UHGV virus genome: UHGV-1543656
Direction: 5' to 3' (one strand)
From: a virus
DNA length: 25,891 nucleotides
Translations under genes and position numbers: made by a program
The notes under the pieces: generated by a model
Told to the model about the DNA's origin: nothing
What the model saw: the letters and a program-made list of their open reading frames with translations, nothing else
Database searches by the model: none
In this document: one piece after another, positions 1-25,891 of the stretch
How the letters are laid out: each line of letters begins with the position of its first letter
How positions within the stretch are numbered: the stretch's first letter is position 1

Positions 1-52
1 ACAAACTCCCTTTAAAATGGCCGATGGCACCTGTCTATGATAGGTGGCAAAT

Positions 53-403
53 TCAGAAAAGAGAAGATTGCTGTGGAATAGCCGGAACTGCTCCGATCTC
101 TGGAAGCGTTTTACGTAAGTCTTCCCACAGGGTATGTACCAGTTCCGGGGCCTGGGCAATATCTGGCGTATGTAAAAAAAGATAAGGCGTAGTGGTCTGA
201 TGCCACTGTGCTAATTTTTGTAACCAGACCTGAAATAACTCCCGGTTTTGCGTCATATCATCACTACCGATAAAACGGATCAGTGGATTTTTCGCCGTCA
301 GTACAGCATGTACCGGAACTTTAGGTTTTTTTCGTTGAGCGTCGCGAATAGCTTCACTGTGTGGACGTGCTGCATGAACCGGGCGGCTGTCTAAAATCAT
401 CAA
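53..403 (-). pseudogene. yecE: 3' (C-terminal) fragment of a host DUF72-family gene, separated from its 5' part by the ~11.2 kb insertion
   Basis: Track ORF 53..403. Same strand as the 11579..11980 fragment. Joining the two across the AAAATCA core gives an in-frame read VNRVI-LDSRPVH. DUF72/yecE assignment is from memory of the VEGNTT-YALP motif and of yecE as a known lambdoid/Stx phage integration site; not searched. Confidence 0.6.
393..399. repeat. attL core (AAAATCA) of the serine-integrase element
   Basis: Junction read gtctAAAATCAtcaagg: host sequence to the left, element sequence to the right. Confidence 0.6.
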
Positions 404-415
404 GGTCTAAATACA

Positions 416-438
416 CTATGAGGTTGATTCCTAGAACA
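416..438. repeat. 23-bp repeat ctatgaggttgattcctagaaca, copy 1 (abuts attL)
   Basis: Its perfect reverse complement is at 767-789 and a degenerate third copy at 1173-1204. Confidence 0.7.
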
Positions 439-754
439 TACCTGTTAATAACAGGACATAAACAGGTTAGTACCTATGCAATTTAACGGTGTATTTATGC
501 GCTATCTATGCAATTCTACACAGATTCTATGCAGTATCAGTATAGTCTCTTTTTACCCTAACTTATTGAAATATATAGAGAATCTGTGAAGTCTCTTTTC
601 AGGGTAAACTGTATCGTGTTAGTCGTCCCTCTCTCGACTCCTAGAAAAGTGCTATATACAGGAGTATATAACGCTATTCATGCAGTTGGTCACCATACGT
701 TACAGTTGCAAGAGATAACAATCAGCTACGTGAAAGTTAGAAAGTGATGGTTAC

Positions 755-789
755 AGTTGATTCGGTTGTTCTAGGAATCAACCTCATAG
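755..789. repeat. Inverted copy of the 23-bp repeat, extended 5' by agttgattcggtt
   Basis: tgttctaggaatcaacctcatag is the exact reverse complement of 416-438. The related copy at 1173-1204 shares both ends (agttgattcggtt ... aacctcatag). Confidence 0.7.
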
Positions 790-1519
790 TTACCTTGTCA
801 AATCTTCGTAGTCCCTTCTTAAAAAATCACTTACAGACACCTTAATATCTATACAGATTTCATGTAGAACACGATTAGTGCGTAAAACAGCTATTATGTT
901 AAAAACGTACTGTATATGTATCAGTACTGATTTATAAGGGTTTTATGTATTTGAAGATAAGAGGCTATACAGCACCTTGAGAGCATGTCTTGTAAGTCAT
1001 TGATACATAAGGTCACAGAAGTTTGTGTCTGTTAAAGAGAAAACTGGGGAGGACTTCACAGGACTATAAAATGTTACAGCTATTGATAGGTTAAATCTTC
1101 TTGATAGATGCTGTGAAATGTGATGAAGGTTTTTTTGAGGTGGAGCTAACAGATGCTATGAAGAAAGTCAATAGTTGATTCGGTTTATCGAATAAACCTC
1201 ATAGATATTTTAAAATTCTGCAAAGGGGGTCACATAGCTGGTGTGACGGGTACTTAGCAGCTACAGACATCTGTCAGATATTTTCGAAGTTTTTTAGAAG
1301 GGGAATTTGAAGAGGGGCTACTACGATTTTATAAAAATTTTCAGAGTCTGAAAAGTTACTGTACAGATTTAATACAGATATCTTTAAAGTATCTGTAAAA
1401 ACTTTTAAGATAAAAGATAGATATCCCAGAAAGGATATCCGTTTAAAAAACCTGTTAAGTATCTCTTAAAAGAGAGTAAACCTTGTCAAGAGTGATTGCA
1501 ATAAAAAATTTTATTTCTT

Positions 1520-2182
1520 ATGTCAATTGAGCATATTTTAATCGGGAAGCATCATGGTGGTTCTGATGACTGGCGTACACCGTATCGTTTATTTCGTAAC
1601 CTGCATCGTGAATTTGGTTTTTCGATGGATGGTGCTGCAACTAAGCATGACGCATTGCTACCACGGTTCACCGATGATATCCACAATCAGTCATGGGTTG
1701 GTGAAAAGGTATTCTGTAACCCACCATACAGCGATATTCCGTCGTTCCTCTTAAAAGCGTCTGAATCAGATTTAGCGGTATTCCTGATACCGTACCGACC
1801 CCACACCACATACTGGCTTAAGCACATCTTCACAAACCCGCTTTGCCATGAAATCCGTATTCTTCATCGCGCAGTTAAATACCTTCCACCAGCAGGGCAT
1901 AACGGGCTTACTACTAGGTCACCGTTTGCTGCTGCAGTCGTTGTTTTTAAAAAAGAATCACGCAGGCATGAAATTACGCAGATGGTTTGCTGTGCTGACA
2001 CGCTATTACCGTTAACCATCATTAACCGTGGTGGACTAAGAGGAAGACCCACCATTTACCCACCTGAGACGCTCGACAGCTTCATAAAGCTATACAGGCA
2101 AGGAAAACCCATTAAGTGCATTGCAGATGCTCTCAGAATGCCTCTGAGCACGTCATACAGGATTGCTCAAAGGTTGGGCTAA
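1520..2182 (+). CDS. Phage-type N6-adenine DNA methyltransferase (Dam family) with C-terminal HTH
   Basis: DDWRTPYRLF...EFGFSMDGAAT...ALLPRF...FCNPPYS matches the catalytic NPPY motif and the upstream pattern of phage Dam methyltransferases. C-terminus IKCIADALRMPLSTSYRIAQRL looks like a resolvase-type HTH. Confidence 0.75.
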   Translation: MSIEHILIGKHHGGSDDWRTPYRLFRNLHREFGFSMDGAATKHDALLPRFTDDIHNQSWVGEKVFCNPPYSDIPSFLLKASESDLAVFLIPYRPHTTYWLKHIFTNPLCHEIRILHRAVKYLPPAGHNGLTTRSPFAAAVVVFKKESRRHEITQMVCCADTLLPLTIINRGGLRGRPTIYPPETLDSFIKLYRQGKPIKCIADALRMPLSTSYRIAQRLG

Positions 2183-2565
2183 AATTCTCATAAATATGGT
2201 CATTTACAAGACAGGCGATTCAGATATTAAGAAGTATTCCTGTGAACAATAAATGACCAATCAGTAATTATTCTGTGAAATAATTGTTGCAATTTATAAT
2301 CACACATGGTATAGTTTCATAGTGGGCTGATAAAAGAACTCAGAACATTAAGAGGTTACAACGTTGGGAGGCGTCAGGGTATTGACGGATTTTCACGGCC
2401 TCTTATTCAATCAAGGCTTTTCCTTTTGCTGTTAATACTCGCGTAATCACTTAGATTTCTGGGTTCCTTTATCAGTCCATCTTCTAATTAATTCACTCCC
2501 TCTGGGGTTGGTCACTATACGTGGTCAGCCCTTTCTTTGTTTTATTTTTAAAAAGGAAAATATAA

Positions 2566-3527
2566 TGGAAAAATTTCACATGTTTGATGACCGTATTTAT
2601 CAGATGACTAATGGCGTTAAAGCTGCCGACCGTATTATTTACACTGTCATGTTGAATGAACAAAAGTTTTATCACGATAAGGGGCAATATTATACCCCTT
2701 CATATGCTCATCTTGGTCAGTATGCTGGAATCACAAGAACATCCGTGATTGCATGTATGAAACGACTTGAGGCACATGGTTTAATCAAGAAAACTAACGT
2801 TGCAAGCAATCAGTGTGTTATTAAAGTTTATTCACTTGATGAAGTACCGGAAGTTTTAACAGAGCTTACAGCTAAGGAAGCCAGAAAGGCAAAGCTGGAG
2901 TCTAAAGTTACTCAGTCAGTCAAGAAAGATGACCCACTGAGTCAAAATTCTTTACCCACTGAGTTAAAATTTTTTACTCAGTCAGTCAAAATCTTTGACA
3001 CGTATAATAACAGTAATAACAAGAAAGAACTTATTAATAACAATAAAGAAGATGACTTTGAAGAAGAATCTCTTAAGAAGGGAGCTTCGCTCTGTGATTC
3101 ACATGAATGTGATTCTCTTGATATTGAAGAGGCTATTAAAGAGACTGTTAAAACATCTGACTTAGATGACCTTGATAGTGAAGCTACTAAAGAGGCTGTT
3201 AAAAAGGAAGATAAAATCTCTGATGTGAATGAAGTTAGTGACCAGCAAGATACACCTTGCCGCCTCGAATCAACTGATGATGAATTACCGGATGTTGACC
3301 TTGATGATGAAGAAGACCCTGAAGAGGAATTGAAACGTGAACAGCGTAAAGCAGAAATTAAAGAAAGATTCAGAAAGGCTAAGCTAAAGAACAGAATTGA
3401 TGAACTTGATGACTTTGATGATAGTGACGATGATGACTTTTCTTTCACACCAAAAAAGAAAACCCACACTGAACCGAAGAAAGAAAAAGTGAAAGTAAGA
3501 CGTATTTATGCTGGAGGTATGCGCTAA
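2566..3527 (+). CDS. Winged-helix DNA-binding protein (replication-initiator or regulator-like) with long acidic low-complexity C-terminal region
   Basis: Track ORF 2508..3527; start moved to the in-frame ATG at 2566 (MEKFHMF), which has an AAGGA-like RBS. N-terminus ...AGITRTSVIACMKRLEAHGLIKK resembles a wHTH. C-terminal ~180 aa are D/E-rich with K-rich stretches. Confidence 0.45.
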
Positions 3528-3817
3528 TGAAAGAATTTCACGGTGAAAAACGATACAAAGATTACCTGTTAAAGCGTTACAGCATTTCTCGTGAGGGTCA
3601 CCTTATGAAGGATACTTATGGGGAGGTTTACCGGATTCGACCGAAGAAAGAAGGGAGGGATTATTATTTCGTCGATGGTGTGACAGATTTAAAGATTGAC
3701 GCTTTGAGGTTTGCAGTGCTGTATCATTATGATATCTGGGATTCAGTCCACCAGCTACGATTAAAAGACGGTGACCCCGGTAATCTGAGGGCCACCAATA
3801 TCATCACAAAACGTTAG
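3527..3817 (+). CDS. Hypothetical protein, possibly HNH_3-like nuclease fold
   Basis: Start overlaps the upstream stop, suggesting translational coupling. YYFVDGV...VHQLRLKDGDPGNLRATN weakly resembles the HNH_3 / NUMOD-type pattern. Low certainty. Confidence 0.35.
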   Translation: MKEFHGEKRYKDYLLKRYSISREGHLMKDTYGEVYRIRPKKEGRDYYFVDGVTDLKIDALRFAVLYHYDIWDSVHQLRLKDGDPGNLRATNIITKR

Positions 3818-4071
3818 TTTGTTTTACCATCATCAATCGTAATTGTGATTTCATATTTGAAAAGCTTAATGCTGAAATTGAATCGTGTACTTTTGGCGAT
3901 AATCATTTTTAAAAGCTGATACACCAGAAGCACCAGAAACACAAAGCAACCTAAGCTTGCGAATCTGTGAGATTCAGCAATTGTTTCAAGAAAACCCATT
4001 AACTCCCCTTATTTATCAAAGGGAATGACCTGTATCAGCCCCTATAACCATATTAACATGTAAATGAGTTG

Positions 4072-4100
4072 TTGACAATATGTTAAATATATGTTAAGAT
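4072..4100 (+). promoter_or_regulatory. Sigma70-like promoter with a direct-repeat operator in the spacer
   Basis: TTGACA (4072-4077), 17-nt spacer, TAAGAT (4095-4100). The spacer carries the direct repeat atatgttaa / atatgttaa. Followed by RBS TAAGGAG (4121-4127) and ATG at 4136. Confidence 0.5.
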
Positions 4101-4135
4101 TGTAGTATGAGTAAGAGATTTAAGGAGATTTTACA

Positions 4136-4426
4136 ATGACTCACACAGTTACACGCCTTTTGCCAGAGGCATTTGAACGACTGGCAGCAATCAAAGCTAA
4201 ATATCCCGATATGAAGCACACAGCGCTTGTTGGAGAGCTTTTAAAAGAGTCGGTATCCCTGACCCCTTTCGATAACGTTAAGGGTGTTGCAGAGGGTTCT
4301 AAGGCCATCAGAATCACAACGGGCCAACTGGAACTACTCAAAGCACAGTCCGCAGTAGCAGGTTGCTCAATGATTCAGGTGTTGAGTGCTAAGGTCCATC
4401 AACTGGCGGATAAATTGGAGGTTTAA
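4136..4426 (+). CDS. Small regulator, ribbon-helix-helix-like
   Basis: Strong SD TAAGGAG. N-terminus TRLLPEAFERLAAIKAKYPDMKHTALVGELLKESV fits the beta-strand plus two helices pattern of RHH (CopG/Arc) proteins. Confidence 0.45.
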   Translation: MTHTVTRLLPEAFERLAAIKAKYPDMKHTALVGELLKESVSLTPFDNVKGVAEGSKAIRITTGQLELLKAQSAVAGCSMIQVLSAKVHQLADKLEV

Positions 4427-4647
4427 TGTGTTACAGGTTCCAATATTCCACACTTGGCAGCCACCTAATCAGACAGAATTTAGCAGATGCTGAATTTGAA
4501 GATGTGACCCTCAAAGCAAACAAACGATTAAAACCCTCTCAAATCCACCAGCTTAAACACGAATTAAAGCCACTGGTAATACTCGACTATAACGACCCTG
4601 AACAGCTTGAGCAGGGAATTAAGCTTATTTCTGAATGGGGTGCTTGA
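4426..4647 (+). CDS. Hypothetical protein
   Basis: ATG overlaps the upstream stop (TAATG); GGAGG sits 4 nt upstream. Confidence 0.5.
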   Translation: MCYRFQYSTLGSHLIRQNLADAEFEDVTLKANKRLKPSQIHQLKHELKPLVILDYNDPEQLEQGIKLISEWGA

Positions 4648-4862
4648 TGAAAACTATCACAGTACAACTTCAGACTAATAAAGCATTTCGTTATTTTGAA
4701 AACTTGCTTGAGTTATACGAAGGATGGGGAAGCATCCACGGCAAAGATGATATCTATCTTCACTTGTCAGCCCCTAACTATTCTCTGAAGGCTCCGGTTA
4801 AGCAAAGCTGGTTAAAAGACTACGGTCACCAGATGGGGCTATTAGTCTCAGACTTGAGCTAA
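4647..4862 (+). CDS. Hypothetical protein
   Basis: Track ORF 4635..4862; start moved to the in-frame ATG at about 4647 (MKTITVQ), where the start and the upstream stop overlap. Confidence 0.45.
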   Translation: MKTITVQLQTNKAFRYFENLLELYEGWGSIHGKDDIYLHLSAPNYSLKAPVKQSWLKDYGHQMGLLVSDLS

Positions 4863-5008
4863 AAACAGTAAAACATATCTCTCAGGCTTTACCAGACGAA
4901 TTCTAAGCGATTTTAAGCCCCTAATCAGGGTAACTTAGGGAATCGCCTTAAGTGGTCTAAAAAAGGGGTTAAAACGTCTTAGAATGCGATACAGGAAGGA
5001 TTTTAAAA

Positions 5009-5314
5009 ATGAATTATTCAATGCAAGTTATGGTTGACCAAGAAACTATGAATTGGCTTAATGACCTGAACAGGTCGGGCTTTAATATCTATTTCATGCA
5101 TTGTTTTGAAGCGTCAACGTATATTGACAAGCATATAATCAACGAAATTAAACTTGGTGACTTTGTTCATAAACTGGAAGTAACAGACCCAGACTACAAG
5201 AGATTTATCACAAGCGAATGCAACCGACTTGATTTAAGCCCGGAGCAATTATTGAAGCTGAATGTATTCTTGACCTATCAGAATGAATTAAACCCTTACA
5301 GTGAGGTGATGTAA
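5009..5314 (+). CDS. Hypothetical protein
   Basis: Track ORF with GGAAGGA-like RBS upstream. Confidence 0.5.
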   Translation: MNYSMQVMVDQETMNWLNDLNRSGFNIYFMHCFEASTYIDKHIINEIKLGDFVHKLEVTDPDYKRFITSECNRLDLSPEQLLKLNVFLTYQNELNPYSEVM

Positions 5315-5391
5315 TGACACTCGTTATTCTCTGGACGGTTTTAGGGCTATTTGTTGGTTGCTGGGTAGGTAATACGGTAAATAAGAATTAA
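5314..5391 (+). CDS. 25-aa hydrophobic peptide (MTLVILWTVLGLFVGCWVGNTVNKN), small membrane peptide
   Basis: Below the track length cut-off. ATG overlaps the upstream stop (TAATG) and has a GAGGTGA RBS 4 nt upstream. One predicted transmembrane helix with a polar tail. Confidence 0.45.
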   Translation: MTLVILWTVLGLFVGCWVGNTVNKN

Positions 5392-5415
5392 TGTTACCAA
5401 TCTGTTAAAAAGCTG

Positions 5416-5444
5416 TTGACAAATAACCTTAAGCATGACATAAT
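5416..5444 (+). promoter_or_regulatory. Sigma70-like promoter (TTGACA-17-CATAAT)
   Basis: TTGACA at 5416-5421 and CATAAT at 5439-5444 with a 17-nt spacer. Confidence 0.4.
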
Positions 5445-5450
5445 TTTAAT

Positions 5451-5645
5451 TATAGAGAGAATTGCTCTCTTATTTCTTTCAACAATTCCATCTACATCTA
5501 GGGATAGTTATTCTGAAAGGTGCAATGCTTTTCGCTACATGGCCTCTTATATAACCTGAGAGGTCATCTCGAAAAGTGCTTAATCATTCATTCATTGAAC
5601 CCTTTACAGCTTTGCCCTAATCATGATTAGGGCTTTCTTTAAGAG
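5451..5645 (+). ncRNA. Candidate small non-coding RNA, promoter to terminator with no ORF
   Basis: Starts just downstream of the promoter above. 5' hairpin agagag-aattg-ctctct at 5454-5470. Ends at the terminator 5614-5640. Longest internal ORF is under 10 codons. Confidence 0.25.
5614..5640 (+). terminator. Rho-independent terminator
   Basis: Perfect 20-bp palindrome gccctaatca/tgattagggc followed by TTTCTTT. Confidence 0.65.
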
Positions 5646-5886
5646 TTTTTAAACAGAACTTTTAAAGAAAGTTTTTCCTGAAACTTCGTTAACGTTATAA
5701 AGCAAACCTCCAAAGCCCTTCACAGATAAGGATGATTCCATGAATATCCGAATCACCTATGTTTAGGGCTTTTTCAGCTTTTAAAAAGCATACTTGGCAA
5801 ACCGCCTTTTAAGTCTCTTCTAAGTTTAGATAGGCTGTCAGGTGTGCTTTTTAAAAACTGAATATTACTTAGAAGAGGAAAATGAA

Positions 5887-6594
5887 ATGGAAAATCTATA
5901 TATTAACGGTAAAAAGATTGATAGCTTCGGTGACTGGTCACCACAGACTGAACATCCAGCTATCGCTATTCAGCGCAAAGAGCACGATGAAAGAATTGCA
6001 CTTGAGCAAGAGTTAAAGATGTCACCAAAGGAAATCATCTTTGTGACTCCTGAACCTCAAGAGATGCCTGATGTATGCAAAACTGAATCATTACTTGAGC
6101 TTGAGCGTGAATATTACCCACTACTGAAAGCACAAAGAATTAAACTTGATATTGCTTACGATGCGGTTAAGAACTTCGAAGAAACCTCGAAACCTTCAGA
6201 ATATGATATTGCTTACGAGATTAAGTCAAACCCGTTTATCTATTATGAAGGAAACTTTAATGATGGTTTTGGTACAGCGATTGAAGACGTTCCTAAAGTT
6301 CTTCAAAGTATCCCTGAAGGGTTCCGGTTAATTGATGTCAGACAAGCATTAAGGGGTTCTGGTCAATTTATTTTGACGACTGATAAAACAGATGAAGAGA
6401 TTCTTCAGTTAGCTGAAGCTAATTTGACTAAGCATTATTCCGGTAAACTGGATAAGTTAAAGCAAAAGCTTAAAAAAGAACTTGATAGCATGAAAGCGAT
6501 TATTAGTGACTATGAAACGCAGAAGAAGGTTGCTATGCAGGCTGATATTGAGCAGTTAACGAAGATTTCTCAGAAATACAGCAAAGCACTTTGA
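5887..6594 (+). CDS. Hypothetical protein
   Basis: Track ORF 5842..6594; start moved to the ATG at 5887 (MENLYING), which has an AGAGGAAA RBS. Confidence 0.55.
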   Translation: MENLYINGKKIDSFGDWSPQTEHPAIAIQRKEHDERIALEQELKMSPKEIIFVTPEPQEMPDVCKTESLLELEREYYPLLKAQRIKLDIAYDAVKNFEETSKPSEYDIAYEIKSNPFIYYEGNFNDGFGTAIEDVPKVLQSIPEGFRLIDVRQALRGSGQFILTTDKTDEEILQLAEANLTKHYSGKLDKLKQKLKKELDSMKAIISDYETQKKVAMQADIEQLTKISQKYSKAL

Positions 6595-6617
6595 TTATGA
6601 ATTAAAAGAGGTGATTA

Positions 6618-6827
6618 ATGTTTGAAGAACGTTTAGAGACTATTCGGTCTGTTTGTGAAAACTTAAAGTTACAAACTAAGCCAGCCTTAAGAATTAAAAC
6701 CAAACATCAAATTATCACCTCACGCAAACCAAAAACACGCAAGATTCCAAAGTGGTGTATCGACCGTATCCCTTCCGATGCTCAAATTATAGGTGAAACG
6801 GAACTACATTATCTTGTCAGGCATTAA
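6618..6827 (+). CDS. Small basic hypothetical protein
   Basis: Strong RBS AGAGGTGA just upstream of the ATG. Confidence 0.5.
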   Translation: MFEERLETIRSVCENLKLQTKPALRIKTKHQIITSRKPKTRKIPKWCIDRIPSDAQIIGETELHYLVRH

Positions 6828-6876
6828 AAAAGATTGGTTGGGTGTATGAGATAGGTTCTATCGAATCTATAACACG

Positions 6877-6918
6877 GGGAGAGATTATCGATATTATTCG
6901 GTAGTTTCTCCCTTTTTT
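6877..6918 (+). terminator. Terminator-like hairpin followed by a T6 run
   Basis: gggaga ... tctccc then tttttt. The loop is long, so this is uncertain. Confidence 0.35.
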
Positions 6919-6925
6919 GTATGTG

Positions 6926-6996
6926 TGCTACGTGAAATCTTCTGAACAGATATACCCACCAAAAATTATTTTTTACGTAGCTCACGCTTAACAGAG
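6926..6996 (+). promoter_or_regulatory. Conserved 71-nt cis-element, copy A, upstream of the tape-measure-domain gene
   Basis: Terminal blocks tgctacgtgaaatct and cacgcttaacagag are identical to copy B at 9071-9141, with the same 57-nt offset between blocks. Internal blocks atacccac and ttacgta are shared. Confidence 0.55.
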
Positions 6997-7010
6997 GTGA
7001 AATATGAACA

Positions 7011-9059
7011 ATGGCACAATTTAAAGTTGATAGTTTTATCGTTGAGCTAGGCTTCAGCGAGAACGTTATTAAGGGCTTGCAAAGAGTTGAAAAGGCAGCT
7101 TTGCAGTCAGCACAAAGAATTGAACGTAATTTGAATAGAGCGTTTAAGGTCGATACCAAGCAACTTGACAGCAATCTGACAAGTTCTTTAGGGCAACTTG
7201 AAAGGAAGTTTAATAAGACCTTTGACAAGATTGAGCAGCGTCTTAAAAACACTAGAGCGTTTAAGATTAAAACGGAAATTGAGGATACTTTAAAGCCACT
7301 TAGACAGCCAAGACAGCCACGAATTAGCGGCAACAGAGCAATCACAGCGGCTTATTCAGCGAATATGTCTAAGCTGAAAGGTCTTAACCCAATTGTCGAG
7401 AAATACATTAAGAGTCAGTTTTACGCATTAAGTAGTAAATCCAAGACACTTGGAAACGAAGCTTTTAATCGTGAGTTAGCAAAGTTAAATCAAAATCTAC
7501 GTGAAACACTTTCTAAGTTTAACAAGACCACCAGCAAAAATAATCACAGTGAAAATGCTTCAAATGGTTTAGATGTACTAGCTTCAAGTGCAATTAAAGC
7601 GGGTACGGCTATTTACACTTTTCAAAGTGCTTTGGCAGCTTATCAGCGAGTAATGGAAATTGGTTTACAGCGTGCAAGTGCTGAACGTTCAATTGATTTC
7701 GTATTTGATAAAGATGCAGGTCAGGTAAAAGAGTTCACAAAGTCATTAGCTCAAACAACGGGTTTAGATATCGCTGAACTGCAATCACAGTTTGCTGGTT
7801 TCGGTGCTTCAGCTAAAGAGTCTATGGGTATTCAAGGTTCTGAAGAACTTTTTAGAAGTATGATTGGCTATTCTCGTCTGATGGGTCGAAGTGAAGAAGA
7901 GATTAAGCGAGCACTGACAGCATTATCACAGATGGCTGGTAAGGGTCAGGTTATGGCTGAAGAGCTTAAGGGGCAACTAGCTGAAGCTGTTCCTGGTATG
8001 GTTCAGGTATTCGCTAAAGCAACCGGAAAGACTGAACAGGAATTATTTGATGCCATGAAGAAGGGGGCTTTAAAATCTGCCGATACTCTTCAGAAGGTCA
8101 CTCAGGAACTGAATAGACAAATCACCGCTAAAGGTGGCTGGAAAGCTATTTCAGAAAGTACACAGGCACAATTAGGGAACCTGAAAAACTCTTGGAATAC
8201 CACGCTTGATAGTATCTTCAGAGGTTCTGAAAGTGGTCTGCAAGATTTTACAAGAAGCTTAACAACGCTTTTAAACGCTCTTGGTGGAAGTGGTAAAAGT
8301 CTTGGTGAATCTCTTGGTAGCTTGATGACTGATATGTCACATGGTGTCGATAGTCTGGCCGATATTAGTTACAAGGTGCGAGCGTTCTTTGATGAGGTGA
8401 CATTAGCTTATCGTGGTTTAACCGATGAACAAAAGAAAGTTGTTGATGCTTTAGGTTCTGGCTTGATTAATAGTTTAAAAGTCTTGGCTGGTGTTATTGC
8501 TGTAAATAAAGTTGTTGGTGTAACCAGAAGTATTTACGGGCTTATGACTGCTATCACAAGATTAGGTCAGGTTGCTGATACTACAGCGGATAACGTGAAT
8601 AGAAAGAATGGGAAACCATCAAGACTGAATCTTGGGAATATGCTATTAGCTGGTAGCGCTCTCTATGCAGGTTATGAAAGACTAGCCTCTACACCTGAAC
8701 GAATGGAAGCACAAGCTAAATTACCAGAGTTAGCTAAAGAATCTGGACTTAAGCCAGTATTTACTATGGACGATGTGAAAGGTTGGTTTAATAGTGCAGC
8801 TATGAATCTTGCTAACTTCCAGCATCCAGAATTAATCACCATGAGACAAGATGCGGCATTAACGAATACGGATATCCAAAGCCTGAGAGATGAAATTAGT
8901 GCTTTGAGCAAACGTATTCAGGAGCCTGTGAAAGTTTCACTTGGTGGTGAAGTTGCCATTAAACCAGATGAAACCAGCTTTATGACCTTTAGCAGTAATA
9001 TCTACGACCAATACGCAGAAGCTACGCTATTAAGTTCATCATTCCCAGAAGATGATTGA
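7011..9059 (+). CDS. Protein with phage tail tape-measure-type domain
   Basis: 682 aa. Central segment SEEEIKRALTALSQMAGKGQVMAEELKGQLAEAVPGMVQVFAKATGKTEQELFDAMKKGALKSADTLQKV matches the tape-measure domain signature as I recall it. N-terminal part is predicted coiled coil. Confidence 0.55.
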   Translation: MAQFKVDSFIVELGFSENVIKGLQRVEKAALQSAQRIERNLNRAFKVDTKQLDSNLTSSLGQLERKFNKTFDKIEQRLKNTRAFKIKTEIEDTLKPLRQPRQPRISGNRAITAAYSANMSKLKGLNPIVEKYIKSQFYALSSKSKTLGNEAFNRELAKLNQNLRETLSKFNKTTSKNNHSENASNGLDVLASSAIKAGTAIYTFQSALAAYQRVMEIGLQRASAERSIDFVFDKDAGQVKEFTKSLAQTTGLDIAELQSQFAGFGASAKESMGIQGSEELFRSMIGYSRLMGRSEEEIKRALTALSQMAGKGQVMAEELKGQLAEAVPGMVQVFAKATGKTEQELFDAMKKGALKSADTLQKVTQELNRQITAKGGWKAISESTQAQLGNLKNSWNTTLDSIFRGSESGLQDFTRSLTTLLNALGGSGKSLGESLGSLMTDMSHGVDSLADISYKVRAFFDEVTLAYRGLTDEQKKVVDALGSGLINSLKVLAGVIAVNKVVGVTRSIYGLMTAITRLGQVADTTADNVNRKNGKPSRLNLGNMLLAGSALYAGYERLASTPERMEAQAKLPELAKESGLKPVFTMDDVKGWFNSAAMNLANFQHPELITMRQDAALTNTDIQSLRDEISALSKRIQEPVKVSLGGEVAIKPDETSFMTFSSNIYDQYAEATLLSSSFPEDD

Positions 9060-9070
9060 TAATAGTCGAA

Positions 9071-9141
9071 TGCTACGTGAAATCTGTAAAGCTAATACCC
9101 ACACTGAAAAATAGAATTTACGTACAACACGCTTAACAGAG
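9071..9141 (+). promoter_or_regulatory. Conserved 71-nt cis-element, copy B, upstream of the 264-aa gene
   Basis: See copy A. The 11-mer GCTACGTGAAA also occurs at 726-736. Confidence 0.55.
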
Positions 9142-9216
9142 AAAACACTTATATATCAAAGGCTTGGTTAAAAATGATTAAAATACACTAAGCCTTTGAA
9201 ATCAAAGGGGAATTTA

Positions 9217-9990
9217 ATGATTTACTCTAACCAAATCAAATATAGTGGCAAAGACGGCATCTATTTCCACTTAAGAGATAATGTAGATGCCTTCTTAACC
9301 TTATCAGCAACTGAAAACATGGAATTTGATAGTCCTATGCAGGTGACTACACAGAACATGCAATCAGGACAAACCGTTACAGATAATGTGCAAAGAGCAC
9401 CCAGAACAATCACTATTAGTGGTGTCGTTGTAGTTGGCTATGAAGGAAGCTTATTATTAACTCGTCAGGGTCAATTAGTAGAAAACTTCATCGACACTCT
9501 TGAAAGCTGGCGTGACCAGAAACAGATTATTTCGGTCATCTGTAAAGACGGAATTAAAATTGACGATTCCATTATTACGAGTTTTAAAGCCTCTAAAGAT
9601 GTGGGGATTTCAAACGGTCTAAGAATCCAGCTAACTTTTCAGGAAATTAACTTCAAAGCTATTGTTGGTCAGACTGATATTTCTGCTGCAACTGGAAAGA
9701 CTGCTACCACGAATGATGGTGGTGCAACTTCTAAGAAGAACACTGGTAACACTACGACAAGTCTAGGTAATGGTATGTTGCTGTGTCAGGAGCTATATAA
9801 TCGCTCTACGAGTGAACTCACTAATGAGCAACTTCAAGCCCGTATCAATTGTGGTAAAAGTGTCAAAGTTGAGAATGGAAAAAGCACCTTCTCAGATGCC
9901 GCTAATGCGCAAGCTTCAAAGGTGCTTAATAATGCTGGTACAGGTAGTACTTTGAAGAAATTTTCTGTGAATCCTAACAAGCGATTCTGA
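9217..9990 (+). CDS. Hypothetical protein, possibly virion or tail-tip associated
   Basis: Track ORF 9196..9990; start moved to the ATG at 9217 (MIYSNQ), which has an AAGGGG RBS. Beta-rich N-terminal half and a Thr/Gly/Asn-rich linker. Functional guess rests only on its position after the tape-measure-domain gene. Confidence 0.4.
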
Positions 9991-10004
9991 CGATAGAATC
10001 TCAA

Positions 10005-11528
10005 CTATATGATAACCTCATCAACATCTATCAACCCCCTCTCAGTGACTTCAGAAAGCGACTGTATAGCCTCTGTAACGTCCTCTGAGGGGGTTTCTGT
10101 TATTGGTAGGGTGATTGACTTACTATTGTGAAAAGTTACTTTACAGCGACGTTTAGCAGTATTTAAAATGACCTCTTTAACAGCACTTTTGATTATCAGT
10201 TGTGCTTCAATCCTTCCCGCCTTTGTAGTCAAGTCACAATCAGACAAACAACCAACATCAATAGATTTAAGGCGTTGTGTCTCCTTCTCGATATCCGCAT
10301 CAACCTGTGATAGCTCACCTTTTAACTGTTTTAGTTTGCTGGTAATAGCGGACAAGTCTTCAATTTCAAGTGATAGCTGTACCAGCTTTTCAATATTGCT
10401 TGAGATGTGTTCACGGTGTAGCTTCAGTGTGTCTATGGTATTCGTCATATCGCTATCAAATCGGTCTATACGGGATAGCAGGGCAAGCAATGTACCATCG
10501 GTTTGCTTACGTGAAAGTCCTTTAGCACTACAACGGTTTTCATTACGAAGAGGACAACGATAAATCCCGTTTCTTGTATCGCTAAAGCCTGTGATAATCA
10601 AAGCATGACCACATTCAGAACAACGGATAACACCTTTGAAAAGATTCACACTCAATGGTTTATCTGAAGCAGGCTTTCTTCCATAACGAGAATATGATAG
10701 TTGCTGGACTTTGTAGAAATCAGTCTCAGGGATGATAGGGGGGAAATAACCAGCTATCTCCTCACAGCCTTTAGGTGTGAAGTAACCAATTACAGAGCGA
10801 TTTTTCAGAAGGTCTTGCACTGAGGTTTGACCAAACTTACCTGCTTTGTACTGGTTAAGTGTCTGGTGACCTTCATCATTAAGAGTCCTGACAATCTCCC
10901 AAATAGACTTACCCTCTAACCGTAATTGAAAGCACCTCTTCACAGTTTCTACCTTCTCAGGTATCACAGAGAAGGTCTTACGGTCATCATTAAGCTTAAG
11001 CCATGCAGGACAACGCTTATAAATCTTGATACCGGCTTTAGCAGCTTCTTTCTTTGCATCCCATGCAGCTTGGATACGTTCAGATTTACGCAAACTCTCC
11101 TCATGCGACCGCTGCATTATCAAAATGCTTTTAATCAGAGCTAACGGGTCTTTTAAGCTTTCCTTTGTGTAATGTTCACCATCGGACAAGGTGACCACAT
11201 CTACACCAGAGCGAAGAATGTTTCTGAGTAGCTCACTTGCTTGGTCTACATCTTGACGTGACAGACGGTCAAGAGATTCTATCAAGAGCGTATCACCAGC
11301 TTTAACAAGCCCTTTCTCGATAGCGGTTAAAAAGTCACCTAAGCCACCTTTCAAGTGCTTACCAGTGAACCCACTCACCCCCAAATCACGAAAAGATAAA
11401 TCTTGGTCAAGGTAGTACTCAGGATGAGCCTTAAGCCAGTCATTAACCATCTTAGACTGTCGGCGTAATGAATCACCTCGGGATTGCTTCTCAGATGAAA
11501 ACCTGATGTAAGAAATGGCACGTTTCAT
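10005..11528 (-). CDS. Large serine recombinase (integrase)
   Basis: N-terminal resolvase-type catalytic domain (YIRFSSEKQ with the catalytic Ser, then SLDRLSR). Followed by a recombinase domain, a Cys-rich zinc ribbon (CSECGH...YRC) and a C-terminal coiled coil. Sits next to attR. Confidence 0.9.
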   Translation of the reverse strand: MKRAISYIRFSSEKQSRGDSLRRQSKMVNDWLKAHPEYYLDQDLSFRDLGVSGFTGKHLKGGLGDFLTAIEKGLVKAGDTLLIESLDRLSRQDVDQASELLRNILRSGVDVVTLSDGEHYTKESLKDPLALIKSILIMQRSHEESLRKSERIQAAWDAKKEAAKAGIKIYKRCPAWLKLNDDRKTFSVIPEKVETVKRCFQLRLEGKSIWEIVRTLNDEGHQTLNQYKAGKFGQTSVQDLLKNRSVIGYFTPKGCEEIAGYFPPIIPETDFYKVQQLSYSRYGRKPASDKPLSVNLFKGVIRCSECGHALIITGFSDTRNGIYRCPLRNENRCSAKGLSRKQTDGTLLALLSRIDRFDSDMTNTIDTLKLHREHISSNIEKLVQLSLEIEDLSAITSKLKQLKGELSQVDADIEKETQRLKSIDVGCLSDCDLTTKAGRIEAQLIIKSAVKEVILNTAKRRCKVTFHNSKSITLPITETPSEDVTEAIQSLSEVTERGLIDVDEVII

Positions 11529-11578
11529 TGTTCACCTCAAAACTGATGCCCTAGATTGTATCGTTTTAGATGGTGTAT

Positions 11579-11980
11579 TTAAACGTGTCTAATAAAAATC
11601 ACCCGATTAACGCCGCGCTGATGTAAACCGCGATTAAGCGTTTGTTCCTCTTCCCCTTTGGCGAAAAACTGTGGATGGCGGACTTCCACCCCATAATTAA
11701 ATTCACCGGGAAGAGAATCGAGAAAATGCCAAAGCGCAGGCAGCTCCCGTGGGCCGAATGTGGCAGGCAGTTGCAGCCAGTATTGTCCAATGCGCGGAGC
11801 CAACGGTGACATGCGGGTCAAAAATTCAGTCACTAAATCATCGCAATGCCGTAATGCTGCCTGATGCGAAATGGTCGCCGGAAACTTAAAACAGAAGCGG
11901 AAGTCATCTGTGGTCTGCTCACGCCAGCGCAGGACAACCTCGGGTTTCGGCAGGGCATAAAGCGTGGTGTTACCCTCCAC
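11579..11980 (-). pseudogene. yecE: 5'-proximal fragment of the host DUF72-family gene, truncated at its 5' end by the prophage and at its 3' end by the serine-integrase element
   Basis: Track ORF starts at a GTG. The in-frame upstream sequence has no ATG back to a stop at about 12038. NCVEGNTTLYALP matches the conserved N-terminal motif of DUF72 proteins. It continues in frame into 53..403 once the insertion is removed. Confidence 0.6.
11595..11601. repeat. attR core (AAAATCA) of the serine-integrase element
   Basis: Junction read aataAAAATCAcccgatt: element sequence to the left, host sequence to the right. Confidence 0.6.
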
Positions 11981-12006
11981 GCAGTTAACATGACGGGTAT
12001 TAAGGA

Positions 12007-13320
12007 TTAACTTACTGATTTTAATAAGCCTCTGGTGTCACTTTGGTGACTATGGGGCATCATTGGGACATAATCTGTCAGCTTCTGATTCAGCATTGCG
12101 ATCTGTTCTGCATTGCTGTCAGTCATCCATGCTCCGTATACATTGAATACCATCTGGGCACTTGCATGGCCCATCTGGCTGGCAATGAAGCTTGGGTTTG
12201 CTCCGGCAGATAATGACCAGCACGCATAAGTGTGTCGTGACTGGTATGCCTTTCGATGCCTGATCCCTGCACGCTTAATGGCTGTTTCCCATGAGTCACC
12301 TACAGAATCGACTTTGTAGACAAAACCTACCTGTTCGCTTTTTCTAACCACTTGAGGGTTAAACACGAAAGTACATTCATGGTTCACTGAACGTCCATAT
12401 TCACGTAGTTGCACCTTGATGTTGTACTGCTTACCCAGTCTTGTCATTTCAGCCTGATTTTTCAGGACACTGATAGCGGGCTGGATAAGGTGCACAACCC
12501 TGTTTGTGCTTGCTTCAGTTTTCGGTAGAGTGAACTCACCAAGTTTCGTATAATTGCGCCTGATGGTAATTGTTCCTGCCTTCAGATCGATATCTTCCCA
12601 GGCCAGGGAGACCAGTTCACCGTGACGCATTCCTGTGTACACAGCCAATGACCACAGGTTTTTCGTCTGCTGATGTCGGCAAGCATCTATCAGGCGAATA
12701 AATTCGTCACGAGTTAGCGGATCTGGCTCTGCCCTGGCTCTTTTAAGAGGCTTAATTCCCTGGAAGGGATTTGCTTCTAAGTAACCGTGATCTGCAGCAA
12801 ACTGAAACATTCCAGCGATTGTCGTCATGTAATAATTTACAGTAACGACGCTCCGTCCTTTTGCTGCTGCTTTGTTTTTCGTTGAATTCTGATACCCGGT
12901 CAGCAAATCTTTCCTGATATACAGCAATTCCTCTTTGGTTACCGATGACACCAGTTTACTGCCTCCAATTTTCGGAACCATCGTTCTTGCAACGGATTCA
13001 TAGCGATTGAATGCATTTGCAGAGATTTCCATTCGTTTCAGATCCAGCCACTTTTCTTCAAGTTCCTTCACCGTAATTTCTTTTTTACTTACCCCAAAAG
13101 CCTGAAGGTTGGGGGAGTCAGGGAACTGTGCAGCATAATCAAAGCTTCCTGTGCGGATGGCAAAACATACTGATGTCCGCAGTTCCCCGGCGATCTTCCT
13201 GTTCTTGGCAGTGTCAGGGACACCAAGATTTTCCCTGACACGTTTACCTTTAAAATTAAACCAGATGCGTAATGTGCCGCCGTGGTTTTCGACGCCTGTT
13301 GGATATTTGACTTTATCCAT
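12007..13320 (-). CDS. int: Tyrosine-type phage integrase
   Basis: C-terminal catalytic region HRKAYQSRHTYACWSL...GHASAQMVFNVYGAWM carries the R..HxxR..Y signature. Located at the prophage end next to xis. Confidence 0.9.
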   Translation of the reverse strand: MDKVKYPTGVENHGGTLRIWFNFKGKRVRENLGVPDTAKNRKIAGELRTSVCFAIRTGSFDYAAQFPDSPNLQAFGVSKKEITVKELEEKWLDLKRMEISANAFNRYESVARTMVPKIGGSKLVSSVTKEELLYIRKDLLTGYQNSTKNKAAAKGRSVVTVNYYMTTIAGMFQFAADHGYLEANPFQGIKPLKRARAEPDPLTRDEFIRLIDACRHQQTKNLWSLAVYTGMRHGELVSLAWEDIDLKAGTITIRRNYTKLGEFTLPKTEASTNRVVHLIQPAISVLKNQAEMTRLGKQYNIKVQLREYGRSVNHECTFVFNPQVVRKSEQVGFVYKVDSVGDSWETAIKRAGIRHRKAYQSRHTYACWSLSAGANPSFIASQMGHASAQMVFNVYGAWMTDSNAEQIAMLNQKLTDYVPMMPHSHQSDTRGLLKSVS

Positions 13321-13375
13321 CGATACCTCCAGACGCCCAAGAGCGATACGAGCTTACATATTTCATGATATTAAA

Positions 13376-13612
13376 TCACCTGGGTTGTTTGTTTTTCATT
13401 GAGGCGACCCAGGCATCTATTGCTTTTCTGTTATACATACATTCACTGGAAGGCTTTGGATTACCGTCTGGTGATACGTGAATATACTCTCTTCCAACCA
13501 TCCAGCATTCTTTCCGGGCCCGAAGAATTGTGCCTGGTTTGAGCCCGGTAATTGCGATAAGAACGCTTTCACAAACCCATTCATTGGGAGCCAGTTGAAT
13601 CACATTGCCCAT
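13376..13612 (-). CDS. xis: Excisionase-like protein
   Basis: 78 aa, immediately upstream of int. WVCESVLIAITGLKPGTILRARKECWMVGREY resembles the small excisionase family of E. coli lambdoid prophages. Confidence 0.7.
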   Translation of the reverse strand: MGNVIQLAPNEWVCESVLIAITGLKPGTILRARKECWMVGREYIHVSPDGNPKPSSECMYNRKAIDAWVASMKNKQPR

Positions 13613-13620
13613 GTATTACC

Positions 13621-13767
13621 TCACACAACACTCAGCCCACGGCAGTGGCACCACACTTCAAACATTCGTTTCACAATTTCACGACAGTAGAAGCCGTCAA
13701 CATCTCGCGTCAGGTCATAGCGATTGCCGTAACGCTGGCGCACCCATAGCTCAAACGCTTTATTCAT
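13621..13767 (-). CDS. 48-aa Cys-rich small protein (MNKAFELWVRQRYGNRYDLTRDVDGFYCREIVKRMFEVWCHCRGLSVV)
   Basis: Below the track cut-off. AAGGAAG RBS 6 nt upstream. Its stop overlaps the xis RBS (GTGTGAGGTAATACATG). Confidence 0.4.
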   Translation of the reverse strand: MNKAFELWVRQRYGNRYDLTRDVDGFYCREIVKRMFEVWCHCRGLSVV

Positions 13768-13770
13768 TCT

Positions 13771-14010
13771 TTACTTCCTTTTCATGGCCCGTAATTTTTT
13801 CAGATGAGCCTCCTGCTCTGTTTCTGCCAGAATTTGTCGGTATTCCTGGTGATCAATCCGTTCAAACAGTTCATTGAAATCGTTTATTTTTACTGACTGT
13901 GTTCGCCCATCAATTCTTCTGTACAACACAGTGTTGTTTATGCAGCGAATAATTATTACCGGGTAACCGGCACTGTCGGTATACAGTTGTCCCTGATTAA
14001 TCAAAGCGAA
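13771..14010 (-). CDS. Hypothetical protein
   Basis: Track ORF 13771..14136; start moved to the internal ATG (MFALINQ) with an AGGAG RBS, which removes the overlap with the upstream gene. Confidence 0.5.
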   Translation of the reverse strand, partial: FALINQGQLYTDSAGYPVIIIRCINNTVLYRRIDGRTQSVKINDFNELFERIDHQEYRQILAETEQEAHLKKLRAMKRK

Positions 14011-14044
14011 CATTTTTTCTCCTGCTCTCTGAATAGTGAGAACT

Positions 14045-14350
14045 TCAGAGCCGTATGTTTGTAGCGGGTTCAATACTGATAATTTCTGCTGAGATAAGCA
14101 TCCCGGCAAGCCAGAGCTCTCCGGACAGGTCTTCATCCTGGCATGTCAGTTCGCCAATATTAATGGTGGCCATGATATCTGTTTCCCCTGTACGCTCATC
14201 CTCGACTTCTTCATAAGGCAGCGTTGCGTACAGGCTTTCAATAGCGCAACTGATAACATCGAGTCCGGTCAGGTTGCCACCGACAGTGACTTCGAATGTT
14301 TCGCGGTATTCCCATTGCCCGAAAGTTAATCGAACGGTTTGTTTCGCCAT
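14045..14350 (-). CDS. Acidic hypothetical protein
   Basis: Track ORF 14045..14386; start is likely the internal ATG at 14350 (MAKQTV). Confidence 0.45.
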   Translation of the reverse strand: MAKQTVRLTFGQWEYRETFEVTVGGNLTGLDVISCAIESLYATLPYEEVEDERTGETDIMATINIGELTCQDEDLSGELWLAGMLISAEIISIEPATNIRL

Positions 14351-14457
14351 GCGTCCGCATGACGTCAGATTTGGGTCATAGTTCATTATTTGCGGTTGAG
14401 TATTATGAGTGTTTATCTGCTTTTCCCTTAGCCCGACGGCCTGCCGGGCATATTAAG

Positions 14458-15285
14458 TTATTTAACCTGGATAAATGGTGTATTGGCACCGCTGGTCATG
14501 TATTGCGGCAGCGTGCCGTTCCATTTATTGATGGCTTCCAGCTCCATAACACCGGGGTTCTGACGCAGAGCTTCACCGCGTAAACGAATAGCATCGGCTT
14601 CAGCCTGGGCTTTTGTGCGAATCGCATCAGCCTGTCCGGCAGCTTCCGCGCGCAACATGTTGGCTTCCGCTTCGCGCTGTTTTACTTCCTGCTCGCGTTG
14701 CAGAGTTTTCTGGTTCGCCGTGACTTTGGCATTAATGCTGTCGATAACAGTAGGCGGGTACTCCGGCTTACCCACATATGAGAGGCTTATTACCTGAATA
14801 CCGATGGGCGTCATTTCTTCCTGAATGTCTTTAAGAGCTGCATCCAGCAGCTCAGACTTGCCGCCGTCGATAAATTTGTCGGTGGTCATTTTGCTGGCCA
14901 GTCGGTTGAGTGCGTCGGCTATCTTCTGGCGCAGGTCGGTGTCGGTAATGTCGTCCACGCCTTTGCGGTAGGTCTGAAAGACTGTGGTAACTTTGGATGG
15001 ATCAACCTTGTAGGCTACTCCGATGTGGTAACCAATGGTTGTTCCATCGCTCATCTGGAAACTGAATGGATCATCGTAGGTCTTCATCTGCTTAAAGGTC
15101 GGGAAGATATAAACTTCAGTGTTCCAGCCTGTCCAGTAGCGACCAACACCGACCACTTCACCGACGCCTTTGTCGTCGCCAAGTTTGTTGACTTTGATGC
15201 CCACATTACCAGGCTCAACACGATCACAACCGACAAGGCCAATGGCAGGCAGAACAATGGCTAAAGAAAAAATAATTTTTTTCAT
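14458..15285 (-). CDS. SPFH/band-7 (prohibitin-family) lipoprotein
   Basis: Signal peptide with lipobox LVGC. SPFH-like core beginning VEPGNVGIKV, followed by an Ala/Glu/Arg-rich helical tail. AAGGA RBS. Confidence 0.75.
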   Translation of the reverse strand: MKKIIFSLAIVLPAIGLVGCDRVEPGNVGIKVNKLGDDKGVGEVVGVGRYWTGWNTEVYIFPTFKQMKTYDDPFSFQMSDGTTIGYHIGVAYKVDPSKVTTVFQTYRKGVDDITDTDLRQKIADALNRLASKMTTDKFIDGGKSELLDAALKDIQEEMTPIGIQVISLSYVGKPEYPPTVIDSINAKVTANQKTLQREQEVKQREAEANMLRAEAAGQADAIRTKAQAEADAIRLRGEALRQNPGVMELEAINKWNGTLPQYMTSGANTPFIQVK

Positions 15286-15470
15286 CTTTTATCCTTAGTG
15301 AAAGAAAGCCCCTTATAAATGGTATAAATACATGGCGGGGTTAGAAACGTCAGTGCAAAGCCAGAAATCACCGCTACCGTATCCTTCATTGATATCAGAA
15401 ACGGGACGAGCAATCCGTAAATACATGCGATAATTGCCAGTGATATAACTATTCTGAAATAAATGTTCAT
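15282..15470 (-). CDS. Small membrane protein (two predicted TM helices), translationally coupled to the SPFH gene
   Basis: AGGAGG RBS. Its stop overlaps the SPFH start codon (ATGA). Confidence 0.6.
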   Translation of the reverse strand: MNIYFRIVISLAIIACIYGLLVPFLISMKDTVAVISGFALTFLTPPCIYTIYKGLSFTKDKR

Positions 15471-15530
15471 GGTCCTCCTGCTGTATTCAGCTTGCCTTAT
15501 TTAATTGCGTCATGGTTAATTTCGTTTACG

Positions 15531-15923
15531 TCAGAATGGTTTTGTTGCCATCAGTTCGTAATATCCGGCGCTCCATGTGTCATATTTTCTGAACCATTTT
15601 TCTGTATACTGTTTCCTGGCGATGAGTCTGCGCAGTCGTCTGATTGTTCGCTGGTGTGCGCGGGTGTACTCTGTGGTTGATTCTCCACGTTTCCATATTT
15701 CATTCCCGTTGAAGATAAAACGCTTGTCAGGATGGCGTTGTCGGAATCCTGAACGTTCAAAAGCGCGGGTGGTCATAAAGAATGCCAGGTAACGAATTGC
15801 CGTTTTTCGAGTGAGGCATTTTTTTGTTCTTCCGTGATGTGTTACAAAAAATAACGGGCCGACGGGTGTATCATGTTTCTGTAATGCCTGGTCAATGGCG
15901 CTGGCGGTGCGGTTGTCGATCAT
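15531..15923 (-). CDS. Basic hypothetical protein
   Basis: Track ORF; Arg/Lys-rich C-terminal half; sits inside the leftward operon. Confidence 0.45.
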   Translation of the reverse strand: MIDNRTASAIDQALQKHDTPVGPLFFVTHHGRTKKCLTRKTAIRYLAFFMTTRAFERSGFRQRHPDKRFIFNGNEIWKRGESTTEYTRAHQRTIRRLRRLIARKQYTEKWFRKYDTWSAGYYELMATKPF

Positions 15924-16138
15924 TTCTTTATTTCTCCCGAATAACGTTCATGACTCATTATTTCCCAGTTCCGGCCGTCGTCTTTCGATAACAGCCGCCA
16001 GCGACGGTTAACCTTCAGACTGAGATATCCGTTGCGCTGTATCCGATGCGGGAATATACGTCGGCATCTGTACCGCCGCAGGACCAGCAACGCCTGCTGG
16101 TGGACCCACTCAGGAATTCGCGTTGCTGTTAATGTCAC
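15920..16138 (-). CDS. Hypothetical protein (uncertain)
   Basis: Stop overlaps the downstream start (ATGA). Arg-rich, and its 5' end overlaps the upstream gene. Confidence 0.3.
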   Translation of the reverse strand: MTLTATRIPEWVHQQALLVLRRYRCRRIFPHRIQRNGYLSLKVNRRWRLLSKDDGRNWEIMSHERYSGEIKK

Positions 16139-16325
16139 TGGTTTCCTCCTGAGCAGGTGCTGTTATCTGATACCCCGCTCTTTCTGCCAGCCATATGAAT
16201 GTATCCATGCTGGCAATCAGCTCTCCATCGCGGACTTTGCAGACATCTGTTACCTGGCCATTTTCAATTGTCATAACGATCTGCACTTTTTCGTGCACAA
16301 CAGATACAGGGGATAAATTAGCCAT
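16110..16325 (-). CDS. Hypothetical protein
   Basis: GGAGG RBS. Start overlaps the upstream stop (TGATG). Confidence 0.5.
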   Translation of the reverse strand: MANLSPVSVVHEKVQIVMTIENGQVTDVCKVRDGELIASMDTFIWLAERAGYQITAPAQEETSDINSNANS

Positions 16326-16684
16326 CAGTTAATTCCTCCGCTGATATATTTTTCTTTCGCGTAATCAATAACCTCTTGTAAAAGGTTGTCTATAATTAAC
16401 TTTCCGGTTTCAGCCTGGTATTCAGTATGTTGATTAATCCCGATGGCATTCTGGTATGCAGTTCGGAATTCTGTTTCACCCTCCACTCGACCCAATTCAC
16501 CACGGGTAATATCTTCAAAGCGCAACAGCAACTGGTTTATAAACTGTTCTGTTATTTCTATGGTCGTAATGTTCCCATCCAGAAGGTCAACAATAAGCAG
16601 ATCACCACCTGTTTTACGTTTTATTCGATGGAGTGCTGCAACAGCTATACGGCGACGATATGTATTAATGGGTTCATGTGTCAT
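16325..16684 (-). CDS. Hypothetical protein
   Basis: Track ORF within the coupled leftward operon. Confidence 0.5.
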   Translation of the reverse strand: MTHEPINTYRRRIAVAALHRIKRKTGGDLLIVDLLDGNITTIEITEQFINQLLLRFEDITRGELGRVEGETEFRTAYQNAIGINQHTEYQAETGKLIIDNLLQEVIDYAKEKYISGGIN

Positions 16685-16687
16685 TTG

Positions 16688-16801
16688 TTATTTCCCGTAT
16701 GCTTTACGCAGAAATAAGCAGGCAATATGCATGTAATTTTCACCGTATTGTGCAATAAGACAGGCGGTCTTGTGTGATGCCATATTCTTTATAAAAGTCA
16801 T
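16688..16801 (-). CDS. 37-aa small protein (MTFIKNMASHKTACLIAQYGENYMHIACLFLRKAYGK)
   Basis: Below the track cut-off. Strong CAGGAGGA RBS 7 nt upstream. Its stop lies 3 nt before the next start. Confidence 0.35.
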   Translation of the reverse strand: MTFIKNMASHKTACLIAQYGENYMHIACLFLRKAYGK

Positions 16802-16879
16802 AATAAATCCTCCTGTGGATTAAGATTGTAACAATCCCCGGCGATAAAACCGCAATAAACGTTCAGAGCATATTTGTTG

Positions 16880-17245
16880 TTATTGCGCTAATTCTTTTTC
16901 GGCAGCAGTTTTTGCATACTCACATGCAAAATTCAGAATTTCGCTGCCGAGTGTTTTCGTTTCGTGATTACTGGACATATGTAATACCTGTGTTGCATGC
17001 AATAAATGATAAACATTTACCGCAAATGAATCAGGCTCCAGACAAATGCCTTCGTAATTATCTTGCTGTGAGGTTGTTTCTGTCATTGCTTCTGAAGTGC
17101 ATGCGAGCCTGTTTTTGACAATTCTCTTTCCTCTAATCACTATATCGGCAACATCTATTGCCTTTACAACCTCCGGGAGAAGTTCCGGGTTTGTATAATC
17201 AAAGTCATCAACATGGAGAACAGTTATGTTTTCGAACTTTTTCAT
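16880..17245 (-). CDS. Hypothetical protein
   Basis: Track ORF in the leftward operon. Confidence 0.5.
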   Translation of the reverse strand: MKKFENITVLHVDDFDYTNPELLPEVVKAIDVADIVIRGKRIVKNRLACTSEAMTETTSQQDNYEGICLEPDSFAVNVYHLLHATQVLHMSSNHETKTLGSEILNFACEYAKTAAEKELAQ

Positions 17246-17424
17246 GGCTTCCTCAGCTGACTTATATGTCCTGCTATATAGCGAGTCTCAGAAGTGTTTT
17301 CATATTGAGACTGTTTCCGCAATGATTGATAATCAGTTACCGGATGCTTATCCGTGTCCGGCGCACGACCACACGTAGCCGCGTGTTGGTCCCCATTTTC
17401 AATTCAGCTCTCAATGGAGGATAA

Positions 17425-17652
17425 ATGATTAACGCAGAGCAACTCGAAAAAGAGATTTCAGAACTCAAAAAAGAATTAATTTGGCACAAAGTTGCTATCT
17501 CCGCATTAATTCGTCAGGTAGTTTCACCTGAAGATAAAGTAAAGTTTATGAAGCAGTTCTCATCTTCATCAAAGGAGTTTTTCACTGACGAGGTTCATCC
17601 AGAGGCTGGATTTTGGATCCGTCAATTATTTTCGCAAGATAAGCGTAAATAG
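17425..17652 (+). CDS. Hypothetical protein on the opposite strand to the surrounding operon
   Basis: Strong GGAGG RBS 5 nt upstream. Its 3' end overlaps the 3' end of the convergent gene 17582..17823 by about 70 nt. Confidence 0.45.
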   Translation: MINAEQLEKEISELKKELIWHKVAISALIRQVVSPEDKVKFMKQFSSSSKEFFTDEVHPEAGFWIRQLFSQDKRK

Positions 17653-17823
17653 CGTCATCAATACTCGCGTCGCTCTTGAATTTAAGAGCGATGCTCTTTA
17701 TATCCTCTGAAATTATTACCAGATCACCATATGTTATATTTTTATTATTGCGCGCAGTGCTTTTTTGTATGAAATCAAGCAATTCACCAATGAGACAAAT
17801 ATGGTAAGCATCACAGTTTTTCA
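17582..17823 (-). CDS. Hypothetical protein
   Basis: Track ORF 17582..17866; start moved to the internal ATG (MKNCDAY), which overlaps the upstream stop (ATGA). Confidence 0.4.
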
Positions 17824-18237
17824 TGCGCAGATATCCTTTGCTGCCGTTTCGCCAGTTAACAGCCACATCGGATCGCAGCCAAGAATATTTGCCAGTGGGA
17901 TAAGCATACTGATAGTTGGTTCATACTCTCCGCTCTCCCACTGGATGATAATTTCTTCATCGAGATCGAGCAGCCTGGCGAGTTCGGCGGTTGTTAAGCC
18001 GCAGGCTTCGCGTTGGGTGCGAAGACGGTTGTTGATTGCAGAATTTTTGTTCTGTAAAAGCATTGCTGACGATAGCTTTCTGGATATGCTATTTGTCATA
18101 TCCCATGCCAGTCCTGCGCATGACTCTATATCGCTAGAGAGCGTAGCATCAGGTGTTGCTTTTGCTATTAGTGTAATGAGGCTGCCGAGGTTTTTCAGTT
18201 CTTCGAGACAGTCAAGAGTTGTAGCTTTATTGATCAT
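17821..18237 (-). CDS. HTH (XRE-type) DNA-binding protein, first gene of the leftward early operon
   Basis: C-terminal half ...EACGLTTAELARLLDLDEEIIIQWESGEYEPTISMLIPLANILG is a classic XRE helix-turn-helix. It occupies the position that gene N holds in lambda. Confidence 0.6.
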   Translation of the reverse strand: MINKATTLDCLEELKNLGSLITLIAKATPDATLSSDIESCAGLAWDMTNSISRKLSSAMLLQNKNSAINNRLRTQREACGLTTAELARLLDLDEEIIIQWESGEYEPTISMLIPLANILGCDPMWLLTGETAAKDICA

Positions 18238-18241
18238 GAGA

Positions 18242-18320
18242 TGATACCTCAGTTACGAACTTTGTTTTATGGTAACTAAGGTATCAAGGTGTGGCAAGTG
18301 ATTTTTGATACTTTGGTTTC
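18242..18320. promoter_or_regulatory. Left operator/promoter region (OL/PL-like)
   Basis: Three sites of the GATAC-N3/4-GT(A/T)AC / TTGATACTTTGG family at about 18242-18256, 18272-18286 and 18305-18316, matching the sites to the right of cI. Confidence 0.5.
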
Positions 18321-18340
18321 TTTTTGTGTTTTGTGTCTGG

Positions 18341-18997
18341 TTAGAAAATATCCCACCTGGCATCAACCACAACACCTACTATTTCGCAATCATTGTCCAT
18401 TTCTATGATTGGATATTGTGGATTAAGGGGCTTTAGAAACGCCTTTCCCATTTCAGAAATATATTTTTTGAATGTTGCTTCATTGGTAGATTTTTTTCTG
18501 GCGATGACGTAACACCCTGAAAAAACTTCTTTATCTGGGTTGACAAGGATCGACATTCCTTCAGGAAATGTTATTCCTACGGGCGAAGTCATTGAGTCTC
18601 CGTGCACTTCCAGCCAGAACCCCCTCTCACCAGCGTATTTTACAGAATGCCTCCAATTATCCTGATCATACATGTTGTAGTCATCACCAGAAGTTGCGAA
18701 TAATCCTGCCTGAACCCAGTTAATTACAGGGTAAGAGTATGCTGTGTCTCTCTGTGGGCAGCTCTTAACATTATTTTCCCAATGCTTATCTTTTTCATCT
18801 CCGTTCTGAAGCCACTGCGGTGAACACTGCAGTGCAGCTGCAACTTTAAAAAGGGTGTCACCGTTGAAACTTTTTGTAAGGCCTTGCTCGGCTTTACTGA
18901 TTGCAACTCTGGTGACCCCAGCTTTTTTAGCCAACGCATCTTGTGTTAACCCAGCTTTTTGCCGTGCGTTGATGAGACGTTCACCTAAAGACTTCAT
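18341..18997 (-). CDS. cI: CI-like phage repressor (HTH plus S24 LexA-type autopeptidase domain)
   Basis: N-terminal HTH (LTQDALAKKAGVTRVAISKAEQG). C-terminal S24 fold with GDSM and a conserved Lys (VIARKKS). Start placed at the ATG at 18997 (MKSLGER) with a GAGAGGAGAAG RBS; the track start at 19072 would lie inside the operator region. Confidence 0.85.
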   Translation of the reverse strand: MKSLGERLINARQKAGLTQDALAKKAGVTRVAISKAEQGLTKSFNGDTLFKVAAALQCSPQWLQNGDEKDKHWENNVKSCPQRDTAYSYPVINWVQAGLFATSGDDYNMYDQDNWRHSVKYAGERGFWLEVHGDSMTSPVGITFPEGMSILVNPDKEVFSGCYVIARKKSTNEATFKKYISEMGKAFLKPLNPQYPIIEMDNDCEIVGVVVDARWDIF

Positions 18998-19017
18998 TTT
19001 TCTTCTCCTCTCATGGC

Positions 19018-19095
19018 TGTTGATACTAAAGTAACAGAATTTCTTGATACTTTGGGTTCCTGTGGTTAACATCGTTGGATAACAAAGTATCTGGT
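19018..19095. promoter_or_regulatory. Right operator/promoter region (OR/PR-like)
   Basis: Operator sites tGATACtaaaGTAAC (19021-19035), TTGATACTTTGG (19044-19055) and GATAACaaaGTATC (19078-19092). Rightward promoter TTGATA (19044-19049), 17-nt spacer, TAACAT (19067-19072). Confidence 0.55.
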
Positions 19096-19108
19096 GTGAG
19101 ACTAAAGA

Positions 19109-19336
19109 ATGACCCTTTATGAAATATTAAAAATTCAATTTAAAACCAATGCCGCTATTGGTCGCAGGTTCCCAAAGAAAGGAAGGCCTCGTGGCAGTCA
19201 AGGTGTTGGAAAGTGGAAAACGCGAGGTGTTCCGGAGGATGTTGCCATTCTTTGTCATCTGGATACGAGCATTCCATATACACACCCAAGTCTAGCGAAT
19301 ACAGAAGATGACAAGCCCACAGGAGACCAACAATGA
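19109..19336 (+). CDS. Hypothetical basic protein at the cro position
   Basis: First rightward ORF after the predicted PR. No recognisable HTH and a weak RBS, so the call is tentative. Confidence 0.35.
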   Translation: MTLYEILKIQFKTNAAIGRRFPKKGRPRGSQGVGKWKTRGVPEDVAILCHLDTSIPYTHPSLANTEDDKPTGDQQ

Positions 19337-20040
19337 ACACCGCAATTTTTAACGGCAAAGCATCCATGACCAGCGTTGAAATTGCAGAGCTGGTGGGTAA
19401 ACGTCATGACAATGTGAAACGCACTATTGAAACATTAGCCAAAGGTGGCGTTGTCCGGTCTCCTCAAATTGAGGTTTCCGAAAGAATCAATAACTTAGGT
19501 TTTAAAGTTCAATATGAGCATTACCTGTTTGAAGGAGAACAAGGTAAGCGCGACAGCATCATTGTCGTCGCACAGCTCTGTCCTGAATTCACTGCTCGCC
19601 TGGTAGATCGCTGGCGCGAACTGGAAGAACAGATCCGTAAGCCAATGAGCGAAATCGAAATGGTTGCCGCGATGGCTCTTGAAGCAGTTCGTCAGCAGAA
19701 ACGGATCACTCAGGTGGAAGAAAAAGTCAGCCACGTTGCTGAAACAGTCGAGCAAATTAAAAAGGGCACTATTCGTGAGGGCTATGCCGGATATCGCCAA
19801 CTGAAAGCAAAAACCGGTTTGTCAGATGATAAATGCCGCAATCTGGTGAACGCCTATCAGATTCCTACAGACACCCATGAGTTCATGACGCCGGACGGAT
19901 TGTTGTCACGTCGCGCAATTGTTGCTGTGGAACCGTTTATGGCTGCTTTTTATCGGGTTATGGAGGAAGCAGAACCGCGAGGGACTCGCTGGTATCACCC
20001 GAAAATGGGGTTATTTCAGGTTATTGGTTGGCAGCGGTGA
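19333..20040 (+). CDS. Rha-family phage regulatory protein
   Basis: N-terminus MTSVEIAELVGKRHDNVKRTIETL matches the Rha domain signature. Confidence 0.7.
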   Translation: MNTAIFNGKASMTSVEIAELVGKRHDNVKRTIETLAKGGVVRSPQIEVSERINNLGFKVQYEHYLFEGEQGKRDSIIVVAQLCPEFTARLVDRWRELEEQIRKPMSEIEMVAAMALEAVRQQKRITQVEEKVSHVAETVEQIKKGTIREGYAGYRQLKAKTGLSDDKCRNLVNAYQIPTDTHEFMTPDGLLSRRAIVAVEPFMAAFYRVMEEAEPRGTRWYHPKMGLFQVIGWQR

Positions 20041-20066
20041 AAAAAAGCCGGGAGTAACCCGGCTCA
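20040..20066 (-). terminator. Rho-independent terminator acting on leftward transcription
   Basis: Hairpin GCCGGG-agtaa-CCCGGC (20047-20063). On the minus strand it is followed by a run of seven U; on the plus strand there is no U-tract. Confidence 0.55.
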
Positions 20067-20314
20067 CTCAACATCAATAACGGGGAGCTGTTTCGCATAA
20101 AACGGCTCCGAAACATCCAAGAACAGTTCTAAAGATATCAGCAGCTATATGATCATTTCAAGACCAAATATTGATTCTGCAATTTCGGGACGTTACACTG
20201 TCTCCGCACCTTATAAAGCGGGTGCCGGGATTGGCGTCCTGAAATTGATTACTGAGCATAACCGCGCTCATGCGGTTTTTTCGTGTCATGAGCATTGCTA
20301 CGCCCAAATTATGG

Positions 20315-20430
20315 TGGGGCGTACAGGGCCGACTTCGGTCGGGCCGGGTTCGGTAGTCTCCGGTAACGCCAACCCTGTACGTCTCACCACCTCTGTGATT
20401 GGCGTCCCATGTGGTGAGTTTTCTAAAAAA
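20315..20430 (+). promoter_or_regulatory. Structured GC-rich leader RNA upstream of the second Rha gene
   Basis: Hairpin with a cUUCGg tetraloop (gggccgacTTCGgtcgggcc, 20326-20345) enclosed by a long-range stem gcgtacaggg/ccctgtacg (20319-20329 with 20373-20381). Terminator-like stem ctcaccac/gtggtgag plus TTTTCT at 20384-20424, about 30 nt before the ATG at 20452. Confidence 0.4.
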
Positions 20431-20451
20431 CTGACTACCGGGGCTGTCACT

Positions 20452-21015
20452 ATGACTACTCTCCCAACCCTCTCTCAACCTGAAATTGCCATCGTTGATG
20501 GTCAGGCTGTTACATCTTCTTTGGCTGTTGCTGACTTCTTCTCTAAACGTCATGACGATGTTCTGAAAAAGATTCGCATTTTGGATTGTTCTCCAGAGTT
20601 TTGTGCCCGCAATTTTGCGGAGACATCGATTTCGGTAAATCAACCGAACGGCGGTACACGCAAGCTCCCTTGCTATCAAATCACACGAGACGGTTTTGCA
20701 TTTCTTGCTATGGGTTTCACGGGTAAACGTGCTGCCCGGTTCAAAGAGGCATACATCAACGCCTTTAACCTGATGGAGAAGAGTTTATCAGGTGCCGATG
20801 CGTCTGATATGTCAGCTGTCGCACGAAACGCCAGAGGCGTATACCTGCATTTGCGTGAAATCCATCAAATCTGGACAAGCCAGCTTTATCCAATGCTTAA
20901 GGCCGTTGAATCTCCGCTGGCTAGCAAACTGTACGACCGTGTTGGTGATGCTGTTTTTGGCGCTGCACTTGTTGATTCTAGGCTGAATGGTTCTGACAAG
21001 GAGGTTCGCCCATGA
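20452..21015 (+). CDS. Rha-family phage regulatory protein (second copy)
   Basis: Track ORF 20149..21015. The Rha domain begins at the internal Met (MTTLPTLSQPEIAIVDGQAVTSSLAVADFFSKRHDDVLKKI); the upstream 300 nt is treated as structured leader. Confidence 0.65.
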   Translation: MTTLPTLSQPEIAIVDGQAVTSSLAVADFFSKRHDDVLKKIRILDCSPEFCARNFAETSISVNQPNGGTRKLPCYQITRDGFAFLAMGFTGKRAARFKEAYINAFNLMEKSLSGADASDMSAVARNARGVYLHLREIHQIWTSQLYPMLKAVESPLASKLYDRVGDAVFGAALVDSRLNGSDKEVRP

Positions 21016-21206
21016 TTAGTTACGAAATCATCATCTCCACTACGGAATACAGAAACGATGTATCAGTTCGCACGGATGTATCTGTCTGGCACCGTCGCTA
21101 TAAATCCAGAAAAACAGCGGAACTGAAAGCGGCAGAGATGTGTGAAACCATCTCAATGAAAGGTAGCCCGGTTAAATACGTAACTACGGCGGAGGTGCGT
21201 CCATGA
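21012..21206 (+). CDS. Small hypothetical protein
   Basis: Start overlaps the upstream stop; part of the coupled rightward operon. Confidence 0.45.
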   Translation: MISYEIIISTTEYRNDVSVRTDVSVWHRRYKSRKTAELKAAEMCETISMKGSPVKYVTTAEVRP

Positions 21207-21427
21207 TCCGCCACATCGTTAATTCCCTGTATCACCGATACAACCGTTGCCCCCGAGTGGGGCAGTGGTTTACCACCAGCAACGGCCTCGTTCTGCGGGT
21301 TTGCCTGGTCAATGCAGAAAGTCAGAAGGTTGTCTGCCAGGTGCAGGGGCGTACTTATACCCTGAGTTACCCGCTGGTGGCGTTTCAGTCCGGAAAAATG
21401 TTTAAGCGTCTGGGAGGTGTCGTATGA
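21203..21427 (+). CDS. Small hypothetical protein
   Basis: Start overlaps the upstream stop; part of the coupled rightward operon. Confidence 0.45.
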   Translation: MIRHIVNSLYHRYNRCPRVGQWFTTSNGLVLRVCLVNAESQKVVCQVQGRTYTLSYPLVAFQSGKMFKRLGGVV

Positions 21428-22350
21428 GTAGCAAGATCCTCGGTAATGTCTGGGATGCATGCGCAGCATATGGCGTCAAAGGTGCAAAACTGATGATTAT
21501 GGCGCGCCTGGCTGATTATTCGAATGATGACGGGGTGTGCTACCCGGGTGTTGAAACCATATGTCGACAGCTTGGATTGGGAGAAAGTACAGTCAGAACG
21601 GCAATCTCCGAACTGGAGGCTGATGGCTGGCTGACGCGTCAGTCACGCCGCAAAGGTAACCGTAATACGTCCAATCTTTATCATCTGAATGCTGATCGGC
21701 TTGAGCAGCTTGCCAGAACTGAGCGGGATAAGGTTGCAGAACTGAAACAGCAGCGCAGACTTTCAGTATTACGTGACCCTTCAGATTCTGAACCTTCAAA
21801 ATCTGAACCGTCAGAATCTGTATGTTCAGGCGTGTTTGACCCTTCAGATTCTGGCAAAAATACGCGTTTGACCCTTCAGAATCTGACTCCAGATCCACAA
21901 GGTTTAAAACATGAACCACCAGTAAATTCAAAACATGAACCGCAAGATATTGGCGCATCCGCTGACGCGTCTGCACCAGCGCGTTCTGCCAGACAGGAAT
22001 ATTCACCGGAATTTGAACAGGCCTGGCAGGAATATCCCAAACGTGCTGGTGGCAATTCCAAATCAGCAGCCTTCAAAGCCTGGAAAGCCCGTATCAGGGA
22101 GGGAATAAAACCGGAGACCATGCTTGATGGCGTGAAGCGGTATGCCGCCTGGGTACGTGCTACAGGAAATACCGGCACACAGTTCGTGAAGCAGGCTGCG
22201 ACGTTCTTTGGACCCGATCGTCACTTCGAAGATTACTGGCAACAGCCAGCCGCTCACGGAGGTGGGCGACAGCGACAGGTCGATGTCCTGGCTGGCCTGG
22301 GAGCCATGTCTGACAAATTCGGTAAATCCAGTAACAAATTGACATTCTGA
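21424..22350 (+). CDS. Phage replication initiator / replisome organiser (O-like)
   Basis: N-terminal HTH-like DNA-binding region. Iteron repeats lie inside the coding sequence. Sits directly upstream of the helicase loader and helicase genes. Confidence 0.6.
   Translation: MSSKILGNVWDACAAYGVKGAKLMIMARLADYSNDDGVCYPGVETICRQLGLGESTVRTAISELEADGWLTRQSRRKGNRNTSNLYHLNADRLEQLARTERDKVAELKQQRRLSVLRDPSDSEPSKSEPSESVCSGVFDPSDSGKNTRLTLQNLTPDPQGLKHEPPVNSKHEPQDIGASADASAPARSARQEYSPEFEQAWQEYPKRAGGNSKSAAFKAWKARIREGIKPETMLDGVKRYAAWVRATGNTGTQFVKQAATFFGPDRHFEDYWQQPAAHGGGRQRQVDVLAGLGAMSDKFGKSSNKLTF
21775..21885 (+). repeat. Iteron array (putative phage origin) inside the O-like gene
   Basis: Five copies of about 15-16 bp, (G)ACCCTTCAGA(A/T)TCTG, at 21775, 21791, 21806, 21838 and 21870. 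Confidence 0.6.
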
Positions 22351-22351
22351 G

Positions 22352-23260
22352 GTGACAGCGATGATGACGATTGACCAACGTGAGAAACAAACAAGACTAC
22401 AGGCGCGAATGGATGAGTTACGGGCAGAAATGGATGAGTTACGGGCAGAGATTGCATTTGCTCAGAAGGGCGAAAAGCCATGGCCTTATCGTTCCTGCCT
22501 GATGCGTGAAGGTCGCGGATATTGCGAAAAACACGGTAAATATCGTACGCATATACTGGTGTGGATCGATCGTAATGGCGAGGACAGAGAAAAAATTTCA
22601 TGCTGCCCTGACTGCTTGATCGCTGAGGCCAGTGATTTGACCATGGAACTGTCGTCCCTCAAGGCGGAAGAACTGACTGATAACGCCGGAATTGCTCTGC
22701 GTTTTCGGGACTGCGAGTTTGATAATTATCTGGAGGTTAATCCTGACGCAGCCAGAAATCTTGCGGCCTGTCGCCGCTATGCGGAGAACTGGCCAGATAT
22801 GCTGGAGAACGGTACCAGTCTTGTTATGACCGGCAGTTGCGGTACCGGGAAAAATCATCTGGCGGTATCAATGGCAAAACACATCATCCGTAACTATCTG
22901 GCCAGTGTGGAGATCACCGACGTGATGCGCCTTACCCGGGCTGTGAAAAACTGCTGGCGGAATGACAGTGAAAAAACAGCGGATGACGTCATTGAGCATT
23001 ATGCGTCACTGGATTTGCTGATTGTCGACGAAGTCGGCGTTCAGTTTGGCAGTGCGGCTGAAATGGCCATTTTGCAGGAAATTATCAATGCCCGGTATGA
23101 GGGTATTTTGCCAACTATCCTGATCAGCAACCTTTCACCGGAAGAATTGTGGGCGTTCATCAGTCCCCGGATTGCCGACAGAATCACCGATGGCGGGCGC
23201 AACTGGTTGTCGTTTAACTGGCCCAGCTACCGTTCTCGTATCGGAGGTGTTGCCGCATGA
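22352..23260 (+). CDS. DnaC/IstB-like helicase loader ATPase with N-terminal Cys-rich region
   Basis: Walker A GSCGTGKNHLA and Walker B LLIVDEVG. Contains a perfect 21-bp tandem duplication at 22408-22449. Confidence 0.8.
   Translation: MTAMMTIDQREKQTRLQARMDELRAEMDELRAEIAFAQKGEKPWPYRSCLMREGRGYCEKHGKYRTHILVWIDRNGEDREKISCCPDCLIAEASDLTMELSSLKAEELTDNAGIALRFRDCEFDNYLEVNPDAARNLAACRRYAENWPDMLENGTSLVMTGSCGTGKNHLAVSMAKHIIRNYLASVEITDVMRLTRAVKNCWRNDSEKTADDVIEHYASLDLLIVDEVGVQFGSAAEMAILQEIINARYEGILPTILISNLSPEELWAFISPRIADRITDGGRNWLSFNWPSYRSRIGGVAA
22408..22449 (+). repeat. Perfect 21-bp tandem duplication (aatggatgagttacgggcaga x2)
   Basis: Encodes the duplicated heptapeptide MDELRAE in frame. Confidence 0.8.
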
Positions 23261-24657
23261 CCAGCCAGAACACCCCGGCATGGCGTAACGATGACCTGGA
23301 AGGCGCTGTCATCGGTGCGTTTTTTCTGCGTGGGGCCGATCCGGAAGTGATGGATATTCTGGCCACACTTCCGGCGGATGTATTTTTTGTGCGTCAGTAC
23401 CGGGATATTTACGCGGGGATTTGCAGACAGGCTAGCATATCCGGCGTCATTGACCCCGTACTGCTGTGCAATGAGATGCCGGAACTTGCCCCGGTGATTA
23501 CCGACACCGGACGCAAAACCTGGGTGAAGTCTTCACTGGAGCACTATGTCGCAGCGTTGCGGCGCAATGCCGCACTGCGCGATGCAGAAAAAACACTGAC
23601 TGAAGCATTACAGAATTTACGTGATGCGTATACCTGTGAAGCAGCCGAGGATGCCCTGAAGGATGTGCAGAACATGATGGCCTCACTGTCGACCGGAAAG
23701 GGCGTCATTCAGCCGGTTCACATTGATGATGTCCTTCCGGAAGTGGTCGACCGTGTTGAATGCCGCAATCAGGGACTGGAGAAATCCAGGGCGCTGATGA
23801 CCGGTATTGATGAACTGGACGCAAAAACGGGCGGTATGGAGCCCGGAGACCTGGTATTCATTGCCGCCCGTCCTTCGATGGGGAAAACCGAACTTGCGCT
23901 GGACATCATCGACAAGGTGACTGAGCAGGGGCATGGCGTGCTTCTGTTCACCATGGAGATGGCGAACATCCAGATTGGTGAACGTATGGTGTCTGCTGCC
24001 GGTGGAATGCCGGTATCCCGTCTTAAGTCTGTTGCCCGTTTTGAAGATGAAGACTGGGCGCGTTTCTCGCAGGGCGTGGGACGAATGACGGGGCGTAATA
24101 TCTGGATGGTGGATCAGGCAAACCTGACCATTGATGAGATATGTGCAACCACGAAGCACCACCGGATGAAACACCCGGAAACGGCGCTGGTGGTGGTCGA
24201 TTACCTCGGTCTGATTAAAACCCGCAGCACGGGGCGTCACGACCTTGCTGTGGGGGAAATCTCAAAGGGACTTAAAAGCCTGGCAAAATCCGGCGGTTTC
24301 CCGCTGATTGCTCTGAGCCAGCTCTCCCGAGGCGTGGAATCCAGACCCAATAAACGTCCCATGAACTCAGACCTGAAAAACTCCGGGGAAATAGAGGCTG
24401 ATGCCGATATCATTCTGATGCTTTACAGGGATGAGGTGTATAACCCGGATACACAGGCCAGAGGCATAGCAGAAATCAACATCACGAAACAGCGTAATGG
24501 CACACTCGGGACCATTTACCGGCGTTTTCATAACGGACATTTTCTGCCTGTGGACCAGGAGAGTGCCCGGGTTCTTTCCACTCCCATGACGCCGGGCAAT
24601 CCGCGCAGATACAGCAATAACCGCATGTCGGGCAGTAAAACGGAGCGTTTATTTTGA
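23257..24657 (+). CDS. DnaB-family replicative DNA helicase
   Basis: C-terminal RecA-like domain with Walker A (ARPSMGKTE) and DnaB-type motifs (VVVDYLGLI, ALSQLSRGVESR). Confidence 0.85.
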   Translation: MTSQNTPAWRNDDLEGAVIGAFFLRGADPEVMDILATLPADVFFVRQYRDIYAGICRQASISGVIDPVLLCNEMPELAPVITDTGRKTWVKSSLEHYVAALRRNAALRDAEKTLTEALQNLRDAYTCEAAEDALKDVQNMMASLSTGKGVIQPVHIDDVLPEVVDRVECRNQGLEKSRALMTGIDELDAKTGGMEPGDLVFIAARPSMGKTELALDIIDKVTEQGHGVLLFTMEMANIQIGERMVSAAGGMPVSRLKSVARFEDEDWARFSQGVGRMTGRNIWMVDQANLTIDEICATTKHHRMKHPETALVVVDYLGLIKTRSTGRHDLAVGEISKGLKSLAKSGGFPLIALSQLSRGVESRPNKRPMNSDLKNSGEIEADADIILMLYRDEVYNPDTQARGIAEINITKQRNGTLGTIYRRFHNGHFLPVDQESARVLSTPMTPGNPRRYSNNRMSGSKTERLF

Positions 24658-24911
24658 ACAACAGAACAATCACTGTTTCACCGGAACAACTTCGTCGGCA
24701 GGCGCAGGAGATGCTTCGTTGTGCTGAACAGATGGAAAAAACGAGCGTGAAAAAAGATACGCTCCGCAAGCAGCTTACTCCGGCGCTTCGTGATCTGCTG
24801 CAGGCAAAACACCGCACACAAAAGGCGGTGGATGAGCTGGTGGATTGCGTGGCGGAACTGGAAGGACAGGTAAGCCAGTTTGAAATACTGGTGAAGGAGT
24901 TTACTGCGTGA
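24654..24911 (+). CDS. Small hypothetical protein
   Basis: Track ORF; start overlaps the helicase stop. Confidence 0.45.
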   Translation: MNNRTITVSPEQLRRQAQEMLRCAEQMEKTSVKKDTLRKQLTPALRDLLQAKHRTQKAVDELVDCVAELEGQVSQFEILVKEFTA

Positions 24912-24932
24912 TGACTGAGTTTTTTTCTCTGT

Positions 24933-25891
24933 ATGCATTCAATATCGTTTGCTGAGGTGACCGTGAGAGCACTGCTGACCCCTGAAATTGCCCCGCGTAT
25001 GGGGATTGTATTGTTCAGGCCCGGTTCAGAGCTGATGCCCCTGTTTATGCAGGGGCGTGTCCTGCTGGAGCCTGAGCCGGAACGTTATTCATCTTTCGCC
25101 AGCGGTGCCGTTCCGGCGGCATCACAACCGCTGGCGGATGATCCTGCCGTTCGGGCCGTGTTCCGCAATGAGGCAGTGATCCGTCGTGCTGGTGGCGTGG
25201 AATGTCTTGAAAGCTGGTTACTTCGTGAAAAAGGCTGCCAGTGGCCTCATTCCGACTGGCACAGCGAGAACATGACCACAATGCGACACGCTCCGGGTGC
25301 AATCCGTCTGTGCTGGCACTGCGATAATCAGCTGCGCGATCAGTTCACGGAACGGCTGGAATCAAGGGCAACGGATAACTGTGCCCGCTGGGTGTTGTCT
25401 GTTGTGCGTCGGGATCTCGGTTTTGATGACAGTCACGTTGTGACAATGCCGGAACTGTGCTGGTGGCTGATTCGTAATGATCTGGCGGATGCCTTACCGG
25501 AAAGTGCAGCCCGTAAGGCACTGAGATTACCGAAGCCTGTTGTGCCGACTGTTACCCGGGAAAGTGACCTTGTGCCTTCGGTTCCTGCCACCAGCATCAT
25601 CCGGGATAAGGCGAAAAAGGTGCTGGCGCTGAAAGTGGATCCGGAGTCGCCGGAGTCTTTTATGTTACGCCCAAAACGTCGCCGCTGGGTTAATGAAAAG
25701 TACACGCGCTGGGTTAAGACGCAGCCGTGTGCATGTTGTGGAAAGCCTGCTGATGATCCCCACCATCTGATAGGCCACGGTCAGGGGGGAATGGGTACAA
25801 AAGCGCATGATCTCTTTGTGTTGCCTTTGTGCAGAAAGCATCACGACGAGCTGCATGCGGATACCATGGCATTTGAAGAGAAGTATGGCTC
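24933..25891 (+). CDS. DUF968-like protein with C-terminal HNH-like Cys/His motif (partial, runs off the window end)
   Basis: Open frame to the window end. C-terminus CACCGKPADDPHHLIGHGQGG...LPLCRKHHDELH. Start codon uncertain: ATG at 24933 or GTG at 24963. Confidence 0.5.
   Translation, partial: MHSISFAEVTVRALLTPEIAPRMGIVLFRPGSELMPLFMQGRVLLEPEPERYSSFASGAVPAASQPLADDPAVRAVFRNEAVIRRAGGVECLESWLLREKGCQWPHSDWHSENMTTMRHAPGAIRLCWHCDNQLRDQFTERLESRATDNCARWVLSVVRRDLGFDDSHVVTMPELCWWLIRNDLADALPESAARKALRLPKPVVPTVTRESDLVPSVPATSIIRDKAKKVLALKVDPESPESFMLRPKRRRWVNEKYTRWVKTQPCACCGKPADDPHHLIGHGQGGMGTKAHDLFVLPLCRKHHDELHADTMAFEEKYG

Follow-up and report, generated by a model that had tools for sequence, protein, structure and literature searches.

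P4 depends on a temperate helper phage, carries the packaging (cos) site of that helper and is not known to encode a tail protein. The PLEs of Vibrio cholerae, which have a replication initiator of their own besides a large serine integrase, are parasites of the virulent myophage ICP1 (PMC11838301). Their gene products include a tape measure protein (TMP) and a tail assembly chaperone, joined in some variants by a baseplate hub. These are 19-41% identical to those of ICP1 and are built into virions, giving chimeric tails, and the TMP is needed for transduction (PMC11838301). The PICMIs of Vibrionaceae likewise have virulent helpers, and they package concatemers (PMC10803314). Here we describe an island that appears to follow the logic of the PLEs in Escherichia. 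We found no published description of such an island, the kind being not yet reported for E. coli.

The window, a stretch of 25,891 nucleotides from the virus UHGV-1543656, contains an island of 11,202 bp in the E. coli gene yecE (Table 1). The K-12 yecE matches positions 1-399 and 11595-12000 of the window; the 7-bp sequence AAAATCA is common to both stretches, and the empty site in K-12 has a single copy. The original prediction of an AT-rich element of ~11.2 kb, delimited by a 7-bp direct core in a host ORF, was borne out, the GC content being 38.8% in the island versus 50% in the flanks. The predicted ends were also recovered, with a large serine recombinase (LSR) at one and a 1.1-kb, repeat-containing region free of ORFs at the other. 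The structural genes are restricted to those for a TMP and a tail tube initiator (TI). As predicted, capsid, portal, terminase and major tail genes are missing: searches with Pfam, PHROGs, NCBIfam and PADLOC detected no capsid, portal, terminase, tube or sheath gene, and neither a capsid-size factor nor a terminase partner was recognised among the island proteins. The gene content thus combines an incomplete virion gene set with an LSR, a Rep-like gene and intact att sites, as in satellites generally, and supports the earlier view that the element is discrete and compact, is of the serine-integrase type and has genes like those of satellites.

Table 1. Features of the yecE island (positions in the window)
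Feature	Position	Strand	Evidence or remark
attL core AAAATCA, left junction in yecE	393-399		K-12 yecE alignment breaks here
Control region without ORFs, conserved across the family	400-1519		candidate iterons, TACAGAT repeats
Perfect 24-bp inverted repeat (415-438 / 767-790) enclosing 328 bp	415-790		repeat search
Phage-like noncoding segment	1204-1493		alignment to Felixounavirus DNA
Dam-type N6-adenine methyltransferase with C-terminal HTH	1520-2182	+	PF05869 7e-16; HTH_7 3e-4; phrog_111 2e-27; PADLOC orphan methyltransferase
Replication-initiator-like winged-helix protein, long acidic tail	2565-3527	+	phrog_8102/428/678 'replication initiation protein', 3e-11 to 2e-7
Small genes without family	3527-3817, 3814-3999, 4136-4426, 4426-4647, 4635-4862, 5009-5314, 5314-5391	+, -, +, +, +, +, +	conserved in Dam/Rep-type relatives; the last is a 25-aa hydrophobic ORF
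Core family protein, 235 aa	5887-6594	+	mostly helical; 66-residue C-terminal helix
Core family protein, 69 aa, basic	6618-6827	+	followed by a strong terminator at 6876-6913
~75-nt motif, copy A, before the TMP gene	6924-7000	+	TGCTACGTGAAA…ATACCCAC…TTTACGTA…CACGCTTAACAGAG
Tape measure protein, 682 aa, Ounavirinae-type	7011-9059	+	PF20155 3e-20; PDB 9NDY_F Bas63 gp17 2e-63; phrog_4036 2e-77
~75-nt motif, copy B, before the TI gene	9070-9145	+	sequence comparison
Tail tube initiator, 257 aa	9217-9990	+	PF21821; PDB 9NDY_A 'Tube initiator protein gp018' 2e-129
Large serine recombinase (integrase), 507 aa	10005-11528	-	PF00239, PF07508, PF13408; phrog_95 integrase 6e-77
attR core AAAATCA, right junction in yecE	11595-11601		K-12 yecE alignment

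The recombinase possesses the domains expected of an LSR, namely the catalytic resolvase (Resolvase, 1.6e-20), recombinase (Recombinase, 8.6e-15) and zinc beta-ribbon (Zn_ribbon_recom, 3.5e-7) domains in Pfam, and lies between identical 7-bp attL and attR cores. The reconstructed attP (…GTGTCTAATAAAAATCATCAAGGTCTAAATACAC…) was found inside a metagenome contig of 11,473 bp (L014), whose sequence runs collinearly through the attP junction, from the end with the LSR to the left end. At the sequence level, this contig demonstrates that an attP form of a close relative, circular or concatemeric, exists in nature; it could have arisen from spontaneous excision. Read together, the junctions and the contig demonstrate that the island enters, and can leave, yecE via the LSR at the 7-bp core.

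Related islands were detected in 570 of 5,426 complete E. coli genomes (~10%), at up to five matching places per genome. All are chromosomal (0 of 815 places on plasmids) and 11.0-11.6 kb in size, and the host of the family is Escherichia. The family was seen at two sites with different LSRs: besides yecE, a relative resides between yciI and tonB (L006), and its LSR is 34% identical to that of the yecE island. The relatives that were inspected closely share this compact architecture and have intact ORFs; the copy in O157:H7 has IS1203 inside the TMP gene, and some other copies also contain IS insertions. The TMP, the TI and the phage-like noncoding block constitute the conserved core, and the Rep module is the variable part, being replaced in two relatives (L005 and L007). 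Capsid, sheath and tube genes occur in no family variant. No virome or phage-lysate contig with the island was found, the matches in IMG/VR being prophage calls from isolate genomes.

The two tail genes relate the island to a particular group of phages. A tape-measure-domain protein had been predicted correctly; the tail-tip gene proposed to follow it is indeed a tail gene, but its product is a tail tube initiator. The island TMP is collinear over its full length with that of phage garuso at 27% identity overall. Over the first 45 residues the two proteins are 82% identical, and both have the motif LLSSS[FY]PE[DE] at the C-terminus, with a divergent body in between. The closest phage TMPs all belong to Ounavirinae (27-31%), the island TMPs forming a narrow clade of their own, and neither a full-length collinear TMP match nor a close TI was found in any phage outside Ounavirinae. 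In phages of this type, the C-terminus of the TMP contacts the hub and gp18 acts as the tube initiator (PMC12609058). The TI gene directly follows the TMP gene, the same synteny as garuso_118/119. The TI core is ~99% identical to Felixounavirus gp18 (residues 5-185 are near-identical to Bas63 gp18), and positions 9232-9775 of the window, within the gene, share 93% nucleotide identity with more than 200 Felixounaviruses. The core differs from the phage genes by a dN of 0.007 and a dS of 0.35 (dN/dS ~0.02); judged from these values, purifying selection on the TI is strong. The C-terminal ~70 residues are specific to the element family and have no nucleotide match in any phage record. The alignments thus demonstrate a tube-like core kept virtually phage-identical and a replaced baseplate-spanning C-terminal arm. 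The family also includes another type of TI (L002 and L006), which has no near-identical phage counterpart. Each tail gene is preceded by a ~75-nt motif, of which copy A is conserved in two relatives (L013 and L014) and includes CTTAACAG, which is, in reverse, the repeat filling the direct terminal repeat (DTR) of the phages.

The noncoding control region also bears a resemblance to these phages. It contains three candidate iterons (CTATGCA at 474, 506 and 527) and retains 75-87% nucleotide identity among relatives, even beside swapped neighbour genes; no Rfam family or tRNA was found in it. At the position of the inverted repeat, three relatives (L025, L029 and L031) carry a Resolvase+HTH_7 gene, with copies of the repeat motif, inverted relative to each other, on either side of it in L029. 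The repeat is likely what remains of a cassette which, in relatives, includes a small serine recombinase. Further downstream, positions 1204-1480 are collinear with Felixounavirus DNA across the right boundary of its terminal repeat, the boundary falling at ~1254, and 1380-1493, inverted, also resembles the leader before the first gene of the rightward tRNA and structural block of the phage. The Felixounavirus DTR is 581 bp long (coordinates from MW481326, PMC8303462). The local alignment score of the segment was 111, against 33.6 ± 5.7 in dinucleotide shuffles (z = 13.5), and the DTR-boundary and leader windows gave the two top scores of the whole phage genome against it. ATATTT, TTTGCAAAG and AGATATTTT are invariant in two phages and in those element variants whose alignment covers this stretch, and TTTTATAAAAA is mostly conserved, with a one-base shift in two element variants. 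The segment is a candidate packaging or phage-responsive site. Only one of the DTR boundaries is mimicked, and the segment also resembles other phage control regions, so that its role may lie in regulation and not in packaging.

The remaining genes are less readily assigned. The original prediction of a Dam methyltransferase-HTH fusion and of a winged-helix Rep-like protein with an acidic tail agreed with the profile matches; the latter protein also has weak Pfam matches to DnaD_N and wHTH. None of the small genes between 3527 and 5391 belongs to a Pfam, PHROG, NCBIfam or PADLOC family. Accordingly, neither the possible HNH nuclease at 3527-3817 nor the RHH-led micro-operon gained any profile match, albeit HNH_3 genes do occur in relatives, and of the tiny membrane peptide the hydrophobic ORF stood and nothing beyond it. 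The 235-aa core protein is present in all relatives (25-90% identity) and in ~3,100 clusters, whose named sources include Escherichia, Shigella and Salmonella. It has no PDB or Pfam match, its AF2 model (pLDDT 58) was too poor for a fold search, and the 'transposase' label given by PGAP is unsupported. Neither this gene nor the 69-aa gene upstream of the TMP gene shows similarity to phage tail assembly chaperones or any PDB chain.

Among described systems, the PLEs are the closest in design. Both are small chromosomal islands with an LSR, a noncoding control/ori region and a replication initiator of their own; both target a strictly lytic myophage, probably so in the case of our island; and both lack capsid, portal, terminase, tube and sheath genes but encode a TMP far from that of the phage (27% identity in the island, ~20% in PLE) and a baseplate-centre protein. 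Nevertheless, the host is Escherichia and the presumed targets are relatives of Felixounavirus, instead of V. cholerae and ICP1, and PLEs are roughly 18 kb as opposed to 11.2 kb. The second tail gene encodes a tube initiator with a near phage-identical core, whereas the PLE hub is 41% identical. We recognised no tail assembly chaperone gene beside the TMP gene and, comparing with PLE by description only, no TcaP-like scaffold or counterparts of other characterised PLE factors. The PLE initiator is of the RepA_N type, whereas the island Rep matches PHROG replication initiators and has no Pfam match to RepA_N. P4, at ~11.6 kb close to the island in size, shares the E. coli chromosome, its own replication and, presumably, dependence on a myophage for all virion parts, and the proposed mimicry would be analogous to its cos site; nevertheless, the tyrosine integrase, alpha primase-helicase, Sid/Psu/Delta and alpA were not found in the island with Pfam, PHROGs or NCBIfam. 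PICIs and cf-PICIs of Enterobacteria and PICMIs of Vibrionaceae are islands with att sites, too, and depend on phages, as ours presumably does. Unlike them, however, the island has a serine instead of a tyrosine integrase, and alpA/stl, pri-rep, terS, ppi and a capsid module were not found. cf-PICIs make capsids and steal tails; the island does the reverse, in that it contributes components of the tail interior but none of the capsid. As none of their marker genes was found, the island fits none of the P4-like, PICI or cf-PICI families, as originally proposed; the broader claim that no described satellite family matches needs amendment, since the PLEs share its logic.

Because the island has its own versions of two Felix O1-type inner tail proteins, it is most likely a satellite of those phages, and we consider it rather probable that it is an integrative satellite or phage-parasitic island targeting Felixounavirus (GC content 38.9%, versus 38.8% in the island) and not the neighbouring prophage. 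The adjoining lambdoid prophage had been suggested as the helper. A satellite of this or another temperate phage would suit the physical adjacency in the window and in strain JNEC-KY173, and most known E. coli satellites have temperate helpers. Nevertheless, the tail genes are homologous to genes of strictly virulent, contractile-tailed phages, so that the prophage is not a likely helper; it was inserted separately and has a tyrosine integrase and a junction of its own, its GC content is 47.8%, and three relatives (L002, L005 and L007) reside in yecE with no adjoining prophage. We regard such a helper as the least probable of the readings considered. Hardly more probable is an element of the integrative mobilisable or plasmid-like type, transferred by conjugation or transformation and bearing the tail genes as incidental cargo. 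The Rep-like gene and LSR, together with the small resolvase of relatives, would be in keeping with it, but Pfam and NCBIfam searches detected no relaxase, oriT-type or conjugation genes, plasmid copies are absent, and the conserved core consists of the TMP, TI and noncoding block, not the Rep module.

That the island is a decaying prophage remnant with leftover tail genes and no current function is very improbable as well. Although it has just two structural genes, and IS insertions occur in some copies, the intact architecture recurs in relatives and the family is found in hundreds of complete genomes; the TI is under purifying selection, the att sites are intact, an attP circle was recovered, and no variant has genes for capsid, sheath or tube. 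Moreover, the retrieved Ounavirinae records are all lytic isolates, without an integrase in those inspected (garuso in full, the ends of Pr103Blw), and no lysogeny genes are reported for the Felixounaviruses of PMC8303462 and PMC11737134. A greater, yet still low, probability is given to a non-transmissible defence island, in which TMP and TI would be dominant-negative decoys and poison the assembly of Felixounavirus tails, with no packaging. The phage-identical TI core with a swapped arm, the TMP keeping docking termini only, and the lack of packaging proteins would fit, and interference with tail assembly is a known defence (Tai, PMC11364771; Tab, PMC10884400; Rta, PMC11838301). The point of attack, tail assembly around the TMP, would be the same as for Tai, Tab and Rta of PLE11; those are, however, single small proteins and not structural relatives, whereas the island candidates are full-length structural homologues. 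The replication module, strict size range, DTR-like segment and several att sites argue instead for horizontal transfer, the same kind of gene is required for PLE transduction, and island proteins match no PADLOC defence-system model except the orphan methyltransferase. This explanation overlaps with a Felixounavirus satellite, because satellites usually also interfere.

If the island is such a satellite, infection by a Felixounavirus would induce it to excise and replicate, and TMP and TI would be expressed from the duplicated upstream motif. They may then displace the phage proteins in the complex of hub, TMP and initiator from which the tail tube is nucleated, and the resulting tails would be chimeric, by analogy with the experimentally shown case of PLE and ICP1. 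The phage terminase might package island DNA via 1204-1480, the mimic of the terminal-repeat boundary, and, as a side effect, disturbed phage tail assembly would protect the host population. We see an even chance that E. coli, Shigella, E. albertii, E. fergusonii and some Salmonella harbour widespread PLE-like satellites of virulent Felix O1-type myophages, which would replace TMP and TI to make chimeric tails, be packaged through terminal-repeat-boundary mimicry and thereby blunt the phage. If this is the case, no earlier satellite of a lytic phage would be known from Enterobacteria, and tail interiors made by satellites would have arisen independently a second time.

The window is E. coli chromosome, the flanks of the island being matched in every complete genome searched (5,426/5,426). 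The yecE gene (DUF72) of strain K-12 aligns with window positions 1-399 and 11595-12000, and since the seven bases AAAATCA are common to both alignments, the core of the insertion was placed at 393-399 and 11595-11601. The K-12 alignment bears out the original prediction that the element is delimited by a 7-bp direct core inside a host ORF. The insert is 11,202 bp in size, with a GC content of 38.8% against 50% in the flanks, and its reconstructed attP is bracketed by an imperfect inverted repeat (GTGTATTTA / TAAATACAC). The attP junction was matched exactly by one metagenome contig of 11,473 bp (ERZ1090866 NODE-760), in which the end carrying the large serine recombinase (LSR) joins the left end of the element directly; the only breaks of this contig lie at a sequencing adapter and in the repeat-rich acidic stretch of rep. 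A relative of the island is therefore circular or concatenated head to tail. It alone carries attP among the ~11-kb contigs checked; the Logan/ENA contigs of that size considered as circular forms were rejected, as they end in IS2 (L010) or 30-70 nt into yecE (L013 and L029), i.e., at assembly breaks. No match to attP was found in IMG/VR, and the matches to the 235-aa island protein o5887 in that database were prophage calls from isolate genomes. In short-read assemblies such as L013 and L029 (Logan), contigs stop 30-70 nt beyond each att core of the island, which fits the pattern expected from mixed occupied and empty yecE sites, whether by strain mixture or by ongoing excision.

Gene calls in the island were based on profile searches (Pfam, PHROG, NCBIfam, PDB and PADLOC).

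Features of the yecE island, with window coordinates
Feature	Position	Strand	Basis
Dam methyltransferase with HTH	1520-2182		Profile search
Winged-helix protein with very acidic tail	2565-3527		Matches PHROG replication initiators (3e-11)
Seven small ORFs without family	3527-5391		Profile searches
235-aa protein (o5887) without family	5887-6594		Profile searches
69-aa protein (o6618) without family	6618-6827		Profile searches
Strong terminator	6876-6913		
Tape measure protein (TMP)	7011-9059		Profile search
'Dit-like' protein, tube initiator (TI)	9217-9990		PDB 9NDY chain A
Large serine recombinase (LSR)	10005-11528	(-)	Profile search

The searches gave no support in the window copy to the 'possible HNH' and 'RHH' calls made in the original prediction. 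In many genomes PGAP labels the 235-aa core protein (5887-6594) as a 'transposase'; it has no match in Pfam, NCBIfam or PDB to any family, transposases included. The AF2 model has a pLDDT of 58, and when homologues of greater diversity were sought by profile search, only sequences at ~86-90% identity came up. The N-terminus of o5887 (YINGKKID) is faintly like that of a phage tail assembly chaperone (VINGKKVN), at an hhalign probability of only 1%, and a tail assembly chaperone role for o5887 and o6618 was rejected (hhalign probability ≤1%). That this helical 235-aa protein might control capsid size is only a guess.

When the whole element was compared with 50,697 phage records, it matched solely the Felix O1-like virulent myophages (Felixounavirus, Ounavirinae). 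Window positions 9232-9775 share 93% DNA identity with more than 200 of these phages, and the TMP gene matches at 79-87% identity over its first 136 nt. The 'Dit-like' protein matched the 'Tube initiator protein gp018' of phage Bas63 (PDB 9NDY chain A) with an E-value of 2e-129; residues 5-185 are near-identical to Bas63 gp18, while the last ~70 diverge. In Bas63, gp18 is the hexameric adaptor between a hub of threefold and a tube of sixfold symmetry, its C-terminal arm passes through the baseplate alongside spacer proteins, and the final 25 residues of the TMP touch the hub and the puncturing device (PMC12609058). The island TMP is collinear with the phage TMP over its full length (682 vs 735 aa) at 27% identity, with conserved ends: the first 45 residues are 82% identical, and the C-terminal motif LLSSS[FY]PE[DE] is retained. 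The phage TMPs closest to it are all of Ounavirinae, with no phage closer. In a comparison with 1.8 billion representatives, the TMPs of these elements formed a narrow clade, the next proteins being 740-760 aa long at ~35% identity.

Between the TI core and that of the Felixounavirus garuso, dN was 0.007 and dS 0.35, which indicates that the core has been under long-standing purifying selection to stay phage-compatible, rather than having been transferred very recently. Within the element family the C-terminal arm of the TI is kept, and none of the phage records searched matches it at the nucleotide level. Two relatives carry a second, type-B TI (L002, 11992-12765; L006, 14707-15477), which is ~80% identical to the phage-like type and has its best phage match at ~70% (Suspvirus), a near-identical counterpart being absent from sequenced phages. 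The idea that the TI types each follow a phage lineage among those sampled thus found no support, as the type-B protein of L006 is ≤70% identical to those of phages; the type may point to a phage lineage that has escaped sampling, or to independent drift.

The noncoding region at 400-1519 is 75-87% identical among relatives, even where the adjacent genes differ. Its segment 1204-1480 is collinear with phage DNA across the right boundary of the direct terminal repeat (DTR), which is 581 bp long in phage Pr103Blw (PMC8303462; record MW481326), the boundary mapping to ~1254. Local alignment over this segment scored 111, dinucleotide-shuffled sequences scoring 33.6 ± 5.7. Both phages, and the element variants aligning over this stretch, have the blocks ATATTT, TTTGCAAAG and AGATATTTT unchanged, and TTTTATAAAAA is mostly conserved across the same sequences, with a one-base shift in two variants. 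The DTR-boundary locus and the leader upstream of garuso_96, the first gene of a long rightward block with a tRNA cluster and structural genes, are the two top-scoring windows of the entire phage genome, the match to the leader covering 58 nt (E 1e-11). The segment resembles further phage control regions too, and may serve either in packaging or in regulation that responds to the phage. A motif of ~75 nt occurs in two copies, before the TMP gene (6924-7000) and before the TI gene (9070-9145). Inside the motif lie the two arms of an inverted repeat (CTACGTGAAA / TTTACGTAG) and a CTTAACAG box; this box is the reverse of CTGTTAAG, with repeats of which the Felixounavirus DTR is filled. As a unit the motif was not found in the phage genome; it may be a promoter or operator answering a phage protein.

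Scans of the ORF-free region for Rfam families, tRNAs, promoters and terminators detected no known RNA family, and σ70-like promoters were no more numerous than in shuffled sequences. A perfect 24-bp inverted repeat (415-438 / 767-790) encloses 328 bp, with a third, partial copy at 1190-1204. In the corresponding region, relatives hold a gene for a small serine recombinase (Resolvase+HTH_7, ~185 aa; L025, 191-739; L031, 547-1098; L029), the orientation of which varies between them, and in L029 it is flanked by the same motif in inverted copies (109-129/1537-1557). The window copy may have lost by deletion an invertible switch or a multimer-resolution cassette.

Of the 5,426 complete E. coli genomes, 570 gave matches to related DNA, at as many as five places in one genome. 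The TMP, TI and LSR, the noncoding region and the two proteins of 235 and 69 aa make up the conserved core, and the Dam/Rep module is exchangeable among relatives. The elements measure 10,980-11,604 bp and their TMPs 682-726 aa. In FORC_029 the element lies between yciI and tonB, with an LSR 34% identical. Named homologues of the 235-aa protein occur in Escherichia, Shigella and Salmonella; a TI-profile scan of one genome per species matched E. albertii alone, its sensitivity being limited by two exact peptide patterns. In the O157:H7 copy (L005, Vac_07.1, 8469-11860), IS1203 splits the TMP gene, and this copy is therefore presumably inactive; its left module consists of AP2/ERF and HNH in place of Dam and Rep. 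SpLE2 of O157 Sakai was rejected as a named relative, being an unrelated CP4-44-like island.

The closest precedent is the PLE family of Vibrio cholerae. Every PLE has genes for a TMP and a tail assembly chaperone, with a baseplate hub in some, and these proteins share 19-41% identity with their counterparts in the lytic myophage ICP1; in virions the satellite's TMP and hub take the place of the phage proteins, the tails being ~10 nm shorter, and deletion of the PLE tmp lowers transduction by 96-99.9% (PMC11838301). PLE and the island share a large serine integrase, an initiator of their own, a virulent myophage counterpart and, as the genes of the island suggest, substitution of the tail interior. 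Unlike PLE, the island represents a new family in a new host and with a new phage group, and carries a tube initiator, not a hub. Given these parallels, the island would follow the same satellite logic, and we read it as a Felixounavirus satellite making chimeric tails: phage infection would induce it, its DNA would be packaged through the DTR-like segment, and its TMP and TI would be incorporated into virions; it might also control capsid size, and the phage would probably suffer interference as a by-product. With a TMP of 682 aa in place of one of 735 aa, such tails are predicted to be shorter by ~7 nm, or two tube rings.

A pure decoy defence island, whose tail proteins would serve only against the phage, appears unlikely. 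Apart from an orphan methyltransferase model, PADLOC detected no defence protein in the island. It is very improbable that the island is a prophage remnant, given the attP-bearing relative and the selection on the TI core. In agreement with the original prediction, the profile searches found no capsid, portal or terminase gene, nor a tube or sheath gene. The prediction that this was not a P4-like, PICI or cf-PICI element also held, no marker of any of them being detected. A mobilisable non-phage element is a shade less credible still; related DNA was never found on plasmids in the 5,426 genomes. The original prediction also proposed the resident lambdoid prophage as a possible helper, and the least credible reading makes the island a satellite of this neighbour. 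The two do adjoin each other; the prophage, on the right, was inserted independently as a second element close to the 5' end of yecE, and has a tyrosine integrase of its own at 12007-13320. We rejected it as helper, since the TMP and TI are Felixounavirus-like with matches in Ounavirinae, yecE copies without any neighbouring prophage exist (ECCNB20-2, O157:H7 Vac_07.1 and EC-TO75), the insertions are separate, and the GC contents do not match. The island (400-11594) has 38.8% GC, equal to that of garuso (38.9%), the host having ~51% and the prophage 47.8%. The prophage (11980-13320, onward to 25891) also carries an excisionase and early genes, and yecE thus hosts two unrelated mobile elements.

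Satellites with virulent helpers in the surveyed literature come from Vibrio (PLE, PICMI), Streptococcus thermophilus and Streptomyces; the E. coli satellites named there all have temperate helpers, and none with a virulent helper was found reported. In full-text literature, with most subscription journals outside its coverage, we found neither a description of this island family nor any pairing of Felix O1-type phages with satellites. If the chimeric-tail satellite reading is correct, the island would offer a tractable E. coli model for asking why satellites swap the tape measure and the tail-tube initiation complex, a question left open by the PLE work, and its near-identical TI core with a swapped baseplate arm would be a natural experiment on tail nucleation. 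The chimeric-tail strategy would then have evolved more than once. As Felixounaviruses are studied for typing, biocontrol and therapy of E. coli and Salmonella, the island family would also be a hidden determinant of their host range and yield.

Follow-up and report, generated by a model that had tools for sequence, protein, structure and literature searches.

Two attachment sites in Escherichia coli yecE are occupied by a lambdoid prophage and by a small element that resembles a satellite of virulent Felixounaviruses

The E. coli gene yecE has two dedicated attachment sites, and in the 25,891-nt stretch of viral DNA analyzed here (UHGV virus genome UHGV-1543656, referred to as the window) both are filled, one by a lambdoid prophage that encodes a tyrosine integrase and an excisionase, the other by an 11.2-kb element whose integrase is a large serine recombinase; the pairing of the two is coincidental. 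The preliminary description of this DNA had noticed two unrelated mobile elements in one host gene, and that observation stands. We give a probability of roughly 85% to the whole explanation, in which two sites and two recombinases account for independent integrations and the small element is probably a Felixounavirus satellite.

The interrupted gene is genuine yecE, a DUF72 gene as first proposed, and both of its fragments in the window are host-derived rather than phage-derived and collinear with a single contiguous orthologue of K-12 type. With the 819-bp yecE of E. coli DH1 as tiling reference (plus-strand numbering), window positions 53–399 correspond to DH1 yecE 1–347 at 98.3% identity, and positions 11595–12000, which include the cores, correspond to 341–746 at 97.3% identity. 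The 3′ fragment (53–399, minus strand, a listed ORF) comprises codons ∼158–272 with the stop codon and has yecN as its immediate left neighbor. The middle fragment (11602–11988, minus strand, codons ∼29–158) has the integrase genes of the two elements on its two sides. As had been reported, no in-frame ATG is left within the window upstream of the NCVEGNTT motif, where the first in-frame start codon is a GTG at 11980. The gene is nevertheless split at its 5′-end and not truncated there by the prophage, as had been thought: in JNEC-KY173, the closest complete genome, the missing 96 bp (DH1 yecE 724–819, 99.0% identity) adjoin yecD at the far end of the prophage, 41 kb away, giving three pieces in total. 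Since the window differs from JNEC-KY173 at 2 positions in the small element, at 21 clustered positions in 12265–12523 and at 13 in 25721–25866, it is a separate genome, though a very close relative.

The prophage site, CACGCAGTTAA, lies at yecE codons 29–32, and a three-way alignment of attB, attL and attR shows this core duplicated at both prophage ends. In attL (11978–12000) the exact 11-bp core occupies 11978–11988 and is followed by an imperfect extension to ∼23 bp. The window holds the left 13.9 kb of the prophage (11989–25891, plus strand), the remainder of its 41,042 bp being outside. This part includes the ORF annotated as a tyrosine-type recombinase/integrase (12007–13320, minus strand) and a gene annotated as an excisionase family protein (13376–13612, minus strand). 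Annotation of the closest genome lists a LexA-family repressor, Rha regulators, replication genes, a Q antiterminator, tRNA-Ile/Arg/Arg, lysis genes, a P27-family small terminase, an HK97-type head and a lambda-type tail. The site is a known integration site of Stx phages and other lambdoid phages (PMC5592225, PMC8112680, PMC2608844, PMC3603311), for which a core of CAYGCAGTTAA (PMC5592225), an 11-nt duplication (PMC2608844) and a 21-bp att (PMC8112680) have been published. The Stx2 phages of O26:H11 and O145:H28 and PP_SE11-5 of SE11 use the same gene and the same core, CA(C/T)GCAGTTAA, and Stx and other lambdoid yecE prophages likewise have a tyrosine integrase and an excisionase at the yecE-proximal end and a lambda-like gene order. 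Unlike the Stx phages at yecE, the prophage here carries no stx genes in the annotation of its 41 kb in the closest genome; between Q and the holin gene, the usual place of stx, there are only a methyltransferase fragment and tRNA-Ile/Arg/Arg.

The small element (400–11601, plus strand) is 11,202 bp long with one core copy counted, has a G+C content of ∼38% and is inserted at yecE codons 158–160 between two copies of a 7-bp crossover core, AAAATCA (393–399 and 11595–11601). Because this core is duplicated, excision of 400–11601 (or 393–11594) restores ...GTG ATT TTA GAC... (V158 I159 L160 D), whereas the removal of 400–11594 suggested earlier keeps 7 surplus bases and breaks the frame. The reconstructed attP, GTGTATTTAAACGTGTCTAATAAAAATCATCAAGGTCTAAATACAC, is ∼46 bp long and shows dyad symmetry, with perfect 9-bp terminal inverted repeats and the core at its center. 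Five independent family members have this core at exactly this nucleotide position, and related elements of 10,977–11,501 bp occupy the identical position in other genomes. After JNEC-KY173, the next-best relative of the small element is about 91–93% identical. Since the five members, which come from unrelated strains, have identical junction nucleotides yet are only 87–93% identical and mosaic inside, we attribute their position to repeated site-specific integration and not to one inherited event. One family member with a divergent recombinase (33% identity) is inserted between yciI and tonB, showing that the recombinase allele sets the target, not a neighboring prophage.

We surveyed the locus in 5,426 complete E. 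coli genomes, among which each element is found both alone and together with the other. The small element is in yecE in 278 genomes and a prophage junction in 507, the latter a lower bound given that junctions rely on megablast matches to this integrase family; 4,639 genomes have neither. The two att sites, 376 bp apart, explain 769 of the 787 interrupted alleles, with about 18 unclassified. The earlier suggestion of a hot spot is thus borne out in a limited sense only, as two sequence-defined sites each with its own recombinase. Both elements occur in 16 genomes against 26.0 expected by chance (odds ratio 0.58; P(X≥16) = 0.99; Fisher two-sided p = 0.034, about 0.02–0.03, with phylogeny ignored). 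The deficit may be a sampling or clonal artefact, and there may be a weak interaction between the two occupancies in either direction.

These counts bear on the other suggestion of the preliminary description, that the small element seeks prophage-adjacent DNA or depends on the lambdoid prophage. The short distance between the elements here is in keeping with it, as are nine of nine IMG/VR contigs with this recombinase, which all include adjoining lambdoid prophage DNA. The latter pattern comes from biased detection: IMG/VR takes in only regions called viral, and the small element enters it only where a prophage call spans it. At the population level the suggestion is already refuted, and as an account of this locus it is extremely improbable: 262 of the 278 yecE insertions (94%) are without a prophage and have yecD directly next to the gene (e.g. 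in L002, L010 and L011), co-occupancy is below expectation, the insertion point is set by yecE sequence, and the small element has nothing in common with the lambdoid phage.

Alternatively, the doubly occupied allele could have arrived as one block from another strain by homologous recombination or transduction, as chromosomal segments are readily exchanged in E. coli, double occupancy is seen repeatedly in several strains, and the cluster of 21 differences from JNEC-KY173 falls in the integrase gene and is typical of recombination. We consider this improbable. The double alleles combine different variants of element and prophage (about 10 identity classes, from 86% to 100%, among the 16 junctions), and some ancestor would still need two independent integrations. 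In addition, with 400–11601 removed, window positions 1 to 12900 (that is, 1–399 and 11602–12900) are 100% identical to strain 09-02E, in which the prophage is present and the serine-recombinase site is empty. The existence of this strain also suggests that in the window's lineage the prophage-bearing allele probably came first and the small element later.

Inside the small element, the left end (415–790) is free of ORFs and is bounded by a perfect 24-nt inverted repeat (415–438/767–790), with a third, partial copy at 1190–1204; L002, L010, L011 and L012 share the conserved motif CTATGAGG(T/A)TGATT immediately inward of the left junction. At 1381–1459 (plus strand), 60 nt upstream of the element's first gene, lies a non-coding stretch with a hairpin that resembles a conserved, unannotated Ounavirinae intergenic sequence (88% identity to phage garuso over 58 nt). 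Of the 253 phage records that match it, Staphylococcus phage SA1 is the only one whose name does not refer to an enterobacterial host or to Felixounavirus, and among the matches listed all are to Ounavirinae-type phages, at 81–88% identity and with no annotated feature. On the plus strand follow a DNA N6-adenine methyltransferase with a C-terminal HTH (1520–2182; PF05869, E 7e-16; phrog_111; a PADLOC orphan methyltransferase) and a replication-initiator-like HTH protein with an acidic C-terminal half (2565–3527), which matches PHROG replication-initiation families (8102, 428, 678 and 270, E 3e-11 to 1e-6) and weakly DnaD_N and has no tblastn match among 50,697 phage records. Since its alleles are only 32–100% identical across the family, this module is swappable. 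A conserved 235-aa protein (5887–6594, plus strand) with a long predicted C-terminal helix has 3,073 homologues in E. coli, Salmonella, Shigella and E. fergusonii and no match in Pfam, PHROG, NCBIfam, PADLOC or the phage records; its AF2 model is unusable (pLDDT 55). NCBI calls these homologues ‘transposase’, without domain support.

Two genes of the element encode virion proteins. The 682-aa tape measure protein (TMP; 7011–9059, plus strand; PF20155, E 3e-20; phrog_4036, 2e-77) is a homologue of the Bas63 TMP gp017 (PDB 9NDY_F, E 2e-63); against the garuso TMP, DNA identity is 79% over the N-terminal 45 codons and protein identity 27% over the full length, and it is shorter than the 735 aa of the phage protein. 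Directly upstream of the TMP gene a 69-aa ORF (6618–6827, plus strand; 45–100% identity across the family; no match in family profiles or PDB) is in the position of a tail assembly chaperone gene, a putative role by position. The 257-aa Dit-like tube initiator (9217–9990, plus strand; PF21821, E 2.5e-20) is a homologue of the Bas63 tube initiator gp018 (PDB 9NDY_A, E 2e-129). Its tube-like domain has ∼99% protein identity with its counterpart in virulent Felixounaviruses; in the C-terminal ∼75 aa, identity is only about 41%. Comparison with garuso gp119 over 9232–9775 gives a DNA identity of 93.4%, and 33 of the differences are synonymous against 3 non-synonymous (dS 0.34, dN 0.007, dN/dS about 0.02); the gene is under strong purifying selection. 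Across 14 family members the tube domain and the TMP N-terminus are conserved, the rest is satellite-specific and the TMP is 682–726 aa long. Last comes the 507-aa large serine recombinase (10005–11528, minus strand; Resolvase, Recombinase and Zn_ribbon_recom domains; phrog_95 integrase, 6.5e-77), with a promoter-like site at 11583–11555. ORF prediction and Pfam/PHROG search of the 11.2 kb turned up no genes for capsid, portal, terminase, sheath, tube or lysis, and no packaging signal, recombination directionality factor, capsid-size factor or helper-sensing regulator was identified in the element.

On this gene content, the likeliest reading is that the small element depends on virulent Felixounaviruses as a satellite on its helper, or that it at least parasitizes them. 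The Ounavirinae-like stretch upstream of its first operon points the same way; against this reading counts that resemblance to the proposed helper is confined to two genes and one short stretch of non-coding DNA. The size of the element genome, 11 kb versus an 86-kb headful capsid, is a further observation that we count against it. Were the element instead an inert, decaying remnant of a temperate phage, its having only two virion genes and many small ORFs of no assigned function would be accounted for, as would the finding that no excised or circular form occurs among element-length metagenome contigs, whose ends are yecE sequence, i.e. the integrated form. Such decay is unlikely given that a size of 11.0–11.5 kb, the gene order and intact ORFs are kept across hundreds of genomes, that the junctions are exact and the recombinase intact, that replication-initiator and recombinase modules are exchanged between members, one of which sits at another chromosomal site, and that the tube initiator is so strongly constrained. 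The homologous phages, moreover, are virulent, and temperate relatives with these genes are not known.

A doubtful but more plausible possibility is that the element is an unpackaged chromosomal defense island, whose decoy TMP and tube initiator would poison Felixounavirus tail assembly by keeping phage-compatible tube-binding surfaces and altering the parts that dock to the baseplate. The conserved parts are indeed those expected to contact tube and chaperone partners, and by analogy with Bas63 (PMC12609058) the diverged parts are the baseplate-docking C-terminal extension of the tube initiator and the TMP C-terminus. Interference with tail assembly is established as a means of defense (PMC11364771, PMC10884400), and Rta of PLE11 is a case of it. 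A pure defense island, however, needs neither a replication initiator nor a site-specific integrase with several target specificities, and within family subgroups the diverged parts are themselves conserved, pointing to an alternative structure that works rather than to a defective one. The defense and satellite roles are also compatible, since PLE does both.

PLE satellites of Vibrio cholerae parasitize the virulent myophage ICP1 (Mathur, Boyd et al., Nature 2026, PMC12987554); they carry genes for a TAC, a TMP and a hub protein of the baseplate, and the tails that they build are chimeric and shorter (PMC12987554). The element described here matches PLE in several respects: it is a small island that a large serine recombinase integrates, it encodes a replication initiator of its own, its replication modules are swappable, it has a partial tail module (a TMP shorter than the helper's and a baseplate- or tube-proximal protein, with a small ORF in front), and a virulent myophage is its putative helper. 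In contrast to PLE, it resides in E. coli, is 11 kb long, has a putative Felixounavirus helper and has no RepA_N detected by Pfam; its tube initiator has one domain with ∼99% identity to the helper protein, against 41% between PLE BhuB and its ICP1 counterpart. The comparison is one of gene content, and satellite behavior, experimentally shown for PLE, is a proposal for the present element.

The capsid-encoding islands of E. coli (10–14 kb) likewise have a replication initiator, a TMP and a baseplate protein beside the integrase in a comparable gene order, often with a small serine recombinase. They differ from the element in the window in having genes for a major capsid protein and a decoration protein, in their tyrosine integrase and in their insertion sites, thrW or a lysR gene. 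No DNA or protein similarity between the two is detectable; three sample sequences from their Table S6 match either that island family or nothing in the sequences searched, and none matches the element. Strain C2 has one element of each kind, at separate loci. The recombinase itself has the same Resolvase, Recombinase and zinc-ribbon architecture as phiC31/Bxb1-type integrases and relatives of CcrA/XisF, to which it is only distantly related (NCBIfam scores far below the cut-offs), and the element shares with others of this integrase class a short common core, a ∼46-bp dyad attP and insertion inside a protein-coding gene.

Taken together, we propose that a lambdoid temperate phage integrates at codons 29–32 through its tyrosine integrase, with its excisionase, and that the 11.2-kb element enters at codons 158–160 through its large serine recombinase in an independent event, so that the window genome merely happens to have both sites filled. 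The small element would replicate from its own initiator and, on infection, supply its own TMP and tube initiator to what may be chimeric tails, with tube, sheath, baseplate and head taken from the Felixounavirus, as shown for Vibrio PLE and phage ICP1. More than its double occupancy, what makes this locus interesting is the small element, which resembles a parasite, not described before, of virulent Felix O1-like phages.

The window is E. coli chromosome, and the host gene at its left is yecE (DUF72), a minus-strand gene flanked by yecN (left of the window) and by yecD. Both window fragments of the gene were aligned to one intact orthologue, the 819-bp yecE of E. coli DH1 in plus-strand numbering, and they are collinear with it: window 53–399 corresponds to DH1 yecE 1–347 (98.3% identity) and window 11595–12000 to 341–746 (97.3%). 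In the closest complete genome, E. coli JNEC-KY173 (NZ_AP045169.1), a further 96-bp piece adjoins yecD on the opposite side of the prophage and corresponds to 724–819 (99.0%). Since these three pieces tile DH1 yecE, the gene is complete, but split in three, and the overlaps between the pieces are the duplicated recombination cores. The core of the small element, AAAATCA, occurs at 393–399 and 11595–11601, and the prophage core, CACGCAGTTAA, occurs at 11978–11988 and is repeated where the prophage ends on its other side; it extends imperfectly to ∼23 bp. The proposal of the preliminary description that two unrelated mobile elements occupy the same host gene is thus confirmed, with corrected coordinates. 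Its statement that removing the small element restores the reading frame is right in principle, but the interval to be removed is 400–11601, which takes account of the duplicated core, rather than 400–11594. Similarly, the prophage does cut the 5′ end of yecE, as had been described, but this end is not lost: it is displaced by 41,042 bp and survives as the 96-bp piece next to yecD.

The empty small-element site can be read directly in strain 09-02E, which carries the prophage and lacks the small element. This strain is 100% identical to window 1–399 joined to 11602–12900, and its unoccupied site reads CTGTCTAAAATCACCCGATT, the restored attB. JNEC-KY173 is a close relative of the window and a separate genome; the first 12.1 kb are ∼100% identical, with two differences in the small element. 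Elsewhere, 21 differences from JNEC-KY173 are clustered within 260 bp inside the prophage integrase gene (12265–12523), and 13 lie within 146 bp near the window end (25721–25866), both of which look like short recombination patches between related prophages.

To survey how often each element occupies the locus alone or together with the other, as the preliminary description had proposed, we scored the junctions of both elements with yecE across the full set of 5,426 complete E. coli genomes. The small-element/yecE junction was found in 278 genomes and the prophage-integrase/yecE junction in 507, with both in a single collinear stretch in 16; an uninterrupted 801-bp segment across both sites was present in 4,639. 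Strains DJH_183sputum and ECCNB20-2 are examples with the small element alone. Of the 787 interrupted yecE alleles, the two element classes explain 769, leaving ∼18 unclassified. The yecE–yecD region was detected, at least in part, in 5,426/5,426 genomes, and yecE is evidently a conserved, dispensable gene. Under independence 26.0 doubly occupied genomes would be expected against the 16 observed (P(X≥16) = 0.99, P(X≤16) = 0.018, odds ratio 0.58, Fisher p = 0.034), and because these tests ignore phylogeny we read them as no enrichment and do not claim a real deficit. The suggestion that the small element targets prophage-adjacent DNA is therefore rejected, and the alternative suggestion of a hot spot is retained in the sense of two dedicated att sites in one gene, but not in any wider sense. 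Lambdoid DNA is present in all nine IMG/VR contigs that carry this recombinase, and the prophage calls merge both elements; this pairing is a detection bias, because that collection holds only regions called viral. The 16 double junctions fall into ∼10 identity classes (86–100%), so double occupancy arose several times with different partners. Double occupancy is simply what results when two independent site-specific integrations, one at a well-known site, happen to coincide. Expression of the serine recombinase by read-through from the neighbouring prophage int gene was also considered and set aside, given that the recombinase has a promoter-like site of its own and that co-occupancy is not enriched.

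The order of arrival in this lineage can be approached through relatives. Several strains have the exact prophage-bearing yecE allele of the window without the small element, and the element variant of the window has no close relative besides that of JNEC-KY173. These prophage-only strains may possibly have lost the small element precisely, instead of never having had it; given the shared allele and the isolated element variant, the most economical account is that the prophage was in place when the element inserted into yecE, and hence that the element is the later of the two. The enterohaemorrhagic E. coli O111:H8 strain 99.1145 (L012) also has a doubly occupied yecE, in which the partners are a family member with a truncated methylase gene and a prophage with a different tyrosine integrase allele. 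In strains of this kind, yecE-based typing of Stx phages would see two insertions.

The prophage belongs to already known biology. Its tyrosine integrase (12007–13320) and excisionase (13376–13612), identified from the ORFs and annotation, lie at the yecE-proximal end next to attL. For the gene order over the full 41 kb we relied on the deposited annotation of JNEC-KY173, in which a LexA-family repressor, Rha regulators, replication genes (one for a DnaB-type helicase) and a Q antiterminator come before the lysis genes, the P27-family small terminase, the HK97-type head and a lambda-type tail with J and Lom. The order is thus the modular one of lambda: repressor, replication, Q, lysis, terminase, head, tail, J. 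No stx gene (stxA/stxB) is annotated between Q and the holin/lysis genes, so that the prophage does not count as Stx-converting; it is related to the yecE-type Stx phages but lacks stx. The Q–holin interval, which is beyond the window (JNEC-KY173 2267358–2268197; 8459–9298 of locus L004), holds a truncated DNA methyltransferase gene, a tRNA-Ile, two tRNA-Arg and a truncated hypothetical gene. A three-way attB/attL/attR alignment places the duplicated core CAYGCAGTTAA at both prophage ends within yecE, which is the integration core published for Stx and other lambdoid phages at this gene. The same core was published for O26:H11 (PMC5592225), an 11-nt duplication for the lambda-like prophage at yecE in SE11 (PMC2608844) and a 21-bp att at yecE for O145:H28 (PMC8112680), and yecE is on a list of protein-coding genes disrupted by prophage integration (PMC3603311). 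The early-left region additionally encodes an SPFH-domain protein (14458–15285) and a ParE-family toxin-like protein (15920–16138), possibly accessory or defence genes.

The small element is 11,202 bp long, with a G+C content of ∼38% compared to ∼50% in its flanks. At its right end it encodes a large serine recombinase of 507 aa (PF00239, 1.6e-20; PF07508, 8.6e-15; PF13408, 3.5e-7), and the combination of resolvase, recombinase and zinc-ribbon domains in one ∼500-aa protein identifies it as a serine-recombinase element. Five family members from unrelated strains (human, chicken, quail, bovine O111:H8), spanning 10,977–11,501 bp, share the identical insertion nucleotide and core. Their interiors are mosaic, with 87–93% identity among members, and across the family the alleles range from 32–100% identity for the replication initiator, 48–91% for the tape measure protein (TMP) and 24–91% for a conserved 235-aa protein. 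Identical junctions around divergent, mosaic interiors indicate repeated site-specific integration and argue against one inherited insertion. Joining the inner ends gives the junction sequence AATAAAAATCATCAAGGTCT and a reconstructed attP of ∼46 bp, GTGTATTTAAACGTGTCTAATAAAAATCATCAAGGTCTAAATACAC, which has perfect 9-bp terminal inverted repeats with the core at the centre, an arrangement typical of serine integrases. Another member (NZ_CP027140.1; 5685–17144 of locus L009) occupies the yciI–tonB intergenic region with a recombinase that is 33% identical, from which it follows that the recombinase allele sets the target: the family swaps integrases and therefore targets. The member L024 has yet another recombinase, of 532 aa, and different element ends. 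Among the small ORFs we found no candidate recombination directionality factor, such factors being too diverse for the libraries used, and when one genome per species was scanned for the recombinase, the only hit was a 548-bp contig, a contaminant, in a ‘Mycobacterium’ assembly.

Apart from the recombinase, the element encodes a Dam-type methyltransferase with an HTH (1520–2182), a replication-initiator-like protein (2565–3527), the 235-aa protein (5887–6594), a 69-aa ORF in the position of a tail chaperone (6618–6827), a TMP of 682 aa (7011–9059) and, adjacent to it, a Dit-like tube initiator of 257 aa (9217–9990), along with several small ORFs within 400–11601 to which no function is assigned. 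ORF analysis with Pfam, PHROG and NCBIfam searches of 400–11601 found no capsid, portal, terminase, sheath, tube or lysis genes. The element thus combines an integrase and a replication-initiator-like gene with the lack of autonomous virion genes, as would be expected of a phage satellite. No packaging signal or capsid-size factor was identified in it, an Rfam search of 1–12100 gave no RNA family at E ≤ 0.1, and the 69-aa ORF has no detectable homology. The 235-aa protein has 3,073 homologues in E. coli, Salmonella, Shigella and E. fergusonii, and its NCBI name in many genomes, ‘transposase’, is probably wrong; no transposase or other domain was found in Pfam, NCBIfam, PHROGs or PADLOC, and a single-sequence AlphaFold2 model (pLDDT 55, pTM 0.26) was too poor for a fold search. 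In two other members an HNH_3 endonuclease gene, absent from the window variant, lies between the replication and tail modules (L024, 4376–4663; L027, 3734–4021).

The left end of the element is free of ORFs for 1.1 kb and contains a 24-nt perfect inverted repeat (415–438/767–790) with a partial third copy (1190–1204). A motif, CTATGAGG(T/A)TGATT, starts 16 nt inside the left junction and is kept in other members. The repeat and motif may be protein-binding sites for the recombinase (as accessory sites), the initiator or a repressor. This end exists as two alternative modules (window 694–1200 versus L011 1312–2232 and L012 1293–2209): many members have a 189-aa small serine recombinase of the resolvase/invertase type, and the window variant and the members L010 and L002 have an unrelated ∼500-bp segment without ORFs. 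The motif CTRYACAG, found in the element's left end and in a large non-coding region of the Felixounavirus garuso, was considered as a packaging or replication signal and dropped, as its occurrences are not distinctive.

The tail genes connect the element to the Felixounaviruses. Its TMP is a homologue of gp017 of phage Bas63 (E 2e-63) and its Dit-like protein of the Bas63 tube initiator gp018 (E 2e-129; both PDB 9NDY), and at the DNA level 9232–9775 is 93–95% identical to the corresponding gene in 212 phage records, which come almost entirely from Felix O1-like phages of Escherichia and Salmonella. Over the 181 codons of this segment, the comparison with garuso shows 33 synonymous and three non-synonymous differences (dS 0.34, dN 0.007). 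The many synonymous differences indicate that the element and phage copies were not recently exchanged, and the near invariance of the protein argues that the element's tube initiator would work with the partners of its phage counterpart. When 14 family members are compared with garuso, the tube-like N-domain of the tube initiator is 74–96% identical and its C-terminal extension 30–42%, and the first 50 residues of the TMP are 54–74% identical and the remainder 25–29%; the TMP has 682–726 aa in the family versus 735 aa in the phage, and for the window's element, whose TMP is 53 aa shorter, tails shorter by ∼8 nm would be predicted. In Bas63, the tube initiator forms a hexamer that fits the six-fold tube onto the three-fold hub and sends a ∼100-aa C-terminal extension through the baseplate, and the TMP C-terminus touches the puncturing device and hub (PMC12609058). 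Set against this structure, the identity pattern suggests that the element has retained the surfaces that face the tube and exchanged those that face the baseplate. None of its remaining ORFs resembles the phage. A non-coding stretch 60–140 nt upstream of the first gene (1381–1459) is 81–88% identical to a conserved, unannotated intergenic sequence in 253 phage records, all except one of which have an enterobacterial host or Felixounavirus in their name; the matches listed are Ounavirinae-type phages of Shigella and Citrobacter. It contains a hairpin (GGATATCC...GGATATC) with a terminator-like score on the minus strand, and could be a captured regulatory or packaging signal.

By analogy, the closest functional precedent is PLE, islands of Vibrio cholerae that have a large serine recombinase and their own replication initiator and that parasitise the virulent myophage ICP1; they encode a tail assembly chaperone, a TMP and a baseplate hub protein and form chimeric tails ∼10 nm shorter than those of the phage (PMC12987554). 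Where the PLE tail module is TAC–TMP(–BhuB), the small element has adjacent TMP and tube initiator genes with the 69-aa ORF in the chaperone position; unlike the RepA_N initiator of PLE, the protein at 2565–3527 gives no Pfam RepA_N match at E ≤ 0.01. Putative tmp genes in other satellites were noted by the same authors (PMC12987554), and Barth et al. described ∼224 putative E. coli satellites with TMP, baseplate-hub and capsid genes, which have a tyrosine integrase and reside at thrW or a lysR gene (PMC10448857). A satellite of this type (L006) is laid out comparably to the small element, yet neither tblastn nor blastn shows similarity between the two, and the small element has no protein like the major capsid and decoration proteins of that family. 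Strain C2 carries one Barth-type satellite and one relative of the small element. The Odn-type case of Barth et al. involves a phage anti-satellite nuclease, for which we found no counterpart matching the small element's initiator: tblastn against 50,697 phage records returned nothing for the initiator or the 235-aa protein, and hence no evidence for phage-encoded anti-satellite nucleases with the initiator's DNA-binding domain. Searches of 400–11601 with Pfam, PHROGs and NCBIfam found none of the marks of PICI, cf-PICI or P4 (tyrosine integrase, alpA, pri-rep, P4 alpha primase) and no capsid-remodelling or capsid-forming genes, cos or terS. On present evidence, the element would work like PLE, and these comparisons do not place it in the PLE, Barth-type, PICI or P4 families.

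From these comparisons, the small element probably represents a new family whose members would parasitise Felix O1-type phages in the manner of satellites. It is present at yecE alone in at least 278 of the 5,426 complete E. coli genomes, with other members at further sites and in Salmonella and Shigella; we found no description of it in the searchable literature. The full reading, to which we give roughly even odds on the sequence data, is of an undescribed, widespread PLE-like satellite family that parasitises virulent Felix O1-like phages and builds chimeric tails. The element (11 kb, versus 86 kb for the phage) would dock in yecE through its large serine recombinase and, on infection, build chimeric tails from its own TMP and tube initiator, the latter with a tube-binding domain kept essentially identical to the helper's. 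A purely defensive element, with its tail proteins acting as decoys, or a mixed role is also possible; PADLOC found no known defence system in the element, only an orphan methyltransferase. Element-length metagenome contigs were considered as circular excised forms of the putative satellite and set aside: one such contig (L023; Logan SRR31670500, 11,654 bp) is exactly one element with ∼30 nt of yecE on each side and no terminal overlap, and is an integrated form in a mixed population. Its ends in yecE imply that occupied and empty alleles coexist there, through a strain mixture or excision.

Double occupancy itself is of practical value only. PCR or in silico screens that score an occupied yecE as a Stx or lambdoid prophage mislead in ∼5% of E. 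coli genomes, because an unrelated 11-kb element interrupts the gene at a second site. The small element is of greater interest. Were it a satellite of Felixounaviruses, it would offer an E. coli counterpart of PLE–ICP1 that is tractable, act as a natural resistance determinant against phages of biocontrol and therapy, and provide a new serine integrase whose site, with a defined 7-bp core, lies in a conserved, dispensable gene. Tail remodelling driven by satellites, which has been shown so far for Vibrio PLE and ICP1 only, would then reach E. coli and a group of phages in wide use for typing, biocontrol and therapy.

Follow-up and report, generated by a model that had tools for sequence, protein, structure and literature searches.

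The window analysed here, a stretch of 25,891 nucleotides from the virus genome UHGV-1543656, contains an 11.2-kb element that sits in yecE and was inserted by a large serine recombinase. The region under study, 404–1519, adjoins attL of this element on the inner side. Alignment with the intact yecE of K-12 revealed that yecE positions 341–347 are found at both junctions, the 7-bp core AAAATCA being repeated at attR (11595–11601). The attP arms carry TAAATACAC at 408–416 and GTGTATTTA at 11573–11581, in inverted orientation relative to each other. The first-pass annotation had placed the first copy of a 23-bp repeat directly against attL, and this copy (416–438) indeed begins at the last base of the P' arm. 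The coordinates of all features are collected in Table 1.

Table 1. Features of the element in and around the region 404–1519, with the evidence used to define them.
Feature	Position	Strand	Basis or remark
attL crossover core AAAATCA	393–399		Alignment with intact K-12 yecE
attP P' arm, ending in TAAATACAC (408–416)	400–416	+	Read from the sequence once the core was defined
Mini-insertion copy 1, truncated, inverted orientation	416–438	−	Relatives with the full form
Conserved non-coding module of the element family	438–1378	+	BLAST boundaries, 0.94 kb
Palindrome CCTGTTAATAACAGG, module start	441–455		Homology in every relative starts here
Three CTATGCA(A/G)T repeats, candidate protein-binding sites	474, 506 and 527, within 474–535	+	Spacing of 32 and 21 bp
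Mini-insertion copy 2, 33 bp, TTGATTCGG...GAATCAACCTCATAG	757–789	+	Filled versus empty site in relatives
Most conserved core of the module	800–1170	+	Column identity in 35 unique relatives
Mini-insertion copy 3, 30 bp	1175–1204	+	Inserted after CAATAG
Homologue of the Felixounavirus left terminal region (Pr103Blw 530–710), candidate packaging/terminus signal	1203–1378	+	Smith-Waterman, nhmmer
Homologue of the Felixounavirus divergent-promoter region (Pr103Blw 9083–9006; FelixO1 21,578–21,633)	1381–1459	+	Includes the palindrome at 1420–1439
ACCTTGTCAAG box	1480–1490	+	Collinear with an equal box in the phage promoter region
Probable origin in rep: four 22-bp iterons (2908–2997), then an AT-rich stretch	2908–3060	+	Iterons co-vary with Rep
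Fourth mini-insertion copy, degenerate, in another intergenic region	5726–5761	−	
attR: attP P arm (GTGTATTTA...) and core AAAATCA	11573–11601		Sequence and yecE comparison

The products of the element include a large serine recombinase with Resolvase, Recombinase and Zn-ribbon domains, a Rep protein that matches O-like and DnaD-like initiators, a Dam methyltransferase with an HTH, a tape-measure protein (TMP) and a Dit-like protein. The best full-length matches of the TMP are the TMPs of Ounavirinae, and the Dit-like gene shares 94.7% identity with Felixounavirus DNA over 544 bp. These two are the only structural homologues in the element: no match to a capsid, portal or terminase protein was found among its ORFs in Pfam and PHROGs, and the other ORFs are small. 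As in phage satellites, the element is thus integrative, with an integrase and replication functions of its own (the recombinase domains, the O-like Rep and attL/attR), and has no full set of virion genes. A relative is represented by a metagenome contig (L027) with a repeat period of 11,255 bp, which joins the recombinase gene to the non-coding module across an intact attP and is an excised, circular or concatemeric form. No relatives were found in IMG/VR via Rep; a conserved 20-mer occurs in one IMG/VR contig and has no match in the GTDB species representatives, and a plasmid collection gave no match.

In agreement with the first-pass annotation, no ORF of at least 60 aa lies between positions 403 and 1520. 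Six ORFs of at least 25 aa are present, of which only a 31-aa GTG ORF (921–1016, minus strand), which has no Shine-Dalgarno sequence, is kept in the relatives; its keeping is trivial, since it is located in a stretch that is 96–100% conserved. None of the small ORFs was credibly conserved as a gene.

What the region does contain is a non-coding module that was detected in 550 of the 5,426 complete E. coli genomes (~10%) and also in 30 contigs from metagenomes, irrespective of where the carrier element is attached and of its cargo and Rep type. Its BLAST boundaries are identical in 36 relatives that differ in flanks, att sites, cargo and downstream genes, and in the excised form L027 the palindrome CCTGTTAATAACAGG follows a different attP. 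Column identity among the 35 unique relatives is 83–100% over 800–1170 and 91–100% (mostly at least 95%) over 880–1170, a core for which no phage homology was found. Stretches of tens of bases are invariant in the module, whereas the flanking genes are only 70–90% identical among the relatives. In S115-type relatives, a cassette with a small serine recombinase takes the place of 748–1176. The module is therefore not one indispensable unit, as its most conserved part has given way to such a cassette in many relatives. A derivation of the core from a small-recombinase gene by decay was dismissed, as six-frame translation (tblastn) revealed no trace of one. The family-wide conservation of the module, the copying of parts of it from a virulent phage and the nature of the 23-bp repeats as a mobile palindromic unit had all escaped the initial reading of the sequence.

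The repeats that had been noted in the region are largely real. The inverted pair is slightly longer than reported (415–438 and 767–790; 24 nt, 100% complementary), whereas perfect inverted repeats did not exceed 18 nt in 200 dinucleotide shuffles, and the third, degenerate copy is present as well (copy 3 in Table 1). Four ATGCA(A/G)T motifs had been counted within 474–535; three exact copies are located there (plus strand, at 476, 508 and 529), while the fourth exact copy lies at 680 and the ATGCGCT at 497 is a degenerate form. The four exact copies compare with 0.24 expected, a number reached in none of 1000 shuffles. The three longer CTATGCA(A/G)T repeats (0.02 expected; 0 of 1000 shuffles) are kept in part among the relatives. 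The recurrence of ACAGAT, eight times on both strands versus 0.9 expected (0 of 1000 shuffles), stands, and so do the palindromes near 1370–1430, namely ACAGATA/TATCTGT at 1374–1396 and GATATCC-N6-GGATATC at 1420–1439. With a G–C content of 34%, the region is AT-rich.

Comparison of the relatives revealed that the flagged 24-bp inverted repeats are copies of a palindromic mini-insertion of 30–34 bp. Copy 1 is truncated in the window, but complete (33 bp) at the equivalent site of relatives L006 and L010. Copy 2 follows TTACAG and is missing from about 71% of the aligned relatives; copy 3 is missing from about 91% of them, the empty site reading AAAGTCAATAG/ATATTTT. The mini-insertion is thus present in some relatives and absent from most family members: it was found in 120 of the 5,426 E. 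coli genomes, in one to three places each, all within the element family, and a few virulent Ounavirinae phages have it too, in their terminal non-coding DNA. The mini-insertions are variable passengers and not the functional core of the region. The proposal that the region holds RDF-binding sites is left unsupported, as the repeats behind it are variable mini-insertions that most family members do not possess.

REP sequences have a GTAG foot, and IS200/IS605 elements insert 3' to a tetranucleotide. Similar to REP/BIME sequences and the hairpins of IS200/IS605 elements, the mini-insertions are imperfect palindromes that were apparently inserted directly 3' of ...TAG and end in ...ATAG. Unlike REP/BIME or MITE-type repeats, they are not scattered over the host chromosome but are confined to the element family and some Ounavirinae termini. 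No transposase associated with the mini-insertion was identified.

The last part of the module, 1203–1378, is homologous to the left terminal region of felixounaviruses. The Smith-Waterman score against the phage was 83 versus 27.5 ± 3.5 in shuffles (z ~16), and nhmmer gave E-values of 6.9e-10 for Pr103Blw and 5e-12 for Silverhawkium, that is, for two phage genera. The homologous stretch spans the equivalent of the inner boundary of the 581-bp direct terminal repeat of Felixounavirus. For Pr103Blw, the end of this repeat at position 581 was derived by PhageTerm (PMC8303462), and the deposited genome of EcSzw_1, which is independent and belongs to a different genus, ends exactly at the equivalent base. 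In the window, this base corresponds to about position 1254, between GGGTACT and TAGCAG, and blocks that are invariant across phages and satellites flank it. Relatives of the b-type carry an extra homologue of the repeat-internal phage positions 265–318. Of the two boundaries of the phage terminal repeat, the right one alone is matched in the element; a search of the whole element for the left boundary (phage position 1) gave no homologue. The role of packaging site, one of several suggested for the region from its repeats, has evidence in its favour: the homology of 1203–1378 to the terminal-repeat boundary would fit a packaging signal, whereas the left boundary without a counterpart speaks against it, as a terminal-repeat terminase would have to make both ends. 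The phage region 482–720 could also be an origin, a promoter or another site. Two further alignments to the phage were discarded. A resemblance of the module start (445–478) to phage positions 703–747, which would have implied circular permutation, was matched in score by 49 of 500 shuffles; gap-permissive alignments of 430–1200 to the phage terminal region reached z of 3–4 over mononucleotide shuffles, were visually meaningless and probably reflect composition.

Directly beyond the module, 1381–1459 matched 249 phage records at 81–88% identity, with a local alignment score of 86.5 versus 24.9 ± 3.4 in shuffles. Together with the ACCTTGTCAAG box, which is located 30 nt before the dam start codon, it forms a 110-bp copy of the divergent promoter/operator region of the phage (1381–1490) directly upstream of the operon, in which the genes are ordered dam-rep-...-TMP-Dit. 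In the phage, the double TTGTCAA box is rare and is found only upstream of the gp16 operon and the DNA polymerase gene. The window carries only the first half of this double box, the second half not being conserved; this, together with a generic sigma-70 scan that gave no sites above chance, counts against a role as promoter.

Based on these homologies, the region 404–1519 may be a cis-acting interface with a helper, combining a terminus/packaging mimic with a phage-type promoter, in an apparently undescribed satellite-like family tied to FelixO1-like virulent phages. This reading, which we give a probability of about 0.5, is drawn from sequence comparison. The last ~180–240 bp of the module are a copy of the DNA on either side of the inner end of the direct terminal repeat in the putative helper, and the phage terminase would recognise or cut the replicated element at this copy. 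The putatively helper-dependent element would in this way be packaged, or would at least come into contact with the packaging machinery. The transcription programme of the helper would act on the promoter copy and turn on the element genes during infection. Replication most likely starts at the iterons in rep, and the palindromic mini-insertions are passengers that the element shares with phage terminal regions. More tentatively, and with the odds somewhat against it, the region could be a hub for packaging and induction in what would be the first satellite family recognised on virulent coliphages with direct terminal repeats (Felixounavirus/Ounavirinae), with the boundary copy at ~1254 serving the helper terminase, a stolen phage promoter, and a previously undescribed mobile unit of 30–34 bp that is exchanged with phage terminal regions.

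Very high conservation with no coding capacity would also be expected if the module were transcribed, in either direction, as a regulatory RNA, which could serve in immunity or antisense control as in P4, or if it formed a long 5' leader for dam-rep. The GC skew is positive over 800–1400, as on the sense strand of the element genes, and the promoter-like region, which is divergent in the phage, could fire leftward into the module. However, no Rfam match was obtained in 300–2600 at the gathering threshold or at E-values up to 5, RNAalifold energies in sliding windows over the conserved core equalled those of column shuffles (z ~0), and a scan for sigma-70 promoters and terminators gave counts not above chance. 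The core is, moreover, dispensable in the relatives with the recombinase cassette. As a separate observation, the sole low RNAalifold z-scores were obtained for 580–779 on the minus strand, where the energies are just −6 to −9 kcal/mol. The long non-coding RNA that had been proposed for the region thus finds neither an Rfam match nor a conserved-structure signal, though the region may still be transcribed, and we regard an RNA function as unlikely.

The terminus, promoter, TMP and Dit homologies would also fit a defence island. In such an island, the terminase, transcription factors and tail assembly of an infecting phage would be titrated or led astray by the terminus and promoter copies and by the proteins that resemble TMP and Dit. 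A single mimicked boundary of the terminal repeat suits such a decoy better than it suits a full packaging substrate, and satellites such as PLE both interfere with their phage and get transduced. On the other hand, a static decoy would need neither the full kit for excision and replication (recombinase, Rep and origin) nor the circular or concatemeric form seen in a relative. An anti-phage decoy is a rather improbable explanation; the decoy and transfer-signal readings are not mutually exclusive.

In phage lambda, the origin consists of iterons and an AT-rich region inside gene O. Similarly, the O-like initiator gene of the element contains four direct iterons of 22 bp and, after them, an AT-rich stretch, with the difference that here the iterons lie outside the non-coding region considered, 404–1519. 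Relatives with a divergent Rep have other iteron sequences at the equivalent place in rep. The origin is thus most likely to be inside rep, as judged from these arrays, and with a lambda-like iteron array in that gene the non-coding region need not be an origin. It is very unlikely that 404–1519 is itself the replication origin and that its repeats are iterons bound by Rep. The AT-richness of the region, the spacing of the three CTATGCA(A/G)T repeats and the enrichment of ACAGAT are in favour of this possibility, as is the example of the Vibrio PLE, whose origin was located in a 2.7-kb repeat-bearing non-coding region (PMC7145576). However, an origin that is specific to one initiator would be expected to change along with it, and yet the module is 80–100% conserved across Rep types; the arrays that do co-vary, unlike the repeats of 404–1519, lie in rep. 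The origin with iterons that had been suggested for the region is disfavoured on the same grounds.

It is still less probable that the region has no function and consists of the remains of decayed genes and of recombination scars at a cargo hotspot. Relatives do hold cargo genes or the recombinase cassette in or beside the region, and mini-insertions accumulate in it. Nevertheless, decay would hardly leave the invariant stretches described above between more divergent genes, the homology is kept specifically to functional non-coding DNA of phages, and a recombinase gene has left no trace.

Finally, it is scarcely credible that the 24-bp inverted repeats are recombinase sites, either bounding an invertible 328-bp switch or acting as res-like or RDF-binding sites for a large or small serine recombinase: the repeats are perfect over their 24 bp, the unit has inverted half-sites of 8–9 bp around a spacer of 10–12 bp, dimensions that we take to be in the size range of resolvase sites, and some relatives have a small serine recombinase in the region, but both orientations of a switch of the Hin/Gin or fimS type were sought in 186 E. 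coli genomes with flank and region covered and in 36 fetched relatives, and all were collinear, with no inverted isoform. Copies 2 and 3 are insertions that most relatives do not have, the unit occurs in only 120 of the 550 carriers and in virulent phages too, and the recombinase-bearing relative S115 has none next to its recombinase gene. An invertible switch would call for conserved repeats and an adjacent invertase, whereas the repeats are variable and the window has no small recombinase. At the population level, this explanation is already largely refuted.

If the region is instead an interface with a FelixO1-like helper, its importance extends beyond the element. An element with the module is found in about one complete E. 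coli genome in ten. If it hijacks or sabotages FelixO1-like phages, which are widely used in the typing of Salmonella and E. coli, in biocontrol and in therapy, the consequences would reach phage efficacy as well as gene transfer. The one-sided boundary copy offers a testable target of ~50 bp around position 1254, which could reveal how terminases of this type choose their cut sites. The region as a whole splits into parts that can be tested separately, namely the terminus mimic, the promoter mimic, the variable palindromic units and the ultra-conserved core.

In the literature searched, no satellite was found whose helper uses direct terminal repeats for packaging. To our knowledge, neither helper-like TMP and Dit genes nor a copy of a helper terminal-repeat boundary has been described for the PLE of Vibrio. 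The element shares several features with PLE: both are integrative, of similar scale and tied to a virulent myovirus, both have a large serine recombinase as well as a replication initiator of their own, and both contain a long repeat-bearing non-coding region (PMC7145576). The non-coding region of PLE holds a RepA_N origin, whereas the origin of the present element is apparently located in the O-like rep. Other satellites carry a packaging signal of their helper: the cos site of P4 matches that of P2, and PICIs/SaPIs have cos or pac sites. As in these satellites, a short copy of a putatively terminase-recognised helper sequence appears to be placed in a non-coding stretch. The helpers of P4 and the PICIs/SaPIs are cos or headful-pac phages, whereas the putative helper here packages by direct terminal repeats (PMC8303462), one boundary of which is copied. 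PICMI are satellites of virulent vibriophages and are packaged as eight-copy concatemers in full-size capsids; they differ in having a tyrosine integrase beside fis, no structural genes, and random concatemer ends, which indicate headful packaging (PMC10803314). Similar to PICMI, the element would depend on a virulent helper, about one-eighth of whose genome it equals in size (11.2 kb versus 88.4 kb), a ratio that may be a coincidence, and a concatemer-like or circular contig exists for one of its relatives.

The window consists of E. coli chromosomal DNA with 99.9% identity to strain JNEC-KY173, and its yecE gene (DUF72) is split twice: by the 11.2-kb element and, further right, by a lambdoid prophage (11597–25891; tyrosine integrase at 12007–13320), within which C4 antisense RNA and isrK matches occur at 20206–20394. 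Alignment of the intact K-12 yecE to the window placed the 7-bp crossover core, AAAATCA, at 393–399 and 11595–11601. From the positions of the attL core and arm, region 404–1519 therefore begins within the attL P' arm and reaches as far as the element's first gene. Apart from the listed products, the element encodes several small proteins with no assignment. It has no capsid genes, yet carries its own TMP and Dit-like tail proteins (7011–9990), which suggests tail remodelling or interference with tail assembly. A near-consensus sigma-70 promoter, TTGACA-17-TAAGAT (4073–4101), lies just upstream of ORF 4136–4426 and suggests that part of the element may be expressed without the phage.

Features of the element and of two relatives (window positions unless a locus is named)
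Feature	Sequence	Position	Remark
attP P' arm (reconstructed)	TAAATACAC	408–416	inverted relative to arm at 11573–11581
attP arm (reconstructed)	GTGTATTTA	11573–11581	inverted relative to arm at 408–416
Dam-type methyltransferase		1520–2182	C-terminal HTH
O-like/DnaD-like replication initiator (rep)		2508–3527	
Iteron arrays in rep		2908–3060; L002 15926–15992; L027 1284–1338	
Tape-measure protein (TMP)		7011–9059	
Dit-like tail protein		9196–9990	
Large serine recombinase		10005–11528	507 aa; minus strand

All of the features that the first-pass annotation listed for region 404–1519 are present, bar small corrections. There is no ORF of at least 60 aa between 403 and 1520. The perfect inverted repeat is 24 nt long, not 23 (415–438 and 767–790), compared with a maximum of 18 nt in 200 dinucleotide shuffles, and its third, degenerate copy is located at 1175–1204. 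The ATGCA(A/G)T repeats are real (four observed vs 0.24 expected), but only three exact copies, not four, fall within 474–535, the fourth being at 680; ACAGAT recurs eight times (0.9 expected). The only small ORF kept in the relatives (31 aa, GTG start, no ribosome-binding site) is uninformative on coding, because its sequence is nearly invariant.

In a distant-mode BLAST search, the region was matched in 550 of 5,426 complete E. coli genomes, always on the chromosome, with at least 80% of the query covered in 258 of the 550; 30 further metagenome contigs were recovered with one 20-mer from the region. In all of the compared relatives (n = 36), homology starts at the palindrome CCTGTTAATAACAGG (441–455) and ends at about 1376–1378. 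The boundaries of this module are constant despite differing left flanks (yecE, a different attachment site or an additional cargo gene) and right flanks (phage-like promoter and dam, or another ~700-bp stretch). Column identity is 83–100% at 800–1170, and 91–100%, mostly at least 95%, at 880–1170. NIPH17_0036, a second member of the family that is more diverged, has the module, TMP, Dit-like and recombinase genes in common with the element, but not dam and rep. Genes for an HNH endonuclease and an AP2-domain protein (L045 11503–11790, 14415–14939) are present in it as well, along with ~1.6 kb of additional unannotated DNA adjoining the module, and its TMP and recombinase genes are interrupted by IS2 and IS21. 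In many relatives, the most conserved part of the module, its core (748–1176), is exchanged exactly for a cassette with a 191-aa small serine recombinase (Resolvase + HTH), so that the two look like alternatives at one locus; in the relative L002, the cassette lies at 13346–14205. Between the attP arm and the module start, the relatives L004 (851–1516) and L005 (663–1496) carry an unannotated cargo gene of 222–277 aa; this site (equivalent to window ~416–440) looks like a cargo hotspot, possibly for defence genes.

As judged from sequence, the element is tied to Ounavirinae by four independent links: terminal-repeat homology, a promoter copy, the Dit-like/TMP genes, and a shared palindromic unit. 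Window 1203–1378 is collinear with positions 530–710 of Felixounavirus Pr103Blw (Smith-Waterman score 83; shuffles, 27.5 ± 3.5), and the module profile matches Pr103Blw 482–720 (E-value, 6.9e-10) and Mooglevirus Silverhawkium (E-value, 5e-12). The direct terminal repeats of Pr103Blw are 581 bp long, as published and annotated (PMC8303462); thus, the homology spans the inner boundary of the repeat. EcSzw_1, from a third genus, has a deposited genome that stops at the exact base aligned to position 581, which supports a real physical end there. Joint alignment of phages and satellites revealed the invariant blocks GATATTTTAA..TT.TGCAAAG, GG.TAC..A.CAG, AGATATTTT and TTTTATAAAAATTTT, and the repeat boundary lies within the second of these (window equivalent, ~1254). 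Repeat-internal positions 265–318 also have a homologue in b-type relatives, and no phage homology was detectable for the rest of the module (438–1200). The concatemer junction of Pr103Blw (L041 1–1212; L042 42384–43421) comprises ~1.7 kb with no genes, contains ~25 copies of YTGTTAR, all on the same strand, and is 70–95% conserved between genera, exceeding neighbouring genes.

Window 1381–1459 is matched at 81–88% identity by 249 phage records, almost all FelixO1-like. Its counterpart in Pr103Blw (9083–9006) is a divergent intergenic region, with the gp16 operon running leftward on one side and a DUF5681 gene running rightward on the other. In phage and window alike, the promoter match is followed by the box ACCTTGTCAAG (window 1480–1490); the full double box, CTTGTCAAG-N4-TTGTCAAC, occurs in the phage only at the gp16-operon site and ahead of the DNA polymerase gene, and the window has its first half only. 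FelixO1 ORF86 (L003 1101–2516), a DUF2828/DUF7788 protein annotated in PHROGs as 'RNA-binding protein', adjoins the tRNA array and the shared promoter region. An internal 544 bp of the Dit-like gene is 94.7% identical to many Felixounavirus genomes, and the best full-length TMP matches are Ounavirinae TMPs (~28% amino-acid identity).

Compared with most relatives, copies 2 and 3 of the palindromic unit are inserted sequence: at the copy 2 site, the empty form reads ...GTTATAG/TTACCTTG and the filled form ...GTTACAG/TTGATTCGGTTGTTCTAGGAATCAACCTCATAG/TTACCTTG, while the empty copy 3 site, AAAGTCAATAG/ATATTTT, is filled by a 30-bp insert. Copy 1 is truncated and oppositely oriented, with the full 33-bp form at its site in two relatives (L006, L010). 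Across the relatives, the unit occupies at least six different sites in both orientations, always 3' of ...TAG or ...CAG and always ending in ...ATAG or ...ATGA; its central loop is variable, and some copies contain a nested second hairpin. A fourth, degenerate copy (5726–5761) lies in the 5315–5841 intergenic region, beside a perfect terminator-like palindrome, GCCCTAATCATGATTAGGGC (5615–5634). Being present in only 120 of 5,426 genomes, at one to three places each, the unit is not a chromosome-wide repeat. The phages Sf18, EcSzw_1 and Silverhawkium also carry it in their terminal non-coding DNA, and it behaves like a small mobile palindrome restricted to the elements and to their putative helpers' terminal regions. 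The Silverhawkium terminal region (L043 1930–2000, 2445–2470) has recurring copies of a second kind of small palindrome, (G)GGATTGGTA-N-TACCAAT, which is also nested within the first unit in some of the satellites (L007, L013 and L038, near attP).

A long non-coding RNA was among the roles proposed earlier. GC skew is positive, like that of the sense strand of the element's genes, and so compatible with transcription, but nothing speaks for a structured RNA: the region has no Rfam match, and the consensus folding energy of its conserved core equals that of shuffled alignments. No enrichment of generic promoter or terminator motifs was seen. A replication origin had also been suggested for the region. 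Four 22-bp iterons (2908–2997), followed by an AT-rich stretch (to ~3060), lie inside rep, in the same arrangement as in lambda O/ori, where iterons precede an AT-rich stretch; this is the probable site of the origin. Relatives with divergent Rep carry arrays of other sequence in the same place (23 bp × 2.9 in S115, 23 bp in L027), and the iteron sequence of the window is shared only by the closest relative. In these comparisons, iteron sequences co-vary with the initiator, whereas the module is conserved independently of Rep type, so that an origin in 404–1519 is unlikely. The core is not a decayed small-recombinase gene, no trace of which was detected by tblastn in six-frame translation, and an invertible switch flanked by the 24-bp repeats is rejected by the collinearity of 186/186 genomes spanning the yecE flank and region and of 36/36 relatives.

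The most economical reading of the observed anatomy, conservation and homology is that region 404–1519 would be the cis-acting interface of the element with a FelixO1-like helper. The copy of the helper terminal-repeat boundary may act as a packaging or terminus signal, or as a terminase decoy, and the helper promoter/operator copy would be placed ahead of the element's operon, both being set within a family-specific module. We infer helper dependence, packaging and induction from these similarities. No published account of a Felixounavirus satellite or of this element family was found; since literature coverage is incomplete, their novelty is provisional. In the metagenome contig L027 (CYGL01000620.1, 1–12790), the first ~1.5 kb recurs at the end, the period being 11,255 bp, and an intact attP, of another type than that of the window, joins the recombinase gene to the module; thus, one relative exists in excised form, circular or concatemeric. 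In size, the element amounts to about one-eighth of the 88.4-kb Felixounavirus genome and, although the likeness may be a coincidence, this is the same ratio to the helper as reported for PICMI satellites, whose DNA is packaged as 8-mers.

Follow-up and report, generated by a model that had tools for sequence, protein, structure and literature searches.

A probable RepA_N-like replication initiator with a candidate in-gene origin and a variable acidic tail in a phage-satellite-like island of Escherichia coli

Initiators of the pSK41 RepA_N type (PF06970; PDB 4PTA), found on plasmids of Gram-positive bacteria, consist of an N-terminal domain (NTD), an origin lying within the gene and a C-terminal part. 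In the 319-aa Rep of pSK41, the 120-aa NTD binds four Rep boxes located centrally within rep, the central linker encoded by the origin is dispensable, and the C-terminal domain (CTD) is essential, genus-specific and binds DnaG; a natural swap of a module of ~500 bp comprising NTD and origin is found in pPR9 (PMC5703833). RepA of the Vibrio cholerae element PLE (NTD, PDB 4RO3) was placed in the RepA_N family by structure alone, has a non-coding origin outside repA, and belongs to a family whose iteron signature is a semi-palindrome around an A/T tract (PMC7145576). The RepA_N domain and the origin of PLE covary, and the CTD is shared and hypothesized to recruit the replisome (PMC8263062). In lambda O and the lambdoid O-like proteins, the origin (iterons followed by an AT-rich stretch) also lies in the gene, between the N-domain and the partner-binding part, and types of N-domain and iteron specificity are swapped among relatives.

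Here we describe a gene, rep, that appears to resemble lambda O in both respects and has the same overall plan as the pSK41-type initiators. It lies in a stretch of 25,891 nucleotides from the virus genome UHGV-1543656, hereafter called the window. According to structure models and sequence comparison, rep encodes a protein that is RepA_N-like by fold, with a putative in-gene origin of the pSK41/lambda O type and an unusual acidic tail predicted to be disordered. We conclude that rep most likely encodes the protein that starts theta-type replication of an integrated island resembling phage satellites, with the origin in the gene. For the combined statement, an initiator with an internal origin and a tail that would act as its recruitment module, we estimate a probability of about 0.6. 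The gene and its parts are as follows.

2565..3527, plus strand: rep gene, putative 320-aa RepA_N-like / O-like replication initiator, WP_001538869.1 (ORF, RefSeq, PHROG, fold)
2565..2924, plus strand: predicted N-terminal winged-helix DNA-binding domain, aa 1-120
2908..2999, no strand assigned: iteron-like array of four units in exact 22-bp register (TRF)
3003..3052, no strand assigned: AT-rich stretch, candidate DNA-unwinding element, encoding an Asn/Lys-rich linker (GC scan)
3060..3524, plus strand: acidic C-terminal tail, predicted to be mostly disordered, aa 166-320 (composition, AF2, dN/dS)
3318..3407, plus strand: predicted long charged helix, aa 252-281, EELKREQRKAEIKERFRKAKLKNRIDEL (AF2)
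3405..3461, plus strand: conserved acidic-aromatic motif L-D-x-F-D-D-x-x-D-D-[FY]-x-x-x-P-x-K-K, aa 281-299 (16 alleles)
3527..3817, plus strand: 96-aa ORF translationally coupled to rep by an ATGA overlap (ORF call, annotation)

The ATG of rep occupies 2565-2567, one nucleotide before the start at 2566 given in an earlier sequence-only reading of this DNA, and an AGGA lies 7-8 nt 5' of it. The same CDS in the chromosome of E. coli JNEC-KY173 is labelled WP_001538869.1 in RefSeq. A 163-aa ORF running the other way (2978..3469) arises as the shadow of rep's GA-rich codons. The protein family is narrow, since only 21 matches were found among 1.84 billion representative proteins. Searches of 50,697 phage records with the gene and the protein (megablast, tblastn) returned no match, so rep is not a known phage gene. 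A sequence search of the PDB with the rep protein gave nothing significant, and no relative came up when GTDB species genomes and IMG/VR were scanned for tail peptide patterns. The 96-aa ORF is kept directly 3' of rep in all islands examined, and it had no Pfam or PHROG match and no phage match by tblastn. At the locus of a distant relative (L009, protein P0135), the gene directly after rep (9933-10184) encodes a T5orf172/MUG113-domain protein, a domain also present in CapR of PLE and in Odn, the nuclease that ICP1 uses against PLE, and a 622-aa serine recombinase is encoded upstream.

With an alignment of ten sequences, AF2 modelled aa 10-115 of the rep protein at a pLDDT of 86-95, and the N-domain (aa 1-120) has a pI of 9.2. 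Structure comparison gave PLE RepA-NTD, RepA_N and DnaD-NTD as the closest folds; the neighbors with the highest Z were initiators, with regulators lower. The N-terminal winged-helix fold held in common with DnaD-NTD is a trait of the RepA_N family. PHROG searches matched families named 'replication initiation protein' or 'O-like', with a best E of 3e-11 overall and E 1.8e-7 or weaker for the O-like families. All Pfam matches were sub-threshold, among them winged-helix and DnaD_N, and the best of them were to HTH families of the regulator type, including Crp, MarR and GntR. Neither the window protein nor nine relatives matched Phage_rep_O (PF04492) in Pfam or, at E<=1, the RepA_N profile (PF06970), which sets the protein apart from pSK41 Rep.

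The most informative feature of the locus, overlooked in the sequence-only reading, is the origin-like array inside the gene. Its four units start at 2908, 2930, 2952 and 2974, and their cores, at 2919, 2941, 2963 and 2985, are 15-bp semi-palindromes, GTCAA-N5-TTGAC, built around an A/T tract; at 22-bp spacing the four cover gene nt 355-435. TRF assigned a period of 22 and a score of 88, and only three tandem arrays in the 25.9-kb window, this one among them, scored at least 50; the array motif had no further occurrence at 0 mismatches elsewhere in the window. The period is not a multiple of 3, and the repeats therefore exist in the DNA and not in the peptide. Semi-palindromic direct repeats with a central A/T tract in the middle of the gene are the arrangement of pSK41-type RepA_N genes, and semi-palindromic iterons were also read in relatives, AACCAGAATTTGGTT in type B and GTGACAAAATGTCAC in type C. 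Directly 3' of the array, 3003-3052 is the 50-nt window of lowest GC in rep (18%, against 37% gene-wide), and the minimum occupies this position in 9 of 9 loci covering five N-domain types, at 12-26% GC. The repeat DNA encodes aa 121-165, an Asn/Lys/Ser-rich linker that does not belong to the tail. In one type-A island (L018, ~1931-1948, corresponding to window ~3000) the AT-rich stretch is longer by 18 nt, in frame, owing to two additional copies of a 9-nt unit, TAATAACAG, which add Asn-Asn-Ser repeats to the linker.

The array was nearly invariant across the seven type-A islands, and the five N-domain types (those of the window, the L002-type, the L004-type, L009 and L011) have arrays of unrelated sequence at the same gene position. 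In each, an array of 22-24-bp units (2.4-3.9 copies) lies at gene nt 345-500, with the AT minimum after it. The repeat units read as follows.

Window (type A): ACCCACTGAGTCAAAATTCTTT
Type B (L002, L003, L005, L007): ACCCAACCAGAATTTGGTTACCT
Type C (L004, L008): GACAAAATGACACCACTACCAGT
L009: AAGACACAGGTGAGGTGAGTCCTG
L011: CTACACCTCTCAAAGCACAGCA

Since each of the five types has its own array, a change of DNA-binding domain goes along with a change of repeats, which is what one would expect of an initiator that recognizes its iterons. Among type-B alleles, the linker codons showed zero synonymous change against a dS of up to 0.26 in the flanking N-domain, which suggests constraint at the DNA level, an argument confounded by recombination. 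DnaA boxes were found only as 1-mismatch matches, scattered and with no cluster at the array. A built-in positive control for an in-gene origin is provided by the neighboring phiP27-like lambdoid prophage, whose O-like gene (21424-22350) contains another of the three arrays scoring at least 50, a 15-bp unit in 3.1 copies at 21774-21820, at the same relative gene position as the array in rep; these are probably the prophage's own in-gene origin iterons. A perfect 21-bp duplication (22408-22449) lies inside the DnaC-like gene of the same prophage. The prophage was rejected as source or partner of the island, as its O-like protein is unrelated to the rep protein (no similarity, E 1.3), the islands occur without the prophage, and the composition differs.

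These data bear on whether the rep protein initiates replication or regulates transcription, a choice that the sequence-only reading had left open in naming a winged-helix initiator or regulator; the description held and can now be narrowed to initiator. Were the protein a transcriptional regulator of the island, the repeats in the gene would be operators or functionless. The identity of the best Pfam matches, sub-threshold as they are, would fit such a role, and so would the RefSeq name, which is only 'helix-turn-helix domain-containing protein'. However, the nearest folds are those of PLE RepA-NTD, RepA_N and DnaD-NTD with regulators ranking lower, the PHROG matches are replication initiators, and four phased repeats followed by an AT minimum, with type-specific sequences that covary with the N-domain in five lineages, have the anatomy of an origin. 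Moreover, the island holds no other recognizable initiator candidate. A pure regulator is therefore very improbable, and we consider it highly likely that rep encodes an initiator with its origin inside the gene, to whose iterons the protein would bind.

Upstream of rep we found a putative control region with the following elements.

2287..2542, plus strand: rep control region (promoter/terminator scan, folding)
2287-2315, plus strand: promoter-like site (promoter scan)
2322-2480, plus strand: structured leader of ~155 nt (folding)
2504-2532, plus strand: terminator-like hairpin with U-tract, just 5' of the rep ribosome-binding site (terminator scan)

The leader folds with an MFE of -82 kcal/mol (z -5.7). 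Its long stem is preserved through seven two-sided changes between two sequence groups, and the terminator-like hairpin is present in both groups. An Rfam search with the leader RNA returned no family. Judged from these sequence features, leader and hairpin could control the expression of rep through attenuation or antitermination.

The tail (aa 166-320) contains 51 Asp and Glu (33%) and 30 Lys and Arg (19%), giving a net charge of -21 and a pI of 4.5, which agrees with the composition described in the sequence-only reading, a C-terminal half dominated by Asp/Glu runs with Lys-rich segments. Counted over aa 161-320, acidic residues reach 34% and the net charge is -23, and none of the other ORFs of the window (15 ORFs of at least 150 aa) exceeds 21% in any 160-aa stretch. 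The length of ~180 aa proposed earlier was too large, the acidic part spanning ~155-160 aa with aa 121-165 belonging to the linker. The term hyper-acidic is an overstatement, because aa 166-250 (38% acidic residues) are followed by a charged helix in which the two signs balance (aa 251-284, 11 residues of each) and by a basic C-terminal end (aa 285-320, pI 9.2). The structure and disorder prediction that had been proposed as a check gave an AF2 pLDDT below 50 at aa 125-250 and 284-320, a single helix at aa 252-281 (pLDDT 78-89 with the alignment, 74-79 from the single sequence) and no fold resembling a DNA mimic. The folded helical CTD of RepA_N proteins is likewise absent from the model, in which this helix is the only element.

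The sequence of the tail is nevertheless maintained at specific positions. Across 16 alleles, and despite 25-35% tail divergence, L281, F284, D286, D290, D291, P296, K298 and K299 of the acidic-aromatic motif are invariant, as are TDDE (237-240), K306, K310, G317 and G318, and the net charge of the tail stays between -13 and -23. The dN/dS is 0.39 for the tail overall and 0.26 at the C-terminal end; the dS of the tail is 0.69, against ~0.2-0.3 in backbone genes. By these sequence measures, the tail is under purifying selection at the protein level with its net charge conserved. Two distant relatives, P0135 and P0138, have acidic tails too. A protein search with the tail by itself returned only fragments of the rep family, and the tail is therefore not a domain shared with other proteins. 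Many of the database entries found for the tail (P0142-P0230) are annotated as partial, measuring 60-180 aa and lying at contig ends or in truncated calls; they may result from assembly breaks or frameshifts in a repetitive, variable region.

The two halves of the gene have separate histories. Of 5,426 complete E. coli genomes, 151 match rep, with at least 80% of the gene covered in only 26 and no such match in the other 125; among the 40 matches listed, nearly all partial ones start at gene nt 485-603 and thus comprise only the half that encodes the tail. The exchange breakpoint lies just 3' of the AT-rich stretch. In the seven type-A islands, the N-domain and origin (2485-3060) diverge by 0-2% with a dS of 0.015-0.03, and the tail (3060-3527) is the most variable segment, with 25-43% pairwise differences. 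This points to the cassette 2485-3060 of the window and L013-L018 as a recently spread replicon on old, diverged backbones, and the low divergence of N-domain and origin could reflect a recent sweep instead of constraint. The tail is a mosaic with at least two allelic forms per segment, and among the 13 island loci read it was found with three N-domain types.

We propose the following working model for the initiator. The winged helix (aa 1-120) would bind the four iterons at 2908-2999, probably in dimeric or oligomeric form; binding would bend the DNA and open the AT-rich stretch at 3003-3052; aa 121-165, encoded by the origin DNA, would serve as a flexible linker only; and the tail (aa 166-320) would bring in the replication machinery, with the charged helix, the LDxFDDxxDD[FY] motif and the basic C-terminal end as candidate contacts. 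No helicase, primase or polymerase was matched in the ten island ORFs scanned with Pfam and PHROG, and the replisome partner would therefore come from the host or a helper, with the replisome of a Felixounavirus-type helper phage the more likely of the two. The same lack of recognizable replication enzymes in the ten ORFs leads us to view the tail, by analogy, as a replisome-recruiting module, a role and partner to which we give slightly less than even odds.

The analogy draws on PLE RepA and pSK41 Rep, the two closest experimentally studied systems, where the C-terminal part appears as the recruiting module. It has clear bounds. The DnaG-binding CTD of pSK41 Rep folds compactly into five helices, whereas the C-terminal part here is acidic and mostly disordered by prediction, and pSK41 is a plasmid of Gram-positive bacteria, whereas rep belongs to an integrated island of a Gram-negative host. 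PLE RepA shows no detectable sequence similarity to the rep protein and its origin lies outside the gene, unlike the in-gene origin proposed here. The PLE CTD is conserved, while the tail of rep is the most variable segment, so that the functional analogy is loose. The host here is E. coli or Shigella, and in place of ICP1 a Felixounavirus is the putative helper. In comparison with lambda O, no P- or DnaC-like loader follows rep, but just the 96-aa ORF, which has no loader signature.

Other roles of the tail have to be weighed against recruitment. It might be a nucleic-acid mimic or decoy that soaks up DNA-binding proteins of the host or helper, such as SSB partners, helicase, nucleases or restriction enzymes, and interferes with the helper phage independently of or besides initiation. 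E. coli SSB and T7 gp2.5 have acidic C-terminal tips, which the acidic-aromatic motif DFDDSDDDDFSF recalls, and SSB, T7 gp2.5, Ocr and ArdA resemble aa 281-294 in acidic-aromatic composition and the whole tail in strong negative charge; here that charge (-21 over 155 aa) is kept in all alleles despite sequence turnover. However, the motif in rep is internal and not C-terminal, the protein lacks an OB fold, and the fold of Ocr and ArdA is missing from the AF2 model, which assigned the tail no confident fold or folded DNA-mimic architecture; nor does the tail have a sequence relative in the PDB. One of ten relatives gave a Pfam match to ArdA (E 0.013), but this match is single, sub-threshold and located in acid-rich sequence. 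The content of 19% Lys and Arg with two basic blocks is also unlike known mimics. High allelic diversity, with a mosaic structure and the elevated dS, would be compatible with an arms race, and in PLE the interference with ICP1 is partly due to the element's own replication (PMC7145576). On the other hand, the tail is covalently joined to an origin-binding domain, which suits local recruitment better than bulk titration, and in the two nearest studied systems the equivalent C-terminal part binds DnaG (pSK41, PMC5703833) or is hypothesized to recruit the replisome (PLE, PMC8263062). We regard a mimic or decoy as unlikely.

An intramolecular role, in which the tail folds back on the basic winged helix and gates or sharpens iteron binding, or mediates handcuffing and copy control, without contacting other proteins, appears similarly improbable. 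In HMGB1, SSB and T7 gp2.5, DNA binding is auto-inhibited by an acidic tail. N-domain and tail, with pI values of 9.2 and 4.5, carry opposite charges that would allow the same here, and over much of aa 166-250 it is charge and not sequence that is conserved. Yet this role leaves the invariant motifs, the conserved helix and the basic C-terminal end unexplained and still needs a source of helicase; it is also compatible with recruitment. A tail without function and under little constraint, the product of low-complexity drift, would agree with the predicted disorder, the frequent in-frame indels and the rank of this segment as the most variable part of the local region, but hardly with a dN/dS of 0.39 falling to 0.26 at the C-terminal end, or with motif residues that are invariant and a net charge that is kept across 16 alleles. 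Its retention with three N-domain types in the 13 island loci, together with the acidic ends of the distant relatives P0135 and P0138, further speaks against drift, which we consider highly improbable. Recruitment of a replisome thus remains our preferred, if tentative, reading of the tail.

The genetic surroundings of rep bear on the partner that such a tail would meet. The main features of the island are listed below.

~397..11596, no strand assigned: 11.2-kb island carrying rep, inserted in yecE (split yecE, annotation)
1520-2182: Dam-family methyltransferase (PF05869)
7011-9059: tape-measure protein
9217-9990: Dit-like tail protein
10005-11528, minus strand: large serine recombinase (Resolvase, Recombinase and Zn_ribbon_recom domains)

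Small ORFs are also present, and the same synteny was found at three attachment sites, yecE, yciI/tonB and ymdF/wrbA. The methyltransferase carries a C-terminal resolvase-type HTH (sub-threshold HTH_7 and HTH_23), an unusual fusion. The left end of the island (404-1519) is a variable cargo region with no annotated gene in the window; its content in other strains is a small serine recombinase, an AP2/ERF-type protein or a hypothetical protein of 306 aa (L002 6585-7133, L004 6862-7437, L005 6369-6893, L003 5447-6367); it may be a defence hotspot.

Felixounaviruses are virulent FelixO1-like myoviruses, and several properties of the island resemble theirs. The Dit-like protein is 83% identical to the product of the Felixounavirus gene next after the tape-measure gene, and the island tape-measure protein shares 28-29% identity with the Felixounavirus ones along its full length, with the same gene order (7011-9990 in the window; 42021-45049 in VpaE1). 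The GC content is 38.8% in the island and 39.5% in a 16-kb stretch of Felixounavirus VpaE1 (L019). GATC is absent from the island (404-11596; 0 against 46 expected), where other palindromic tetramers are normal, and from the VpaE1 stretch (0 against 47 expected). Among the relative islands scanned (L002, L003, L004, L005, L008), four diverged ones have none against 50-55 expected, and that of L008 has no more than three, all of them at the left edge. GATC counts are normal in the flanking chromosome and the adjacent prophage, and the tail Asp codons inspected that precede C-starting codons are GAC and not GAT. Dam/SeqA control of the origin via GATC sites is ruled out, as the island has none. 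The GATC-less island nevertheless encodes a Dam-family methyltransferase.

A large serine recombinase, a RepA_N-like initiator and its own tape-measure and tail-tip proteins related to a virulent myovirus give the island the composition of a PLE-type element, and PLE, whose helper is ICP1, also encodes its own tape-measure protein, chaperone and baseplate hub, a parallel to the tail genes found here. These sequence relationships suggest that the helper is a virulent FelixO1-like phage and the island a PLE-like satellite. The island was not found among IMG/VR contigs searched with the peptide patterns used. A literature search found no description of an E. coli island of this type or of a Felixounavirus satellite, which is not proof of absence.

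RepA_N-type initiators are well studied in Gram-positive plasmids, and in Gram-negative bacteria essentially only that of V. cholerae PLE has been characterized. How the C-terminal parts of RepA_N proteins obtain the replisome is an open question (PMC7145576). The E. coli example offers a compact, delimited replicon, with the DNA-binding domain, iterons and candidate unwinding element within ~500 bp and a natural library of tail alleles attached, so that recruitment can be tested directly in the host that is easiest to work with. A more far-reaching reading, in which we have limited confidence, is that the island represents the Enterobacterial counterpart of PLE, living on virulent FelixO1-like phages, and that the initiator tail is a helper-specific adaptor. 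The island tape-measure and tail-tip proteins would then form chimeric tails, and the hypervariable initiator tail would capture, and possibly sabotage, the Felixounavirus replisome, its alleles diversifying as helper and island engage in an arms race. PLE-like parasitism of virulent phages would reach beyond Vibrio if the island proves to be a satellite of Felixounaviruses, which serve in phage therapy and biocontrol.

Follow-up and report, generated by a model that had tools for sequence, protein, structure and literature searches.

A conserved split-palindrome cassette in front of two tail genes of a chromosomal island of Escherichia coli

The window, a stretch of 25,891 nucleotides of the virus genome UHGV-1543656, contains an island of about 11.2 kb (404-11596) inserted in yecE (DUF72). 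The island encodes a large serine recombinase (10005-11528, minus strand), an adenine methyltransferase and an O-like replication initiator, lacks capsid and packaging genes, and has only two structural genes, both on the plus strand: a tape-measure gene (7011-9059) and a Dit-like gene (9217-9990). The tape-measure protein is of the Ounavirinae type (28-29% amino acid identity over its full length), and the first 136 nt of its gene are 79% identical to Felixounavirus garuso. The Dit-like gene, of which 544 nt (9232-9775) are 93-95% identical at the DNA level to more than 200 Felixounavirus genomes, is homologous to the gene located next after the tape-measure gene in Felixounavirus, which in Bas63 encodes the tube initiator; a further segment of the island (1402-1459) is 88% identical to an intergenic region of garuso. 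With an integrase and replication functions of its own, an incomplete set of virion genes and sequence ties to a helper, the island is apparently a parasite (satellite) of Felix O1-like phages that carries two stolen tail genes. It resembles PLE of Vibrio cholerae and other satellites in being small, in encoding both a large serine recombinase and a replication initiator of its own, in lacking capsid and terminase genes, and in its tie to a virulent myovirus, but differs from PLE in carrying helper-type tape-measure and tube-initiator genes; no homology was detectable between the island proteins and those of PLE. The literature that was searched contained no paper that describes a Felixounavirus satellite or gives the box sequence described below.

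Each of the two tail genes is preceded by one copy of a 71-nt repeat, in the same orientation as the gene. Copy A (6926-6996) lies between a hairpin resembling an intrinsic terminator and the tape-measure gene, and copy B (9071-9141) follows the stop codon of the tape-measure gene and precedes the Dit-like gene. The hairpin (6876-6913, plus strand), with a T-run that extends the feature to 6919, ends a gene pair encoding proteins of 250 and 69 amino acids immediately upstream of copy A, as originally predicted, and its alleles vary on both sides of the stem. A repeat search placed the two copies (71 nt, 73% identity) first among the direct repeats of the island, and the end blocks that had been predicted to be identical and in the same register are so: the 15 nt at the 5' end (TGCTACGTGAAATCT) and the 14 nt at the 3' end (CACGCTTAACAGAG) do not differ between the copies. 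The 11-mer GCTACGTGAAA does occur three times on the plus strand, at 6927-6937, at 9072-9082 and at 725-735, the last of which had been placed one nucleotide too far to the right (726-736). Exact matches are found only at these three sites, and two more copies have one mismatch; 0.38 matches with at most one mismatch were expected, and none of 100 shuffles reached five. Part of the 3' block is an extended Shine-Dalgarno context that is also used by the neighbouring 69-aa gene, and a short-query BLAST search (blastn-short) for an antisense partner in the island returned only the known copies and this shared ribosome-binding-site context (6602-6614).

The sequence within each copy forms an imperfect inverted repeat (GCTACGTGAAA ... 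TTTYACGTAGC), a property that the original prediction had missed. Two inverted boxes (CTACGTGAA and TTYACGTAG), exactly 44 nt apart from start to start, enclose a variable centre. In copy A, the left box GCTACGTGAAATCT (6927-6940) contains the invariant core CTACGTGA (6928-6935), the right box TTTTTTACGTAGC (6968-6981), an inverted left box, contains the core TTACGTAG (6973-6980), the hexamer TATTTT (6967-6972) resembles a -10 element, and the 3' block (6983-6996) continues into GAGGTG, the Shine-Dalgarno sequence of the tape-measure gene. In copy B the corresponding features are the left box (9072-9085), the hexamer TAGAAT (9112-9117), the right box (9113-9126) with its core TTACGTAC (9118-9125), and the 3' block (9128-9141), after which a second stable hairpin (9148-9207, plus strand, z -3.2) reaches toward the Dit-like start codon; this hairpin belongs to this allele type only, and in other islands the 3' block is followed directly by a Shine-Dalgarno sequence and ATG. 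The left box at 725-735 lies in the left non-coding region of the island and occurs with variants in 14 islands. Its inverted partner, also overlooked previously, is a box on the minus strand at 855-869, at a distance of 134 nt as against 44 in the cassette, and extends into AGATTTCATGTAGAACACGATTAG within a third copy of the right half (ACAGATTTCATGTAGAACACGATTAG, 845-880, plus strand), which thus recurs in a left control region where no upstream gene exists.

The 44-nt spacing is kept in 64 of 67 island instances, the other three having a 27-nt insertion, and the same centre length is found despite unrelated centre sequences in lineages L047/L048, L068, L070, L075, L076, L078 and L085. When boxes were searched in IMG/VR with any gap from 22 to 50 nt allowed, this same length was found in 12 of the 15 matches. 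Directly 5' of the right box, at one fixed position, all 38 distinct island copies have TAnnnT (TATTTT in 17, TAGAAT in 12, TAGATT in eight and TAGTTT in one), so that T at position 1, A at position 2 and T at position 6 of a sigma-70 -10 hexamer are present in every one; TAnnnT is absent from the divergent L047/L048 copies and from the P1-type relatives described below, which have CAGATT at this position. No acceptable -35 hexamer was found 16-18 bp upstream: the best candidate is TGAACA at 18 bp in some alleles, other alleles having AAAGCT or AAAGTT there, and a scan for consensus sigma-70 promoters called nothing within the element. The 3' block leads into the Shine-Dalgarno sequence, and in all carriers the first ORF begins 9-41 nt downstream of the element in the same orientation behind a homologous 3' flank, with the consensus C[GT]CAC..TTA (CTCACGCTTAACAGAGGTGAAATATG in the island, CGCACGCTTACTTAGCC..AGAGGTG in L068, and CGCACTTAGCACC..AGAGGTGAAAAATG in P1). 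Alleles are mosaic: extensions of the left box, centres and variants of the right box combine freely, and identical alleles are found at positions A and B.

The original prediction had named, among the findings that would speak against it, a recent local duplication without conservation in related elements. Such a duplication is not what was found, nhmmer having recovered 67 instances in 47 related loci. The related loci and the E. coli genomes bear out a conserved cis-element that immediately precedes each of two neighbouring genes in a satellite-like island: BLAST located the element at 686 places in 446 of 5,426 complete E. coli genomes, with a median of two per genome, all of them chromosomal, while neither the element nor its boxes matched anything in 50,697 phage records. 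Copy B is present between the tape-measure and Dit-like genes of essentially every related island, and copy A in about half (present in some 20 related loci and missing from some 17). In islands without copy A, the tape-measure gene starts a few bases after the T-run of the terminator, so copy A cannot be required for this gene; overall, the site between the terminator and the ribosome-binding site of the tape-measure gene contains alternative inserts of 0, 16, 37 or 71 nt. The boxes stay constant in islands whose accessory genes are highly mosaic. Across 50 loci scored for presence or absence, the only universal genes are those of the recombinase, the tape-measure protein, the Dit-like protein and the 69-aa and 250-aa proteins; the latter two diverge to 23-41% identity while the boxes remain unchanged, and the tape-measure alleles of different islands are 44-100% identical in amino acid sequence.

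P1-like phage-plasmids have the same boxes, with identical spacing and a homologous 3' flank, ahead of cre-type operons. In P1 the element occupies 116-174, the start codon of cra lies 33 nt past the right box, and the left box contains the -10 sequence TAAAAT (124-129) annotated for the sigma-70 promoter P3cre (formerly pR1). The regulatory region of the P1 cre operon resembles the island cassette in its boxes (GCGCTACGTAAAATCTG ... CAGATTTCGCGTAGCGC), its 44-nt register around a variable centre, its 3' flank (CGCAC..TTAGC ... AGAGGTGAAAAATG) and its equal distance to the first start codon. The P1 element is preceded by a -35 sequence with Dam sites and has its -10 within the left box, whereas the island copies lack that upstream part, have G instead of A at the key -10 position of the left box (TGAAAT), place TAnnnT next to the right box, and serve tail genes rather than a recombinase gene. 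The palindrome is unannotated in the P1 record, and no description of it was found. In 80 P1-like loci, both boxes are nearly invariant (each has a rare single-base variant) and the centre is polymorphic, and two internal mismatches between the boxes are retained in nearly all. Boxes of the form CTACGTRAA / TTYRCGTAG are shared by both copies of the window, the 67 island instances, P1 and ten other viral contigs, and distant phage-plasmids have them in front of unrelated operons, with one copy per genome. When two carrier contigs were compared by BLAST with phages and plasmids, only the P1-like one was identified; a search for carriers with the looser pattern GAAATCTG-N(15-29)-CAGATTTC was swamped by chance palindromes. 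On these likenesses of sequence, the P1 and island copies are homologous, and the split palindrome of the P1-type cre leader is here defined as a family.

Since the two arms are complementary, the element could also act as RNA, and the covariation check across homologous elements that the original prediction had proposed was run; it found no base-pair covariation. In 29 distinct island copies, seven core pairs are invariant, the sole variable pair is GU in 15, GC in 13 and AU in one, pairs of the outer arm are often broken, and no compensatory change occurs among seven predicted pairs; none was found among 80 P1-type copies either. For a specified 14-pair structure, the observed values fell within those of shuffles, none of five measures exceeding the shuffle control, and the covariation score was not above all controls with slid partners, although 84% of cells pair as against 18-45% with the partner slid. 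The consensus stem is only 7 bp long with a loop of 37 nt (-4.9 kcal/mol). Compared with shuffles, the plus strands of island copies fold with z values of -2.0, -1.2, -2.7 and -3.9 and the minus strands with about 0 to -0.6, copy B of the window not being significantly more stable than shuffles, and the P1-type relatives form stems of 14-17 bp (z about -1.3 to -5.2). Searched over 400-11600, Rfam gave no match in the element, either at the gathering score or at E values up to 1. What is conserved is the sequence of the boxes and their spacing, not the pairing.

Several other identities were considered and rejected. An intrinsic terminator does not fit the loop of 27-37 nt followed by CTCACGCTTAAC, and the terminator scan calls only the upstream hairpin (6876-6913). 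A miniature transposable element (MITE) would account for the inverted ends, but copies occupy only two positions of the island at a median of two per genome, none is on a plasmid, and comparison of filled with empty sites reveals no flanking duplication. The element is probably not an attachment site of the serine recombinase: in a comparison for which the attB/attP cores were defined imprecisely, the island ends (AAATACAC... and ...GTGTATTT, with a 24-nt repeat at 415-438 and 767-790) share nothing with the boxes. On inspection by eye, spacing or key bases failed to agree with promoters of sigma-54, sigma-32, sigma-E, sigma-28, ECF or T7 type, operators of the CRP, FruR or GalR type, chromosomal parS, a DnaA box (ATACCCACA in the centre) or the NusB/E boxA (CGCTTAACA as against GCTCTTTAACA). 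The boxA heptamer of P1 ParB (ATTTCAC) lies within the boxes, but without a boxB and in the wrong arrangement; an integron attC site would be represented by a single RYYYAAC match only, and a MOBQ nic site by TAAGTGCGC on the wrong side. The PeSL elements of T4-type phages are said to consist of an early promoter, reportedly of consensus sigma-70 type, next to a terminator stem-loop, and to act as mobile cassettes that mediate modular shuffling. The present element is like them in being a conserved and putatively regulatory cassette of about 70 nt in front of individual genes, with similarity that may drive mosaic exchange, and unlike them in that inverted boxes bracket its promoter-like part, that it has no U-run, and that the sequences are unrelated.

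A role as promoter or leader, as originally predicted, agrees with the location of the element 15-35 nt from the start codons, where copy A follows a terminator and copy B a stop codon, and the invariant TAnnnT also fits; the RNA leader half of that proposal drew no support from covariation. We favour, with somewhat less than even confidence, the reading of the repeat as a portable cassette that combines a promoter/operator, recognized as DNA, with a leader. Two inverted recognition boxes, CTACGTGAAATCT and AGATTTCACGTAG (core YACGTR), would be held exactly 44 bp apart around a centre that is free in sequence and fixed in length. In the island copies, the -10-type TAnnnT at the end of the centre touches the right box, which would put the predicted transcription start near A6979 in copy A and near A9124 in copy B, with the 3' block (CTCACGCTTAA...) forming the first bases of a short 5' untranslated region that leads into the Shine-Dalgarno sequence. 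As there is no usable -35, initiation would be gated by a sequence-specific protein that reads both boxes, and copies A and B may provide the tape-measure gene and the Dit-like/tube-initiator gene, respectively, with switched starts of their own. We infer promoter activity in the island in this form, and the reader may activate or repress. A reader common to all carriers would be encoded by the host or by the helper, not by a variable accessory gene of the island; among the island genes, searches of Pfam, PHROGs, NCBIfam and PADLOC were blank for the small ORFs and for the 250-aa and 69-aa proteins. Several observations tell against a promoter: the lack of a -35 match in most alleles and of any consensus sigma-70 promoter in the scan, the loss of TAnnnT in the L047/L048 copies and in the P1-type relatives, and the fact that no box-reading protein could be named. 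The presence of copy A in only about half of the islands also means that its promoter would be dispensable.

The main rival, which is somewhat unlikely in our estimation, is an RNA leader or intercistronic hairpin, carried within a longer mRNA that arises by read-through of the terminator (copy A) or from the tape-measure gene (copy B), in which the stem formed by the arms and the single-stranded 3' block next to the Shine-Dalgarno sequence would control processing, stability or translation of what lies downstream, as would a protective 5' stem-loop left by cleavage or a site of the RNase III type, as found between the genes of T7. It draws on the complementary arms, which can pair and whose plus strand folds better than shuffles (z -1.2 to -3.9), a further point against the promoter; on the long stems of the P1-type relatives (14-17 bp); on a variable pair that is G-U, G-C or A-U, the path expected of RNA, which also speaks against the promoter, and never A-C in the island copies; and on the constant position just upstream of a ribosome-binding site, intercistronic in the case of copy B. 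Host RNases would make an island-specific reader unnecessary, and read-through transcripts must exist, since islands without copy A have to express the tape-measure gene in this way. Yet compensatory change is lacking in the 29 island and the 80 P1-type copies, outer pairs are frequently broken, the consensus stem is just 7 bp with a 37-nt loop, copy B of the window does not exceed shuffles, the sense strand of the P1-type copies retains an A-C mismatch, and Rfam is without a match. Moreover, an exact length maintained among unrelated sequences is not something that a hairpin loop would call for, and transcription from the promoter annotated in P1 would begin within the loop and so yield an RNA without the left arm.

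The original prediction had gone on to propose a helper phage late activator as the handle, and we regard as very unlikely that the element copies or mimics Felixounavirus late promoters and responds to the late transcription factor of the helper. Both of the genes served are tail genes of helper type, the island also copies non-coding helper DNA (the 88% match of 1402-1459 to the garuso intergenic region), and the missing -35 is compatible with dependence on an activator. In P2 and P4, the classic case of satellite genes switched on with helper late genes, Ogr/Delta-dependent late promoters share with the helper a dyad, TGT-N12-ACA at about -55, that is read by a zinc-finger activator of helper or satellite. 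The island is like P4 in placing a short dyad-containing element without a good -35 before morphogenetic genes, but its boxes are missing from the presumed helper, and the island has no conserved activator gene. In garuso, where box pairs are not enriched, no match was found to the element, its end blocks, its boxes, ATACCCAC or box pairs, nor did the 50,697 phage records contain the element, its end blocks, its boxes or box pairs, which leaves the proposed link unsupported; regions upstream of the garuso late-module genes show no resemblance on inspection, and TACAGAT, tried as a promoter word common to phage and island, is not enriched in garuso intergenic DNA. The relatives that do exist are the cre-operon leaders of P1-type phage-plasmids, an early or maintenance function, not Ounavirinae sequences and not the Lpa-dependent late promoters of P1. 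Those promoters (a -22 box plus -10) likewise have an upstream box and a -10 but no -35, and P1 carries the element as well, but their box is different, being AAGTGACTT-like, 9 bp long, single, 4 bp upstream of the -10 and unrelated to CTACGTGAA, and none of the six annotated P1 late promoters inspected resembles the boxes. About equally improbable is a recombination linker without regulatory role, the end blocks serving as homology anchors at gene boundaries that would allow tape-measure cassettes and small inserts to be swapped between islands or between copies A and B of a single island. The mosaic alleles shared between the A and B positions, the range of tape-measure alleles (44-100% amino acid identity between islands) and the inserts of 0, 16, 37 or 71 nt behind the terminator would follow from it, but it leaves unexplained the inverted symmetry, the exact spacing, the invariant TAnnnT and the boxes before unrelated operons in distant phage-plasmids at one copy per genome; purifying selection on boxes of 9-14 bp within a fast-changing segment argues instead for a function that is read from the sequence.

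If the favoured DNA-level cassette is a switch, it would be a handle on the timing of the two tail proteins of an island that about 8% of complete E. coli genomes contain and that its sequence links to virulent Felix O1-like phages, a group widely used in typing and biocontrol. In a broader picture that we think unlikely, the cassette would be an unrecognised and widely shared switch, whose boxes are read at the 44-bp register by a conserved host protein or a phage-induced one; P1-type phage-plasmids would set cre expression with it, and an undescribed family of E. coli satellites of virulent Felix O1-like phages would have captured and duplicated it, switching on their tape-measure and tube-initiator genes only when helper infection has reached the right stage and so re-programming or sabotaging tail assembly. 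The strict rule of boxes and spacing provides a simple search pattern for more carriers. The cassette stands unannotated before cre even in P1, one of the best-studied phages, and because it is common to P1 and the island, a reader protein found for one would explain the other. It raises the question of whether a chromosomal element may re-programme or poison the tail of a lytic phage.

The repeat is a real element that is old and subject to selection. Its two copies, copy A (6926-6996) in front of the tape-measure gene (7011-9059) and copy B (9071-9141) in front of the Dit-like gene (9217-9990), form a gapless 71-nt alignment with 73% identity (window read at 6700-9400), and share the identical ends originally predicted: TGCTACGTGAAATCT for the first 15 nt and CACGCTTAACAGAG for the last 14 nt. 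The 11-mer GCTACGTGAAA is indeed present three times, at 725-735, 6927-6937 and 9072-9082, the first of these having been placed one base off in the original prediction; with one-mismatch copies counted there are five matches versus 0.38 expected, a count not attained in any shuffle. Either copy also has imperfect inverted symmetry, with GCTACGTGAAA near its 5' end (left box) and TTTYACGTAGC approximately 44 nt later (right box). Copy A does lie behind a terminator-like hairpin, a strong one at 6876-6913, the T-run of which ends 7 nt before the element. This terminator has two allele types, GGGAGAGATTATCGA...TCGGTAGTTTCTCCC and GGGGAGAGATTAACCTTAATTGGTTGGTCCTCCCC (window compared with related loci L007, L016, L023, L029, L045, L059 and L061); the stem differs on both sides and still pairs in both types, evidence for a real RNA structure. 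An exact CTACGTGAA box within the tape-measure coding sequence (7497-7505, ~570 nt after copy A), kept at the corresponding position in several other islands (L038, L048, L051), may be a coding coincidence.

Among related islands taken from E. coli genomes, IMG/VR and metagenomes, a search profile built from six copies found 67 instances in 47 loci. Essentially all islands of this family have copy B, which lies after the tape-measure stop codon and before that for the start of the Dit-like gene; a relative from E. albertii has the phage-like overlapping gene arrangement, without the element. Copy A, which about 20 loci have and about 17 lack, is therefore optional: at the latter sites the terminator T-run leads directly into GTATGAGGTGAAATATG or into different short inserts (16 or 37 nt), and transcription must get to the tape-measure gene by read-through. 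Complete E. coli genomes hold the element at 686 places (446 of 5,426 genomes, median two per genome), none of them on a plasmid. It had no match in 50,697 phage records and was not found in the genome of garuso, a Felixounavirus phage of the presumed-helper type.

The 46 distinct sequences form a mosaic, left-box extensions being freely combined with centres and right-box variants, and an allele found at position A of one island can stand at position B of a different one. The left box always has CTACGTGA and the right box TYACGTA, with CACGCTTAA behind it, and a few scattered positions of the centre are invariant too; three of these, at a fixed distance, make up a TAnnnT hexamer abutting the right box on its 5' side in all 38 distinct copies (TATTTT 17, TAGAAT 12, TAGATT 8, TAGTTT 1). 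Of 67 instances, 64 have the boxes 44 nt apart and the other three have a 27-nt insertion in the left box; in two metagenomic lineages (L047, L048) the centre is of unrelated sequence and exactly equal length. The 3' block is partly ribosome-binding-site context, as TTAA(C)AGAGGTGA also serves the 69-aa gene at 6602-6614, and in many copies a start codon follows 15-35 nt downstream. Fourteen islands keep the third 11-mer, at 725, or variants of it; at 855-869 its inverted partner continues into a copy of the right half and part of the 3' block (AGATTTCAYGTAGAACACGATTAG), the two boxes lying 134 nt apart, or 101 nt where a 33-nt insert is missing. This present/absent polymorphism corresponds to a very small insertion element at 756-788 whose ends, TGATTCGG...CCTCAT, are conserved; a related copy lies at 1174-1206 and a 24-nt version, flanked by duplicated TGA, in the copy A left box of L010, L026 and L028. 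The 3' end of this insertion element matches, in reverse complement, the extreme left end of the island (415-438 versus 767-790, a 24-nt perfect inverted repeat).

A scan of IMG/VR with the pattern CTACGTGA-N37-TYACGTAG picked up, besides the island copies, about a dozen large viral contigs, one of them P1-like, with longer boxes (GCGCTACGTGAAATCTG ... CAGATTTCACGTAGCGC) and mutually unrelated centres; when the gap was freed to 22-50 nt, 12 of 15 IMG/VR matches had the single spacing of the islands. In phage P1 itself (AF234172) the element occupies 116-174, between lox and cra (start codon at 207), and the -10 (TAAAAT, 124-129) of the sigma-70 promoter P3cre, formerly pR1, which has Dam sites in its -35 region, falls within the left box. 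Rich as its annotation is, the P1 record lists no feature for this split palindrome (17-bp arms) between P3cre and cra. The 3' flanks are homologous as well: CGTAGCGCACTTAGCACC...CAGAGGTGAAAAATG in P1, CGTAGCGCACGCTTACTTAGCC...AGAGGTG in another carrier (L068) and CGTAGCTCACGCTTAACAGAGGTGAAATATG in the island. Other carriers have the element 9-41 nt 5' of a first open reading frame, mostly of a cre-like recombinase operon. Across 80 P1-like loci each box is nearly invariant, apart from a rare single-base variant, and the centre is polymorphic; two non-pairing box positions remain mismatched in nearly all. The Lpa-dependent late promoters of P1 differ, in that their box is unrelated to those of the element. 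The element belongs to an unnamed family, the best-known member of which lies unannotated ahead of P1 cra-cre.

The sequence-conserved boxes, their exact spacing across unrelated centres, the invariant TAnnnT and the annotated P1 -10 inside a box favour two-site recognition of double-stranded DNA. The leading reading, held with some reserve, is a promoter/operator plus leader cassette: the hexamer adjoining the right box would serve as the -10, transcription would start near 6979 (copy A) and 9124 (copy B), and the short 5' UTR would begin with the 3' block, initiation being gated by a protein on both boxes, the left centred near -45 and the right at approximately -8 to +2. Since the accessory genes of the islands differ wildly while the boxes are constant, and P1-type elements share them, this reader protein is more likely host-encoded or infection-induced than island-encoded.

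An RNA leader, as originally proposed, or a processing hairpin is doubtful. Among 29 distinct island copies 84% of cells are paired; the one variable core pair (GU 15, GC 13, AU 1) and the general foldability of the element (z of -1.2 to -3.9 for single-sequence folds of the + strand, the - strand being no better than shuffles) keep such a reading alive. Against it, the six central pairs are constant, no measure in these copies exceeds the shuffle control, outer pairs are broken in 5-19 sequences, RNAalifold leaves only a 7-bp stem with a 37-nt loop (-4.9 kcal/mol), Rfam has no match to the element, and P1-type copies, which fold well as their long arms dictate, retain an A-C mismatch on the sense strand. 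A late promoter switched on by a helper phage activator, also suggested in the original prediction, is improbable, the element not being a copy of a helper late promoter; that it is purely a linker for recombination is just as hard to credit. A short regulatory cassette ahead of phage or satellite genes is a known kind of thing; relative to the literature searched, the two-box, fixed-register form of the putative promoter/operator and its use before captured tail genes are new.

The window is chromosomal DNA of E. coli JNEC-KY173. The carrier island (~404-11596, 11.2 kb) splits yecE and has genes for an adenine methyltransferase, an O-like replication initiator, a number of small proteins of unknown function, two proteins of 250 and 69 aa, the tape-measure and Dit-like proteins, and, on the opposite strand to the other genes, a large serine recombinase; no capsid, portal, terminase or packaging genes are among them. 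Near-consensus sigma-70 promoters lie at 2283-2312 (TTGCAA-17-TATAGT), 4069-4098 (TTGACA-17-TAAGAT) and 5412-5441 (TTGACA-17-CATAAT), the last followed by ~430 nt without an open reading frame, which may be a small RNA or long leader, with a terminator-like hairpin at 5613-5640. Just 5' of the 250-aa gene is a second long split palindrome (5773-5862; 27-nt arms, 85% complementary, 36 nt apart), one arm of which is related to 3892-3919. Three tandem-like 25-nt repeats (GAGGCTATTAAAGAGACTGTTAAAA) at 3129-3216 in the replication-initiator gene resemble iterons of an origin that the gene itself contains, as is the case for lambda O. In tandem with the island in the same yecE is a separate lambdoid prophage (11597-25891; tyrosine integrase, 12007-13320), which at 20206-20394 matches the Rfam C4 antisense RNA (82 bits) and isrK (59 bits), immunity RNAs of P1/P7 type.

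The Dit-like gene is 93-95% identical over 544 nt of DNA to more than 200 Felixounavirus genomes, and the tape-measure protein is of Ounavirinae type (28-29% amino acid identity, full length), the first 136 nt of its gene being 79% identical to garuso; in the phage the two genes overlap, with zero intergenic DNA. In Bas63, a Felixounavirus, the tube initiator is encoded by the next gene behind that for the tape measure (PMC12609058); the Dit-like gene is, from gene order, probably its homologue. A non-coding 58 nt (1402-1459), holding a conserved palindrome AGATATCC..GGATATCT, is 88% identical to garuso 57722-57777, in the divergent region between gp95 and gp96; non-coding 1326-1366 is 83% identical to garuso 50074-50115, within a 1.6-kb gene-free region. 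Because its tail genes and a non-coding stretch match Felixounavirus and Ounavirinae, the island has the look of a satellite or defence element linked to virulent Felix O1-like phages; no description of such an element was found in the literature searched. A 4-kb segment of the island has matches in 481 of 5,426 complete E. coli genomes. The island deserves attention in its own right.

Follow-up and report, generated by a model that had tools for sequence, protein, structure and literature searches.

The window analysed here, the whole 25,891-nucleotide stretch of the virus genome UHGV-1543656, contains an 11,195-bp island inserted in yecE that encodes a tape measure protein (TMP) and a tube initiator (TI), both direct homologues of proteins in the solved virion of the Felixounavirus Bas63. 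These two proteins most likely hijack or sabotage the assembly of Felix O1-type tails. On a slightly favourable balance of the evidence, the island appears to represent an undescribed family of integrative, self-replicating Escherichia islands that parasitise Ounavirinae in the manner of the PLEs and seed chimeric tails. Its presumptive helper belongs to a strictly virulent phage group, Felixounavirus/Ounavirinae, and is not the adjacent prophage.

The island and its gene content

Alignment to the empty K-12 yecE site placed the sharply bounded island at positions 400-11594. Its borders and integrase are as follows.

400-11594, plus strand: whole island, GC 36-41%, with ends identical in the sister island L003
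393-399, no strand: attL crossover core AAAATCA at the left junction in yecE, from the 7-bp overlap of the flank alignments (K-12 yecE)
11595-11601, no strand: attR crossover core AAAATCA, from alignment to the empty K-12 yecE site
10005-11528, minus strand: large serine recombinase (integrase), 507 aa, with Pfam Resolvase (1.6e-20), Recombinase (8.6e-15) and Zn_ribbon_recom (3.5e-7)

All three domains of a large serine recombinase are thus present, and the protein also matches PHROG 95 integrase (6.5e-77) and the A118 integrase in the PDB. The att sites are of the serine-integrase type, with a short 7-bp core, no long direct repeats and an imperfect dyad in attP; in the reconstructed attP the core is flanked by the imperfect inverted repeat GTGTATTTAAAC / GTCTAAATACAC, and the junction reads GTGTCTAATAAAAATCATCAAGGTCTAAATACAC. 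The insertion in yecE is the work of this large serine recombinase. The neighbouring lambdoid prophage (12007-25891) was ruled out as owner or helper of the two tail genes; it is a separate neighbour, because the island is bounded by att sites of its own and L003 has the island but not the prophage. An equal architecture was found at a second att site, with a recombinase 34% identical.

Between these borders lie a replication module, a variable left arm and the unit that ends in the TMP and TI genes.

1520-2182, plus strand: orphan Dam-type N6-adenine methyltransferase with a C-terminal HTH (Pfam Dam 7.4e-16, HTH_7 3e-4)
2565-3527, plus strand: replication initiator with a winged-helix N-terminus and an acidic C-terminus (PHROG replication initiation/O-like families, 2e-11 to 4e-6)
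2905-2995, no strand: iteron-like repeats within the initiator gene, TTACTCAGTCAGTCAA twice and ACCCACTGAGTyAAAAT twice inverted, then an AT-rich stretch
5416-5444, plus strand: sigma-70 promoter TTGACA-17-CATAAT with TG, invariant in five islands
5614-5633, plus strand: terminator hairpin in the leader, sRNA end or attenuator
5887-6594, plus strand: 235-aa helical core protein whose C-terminus forms a long coiled coil; every sister island has it, at 24-90% identity
6618-6827, plus strand: 69-aa basic core protein, 56-91% identical in sister islands
6876-6913, plus strand: intrinsic terminator directly 5' of the TMP gene, 16-bp stem and T-run
6926-6996, plus strand: 70-nt element, copy 1, upstream of the TMP gene, GCTACGTGAA-N33-TT(C/T)ACGTAGCTCACGCTTAACAGAG
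9071-9141, plus strand: 70-nt element, copy 2, upstream of the TI gene, at the same position in every island examined

The initiator also showed Pfam DnaD_N and HTH matches below cut-off, and the repeats within its gene (2905-2995) mark a putative origin of the lambda O/ori type. The methyltransferase, an orphan MTase in PADLOC, belongs to the variable left arm, which is regarded as cargo, and is missing from L003-L005. For the 235-aa protein no match was obtained in Pfam, PHROG or the PDB; its AF2 model was poor (pLDDT 61), and fold searches with this model in the PDB and BFVD returned nothing below E 0.05. The 69-aa protein likewise matched no family in Pfam or PHROG. Both proteins, and a 138-aa protein of the island L020, were considered as tail chaperones, and comparison with phage chaperones showed no sequence similarity. 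An Rfam scan of the island gave no match.

The promoter at 5416-5444 precedes the leader of a unit of four genes (235-aa protein, 69-aa protein, TMP and TI). The terminator before the TMP gene is kept in 19 island copies, with two base pairs changed on both sides of the stem. The 70-nt element was examined as a possible phage promoter and rejected, since phage DNA shows no match to this region and the conserved blocks of the element are not enriched in the phage skuden. In skuden, the one phage genome compared, neither a phage-like promoter nor a shared non-coding motif was detected.

The observation from the sequence alone that the element carries no virion genes besides these two has held. 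The other 11 island ORFs matched no phage structural family (Pfam, PHROGs) and gave no tblastn match in a complete Felixounavirus genome, in which only the TMP and the TI have homologues among the island proteins.

A circular form may be represented by the metagenome contig L019 (11,473 bp), a circular permutation of a related island with an internal attP junction and no yecE flank, broken at its own intragenic iterons. It is a single attP-containing contig of 6x coverage with a sequencing adapter at one end, and a tandem array could also have produced its junction. Five further contigs of 11.1-11.7 kb (L009, L010, L020, L024 and L026) were rejected as excised circles, each being an integrated island with k-1 flanking bases. 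The attP junction had no match in IMG/VR, where the relatives are prophage-region calls from isolate genomes, and no plasmid form of the island was present in PLSDB.

Tape measure and tube initiator proteins

The two tail genes and the parts of the second are listed below.

7011-9059, plus strand: TMP, 682 aa; first ~45 aa and the C-terminal LLSSSFPE phage-like, the rest island-specific
9217-9990, plus strand: TI, 257 aa, homologue of Bas63 gp18; the longest ORF runs from 9196 (264 aa)
9232-9775, plus strand: tube-like N-domain and Thr/Gly/Asn-rich linker of the TI, DNA 94.7% identical to Felixounavirus genomes
9776-9990, plus strand: island-specific C-terminal extension of the TI, 86-96% conserved among yecE-type islands

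The tape-measure domain attributed to the 682-aa protein in the original prediction was confirmed by profile searches well above cut-off, with Pfam TMP_3 (PF20155; E 3.4e-20, 73 bits against a curated cut-off of 41) and TIGR02675 (E 1.8e-14, 53.8 bits against 21.35), and by PHROG 4036 'tail length tape measure protein' (E 1.9e-77). The Bas63 TMP gp17 (PDB 9ndy_F) was matched at E 2e-63, with query residues 1-510 and the C-terminal motif aligned; the two proteins are collinear, and tblastn to Felixounavirus TMPs covered 100% of the query. Overall identity to the phage TMP is about 28%. The first 50 aligned residues are 75% identical (76-82% at the DNA level) and the C-terminal LLSSSFPE stands against LLSSSYPE in the phage, and the middle region is strongly divergent. 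The protein also has hydrophobic segments. Among islands the TMP evolves under purifying selection (dN/dS 0.30-0.36). Given the rule of 1.5 A per residue, a tail shorter by about 9 nm is plausible for the 682-aa protein, which is 54-60 residues shorter than its phage counterparts of 736-742 aa. A fixed change of tail length is not a trait of the family, because TMP lengths range from 677 to 726 aa among islands.

The second protein is structural, as had been suspected from its composition. It matched Pfam Dit_like (PF21821; E 2.8e-20, 73 bits against a cut-off of 24.2), PHROG 3721 (E 3.2e-138) and the Bas63 'tube initiator protein gp018' (PDB 9ndy_A; E 1.9e-129), with homology in the tube-like domain. 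Translation likely starts at the ATG at 9217, which is preceded by a GGGGA ribosome-binding site and agrees with the RefSeq annotation, rather than at the TTG at 9196. The Thr/Gly/Asn-rich stretch noticed earlier is common to the phage protein and agrees with it residue for residue. Residues ~6-186 reach 100% protein identity to virulent Felix O1-like phages, and the N-domain shows 96-100% identity per 30-aa window; the 35 synonymous and 4 non-synonymous differences from the phage give a dN/dS of 0.026. The last ~80 aa have a best phage identity of 50.6% (255 matching records among 50,697 phage records searched), and the phage-type C-terminal baseplate arm is absent from the island TI. The N-domains of different islands are closest to different Ounavirinae lineages, a pattern that would fit with the tracking of helpers.

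The last 25 residues of the Bas63 TMP touch the hub and spike, and the Bas63 TI forms a tube-like hexamer on the hub with a C-terminal arm that passes through the baseplate (PMC12609058). As read from the alignments, the mosaic of conservation in the island TMP and TI tracks this contact map. The order of the two genes, TMP followed by TI, is that of the phage. Co-variation of the TMP C-terminus and the TI arm among islands was looked for and rejected; L005 departs at the TMP C-terminus but not in the TI arm, and L004 the other way round.

These assignments bear on the proposal that the element supplies its own tape measure or tail-tip proteins and so redirects a helper's tail length or host range. 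The remodelling of helper tails by a tape measure and tail protein of the island's own is favoured and has an experimental precedent in the V. cholerae PLEs, and the change in length is plausible. The match to 9ndy_A identifies the second protein as the tube initiator, which sits on the baseplate hub, and not as a tail-tip or host-range protein; the proposed redirection of host range therefore lacks support.

Proposed exploitation of phage tails

Together with the hub, the TMP and TI are the proteins that nucleate tail-tube polymerisation, and the favoured reading places the action of the island there. Upon infection the island would be excised by its own serine recombinase, with a directionality factor that the phage would have to supply because none is recognisable in the island. 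Its anatomy suggests that it would then replicate from the O-like initiator and origin, and that read-through of the conserved terminators would allow expression of the TMP gene. From the Bas63 structure, the phage-like motif at the C-terminus of the island TMP may anchor this protein to the hub and spike of the phage, its phage-like N-terminus would engage phage factors, and the island TI would seat on the phage hub and prime the phage tube through its phage-identical N-domain. In the resulting chimeric tails, sheath, tube and baseplate would come from the phage and the core from the island; a shortening by about 9 nm is predicted, as is a changed TI arm within the baseplate. By analogy with PLE11, such tails may serve island particles and also divert or spoil the production of phage tails. 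Induction by the phage, packaging and transfer of the island are what this scheme would entail.

Several observations weigh against a satellite. The island comprises 11 kb of DNA against a capsid for an 87-kb genome, and no capsid-size, packaging-signal or terminase-related function was found in it by Pfam and PHROG. Further such points are that no tail assembly chaperone was recognised by sequence, that many copies are interrupted by IS elements and that no phage-like promoter or motif is shared with skuden.

A more specific proposal is that the islands are the first E. coli satellite family on strictly virulent phages, with a 'tube-initiation cassette' (a private TMP and a chimeric TI) that plugs into the hub and builds satellite-specific tails, and with recurrent gene conversion of the phage-contacting segments that keeps them compatible with circulating phages; the case for it is evenly poised.

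The TMP and TI might instead be dominant-negative decoys that join the tube-initiation complex of the phage by way of the conserved interfaces, giving dead-end or defective tails and an abortive, population-level protection of the clone with no transduction; the island would then move by another route or simply be inherited. Preservation of the phage-contacting parts with alteration of the rest is what a competitive poison would need, the island has no recognised packaging or capsid function, and a block of tail assembly is a known defence of satellites and prophages, for example Tai (PMC11364771), Tab (PMC10884400) and Rta (PMC12987554). However, a poison would not need a full-length TMP with both termini kept and purifying selection over its whole length, and a replication module with its own origin would be superfluous. 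The probable excised circular form L019 also speaks against this reading. Neither the TMP nor the TI matched a defence-system model in PADLOC-DB 2.0, in which the island gave only two matches, an orphan MTase model for 1520-2182 and, for the recombinase, a weak match to LmuB (E 1.3e-4). The PLE, the only tested system, builds its satellite TMP and hub into functional satellite virions. Interference without transfer is rather unlikely, if deserving of some weight. A role in defence or exclusion may exist alongside the building of satellite tails, as both roles coexist in PLEs.

It had also been suggested that the domain was co-opted for a function outside the virion. In such a case the TMP-like protein and the TI would act at the envelope of the resident cell, for example in superinfection exclusion of Felix O1-like DNA entry. 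TMPs help to bring the phage genome through the envelope, according to references cited in PMC12609058, and the middle region of the island TMP is far from that of the phage. Nevertheless, constitutive expression is argued against by the conserved terminator directly 5' of the TMP gene and the lack of room for a promoter in several islands, exclusion does not explain why the tube-like domain of the TI is held identical to that of the phage, and neither a signal peptide nor an exclusion-family match (Pfam, PADLOC) was found. It is specifically the phage-contacting parts that stay phage-like, under strong purifying selection, and a non-virion role is very improbable.

Least probable, to the point of being negligible, is a decayed Felix O1-like prophage or chance capture of phage DNA, with a TMP and TI of no present function: IS elements interrupt many E. 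coli copies, including within the TMP gene, and IMG/VR places such regions within predicted prophage stretches, but Ounavirinae genomes have no lysogeny genes, two att sites carry the same compact arrangement of 11-12 kb with both ends intact, 630 contigs have the exact TMP allele, dN/dS is 0.026 in the TI N-domain and about 0.3 in the TMP, and the other island genes resemble neither phage structural families nor the Felixounavirus genome. The data likewise speak against frameshifts in the TMP or TI genes of most family members and against neutral substitution.

Known systems, significance and distribution

The closest precedent for satellite tails is found in the PLEs, in which the virulent helper ICP1 triggers excision, replication and transduction and is itself restricted, and all members of which have a TMP and a tail assembly chaperone of their own. 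The PLE versions of TMP, tail chaperone and baseplate hub share 19-41% identity with the corresponding ICP1 proteins; in PLE virions the PLE TMP and hub replace those of the phage and tails are 10 nm shorter, and deletion of the PLE tmp cuts transduction by 96-99.9% (PMC11838301, also PMC12987554). Like a PLE, the island is integrated in the chromosome by a large serine recombinase, has its own replication initiator, has a strictly virulent myovirus as presumptive partner, lacks capsid, sheath and tube genes, and encodes a TMP, shorter than that of the phage, and one baseplate-core protein, both divergent from those of the phage. The differences are considerable. The host is Escherichia and the phage group Ounavirinae instead of Vibrio and ICP1, and the island is known from sequence alone. 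Searches with the initiator, recombinase and 235-aa protein detected no homology to PLE proteins in the PDB, and the O/DnaD-like initiator has no RepA_N match, unlike that of PLEs. No tail chaperone was recognised by sequence in the island, its baseplate protein is a tube initiator and not a hub, and, whereas the PLE proteins are divergent throughout, its TI is a chimera with a phage-identical N-domain.

With Bas63 itself (PDB 9ndy, PMC12609058) the island shares direct homologues of gp17 and gp18 in equal order, with TI residues 11-198 nearly identical. In contrast to Bas63, the genes lie in a bacterial island, the TMP is 60 residues shorter, the TI arm is replaced by sequence without a close phage match, and the two genes, which abut in the phage, are separated by 100-240 nt with a conserved palindromic element.

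Other satellites or putative satellites, cf-PICIs among them (reference 10 of PMC12987554), also have a predicted tape measure gene; the cf-PICIs bring a complete module for capsid and packaging and take over entire tails, whereas the island has no capsid or packaging gene. No satellite tape measure outside PLE and cf-PICI was found in the literature. PICMIs (PMC10803314) are likewise small islands that exploit virulent phages without capsid-remodelling genes. No island ORF carries the markers of PICI, cf-PICI or P4-like elements (tyrosine integrase with AlpA and pri-rep, a capsid/packaging module, and psu-delta-sid-alpha, respectively) in Pfam, PHROG or NCBIfam. PICMIs reportedly use a tyrosine integrase and carry no homologues of virion proteins. 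Tai (PMC11364771), Tab (PMC10884400) and Rta (PMC12987554) are also borne on mobile elements and hit a step of tail assembly; in their titles and abstracts none is presented as a tail-protein homologue, Rta being described as without detectable homologues and directed at the phage TMP, while the island candidates are tail-core homologues themselves. The literature search found no description of the island, no satellite of Felixounavirus or Ounavirinae and no yecE serine-recombinase element.

Rebuilding of the helper tail rather than the capsid by satellites was first demonstrated in 2025-2026, in V. cholerae PLEs only. If the proposed reading is true, the appearance of tail rebuilding in another, unrelated family, and in the best-studied bacterium, would show it to be a general strategy. 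The system can be tested with standard strains and BASEL Felixounavirus phages, with an atomic virion structure at hand, and the chimeric TI, a natural domain swap, could reveal how a baseplate chooses its core components. Typing, biocontrol and therapy for Salmonella and E. coli make wide use of Felix O1-like phages. Under the proposed reading, the islands could affect the efficacy and host-range predictions of these phages.

Related islands were found in 479 of the 5,426 complete E. coli genomes (about 9%, or one in 11), and because of this frequency the island would, if the reading is true, be a widespread and hitherto overlooked factor in how Felix O1-type infections end, those by therapeutic and biocontrol phages included. 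Beyond E. coli, a pattern-limited search of GTDB species representatives recovered relatives only in E. albertii and one Escherichia sp., and sporadic copies in Salmonella and Shigella were recognised by protein names.

Identity and mosaic structure of the tail proteins

The two open reading frames at 7011-9990 proved real, and the tape-measure domain predicted in the longer one was confirmed.

7011-9059 (+): tape measure protein (TMP), 682 aa
9196-9990 (+): tube initiator (TI), with a likelier start at 9217 that gives 257 aa

The former matches Pfam TMP_3 and TIGR02675, both above curated thresholds, as well as PHROG 4036 'tail length tape measure protein' (E 1.9e-77), and aligns to the gp17 tape measure in the solved virion of the virulent Felixounavirus Bas63 (PDB 9ndy_F, E 2e-63). 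The latter matches Pfam Dit_like, PHROG 3721 (E 3.2e-138) and the Bas63 chain deposited as 'tube initiator protein gp018' (9ndy_A, E 1.9e-129). The Bas63 TI is a hexamer seated on the trimeric hub, which it adapts to the six-fold tube; it combines a tube-like fold with a C-terminal extension of ~100 residues running through the baseplate, and the C-terminal 25 residues of the TMP touch hub and spike (PMC12609058). The phage TMP and TI genes adjoin, in the same order as in the island.

The central result of this analysis is the mosaic pattern of these proteins. Within the TI gene, 9232-9775 is 94.7% identical at the DNA level to many Felixounavirus genomes, and residues ~31-180 share 96-100% protein identity per 30-residue window with phage skuden, another virulent Felixounavirus. 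The N-terminal domain differs from that of the phage by 35 synonymous and 4 non-synonymous changes (dN/dS 0.026). For the last ~80 residues the best identity is 50.6% (among 255 records with a match, out of 50,697 in the phage collection), and the same residues are 86-96% conserved in yecE-type islands. The N-terminal domains of two related islands (L003 and L004) are much more diverged from skuden (dS >1), that of L003 being closest (85%) to another subset of Ounavirinae. Given this pattern of identity and divergence, the N-terminal domain appears to have been exchanged with phages both recently and repeatedly, the C-terminal arm being, on these comparisons, private to the islands.

The island TMP is ~28% identical to phage TMPs over its full length, and no phage record was more than 60% identical to it. 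Over the first 50 aligned residues it shares 75% identity with skuden, and the DNA at the 5' end is 76-82% identical to various phages, reaching ~23 nt upstream of the start. At the other terminus, the motif LLSSSFPE is the counterpart of the phage LLSSSYPE, part of the segment that docks with hub and spike in the Bas63 structure. Among islands the TMP is a patchwork (53-88% identity, dN/dS 0.30-0.36), and its length varies: 682 aa in the window and 677 to 726 aa in other island alleles, compared with 736 aa in skuden and 742 aa in Bas63.

Proposed role and comparison with known satellites

TMP and TI are exactly the pair that, together with the hub, nucleates tube polymerisation. The phage-facing parts (the TMP termini and the tube-like domain of TI) are phage-like or identical; the island-specific parts are the TMP body, which sets tail length and is ejected, and the TI arm in the baseplate. 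When a Felix O1-like phage infects, the island would provide an alternative tube-initiation core that docks into phage hubs and draws in the tube and sheath of the phage to form chimeric tails; with the TMP allele of the window these would be ~9 nm shorter by the rule of 1.5 A per residue. It is very probable that TMP and TI act on Ounavirinae tail assembly in some way, and a satellite building chimeric tails is the simplest reading, modestly favoured here. The original prediction had proposed redirection of a helper's tail length or host range; tail remodelling survives from it, a change of host range does not. Pure tail poisoning as a defence would work through the same interfaces and is rather unlikely, and neither protein was matched by the PADLOC defence models. 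An inert remnant and a role outside the virion both have little probability.

The underlying strategy was established only recently; the island would add a new version to it. PLEs, the Vibrio cholerae satellites of phage ICP1, use their own TMP and baseplate hub, which replace the ICP1 proteins in PLE virions; their tails are 10 nm shorter, and deletion of tmp cuts transduction by 96-99.9% (PMC11838301 / PMC12987554). Predicted tmp genes were also noted there in Vibrio PLE-like elements and some cf-PICIs, with no mention of anything like the present island (PMC11838301 / PMC12987554). The island may work alike, yet it is not a PLE: it has another host and another presumed helper, its initiator is O-like rather than RepA_N, and its baseplate component is the tube initiator instead of the hub. 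No tail chaperone was recognisable in the island, and no sequence link to PLE proteins was found within the resources searched. Identity as a PICI, cf-PICI or P4-like element was rejected because their marker genes are absent from the island. Of small satellites that exploit virulent phages, the literature searched also yielded the PICMIs, which reportedly have a tyrosine integrase and lack homologues of virion proteins. The full-text literature searched, which spans part of the journals, contained no description of a Felixounavirus or Ounavirinae satellite or of the present yecE island.

Interest in the feature is high because the island is common in E. coli and points to virulent helper phages in practical use, a solved helper structure exists for experiment design, and the signature of interface-restricted gene conversion between phage and presumed parasite is unusually clean.

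Anatomy and distribution of the island

The window is a piece of E. coli chromosome that matches strain JNEC-KY173 at 100% identity. Aligned to K-12, whose yecE is empty, it shows an insertion at 400-11594 flanked on each side by the 7-bp core AAAATCA. As reconstructed, attP shows the imperfect dyad symmetry expected for the large serine recombinase encoded by the island, which is AT-rich (GC 36-41%) and contains the following besides TMP and TI.

10005-11528, convergent to TI: large serine recombinase (profile and PDB matches)
Dam-type methyltransferase gene
Lambda-O-like, winged-helix replication initiator gene (family matches)
2905-2995: iteron-like direct and inverted repeats with an AT-rich stretch, inside the initiator gene as in lambda O/ori
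Conserved genes for 235-aa and 69-aa proteins
Several small ORFs without family

The claim that the element holds no other virion genes was borne out: no other island ORF matched a virion, packaging or lysis family in Pfam, PHROG and other profile searches, and only TMP and TI matched when all 13 island proteins were compared with one complete Felixounavirus genome by tblastn. The 235-aa protein (5887-6594), named 'transposase' by NCBI in many genomes, had no match in Pfam, PHROG or PDB; AlphaFold gave a low-quality model (pLDDT 61), largely helical and with a long coiled coil at the C-terminus. At the left end of the island, a perfect 24-bp inverted repeat (415-438 / 767-790) brackets ~330 bp and may delimit a miniature mobile insertion; sister island L003 lacks the left arm, and a comparable short palindromic insert lies near 5750.

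A related TMP-TI pair occurs in 479 of 5,426 complete E. coli genomes, chromosomal in every case, with no copy among 72,556 plasmid records. The TMP allele of the window is found unchanged on 630 contigs, and many island copies are interrupted by IS elements. By name, family proteins come from E. coli, E. albertii, E. fergusonii, Shigella and Salmonella; the GTDB species representatives gave just two positives, both Escherichia species. Sister islands share the order of small ORFs, ~235 aa, ~70 aa, TMP, TI and convergent serine recombinase. Their left arm varies; a methyltransferase can occur in it, and HNH_3+AP2 and HNH_3 homing-endonuclease-like genes or small serine resolvases (L003 5470-5994 and 8620-8907; L020 191-739; L024 577-1143) occupy the place of this island's methyltransferase and initiator. 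One variant lies at a different site (yciI-tonB) and has a different recombinase (34% identity).

Putative regulation and excision, and the neighbouring prophage

Several candidate regulatory features were recognized.

5416-5444: sigma-70 promoter, invariant in five islands
5454-5470: small hairpin downstream of the promoter
5614-5633: terminator, followed by a second terminator-like hairpin
6876-6913: strong intrinsic terminator directly 5' of the TMP gene
6926-6996 and 9071-9141: copies of a 70-nt element, 5' of the TMP gene (here and in some islands) and 5' of TI
726-738 (+) and 855-867 (-): half-sites of the 70-nt element in the left non-coding region

From the promoter, conserved hairpins and terminators extend up to the 235-aa gene. 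This leader (5416-5800), which had no match in Rfam, is either an sRNA of ~170 nt or a terminator-gated leader of the 235aa-69aa-TMP-TI unit. Nearby, a 25-aa strongly hydrophobic ORF (5314-5391, MTLVILWTVLGLFVGCWVGNTVNKN) overlaps the stop of the preceding gene, with nucleotide conservation in five islands. The terminator before TMP is kept in 19 of 19 island copies, and a few of its changes are compensatory. Several islands have only 20-40 nt between it and the TMP ribosome-binding site, leaving no room for a promoter, so that TMP expression there must come from read-through. The 70-nt element, which contains a 10-bp inverted repeat (GCTACGTGAA...TTCACGTAGC) and the block CACGCTTAACAGAG, stands 5' of TI in every island, was not found in skuden, the single phage genome checked, and is probably an operator or promoter. 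The arrangement suggests that the tail genes would stay off until termination is relieved by a signal, which could plausibly be infection.

The attP junction was not found in IMG/VR and was found once in a metagenome collection, on contig L019 (ERZ1090866 NODE_760, 11,473 bp), a single contig of 6x coverage. In it a related island, 82-97% identical piece by piece, is circularly permuted, with attP inside and no yecE sequence, both contig ends lying inside the initiator gene at the iteron block; a tandem array could also yield such a junction. One end carries a Nextera adapter (TCGTCGGCAGCGTCAGATGTGTATAAGAGACAG; + strand 11431-11463, bases 11-43 of the reverse complement), an assembly artefact. 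Five further contigs from public assemblies (L009, L010, L020, L024 and L026) consist wholly of an integrated island with k-1 flank bases on each side, so those samples contain both occupied and empty attachment sites, as a result of either strain mixture or spontaneous excision; island-length contigs show this and no more.

A lambdoid prophage at 12007-25891 also lies in yecE, a known attachment site of Stx phages (PMC5592225).

12007-13320 (-): prophage tyrosine integrase
13376-13612 (-): prophage excisionase

It is a separate element at a different yecE site, and sister island L003 occupies yecE without it. The prophage is ~390 bp from the right junction of the island, and two unrelated elements thus stand in tandem within one gene.

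Follow-up and report, generated by a model that had tools for sequence, protein, structure and literature searches.

The early-left region of a phiP27-type Escherichia coli prophage: a probable patchwork of exchangeable modules with an opposite-strand leader cassette

Introduction

In phage lambda, the operon transcribed from pL (N, ral, sieB, cIII, kil, gam, bet, exo, xis, int) lies to the left of cI, is controlled by repeated repressor operators, carries xis and int at its distal end and also hosts an oppositely oriented gene of the lysogen type, sieB. The virus genome UHGV-1543656 (a stretch of 25,891 nucleotides, hereinafter the window) contains, in the corresponding position and in the same direction, a block of mostly small genes, which raises the question of what occupies the pL side of this prophage and how it could be transcribed. 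The original prediction was that of a leftward early operon of tightly coupled, unknown genes in place of N and the recombination functions. To address this question, we mapped the genes, operators, protein families and folds, module boundaries and distribution of the block.

Results

The block belongs to a known type of prophage

The window is a segment of an E. coli chromosome with a phiP27-type lambdoid prophage in yecE; a second inserted element adjoins the prophage, and yecE is disrupted according to the RefSeq annotation. The region is 100% identical to the chromosome of E. coli JNEC-KY173, and at least 80% of it is carried by 22 genomes. All predicted open reading frames (ORFs) are present, and the block extends from the ATG of the 138-aa HTH gene (18237) to the stop codon of the 48-aa ORF (13621), flanked by cI on one side and by xis, followed by int, on the other (Table 1).

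The isolated phage phiP27 (AJ298298/NC_003356) matches the region with 79% coverage and 93.8% identity and has the same integrase, excisionase, yecE context and gene order (L01-L05 and L08-L12), that is, the 48-aa ORF, L03 (DUF4222), L04 (DUF5406) and L05 (SPFH), then L08, the L09 locus, L10, cI and cro. The two differ at 15462-16687, where the window encodes the 130-aa, RelE/ParE-fold, 71-aa and 119-aa proteins whereas phiP27 has L06 and L07, and in the + strand gene, which is intact in the window (75 aa) but frameshifted in phiP27, where it corresponds to L09. The 37-aa, 62-aa and 80-aa ORFs are all unannotated in the phiP27 record. Judging by this alignment, the block is not new: its sequence is already available as L03-L10 of the published Stx2e phage, apart from the exchange of one 1.2-kb module, and phiP27 has been described in print as lacking N, cII and cIII (PMC3430580).

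Between cI and xis, there are 13 minus-strand ORFs, 11 of which are annotated by RefSeq in the identical genome. Many of these are translationally coupled, with ATGA stop/start overlaps at 17824-17821, 15923-15920 and 15285-15282, a TGATG junction at 16325, a 29-nt ORF overlap at 16110-16138 and 3-nt intergenic gaps at 16685-16687 and 13768-13770. The description of the block as tightly coupled small ORFs thus largely stands, although one member, the SPFH protein, is 275 aa long, but that of an uninterrupted same-strand operon fails because a 336-nt gap (17246-17581) holds a + strand gene with its own promoter, leader and terminator. The block is functionally uncharacterised, but not all of its genes are unknown: SPFH/HflK-like, RelE/ParE-fold, XRE, DUF5406 and DUF4222 proteins are assignable at the family or fold level. 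Among the predicted Cys-rich and basic proteins, the 130-aa protein is indeed basic, but the Cys enrichment is weak (3 Cys in 48 aa and 2 in 37 aa); the two ORFs below 50 aa do have good ribosome-binding sites, AGGAGG for the 37-aa ORF and AAGGAAG for the 48-aa ORF.

Table 1 Features of the early-left block and its flanks, in window coordinates
Feature	Position	Strand	Details
int	12007-13320		
xis	13376-13612		DUF1233 excisionase
48-aa ORF adjoining xis	13621..13767	-	phrog_3871, E 5.7e-36; RefSeq-annotated
DUF4222 protein (P27 L03), 80-aa form	13771..14013	-	PF13973, E 1.2e-15; phrog_285
DUF5406 protein (P27 L04)	14045..14386	-	PF17400, E 1.2e-22; acidic
275-aa SPFH/Band 7 lipoprotein (P27 L05)	14458..15285	-	PF01145, E 2.9e-31; phrog_200 'lipoprotein'
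62-aa membrane protein	15282..15470	-	two hydrophobic segments; phrog_1130 'membrane protein'
130-aa basic protein	15531..15923	-	phrog_1886; ATGA-coupled to toxin-like gene
72-aa RelE/ParE-fold protein	15920..16138	-	GTG start, AGGAGG RBS
71-aa protein	16110..16325	-	phrog_340; P27 L07 homologue
119-aa protein	16325..16684	-	phrog_1737; usual upstream partner of RelE/ParE-fold gene
37-aa ORF	16688..16801	-	AGGAGG RBS
121-aa protein (P27 L08)	16880..17245	-	phrog_5451, E 1.7e-82
Promoter-like site of cassette	17305..17333	+	TTGAGA-17-GATAAT
Conserved structured 5' leader	17338..17424	+	hairpin 1, hairpin 2, anti-SD segment
75-aa cargo gene	17425..17652	+	RefSeq WP_000606214; GGAGG RBS
Putative 80-aa ORF	17582..17824	-	ATG overlaps HTH stop codon (ATGA)
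Terminator-like hairpin	17667..17694	+	12 pairs and T-rich tail; closes + strand cassette
138-aa regulator (phiP27 L10)	17821..18237	-	N-terminal helical domain, C-terminal XRE HTH
oL/pL region	18238..18340	-	operators 18242-18256, 18272-18286, 18306-18320
pL promoter-like site	18297-18269	-	TTGCCA-17-TACCAT
cI	18341-18997/19072		Peptidase_S24 and HTH

A probable cI-controlled promoter and a single weak terminator-like site

Three copies of the operator motif TGATACnnnnGTWAC lie in the gap between cI and the HTH gene, and there is one more, an exact match, in the cI-cro gap; matches to the motif are confined to these two intergenic regions, and four matches were reached in 0 of 100 shuffles. 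The motif arrangement supports the predicted leftward early transcription unit, which would begin at a cI-controlled promoter and have xis and int at its end. Transcription would start at the promoter overlapped by the three cI operators and enter the first gene after about 25 nt, a leader too short to accommodate a nutL-type site upstream of that gene. Polymerase could then proceed leftward as far as xis and int, across genes that are for the most part translationally coupled. A scan of the minus strand from pL to int detected only one weak intrinsic-terminator-like site (13972-13957), so that an N-type antiterminator would not be needed.

As predicted, N, nut, Red (exo, bet), gam and kil are undetectable in the block: there are no family matches in Pfam, PHROGs or NCBIfam for N, exo, bet, gam and kil, homology searches assign no ORF to a well-characterised lambdoid early-left family, and the RefSeq annotation includes no recombinase gene in the early region. 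Compared with the lambda pL operon, the block has no homologues of N, nutL, Red/Gam/Kil or cIII and no long leader, and its first gene encodes a DNA-binding regulator rather than an RNA-binding antiterminator. Rho-dependent termination in the 336-nt untranslated stretch or a collision with convergent transcription of the + strand unit could break up the 'operon'.

Modules of the block

The first gene encodes the predicted XRE-type HTH protein (PF01381, E 2.5e-11; phrog_4739, E 2.6e-84), which is 93% identical to phiP27 L10 and has the DNA-binding domain of the P22 C2 repressor as its closest solved relative; the L10 relatives include a 216-aa form with two tandem HTHs and one of 182 aa whose N-terminal domain differs. 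The putative 80-aa ORF that follows belongs to phrog_23054 (E 7e-58), is open in 12 of 12 sequence variants and lacks RefSeq annotation; codon position 3 takes 7 of its 14 substitutions (p 0.15). Conservation of L08 is limited to the C-terminal ~65 aa, which is a stand-alone 66-aa protein in relatives and shares homology with the N-terminal domain of the L10 regulator in PhiR49_2 (E 3.5e-9); RefSeq annotates 68 aa only. The 37-aa ORF differs from its phiP27 counterpart at 31 nt, 18 of these at codon position 3, with only 9 aa changes, and is annotated in Stx1_14040 and PhiR49_2, though not by RefSeq in the identical genome; by this substitution pattern, it is a real gene. The XRE regulator would be one member of a patchwork, L08 with the conserved 37-aa protein another, and DUF5406, DUF4222 (gene start at 14013 according to RefSeq) and the 48-aa gene beside xis a further one.

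The segment that is replaced in phiP27 (15462-16687) moves as a block in 105 E. coli genomes. Homologues of the 119-aa protein, a candidate antitoxin for which no Pfam or PDB relative was found, are encoded directly upstream of a ParE-like gene in six other prophage contexts, and, between the 119-aa and toxin-like genes, the 71-aa gene is an optional addition. The 119-like, ParE-like and 130-like genes occur together in Kosakonia, Rahnella, Edwardsiella, a Klebsiella phage, an Aeromonas phage and contig L173, and in permuted order in contig L172. The 130-aa family includes 206 clusters, with all named members from Enterobacterales; the structural model of this protein (pLDDT 75), in which the N-terminus is conserved yet of low confidence, yielded no fold match. 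Most simply, this three-family module (119-aa, RelE/ParE-fold 72-aa and basic 130-aa proteins) is a toxin-antitoxin-like or abortive-infection unit, with type II toxin-antitoxin systems of the RelE/ParE superfamily (RelBE, HigBA, YefM-YoeB, ParDE, PaaA2-ParE2) among the closest known systems.

Several observations on this module weaken the toxin-antitoxin reading: the toxin-like gene is missing from Salmonella prophages that have kept the 118-aa and 135-aa genes, the 71-aa gene sits between the putative antitoxin and toxin in the window, and no antitoxin or DNA-binding domain could be recognised in the 119-aa family.

The SPFH gene is ATGA-coupled to the gene for the 62-aa membrane protein, and the pair is also found in a Klebsiella lambdoid phage and in the P2-like P88, with the SPFH gene alone in P1-like elements. 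The lipobox of the encoded protein reads LVGC in the sequence and has Asp at +2; the predicted topology is thus that of a protein anchored in the inner membrane whose SPFH domain faces the periplasm. HflK/C are likewise membrane-anchored with a periplasmic SPFH domain and, as in these and other bacterial SPFH proteins, the SPFH domain of the phage protein is followed by a charged, Ala/Glu-rich helical C-terminal region. In contrast to HflK/HflC, the predicted anchor is a lipid-modified Cys rather than a transmembrane helix, the partner is a two-helix membrane protein, not an NfeD protein or a second SPFH paralogue, and the gene is carried by phages, moving among lambdoid, P2-like and P1-like types.

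An opposite-strand leader cassette

Relative to PhiR49_2, positions 17333-17848 are an indel, and the cassette would be an inserted 516-bp opposite-strand unit comprising a promoter, a structured leader of about 87 nt, the 75-aa gene and a terminator. The -10 hexamer ends 5 nt ahead of the conserved leader start, and the leader anti-SD (CUCCAUU-type) pairs with the SD (AAUGGAG). This leader is present in about 1,100 of 5,426 complete E. coli genomes and, in viral contigs, lies 5' of at least 10 unrelated small genes or cargo families; it diverges by 2.3%, against 9.8% for the ORF. Folding is better on the + strand (z -2.6) than on the minus strand (z -0.9) and helix 2 contains 2 compensatory pairs, a modest support for RNA structure given the 90% identity among the copies collected and the use of search patterns in which part of the stems was preset. 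The 75-aa gene belongs to phrog_20080 (E 1.4e-46), and, outside the overlap, codon position 3 accounts for 12 of its 15 substitutions (p 3e-4).

The dicB-type leftward operons of Qin/Rac-like E. coli prophages share the leader, oppositely oriented between dicB and the DUF1391 gene and followed by a small ORF, but the respective cargo proteins (69 aa and 64 aa) are unrelated to the 75-aa protein, and the upstream promoter sequence and backbone genes differ. Expression of the cassette probably does not depend on pL and could take place, for example, in the lysogen.

Discussion

We consider it quite probable that the early-left block is the pL-side accessory region of a phiP27-type prophage, a patchwork of independently exchanged modules driven by pL. 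Going by their separate distributions, the genes are exchangeable modules, not one co-evolved set. The transcription pattern and every biological role considered here, be it exclusion or defence, membrane remodelling or lysis-lysogeny tuning, are what we infer from the map. Less probable, but deserving some weight, is the reading under which all or most of the block is a prophage-borne defence or exclusion island in an incidental pL-operon position, with the RelE/ParE-fold module acting as an abortive-infection toxin system, the SPFH lipoprotein and its membrane partner stopping superinfection at the envelope, and the + strand cassette providing a lysogen-expressed exclusion protein. The fold itself, the moron-like spread of the SPFH gene and its partner, the separate promoter and terminator of a cassette with no cI operator nearby, and a cargo slot as hypervariable as is often the case in defence and counter-defence loci are all compatible with such an island, but PADLOC defence models match none of the proteins, and most of the genes, lacking promoters of their own behind the repressed pL, would be silent in the lysogen; a candidate internal promoter ahead of the 37-aa ORF shows no conservation among relatives. 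That the region is decaying cryptic-prophage DNA with largely non-functional small ORFs is scarcely credible. The second element in the disrupted yecE, the gaps in RefSeq annotation and the frameshift in the phiP27 cargo gene are outweighed by the integrity of every ORF in many genomes (94-100% identity), codon-position signatures of purifying selection in the 37-aa and 75-aa genes, the placement of nearly all ORFs in same-length PHROG families, the isolation of phiP27 itself as a phage, and the full set of replication, lysis and head genes annotated by RefSeq in the prophage.

Two further alternatives assign a lambda-like function to a single element. The SPFH lipoprotein might be a functional stand-in for lambda cIII, altering FtsH-HflKC and tuning lysis-lysogeny, with the other genes as passengers. 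Lambda cIII is likewise a pL gene and acts on FtsH; HflK is the closest solved relative of the SPFH protein (E 2e-4), HflK/HflC equivalogs are matched weakly, and the predicted topology is the same. We nevertheless regard this role as unlikely, given that the similarity is weak and restricted to the generic SPFH core and that the gene also occurs in P2-like and P1-like phages with different lysogeny circuits; phiP27 lacks cIII, but it also has no known homologue of cII, the relevant FtsH substrate (PMC3430580). It is very unlikely that an unrecognised antitermination function, an RNA element or the first-gene product, replaces N. HK022, also a lambdoid phage without N, employs two-stem RNAs of ~70 nt right after the promoter (put; PMC9378689), and the conserved leader, with two hairpins beginning at the predicted transcription start, is similar in size and layout. 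However, this element faces against the early operon, folds better on the + strand, has no sequence similarity to the HK022 pL/pR region and terminates in the SD and start codon of + strand genes; its pairing with that SD fits translational control of the downstream gene rather than polymerase modification. The other candidate, an exact boxA-like CGCTCTTAA on the operon strand (17682-17690), in the complement of the terminator-like hairpin, is at chance level (mean 0.33; at least one match in 28 of 100 shuffles), sits within that hairpin and has no boxB partner, and the single weak terminator-like site leaves little to overcome.

We accordingly favour the exchanged-module patchwork. As a mosaic accessory region it is ordinary, and the phage type is known; the leader cassette is the single lead worth following.

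A phiP27-type prophage with an early-left region of exchangeable modules

Escherichia coli JNEC-KY173 carries region 13300-19400 in its chromosome at 100% identity. Among 5,426 complete E. coli genomes, 22 contain at least 80% of this region and 1,454 contain pieces of it. In the RefSeq annotation of JNEC-KY173, the corresponding element is a lambdoid prophage that encodes a tyrosine integrase, an excisionase, a LexA-type repressor and Rha/Ant proteins, along with O-like, DnaC-like and DnaB-like replication proteins, a Q antiterminator, lysis proteins and a P27-family small terminase. Among phages, the Stx2e phage phiP27 (NC_003356) matches best (93.8% identity, 79% coverage) and shares the order of genes L01-L05 and L08-L12. 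The insertion is flanked by fragments of yecE (DUF72), and RefSeq places a second inserted element alongside. The prophage is thus of the phiP27 type, given that identity, synteny and integration in yecE all fit this assignment. The segment 15462-16687, which encompasses the genes for the 130-, 72-, 71- and 119-aa proteins, is exactly what differs from phiP27, and moves as a unit, being found as such in 105 E. coli genomes.

The second element (about 400-11600) splits yecE beside the prophage and has a lower GC content (35-41%). RefSeq assigns to it a large serine recombinase (10005-11528, minus strand), a tape-measure protein, a baseplate protein and a DNA adenine methylase, and it is possibly a satellite or prophage remnant arranged in tandem with the P27-like prophage. 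On the other side of cI, Rfam models identify isrK (59 bits, 20206-20282) and C4 antisense RNA (82 bits, 20307-20394) in tandem on the plus strand, where the two Rha/antirepressor genes of the rightward operon flank them. The two RNAs form a P1/P7-type antirepressor control element within a lambdoid immunity region.

Gene map of the block between cI and xis

The block at 13621-18237 contains 13 minus-strand open reading frames (ORFs), in agreement with the original prediction of more than twelve genes within these limits, headed by an XRE-type regulator and including two tiny ORFs with strong ribosome-binding sites. The tight coupling also claimed there is borne out by five overlapping junctions (three ATGA, one TGATG and one of 29 nt) and two 3-nt gaps. 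What does not hold is the notion of a single uniform operon, because the gene content is mixed and the run is broken by a cassette on the opposite strand.

Features of the early-left block and its borders
Feature	Coordinates	Strand	Assignment
138-aa protein (L10)	18237-17821	-	XRE HTH
80-aa ORF	17824-17582	-	coding status uncertain
Terminator-like hairpin, 12 pairs	17667-17694	+
75-aa gene (L09 locus)	17425-17652	+	predicted cargo gene
Conserved leader	17338-17424	+	candidate structured RNA
Promoter-like site	17305-17333	+
121-aa protein (L08)	17245-16880	-
37-aa ORF	16801-16688	-
119-aa protein	16684-16325	-
71-aa protein	16325-16110	-	phrog_340
72-aa protein	16138-15920	-	RelE/ParE fold
130-aa protein	15923-15531	-
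62-aa protein	15470-15282	-	two hydrophobic segments
275-aa protein	15285-14458	-	SPFH/Band 7
113-aa protein	14386-14045	-	DUF5406 (Pfam)
80-aa protein	14013-13771	-	DUF4222 (Pfam)
48-aa ORF	13767-13621	-
Excisionase	13376-13612	-	DUF1233
Integrase	12007-13320	-	tyrosine integrase

In the RefSeq annotation of the identical genome, neither the 37-aa gene nor the 80-aa ORF next to the regulator gene is called, and L08 is called as a 68-aa rather than a 121-aa protein. Comparison of the 37-aa ORF with phiP27 reveals 31 differences in 114 nt, 18 of these at codon position 3, with 9 amino-acid changes; the ORF is annotated in other phage records and, from this comparison, is a real gene. All 12 variants collected keep the 80-aa ORF open, with 7 of 14 substitutions at codon position 3 (p 0.15), so that the codon-position bias is not clear and its coding status is uncertain.

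Several noncoding elements are visible between these genes. The L08/37-aa intergenic region (16802-16879, minus strand) carries a segment, CGG(T/C)TT(T/A)ATCGCCGGGGATT, that is kept in P27, the Stx1 and Stx2 phages and PhiR49_2, with flanking bases that vary among those phages. The motif TGTTACAAT upstream of the 37-aa ORF was considered as an extended -10 internal promoter and rejected, as P27, Stx1_14040, Stx2_12E129 and PhiR49_2 do not conserve it. Immediately 3' of the stop codon of the SPFH gene lies a GC-rich hairpin without a T run, GCCCGGCAGGCCGTCGGGC (14431-14449, minus strand), that could be an RNA stabilizer or a processing site.

A predicted repressor-controlled leftward promoter and the absence of recognizable lambda functions

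Three copies of the motif TGATACnnnnGTWAC lie in the 103-bp gap that separates cI from the HTH gene (18242, 18272 and 18306), and one exact copy lies in the cI-cro gap (19021), where weaker copies are found at 19044 and 19078. These four matches compare with 0.56 expected in the window, none lies outside the two gaps, and none of 100 shuffles reaches four. A promoter-like sequence, TTGCCA-17-TACCAT (18297-18269), is located among the operators. Thus, a predicted leftward, pL-type promoter adjoins cI, under repeated repressor operators common to the cI-cro region. At the promoter-distal end, on the same strand, are the excisionase and integrase genes.

Profile searches of each ORF against Pfam, PHROGs and NCBIfam gave no match to the N, Exo, Bet/RecT/Erf, Gam, Kil or cIII families, and none of these is annotated in the early region of the identical genome in RefSeq. 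The original prediction, from the sequence alone, that N, nut sites, exo, bet, gam and kil are unrecognizable here accordingly stands. In phage lambda, N is the first gene of the pL operon and nutL (boxA and boxB) lies in the leader, whereas here the XRE HTH gene comes first and there is no nutL; the distance from the predicted start to the first ATG is only about 25 nt, leaving no room for a nutL-type leader. An exact lambda boxA-like 9-mer, CGCTCTTAA, is present on the operon (minus) strand at 17682-17690, inside the complement of the plus-strand terminator hairpin; it has no boxB-like partner, and at least one match appears in 28 of 100 shuffles, that is, at chance level. A consensus scan of the minus strand from pL to int detected one weak terminator-like site (13972-13957). 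From this, together with the translational coupling, we infer a simple reason why an N-type factor would be unneeded, namely, that leftward transcription would cross coupled genes with few terminators in its path. The lack of identifiable N, cII and cIII in P27, along with many other missing lambdoid regulatory elements, is already in print (Smith et al. 2012, PMC3430580).

An opposite-strand cassette with a conserved leader

The 336-nt gap at 17246-17581 holds a plus-strand gene for a 75-aa protein, preceded by a GGAGG ribosome-binding site. In the part of this gene that does not overlap other ORFs, 12 of 15 substitutions fall at codon position 3 (p 3e-4), a pattern that clearly points to coding. 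Compared with PhiR49_2, a 516-bp indel (17333-17848) begins exactly at the start of the approximately 87-nt leader that precedes the gene. The phiP27 gene L09 (5106-5285 in that genome) corresponds to the 75-aa gene but is frameshifted by a 1-nt insertion after codon 14; in a closely related viral contig (L020), the gene is intact.

About 1,100 of the 5,426 E. coli genomes, or roughly one fifth, O157:H7 among them, have one to four copies of the leader, conserved at 82-92%; none of the records inspected, O157:H7 included, annotates it. The 147 instances in viral contigs comprise 37 distinct leader sequences, followed by at least 10 unrelated families of cargo proteins of 57-101 aa, none of known function and one with a sub-threshold GhoS-like match. 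Similarity between backbones ends at the cargo start codon and returns several hundred bases downstream. At the other end, the first conserved base is preceded, at a distance of 4-6 nt, by a -10-like hexamer in each of several different upstream sequences. The orientation is always against the leftward, pL-type prophage operon: in O157:H7 SS17 and ATCC 25922, for example, the leader is antisense within dicB-type leftward operons and precedes unrelated ORFs of 69 and 64 aa. Given this orientation, cargo expression could occur in the lysogen or in response to a specific signal.

Folding of the plus strand is more stable than that of shuffled sequences (z -2.4 to -2.6), whereas the minus strand is not better (z about -1). 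The proposed structure has two hairpins plus a third helix, formed by CUCCAUU and the AAUGGAG of the Shine-Dalgarno region. Across the leader alignment, 93.8% of the cells pair, compared with 26-47% when the partners are slid, and in helix 2, two pairs show compensatory changes, a level that 8 of 500 shuffles reach. Support for the structure is modest, as the copies share 90% identity and part of the stems was fixed by the search patterns.

We read the leader as a transcript-initial element that precedes a hypervariable slot for small genes and would mask the ribosome-binding site. Two other candidates were considered. Hairpin 2 with the U run that follows could act as an intrinsic terminator, but this is unlikely given the four bases between the stem and the U run; the run itself is lost in common variants. 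On the minus strand, an arginine-rich 19-aa peptide (MGTNTRLRVVVRRTRISIR) spans the leader and recalls an N-like motif; this candidate was dropped since the frame is broken in the ATCC 25922-type variant. The leader was also compared with put of HK022, an RNA of about 70 nt with two stems at the start of an early transcript that acts on its own transcription unit. The leader shares the two-hairpin layout at a predicted start site but differs in its strand, which is the opposite of that of the early operon; we found no sequence similarity to the HK022 region. Rfam 15 yielded no gathering-score match in the window besides isrK and C4, and nothing relevant in 16700-18400 at E-values up to 5. A scan of a species-representative genome collection returned a single spurious match and no genuine copy, and literature searches with the leader sequence and the RefSeq protein accessions gave no match. 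Returning to the masking element, we tentatively propose, with confidence somewhat short of even, that 17338-17424 is an undescribed, widespread cassette site of E. coli lambdoid prophages, in which a structured RNA masks the ribosome-binding site before a hypervariable slot.

Modular architecture of the first-gene regulator

The 138-aa regulator combines an N-terminal domain of about 65 aa with one XRE HTH, its closest solved relative being P22 C2. Comparison of the window protein with its counterparts in the Stx1/Stx2 phages (5906-6556 and 4962-5609) and PhiR49_2 (6190-6738) reveals three architectures. In the window and P27, the N-terminal domain is joined to one HTH; in Stx1 and Stx2 phages that share the repressor region, the same domain is followed by two tandem HTHs in orthologs of 215-216 aa; and in PhiR49_2, the 182-aa regulator carries one HTH and an N-terminal domain homologous to the C-terminal half of L08 (E 3.5e-9). 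In the Stx phages, the C-terminal segment of L08 also exists by itself, as a 66-aa protein. The fusion seen in PhiR49_2 suggests that L08 and the regulator may work together. The possibility that the N-terminal domain of the window regulator is a paralog of the C-terminal half of L08 was rejected (hhalign probability 0.1%), only the PhiR49_2 domain being related to L08. The short form of the regulator, with its shortened C-terminus, coincides with the 516-bp cassette insertion.

A three-family module with a RelE/ParE-fold protein

The 72-aa protein matches the ParE_like family PF24732 (63.7 bits; cut-off 24.4), as do all 56 clusters of its homologs, and has the characteristic RelE/ParE fold, a helix with an antiparallel sheet. 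Candidate residues for the toxic activity of the superfamily (mRNA cleavage on the ribosome or gyrase poisoning) are the conserved R48, H63, E64 and Y66. By profile and fold, this protein is a member of the RelE/ParE superfamily, with a putative toxin role.

The partners of this gene were compared in eight prophage contexts. In six of these (Kosakonia, Aeromonas phage AsXd-1, Rahnella, Edwardsiella and two further contigs), a homolog of the 119-aa protein is encoded immediately upstream of the toxin-like gene; in the remaining two, the window and a Klebsiella phage, the 71-aa gene is inserted, so that the 119-aa homolog is one gene away. The homolog of the 130-aa protein is encoded downstream in most contexts and upstream in one. 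The 71-aa protein was rejected as a dedicated antitoxin, being absent in the six contexts without the insertion and occurring in Salmonella without the toxin-like gene. In the window, the Klebsiella phage and AsXd-1, the gene 5' of the ParE-like gene ends in an acidic tail, …SD(T/I)NS…. This shared tail corresponds to the 29-nt overlap (16110-16138), where the 5' region of the ParE-like gene is read in another frame, and so marks the toxin-like gene's recombination junction.

A conserved three-family unit that includes a RelE/ParE-fold member is the best description of the module. The most economical reading would be a role in toxin-antitoxin or abortive-infection systems, and our guess is that the 119-aa protein is the likelier candidate antitoxin. 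A type II toxin-antitoxin reading would call for a dedicated neighboring antitoxin gene wherever the toxin gene occurs; the 119-aa family is found next to the toxin-like gene or one gene away from it in the contexts above, and also occurs without it in Salmonella prophages, which keep genes for 118-, 65- and 135-aa proteins. The 119-aa family has no relative in Pfam or the PDB and no known antitoxin domain; the model of the 130-aa protein (pLDDT 75), in which the conserved N-terminal 32 residues are of low confidence, gave no fold match. Among the 10 proteins scanned with PADLOC-DB v2, a set that leaves aside the HTH, 80-aa, 75-aa and 37-aa proteins, there was no match to a defense model except for one of 14 bits, at chance level.

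A mobile pair encoding a predicted SPFH lipoprotein

The 275-aa protein contains an SPFH domain at residues 22-208 (PF01145, 109.3 bits; cut-off 23.6; E 2.9e-31), and its closest solved relative is HflK (E 2e-4). Equivalog-level similarity to the FtsH modulators HflK and HflC is not reached, the scores against TIGR01932 and TIGR01933 (26 and 24 bits) being below the cut-offs of 134 and 159. The signal peptide reads MKKIIFSLAIVLPAIGLVGC-DRV, ending in LVGC with Asp at +2. A lipobox of the form [LVI][ASTVI][GAS]C followed by Asp at +2 is the rule for retention at the inner membrane, and the 275-aa protein is accordingly predicted to be a lipoprotein retained there.

The SPFH gene is coupled by ATGA to the gene for the 62-aa protein. 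This upstream protein is not the NfeD-type operon partner sought for the SPFH gene, because it has no Pfam match and is too short. The pair recurs in the P2-like phage P88, within the early operon, and in a lambdoid phage of Klebsiella, and thus behaves as a mobile two-gene module; the SPFH gene alone is also present in P1-like elements.

Implications for lambdoid prophages

The block is real and ordinary: it represents the accessory early-left part of a phiP27-type prophage and consists of exchangeable modules with roles that we infer. As originally described, it adds little, the phage type having been sequenced in 2002; the gene content is largely uncharacterized and can already be found in public phage records. 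The finding is valuable as a map that delineates real ORFs (the 37-aa ORF and the plus-strand 75-aa gene) and the limits of the exchangeable modules: across Enterobacterales prophages, a RelE/ParE-fold gene is accompanied by members of two uncharacterized protein families, and a lipoprotein/membrane-protein pair moves between lambdoid and P2-like phages, its SPFH gene also into P1-like elements.

The opposite-strand cassette with its conserved leader is the most interesting part of the block and is missing from the original description. If our reading is correct, the layout would suit a site where superinfection-exclusion, defense or counter-defense genes are swapped under a shared RNA switch, and the transcript of the cassette would also be antisense to the early-left mRNA. 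A leader with a variable cargo slot offers a cheap, testable way into prophage small proteins and their regulation.

Follow-up and report, generated by a model that had tools for sequence, protein, structure and literature searches.

Phage SPFH proteins have been annotated for twenty years, as 'putative serine protease', 'lipoprotein' or 'prohibitin family', with no function given, and the locus described here raises the question of what such a protein does for a phage when its gene overlaps that of a small membrane protein. The window (the whole stretch of viral DNA that was analysed, 25,891 nucleotides) is 100% identical to sequence of E. coli JNEC-KY173, a human clinical isolate. It contains a 62-aa protein with two transmembrane segments, called the hairpin below, and a 275-aa SPFH lipoprotein, encoded side by side in a phiP27-like E. 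coli prophage integrated in yecE. A sequence-only reading of this DNA had described the pair as a prophage accessory module and proposed that it acts in superinfection exclusion or abortive infection. The description stands, and the proposed function is neither shown nor favoured by the results. The reading preferred here, tentatively and at somewhat less than even confidence, is that early in the lytic programme the hairpin and the SPFH protein form a cage at the inner membrane, on its periplasmic side, where the cage would organise or shield the host membrane rather than serve as a dedicated weapon against phages.

Gene order and expression signals

The genes on the leftward strand are, in order, int, xis, four small genes, the SPFH gene, the hairpin gene, five genes, the gene for a CII-like regulator and that for a LexA-like repressor. 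The pair lies on the int side of the repressor genes, in agreement with the early-left position previously assigned to it. It is part of a tight, co-directional leftward array of early genes, and is bordered by genes of unassigned function in the variable early-left region. No recognisable cIII was found in this prophage, which does encode the CII-like regulator, and its genes for a class II holin, a lysozyme and a lysis protein are located downstream of Q, more than 10 kb from the pair. GC content is 0.43–0.53 over the pair and 0.38–0.51 in the genes on either side, without an abrupt change at the borders, and base composition is uninformative as to whether the pair is a moron.

The features of the pair are listed in Table 1. 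The overlap of the SPFH start codon with the hairpin stop codon, also noted earlier, takes the form of an ATGA, which is predicted to give translational coupling of the two genes, and the SPFH gene has a second candidate Shine-Dalgarno sequence of its own. The ribosome-binding site of the hairpin gene, previously described as strong, is an AGGAGG at a short spacing (3 nt) from the ATG. A consensus scan of positions 15470–16650 revealed no sigma-70-like promoter on the minus strand, weak or non-sigma-70 promoters being beyond so simple a scan, and the same scan revealed no intrinsic terminator after the SPFH stop codon. A stem-loop at about 14428–14446 was considered as a terminator and rejected (z of -1.4 against shuffled sequences, no U-run). 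As no promoter or terminator was recognised for the pair and its neighbours are tightly packed in one direction, it looks like part of the transcript made early in the lytic cycle and not like a moron expressed in the lysogen, and gene order suggests that both proteins are made on induction or infection and not in the quiescent lysogen.

Table 1. Features of the hairpin and SPFH genes, with positions in the window
Feature	Position	Strand	Basis and remarks
Hairpin gene	15282..15470	-	ORF; 62-aa two-TM protein, phrog_1130
Hairpin Shine-Dalgarno AGGAGG	15474..15479	-	read from sequence; ATG 3 nt away
Hairpin family signature P23-FLISMKDT-31	15378..15404	-	alignment of 25 diverse hairpins
Second Shine-Dalgarno AAGGA	15292..15296	-	within the 3' part of the hairpin ORF; SPFH ATG 6 nt away
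ATGA stop/start overlap	15282..15285	-	sequence; hairpin stop shared with SPFH start
SPFH lipoprotein gene	14458..15285	-	ORF, 275 aa, phrog_200
Predicted lipoprotein signal peptide (residues 1-19) and lipobox Cys20	15226..15285	-	sequence; Cys conservation
SPFH (Band 7) domain, residues 22-208	14662..15222	-	Pfam envelope
Predicted single long helix, residues 178-242	14560..14754	-	AF2 secondary structure; HflK helix alignment; cage subunits
C-terminal signature K254-W-N-G-T-L-P260	14506..14526	-	alignment of 46 diverse members

The SPFH lipoprotein and the membrane hairpin

The SPFH protein matches the PHROGs family phrog_200 ('lipoprotein') with an E value of 9e-115, and aligns to positions 81–359 of a profile of 379 positions; the approximately 80 extra N-terminal positions would fit fusions or merged gene calls among the members of this family. 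Its N-terminus (MKKIIFSLAIVLPAIGLVGC, followed by DR) has a positive n-region, a hydrophobic core and the lipobox L17-V18-G19-C20 with Asp21 at +2, which upholds the earlier identification of an LVGC lipoprotein. The lipobox fits the consensus [LVI][ASTVI][GAS]C, and its Cys is kept in at least 90% of the sequences in an alignment of 46 diverse SPFH members. Asp is found at +2 in all 52 unique close relatives (52/52), and Ser or Thr at this position in many non-enteric homologues. The protein is predicted to be exported and to receive a lipid at Cys20, and its Asp at +2 predicts that it stays at the inner membrane, facing the periplasm; an Arg at +3 could lessen the retention conferred by Asp+2.

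The band-7 core recognised from the sequence was recovered by Pfam (Band_7, PF01145, residues 22–208) at 109.3 bits against a cut-off of 23.6 (E 2.9e-31). The AF2 model, a monomer of moderate confidence (pLDDT 72.7) with the C-terminal 22 residues unmodelled, has a beta-rich part (residues 20–94), an alpha/beta part (96–175) and a long helix (178–242) that is the probable equivalent of the coiled-coil wall in SPFH cages. With this model, Foldseek returned full-length matches over about 240–300 columns, at E values of 1e-13 to 1e-7, to prohibitin (8rrh), HflK/C (7vhq, 7wi3 and 9cz2), erlin, stomatin, flotillin and QmcA-YbbJ (8z5g). The best sequence matches in the PDB were HflK (E 2e-4) and prohibitin-2. 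Two residues of the C-terminal signature, W255 and G257, are invariant in the 46 diverse members. As modelled, the protein has the plan of a cage subunit, with a membrane anchor, an SPFH domain, a long helix and a C-terminal segment. Its gene is under strong purifying selection (omega of 0.012–0.06 by NG86, with dS up to 0.6), which argues for a conserved partner or assembly.

The hairpin matches phrog_1130 ('membrane protein', E 3.6e-23), which PHROGs files in the category 'moron, auxiliary metabolic gene and host takeover'; no family of Pfam, NCBIfam or PADLOC matched the hairpin of the window, and a word-index homologue search with it yielded 19 matches, to close relatives only. The protein has two hydrophobic stretches (residues ~1–29 and ~32–48) and a C-terminal tail rich in Lys/Arg. 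In an alignment of 25 diverse hairpins, Pro23 at the end of the first transmembrane helix is kept in at least 90% of sequences, and the motif xL(I/V)S(A/S)xx(S/T) corresponds to a short polar turn between the helices. Searches of these 25 sequences against Pfam, together with a PDB profile search, gave scattered chance-level matches, with no holin and no NfeD among them. The positive-inside rule and the fusion forms described below suggest an inner-membrane protein with N-in/C-in topology. The hairpin gene is also under purifying selection (omega of 0.08–0.2, NG86).

Known SPFH systems resemble the pair. HflK and HflC, the partners of FtsH, share the SPFH domain, the long helix and the C-terminal cap segment with the SPFH protein, and are anchored in the inner membrane facing the periplasm, an orientation that is predicted for the SPFH protein too. 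However, the SPFH protein has a predicted lipid anchor on Cys20 rather than an N-terminal transmembrane helix, and the pair comprises one SPFH gene and a 62-aa hairpin rather than two SPFH paralogues. The NCBIfam equivalogs scored far below their cut-offs (TIGR01932 hflC, 26.2 bits against 134.4; TIGR01933 hflK, 23.6 bits against 159.4), and any FtsH link for the pair is therefore by analogy only. The top Foldseek match was prohibitin 8rrh (E 1.3e-13, with about 15–17% identity), PHB1 having 272 aa where the SPFH protein has 275. Prohibitin faces a compartment that is topologically equal to the periplasm, and some phage SPFH homologues are annotated 'prohibitin family protein', but prohibitins have an N-terminal anchor helix and form PHB1/PHB2 hetero-oligomers, with neither a hairpin partner nor lipid modification.

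The SPFH-NfeD operons (QmcA-YbbJ of E. coli, and PH1511-PH1510 of Pyrococcus) likewise combine an SPFH scaffold with a small membrane protein, and in the solved QmcA-YbbJ complex (8z5g) the partner sits with the cage. The conserved adjacency and co-translation with a small membrane partner that characterise SPFH-NfeD operons were also found for the pair, the co-translation being predicted. The NfeD partner is occasionally fused to the SPFH protein, and partner–SPFH fusions were found here for the hairpin family. The NfeD OB-fold (PF01957) was detected neither in the hairpin of the window nor consistently in the 25 diverse hairpins, and a hairpin of 62 aa is too short for this domain. QmcA is described as facing the cytoplasm in the work of Chiba et al. 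(2006), as reported in PMC12086679, whereas the SPFH protein of the pair is predicted to be exported.

Distribution in phages and bacterial chromosomes

Relatives of the SPFH protein were found in 784 of 50,697 phage records (about 1.5%), including those of N4-like, rV5-like, Kayvirus and crAss-like virulent phages, and distant relatives are carried by haloarchaeal viruses. The pair itself occurs in temperate phages, virulent phages and some bacterial chromosomes. The 4-nt overlap of the hairpin and SPFH genes is present in 82 of the 106 unique viral SPFH loci, with the hairpin gene 140–158 nt upstream of the SPFH gene in 10 more, and the arrangement recurs in 10 SPFH clusters (75% identity). 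In the N4-like KpCHEMY26 the neighbours of the pair are RNA polymerase and dUTPase genes, in the rV5-like Seu621 they are ligase and nuclease genes, and the pair is located in an early or middle gene cluster of the virulent crAss-like cr128_1, in the early operon of P88, a 186-like phage, and among the first genes of the record of a 45-kb Pseudomonas phage. In Kayvirus, also strictly virulent and with the genes in an early or middle cluster, the SPFH gene mbpS has a one-TM partner and is situated between the endolysin and tgl genes. The mature SPFH protein of P88 is 96.5% identical to that of the window and its hairpin just 21%. Hairpin and SPFH types reassort freely, so that any contact between the two proteins would have to rest on a short conserved motif or on lipid. 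The early/middle clusters, together with the failure of the scan to reveal a promoter or terminator belonging to the pair, argue for a function in the lytic programme rather than one specific to lysogens.

A relative is present in 571 of 5,426 complete E. coli genomes, or about one in ten. A genome scan with a 10-sequence alignment extended the search to bacteria of many phyla, and of 80 bacterial loci examined, 78 or more have the hairpin gene upstream of the SPFH gene. The SPFH gene is almost always accompanied by a hairpin gene, and the module is very widespread. An N-terminal extension is present in about 15–19 of the best 150 SPFH cluster representatives, and the extended forms that were inspected are mostly in-frame fusions to the hairpin. 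After the hairpin tail, these natural fusions have a helix resembling a signal peptide and then the conserved lipobox, a layout that fits an N-in/C-in hairpin. To our knowledge, neither the obligate pairing nor the fusion forms are annotated for phrog_200 or phrog_1130. In about 19 species of Dyella/Rhodanobacteraceae, the pair occupies a syntenic chromosomal locus between blaI/blaR1-like genes, from which it is divergent, and nrdAB, and it adjoins the hemerythrin and nrdAB genes; phage genes and lysis genes are absent nearby. This locus argues for a generic cellular activity of the pair. The pair is no accessory specific to prophages, being present in the early/middle clusters of virulent phages and in the Dyella chromosomal locus. 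Judging from selection, recurrence in clusters and bacteria, and natural fusions, the two genes and their arrangement are real and far beyond chance. A specific hairpin partner, occasional fusions and a chromosomal unit that is stable in some bacteria make phage SPFH proteins part of a defined and testable system.

A membrane scaffold and its alternatives

According to the preferred reading, the hairpin and the SPFH protein would constitute a two-part membrane scaffold common to phages and some bacteria. Coupled translation would yield both proteins from the leftward early operon, and the two would build a ring or cage of the prohibitin/HflKC kind that covers a patch of the inner membrane, with the hairpins as the membrane-embedded partner, a part played in HflK/C by N-terminal transmembrane helices and in QmcA by NfeD. 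Such a cage could organise or shield this membrane to serve the lytic programme of the phage itself, most plausibly by fencing off membrane proteins from FtsH-type proteolysis or by competing with HflKC, and would also stabilise the envelope. SPFH cages facing the periplasm or the intermembrane space partner FtsH-family proteases (HflKC with FtsH, prohibitin with m-AAA). HflKC and FtsH control lambda CII, and the lambda inhibitor of FtsH, CIII, is made from the pL operon. These SPFH–FtsH partnerships, the precedent of CIII and the presence of a CII-like regulator with no recognisable cIII provide circumstantial support, by analogy, for an FtsH connection. Counting against the preferred reading are the scores below the HflK and HflC cut-offs, the distant relatives in haloarchaeal viruses, whose hosts may lack FtsH, the Arg at +3 and the Ser or Thr at +2 of many non-enteric homologues, the reassortment of hairpin and SPFH types and, should it belong to this subfamily, the reported presence in outer-membrane vesicles of a Pasteurella protein described below.

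Full-text searches on phage SPFH/band 7 proteins, within one literature library, found no functional study. Genome papers speculate on HflKC and CII in connection with phage SPFH proteins (PMC4936722; PMC10269572; bioRxiv 10.64898/2026.08.21.746148), a role in secretion has been proposed for Kayvirus MbpS (PMC7150955), and a survey of P. aeruginosa SPFH proteins never mentions phages. It is possible, though doubtful, that the pair is a distinct and ancient two-component cage system with a partner family of its own, neither HflKC nor SPFH-NfeD, which tailed phages from many families would use as a general host-takeover device; the cage, facing the periplasm and built early in infection, would capture or insulate FtsH or another conserved inner-membrane machine, and would retune membrane proteolysis, the lysis–lysogeny decision of temperate phages and envelope stability. 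An action of the pair on FtsH or membrane integrity, if it exists, would represent a common and overlooked means of phage takeover of the host inner membrane, and a compact two-gene model for the function of SPFH cages.

The small inner-membrane protein Imm of T4 and the lipoproteins Llp (T5), Cor (phi80) and Ltp (TP-J34) are exclusion factors, and in T4, which is virulent, imm and sp belong to the early genes. Like the products of the pair, all of these are small membrane or periplasm-facing phage proteins acting at the envelope, the site of action being predicted for the pair, but they have no sequence or fold kinship with it and none is an SPFH protein. A lytic-phase role in superinfection exclusion or envelope sealing of the T4 imm/sp kind, in which the pair would block secondary DNA delivery or lysis from without, is a serious rival, though on balance unlikely. 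It would fit the predicted periplasmic-face location and the early gene clusters, the swapping of hairpin types between near-identical SPFH genes could mean specificity switching and, as virulent phages need exclusion too, the broad distribution is compatible with it. PADLOC-DB v2.0.0 has no match for the hairpin or the SPFH protein at E values up to 0.1, and the literature searched contains no experimental report of exclusion by such proteins; moreover, strong purifying selection with no arms-race signature, conservation across phyla and the syntenic Dyella locus are unlike what is usually seen for narrow, fast-evolving exclusion factors. The same PADLOC result and selection pattern speak against the function proposed in the sequence-only reading, and the occurrence of the pair in strictly virulent phages means that abortive infection in lysogens cannot explain it. 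A paper on SPFH-carrying T4-like phages does not discuss whether imm and sp are missing from them. Were exclusion the function after all, current defence catalogues would lack an exclusion system of very wide distribution, with relevance to phage therapy against E. coli, Klebsiella and possibly Staphylococcus, the Kayvirus one-TM partner being different.

Control of lysis timing, with the hairpin behaving like a holin or antiholin while the SPFH cage restrains or organises either the hairpin or the true holin, is improbable. SPFH proteins regulate channels in eukaryotes, and the hairpin shares the build of class II holins (about 60–70 aa, two transmembrane segments, probable N-in/C-in topology and a charged tail). 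Yet no holin family was recovered by Pfam among the 25 diverse hairpins, a long distance separates the pair from the lysis cassette, both in the window and in the majority of phages, the examined phages of the N4-like, rV5-like and 186-like kinds have it among early/middle genes, and the Dyella locus has no lysis genes nearby. The position of mbpS and its small membrane-protein gene between endolysin and tgl in Kayvirus does favour such a role, as does the reported resemblance of MbpV to holins (PMC7150955).

Still less probable is a moron that is expressed in the lysogen and protects it by exclusion or abortive infection. The pair is tightly embedded in a co-directional array, where the scan found no promoter- or terminator-like site for it, it is present in strictly virulent phages, where protection of a lysogen has no meaning, and it has no PADLOC match and a non-phage chromosomal copy in the Dyella group. 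These observations outweigh its location among unassigned genes in the variable early-left region and the filing of phrog_1130 in the moron category of PHROGs. They also outweigh the case of PM0222 (OAZ06802.1), an HflK/C-like protein of a lambda-like prophage of Pasteurella multocida, which is a possible member of this SPFH subfamily; PM0222 is reported to be expressed and detectable in uninduced culture, to occur in outer-membrane vesicles and to activate TLR1/2, with virulence attenuated in the deletion mutant (PMC9872710).

Lysogenic conversion for virulence, by a triacylated lipoprotein that would reach the outer membrane or vesicles and act on the animal host via TLR2, is very improbable, since the vesicle, TLR1/2 and attenuation data for PM0222 (PMC9872710) and the human clinical origin of the window are set against a TLR activity that is not specific (any lipoprotein activates TLR2), an Asp at +2 that predicts inner-membrane retention in E. 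coli, and the presence of the module in soil Dyella as well as in virulent phages that infect environmental bacteria.

The gene pair and its setting in the prophage

The 275-aa SPFH protein and its partner, a 62-aa two-TM membrane protein (the hairpin), are encoded by genes whose start and stop codons overlap: the hairpin gene ends AAA AGA TGA on the minus strand, running into the SPFH ATG, which has AAGGA 6 nt upstream. The sequence-only reading had already described this overlap, the strong ribosome-binding site of the membrane protein gene, and a lipoprotein with an LVGC lipobox and a band-7 core; all are confirmed by the sequence and the Pfam match to Band_7 (residues 22-208; 109 bits, cut-off 23.6). 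The SPFH N-terminus (MKKIIFSLAIVLPAIGLVGC, then DR; Asp at +2) reads as a textbook lipoprotein signal peptide. The hairpin protein has a short basic N-terminus, two hydrophobic stretches and a Lys/Arg-rich tail. In PHROGs, the SPFH protein falls in phrog_200 ("lipoprotein", E 9e-115) and the hairpin in phrog_1130 ("membrane protein", E 3.6e-23). The only NCBIfam matches for the pair are HflC and HflK, both sub-threshold; neither protein has a PADLOC match, and the pair corresponds to no defence system catalogued there.

The lipoprotein belongs to the SPFH superfamily. Its AF2 model (pLDDT 72.7) has a signal helix, a beta-rich part (20-94), an alpha/beta part (96-175), one 65-residue helix (178-242) and a low-confidence C-terminus, and in Foldseek searches against the PDB it matches, over nearly its whole length, subunits from all SPFH cages with a solved structure, namely prohibitin (8rrh, E 1.3e-13), HflK/C (7vhq, 7wi3, 9cz2), erlin, stomatin, flotillin and QmcA-YbbJ, and in addition the major vault protein. 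The nearest solved proteins by sequence are HflK (E 2e-4) and prohibitin-2, and the viral structural neighbours in BFVD, including those of giant viruses, are all uncharacterised "Band 7" proteins. A C-terminal signature, K-W-(N/D)-G-x-L-P, marks the subfamily, with W255 and G257 invariant in 46 diverse members. The pair resembles HflKC/prohibitin in predicted orientation and QmcA-YbbJ in operon logic; it is neither HflK/HflC, because equivalog scores fail and there is a single lipid-anchored gene, nor an SPFH-NfeD operon, because the partner is without an NfeD domain.

The region matches the E. coli JNEC-KY173 chromosome at 100% identity and phage phiP27 at 92%; the RefSeq annotation and the phiP27 record identify a lambdoid prophage inserted into yecE (DUF72). 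The leftward strand carries int and xis, four small genes, the SPFH and hairpin genes, five small genes, the CII-like HTH gene and the LexA-like repressor gene, after which come the rightward early genes, and the early-left position proposed from the sequence is thus borne out. All left-arm neighbours of the pair belong to PHROGs of unknown function, and none can be recognised as cIII, kil, gam, exo or bet. Genes of this arm touch or overlap one another. On the minus strand, the consensus scan detected no promoter from the pair up to about 16650 and no terminator beyond the pair (the stem-loop past the SPFH stop is unremarkable), and there is no base-composition step at the pair. Judging from gene order, the pair thus seems to belong to the early leftward transcript rather than to be an autonomous moron. 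Just upstream in the same operon, a 71-aa gene overlaps that of a ParE family toxin-like protein and could encode its antitoxin. According to RefSeq, the identical E. coli record has yecE split twice within 1-12025, with elements between and after the fragments, indicating two elements in tandem in one attachment gene.

Features of the window, in coordinate order
Feature	Position	Strand	Basis or remark
yecE fragment	window start		RefSeq annotation
Second mobile element, about 11 kb	between yecE fragments		RefSeq annotation
Adenine methyltransferase	about 1520-2182		second mobile element
Tape-measure gene	about 7011-9059		second mobile element
Baseplate gene	about 9217-9990		second mobile element
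Serine recombinase	about 10005-11528	minus	second mobile element
Another yecE fragment	about 11597-12025		RefSeq annotation; abuts phiP27-like integrase
int	12007-13320	leftward	annotation
SPFH ORF, 275 aa	15285..14458	minus	ORF reading
ATGA, hairpin stop/SPFH start	15285-15282	minus	direct sequence reading
Hairpin ORF, 62 aa	15470..15282	minus	ORF reading
AGGAGG before hairpin gene	15479-15474	minus	direct sequence reading; only 3 nt to ATG
ParE family toxin-like protein, 72 aa	15920-16138	minus	RefSeq name; PHROGs, unknown function
71-aa gene before ParE-like gene	16110-16325	minus	PHROGs, unknown function
CII-like HTH gene	17821-18237	minus	PHROG "CII-like regulator", phrog_4836, E 4e-40; adjoins LexA-like repressor gene

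Pairing and occurrence in phages and bacteria

SPFH relatives were found by tblastn in 784 of 50,697 phage records. Many of the carriers are virulent: N4-like Pylasvirus, rV5-like Mydovirus, Kayvirus and other Staphylococcus phages, 45-kb podophages of Pseudomonas, crAss-like phages, Caulobacter phages and haloviruses. In the annotated phage records examined, the SPFH gene is directly preceded by a gene for a small membrane protein. The two overlap by 4 nt in N4-like KpCHEMY26 (gp28/gp29, adjoining RNA polymerase and dUTPase genes), in the early operon of 186-like P88 and in Burkholderia phage phiE125 (gp44/gp43); rV5-like Seu621 has them among ligase and nuclease genes with one 54-aa gene between, and in Kayvirus Sb-1 mbpS and the abutting gene of a one-TM protein are flanked by endolysin and tgl. 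Some hairpin ORFs are absent from the deposited annotation: an overlapping 78-aa ORF in P1-like phage-plasmid MH445380.1 (4511-4275, minus), ORF 3307-3492 in phiP27 (NC_003356) and a 67-aa ORF upstream of 2992 in crAss-like cr128_1. In KpCHEMY26, gp27 (4723-5004; 93 aa, one TM helix, annotated as an N-in/C-out membrane protein) shares 4 nt with the hairpin gene, giving a three-gene coupled set; it has no counterpart in the window. Complete E. coli genomes hold 666 places matching window 14300-15600, 241 of them on plasmids, presumably P1-like or SSU5-like phage-plasmids, and the phiE125 record mentions homologues on Yersinia pMT1 and Salmonella pHCM2.

The 209 IMG/VR and phage loci yielded 106 unique SPFH sequences. 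In 82 of them a two-TM ORF shares exactly 4 nt with the SPFH gene, and in another 10 it lies 140-158 nt upstream; the paired sequences form 10 clusters at 75% identity, cr128_1 included. A scan of one genome per species gave 80 bacterial loci from Enterobacterales, Sutterella, Xanthomonadales, Leptospira, Bacteroidales, Saprospirales, Sphingomonas, Caulobacterales, a Eubacteriaceae MAG, a cyanobacterium and others. At least 78 of these have the hairpin (seven as in-frame fusions); the other two, on Shigella flexneri and E. coli chromosomes, have no intact upstream hairpin ORF and an SPFH gene 96% identical to that of the window, and are probably decaying prophage remnants. The hairpins share a near-invariant Pro ending TM1, followed by xL(I/V)S(A/S)xx(S/T).

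An exhaustive search of 50%-identity protein clusters returned 3,023 SPFH matches at E up to 1e-3 (225 at up to 1e-30), and about 15-19 of the top 150 clusters are forms of 330-390 aa. In most of those inspected, a signal-peptide-like helix and a conserved lipobox Cys come after the hairpin, and several are true fusions, since they contain no internal Met. A hairpin with both ends cytoplasmic would allow the following helix to serve as an export signal, so this architecture supports both the functional link between hairpin and SPFH protein and the proposed topology; cleavage by signal peptidase II would be expected to regenerate two proteins.

Constraint, mosaicism and a chromosomal locus

Against close relatives, the SPFH gene has a dN of 0.003-0.015 and a dS of 0.17-0.63 (omega 0.012-0.07) and the hairpin gene an omega of 0.05-0.2; these low values indicate that both genes are real. 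Diversifying selection is not apparent, and for an accessory gene of a phage the constraint on the SPFH protein is unusually strong. The mature SPFH protein of P88 is 96.5% identical to that of the window, its hairpin just 21%; in L111 the SPFH protein is 53% and the hairpin 62% identical. This reassortment implies that one scaffold can work with different hairpin types. With P88 and P1-like phages, the megablast matches end at the SPFH signal peptide. The mosaic joint there is sharp between P88 and window 14491-15237, the P88 signal peptide and hairpin coming from a different lineage; mature-SPFH DNA is about 90% identical among the lambdoid prophage, the 186-like phage and P1-like phage-plasmids.

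One conserved chromosomal position is occupied by the pair in about 19 Dyella/Rhodanobacteraceae species (L230-L261), divergent from genes for a blaI-like repressor and a blaR1-like M56 membrane peptidase (e.g. L244, 1-2389), with hemerythrin genes and then nrdB/nrdA (ribonucleotide reductase) on its 3' side. The divergent genes suggest control by an envelope-stress sensor. A second Dyella context, with TetR and ChrR-cupin genes, is also non-phage; some Dyella genomes have a second copy of the pair there (L256, L257, L263, L266, L278). The conserved position means that at least one bacterial family inherits the module vertically as a cellular locus, which argues for a general membrane function as its basic activity, borrowed by phages. 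The sequence-only reading placed the pair in the accessory region of the prophage; homologues in virulent phages and at these Dyella loci show that it is not specific to prophages.

Possible role at the host membrane

The pair is a well-defined and very common two-gene membrane module, uncharacterised but readily open to experiment, a finding of moderate interest. Its SPFH protein is a predicted exported lipoprotein with a complete cage-subunit plan and a near-constant hairpin partner, and the pair lies in early or middle gene clusters of the N4-like, rV5-like and 186-like phages examined. Asp at +2, present in all 52 unique close relatives, would keep the lipoprotein at the inner membrane, fitting an inner-membrane hairpin partner. 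The two proteins, expressed on induction or infection, may form a ring or cage that faces the periplasm and whose membrane part consists of the hairpins. The best overall explanation, put forward tentatively, is that this cage serves the lytic programme of the phage itself by organising or shielding the host membrane. In the most concrete version, it would interfere with HflKC-type control of FtsH or mimic it, and the architecture is more secure than this FtsH part. SPFH cages oriented like the one proposed partner with FtsH-family proteases, and in lambda FtsH is manipulated from the corresponding operon position. Both points favour the FtsH version, as do the constraint and phylogenetic breadth, which fit a universal host target, the CII-like regulator in a prophage with no recognisable cIII, and the membrane-protease sensor adjoining the Dyella pair.

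The main rival, that the pair excludes superinfecting phages or seals the envelope during the lytic phase, is rather unlikely, and control of lysis timing seems improbable. The sequence-only reading had proposed superinfection exclusion or abortive infection by a prophage module; its observations stand and are considerably extended here, and its interpretation is only partly supported, the exclusion or abortive-infection element not being favoured by the missing PADLOC match, the apparent place in the early leftward transcript and the non-phage copies. Protection of the lysogen by such a module is quite improbable. Full-text literature searches found no functional study of phage SPFH proteins, and published remarks on them are speculative (PMC4936722, PMC10269572, PMC7150955). 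That the lipoprotein is a virulence factor has very little probability; the idea draws on a Pasteurella prophage HflK/C-like protein, a candidate relative of the window's SPFH subfamily, with a reported virulence phenotype (PMC9872710).
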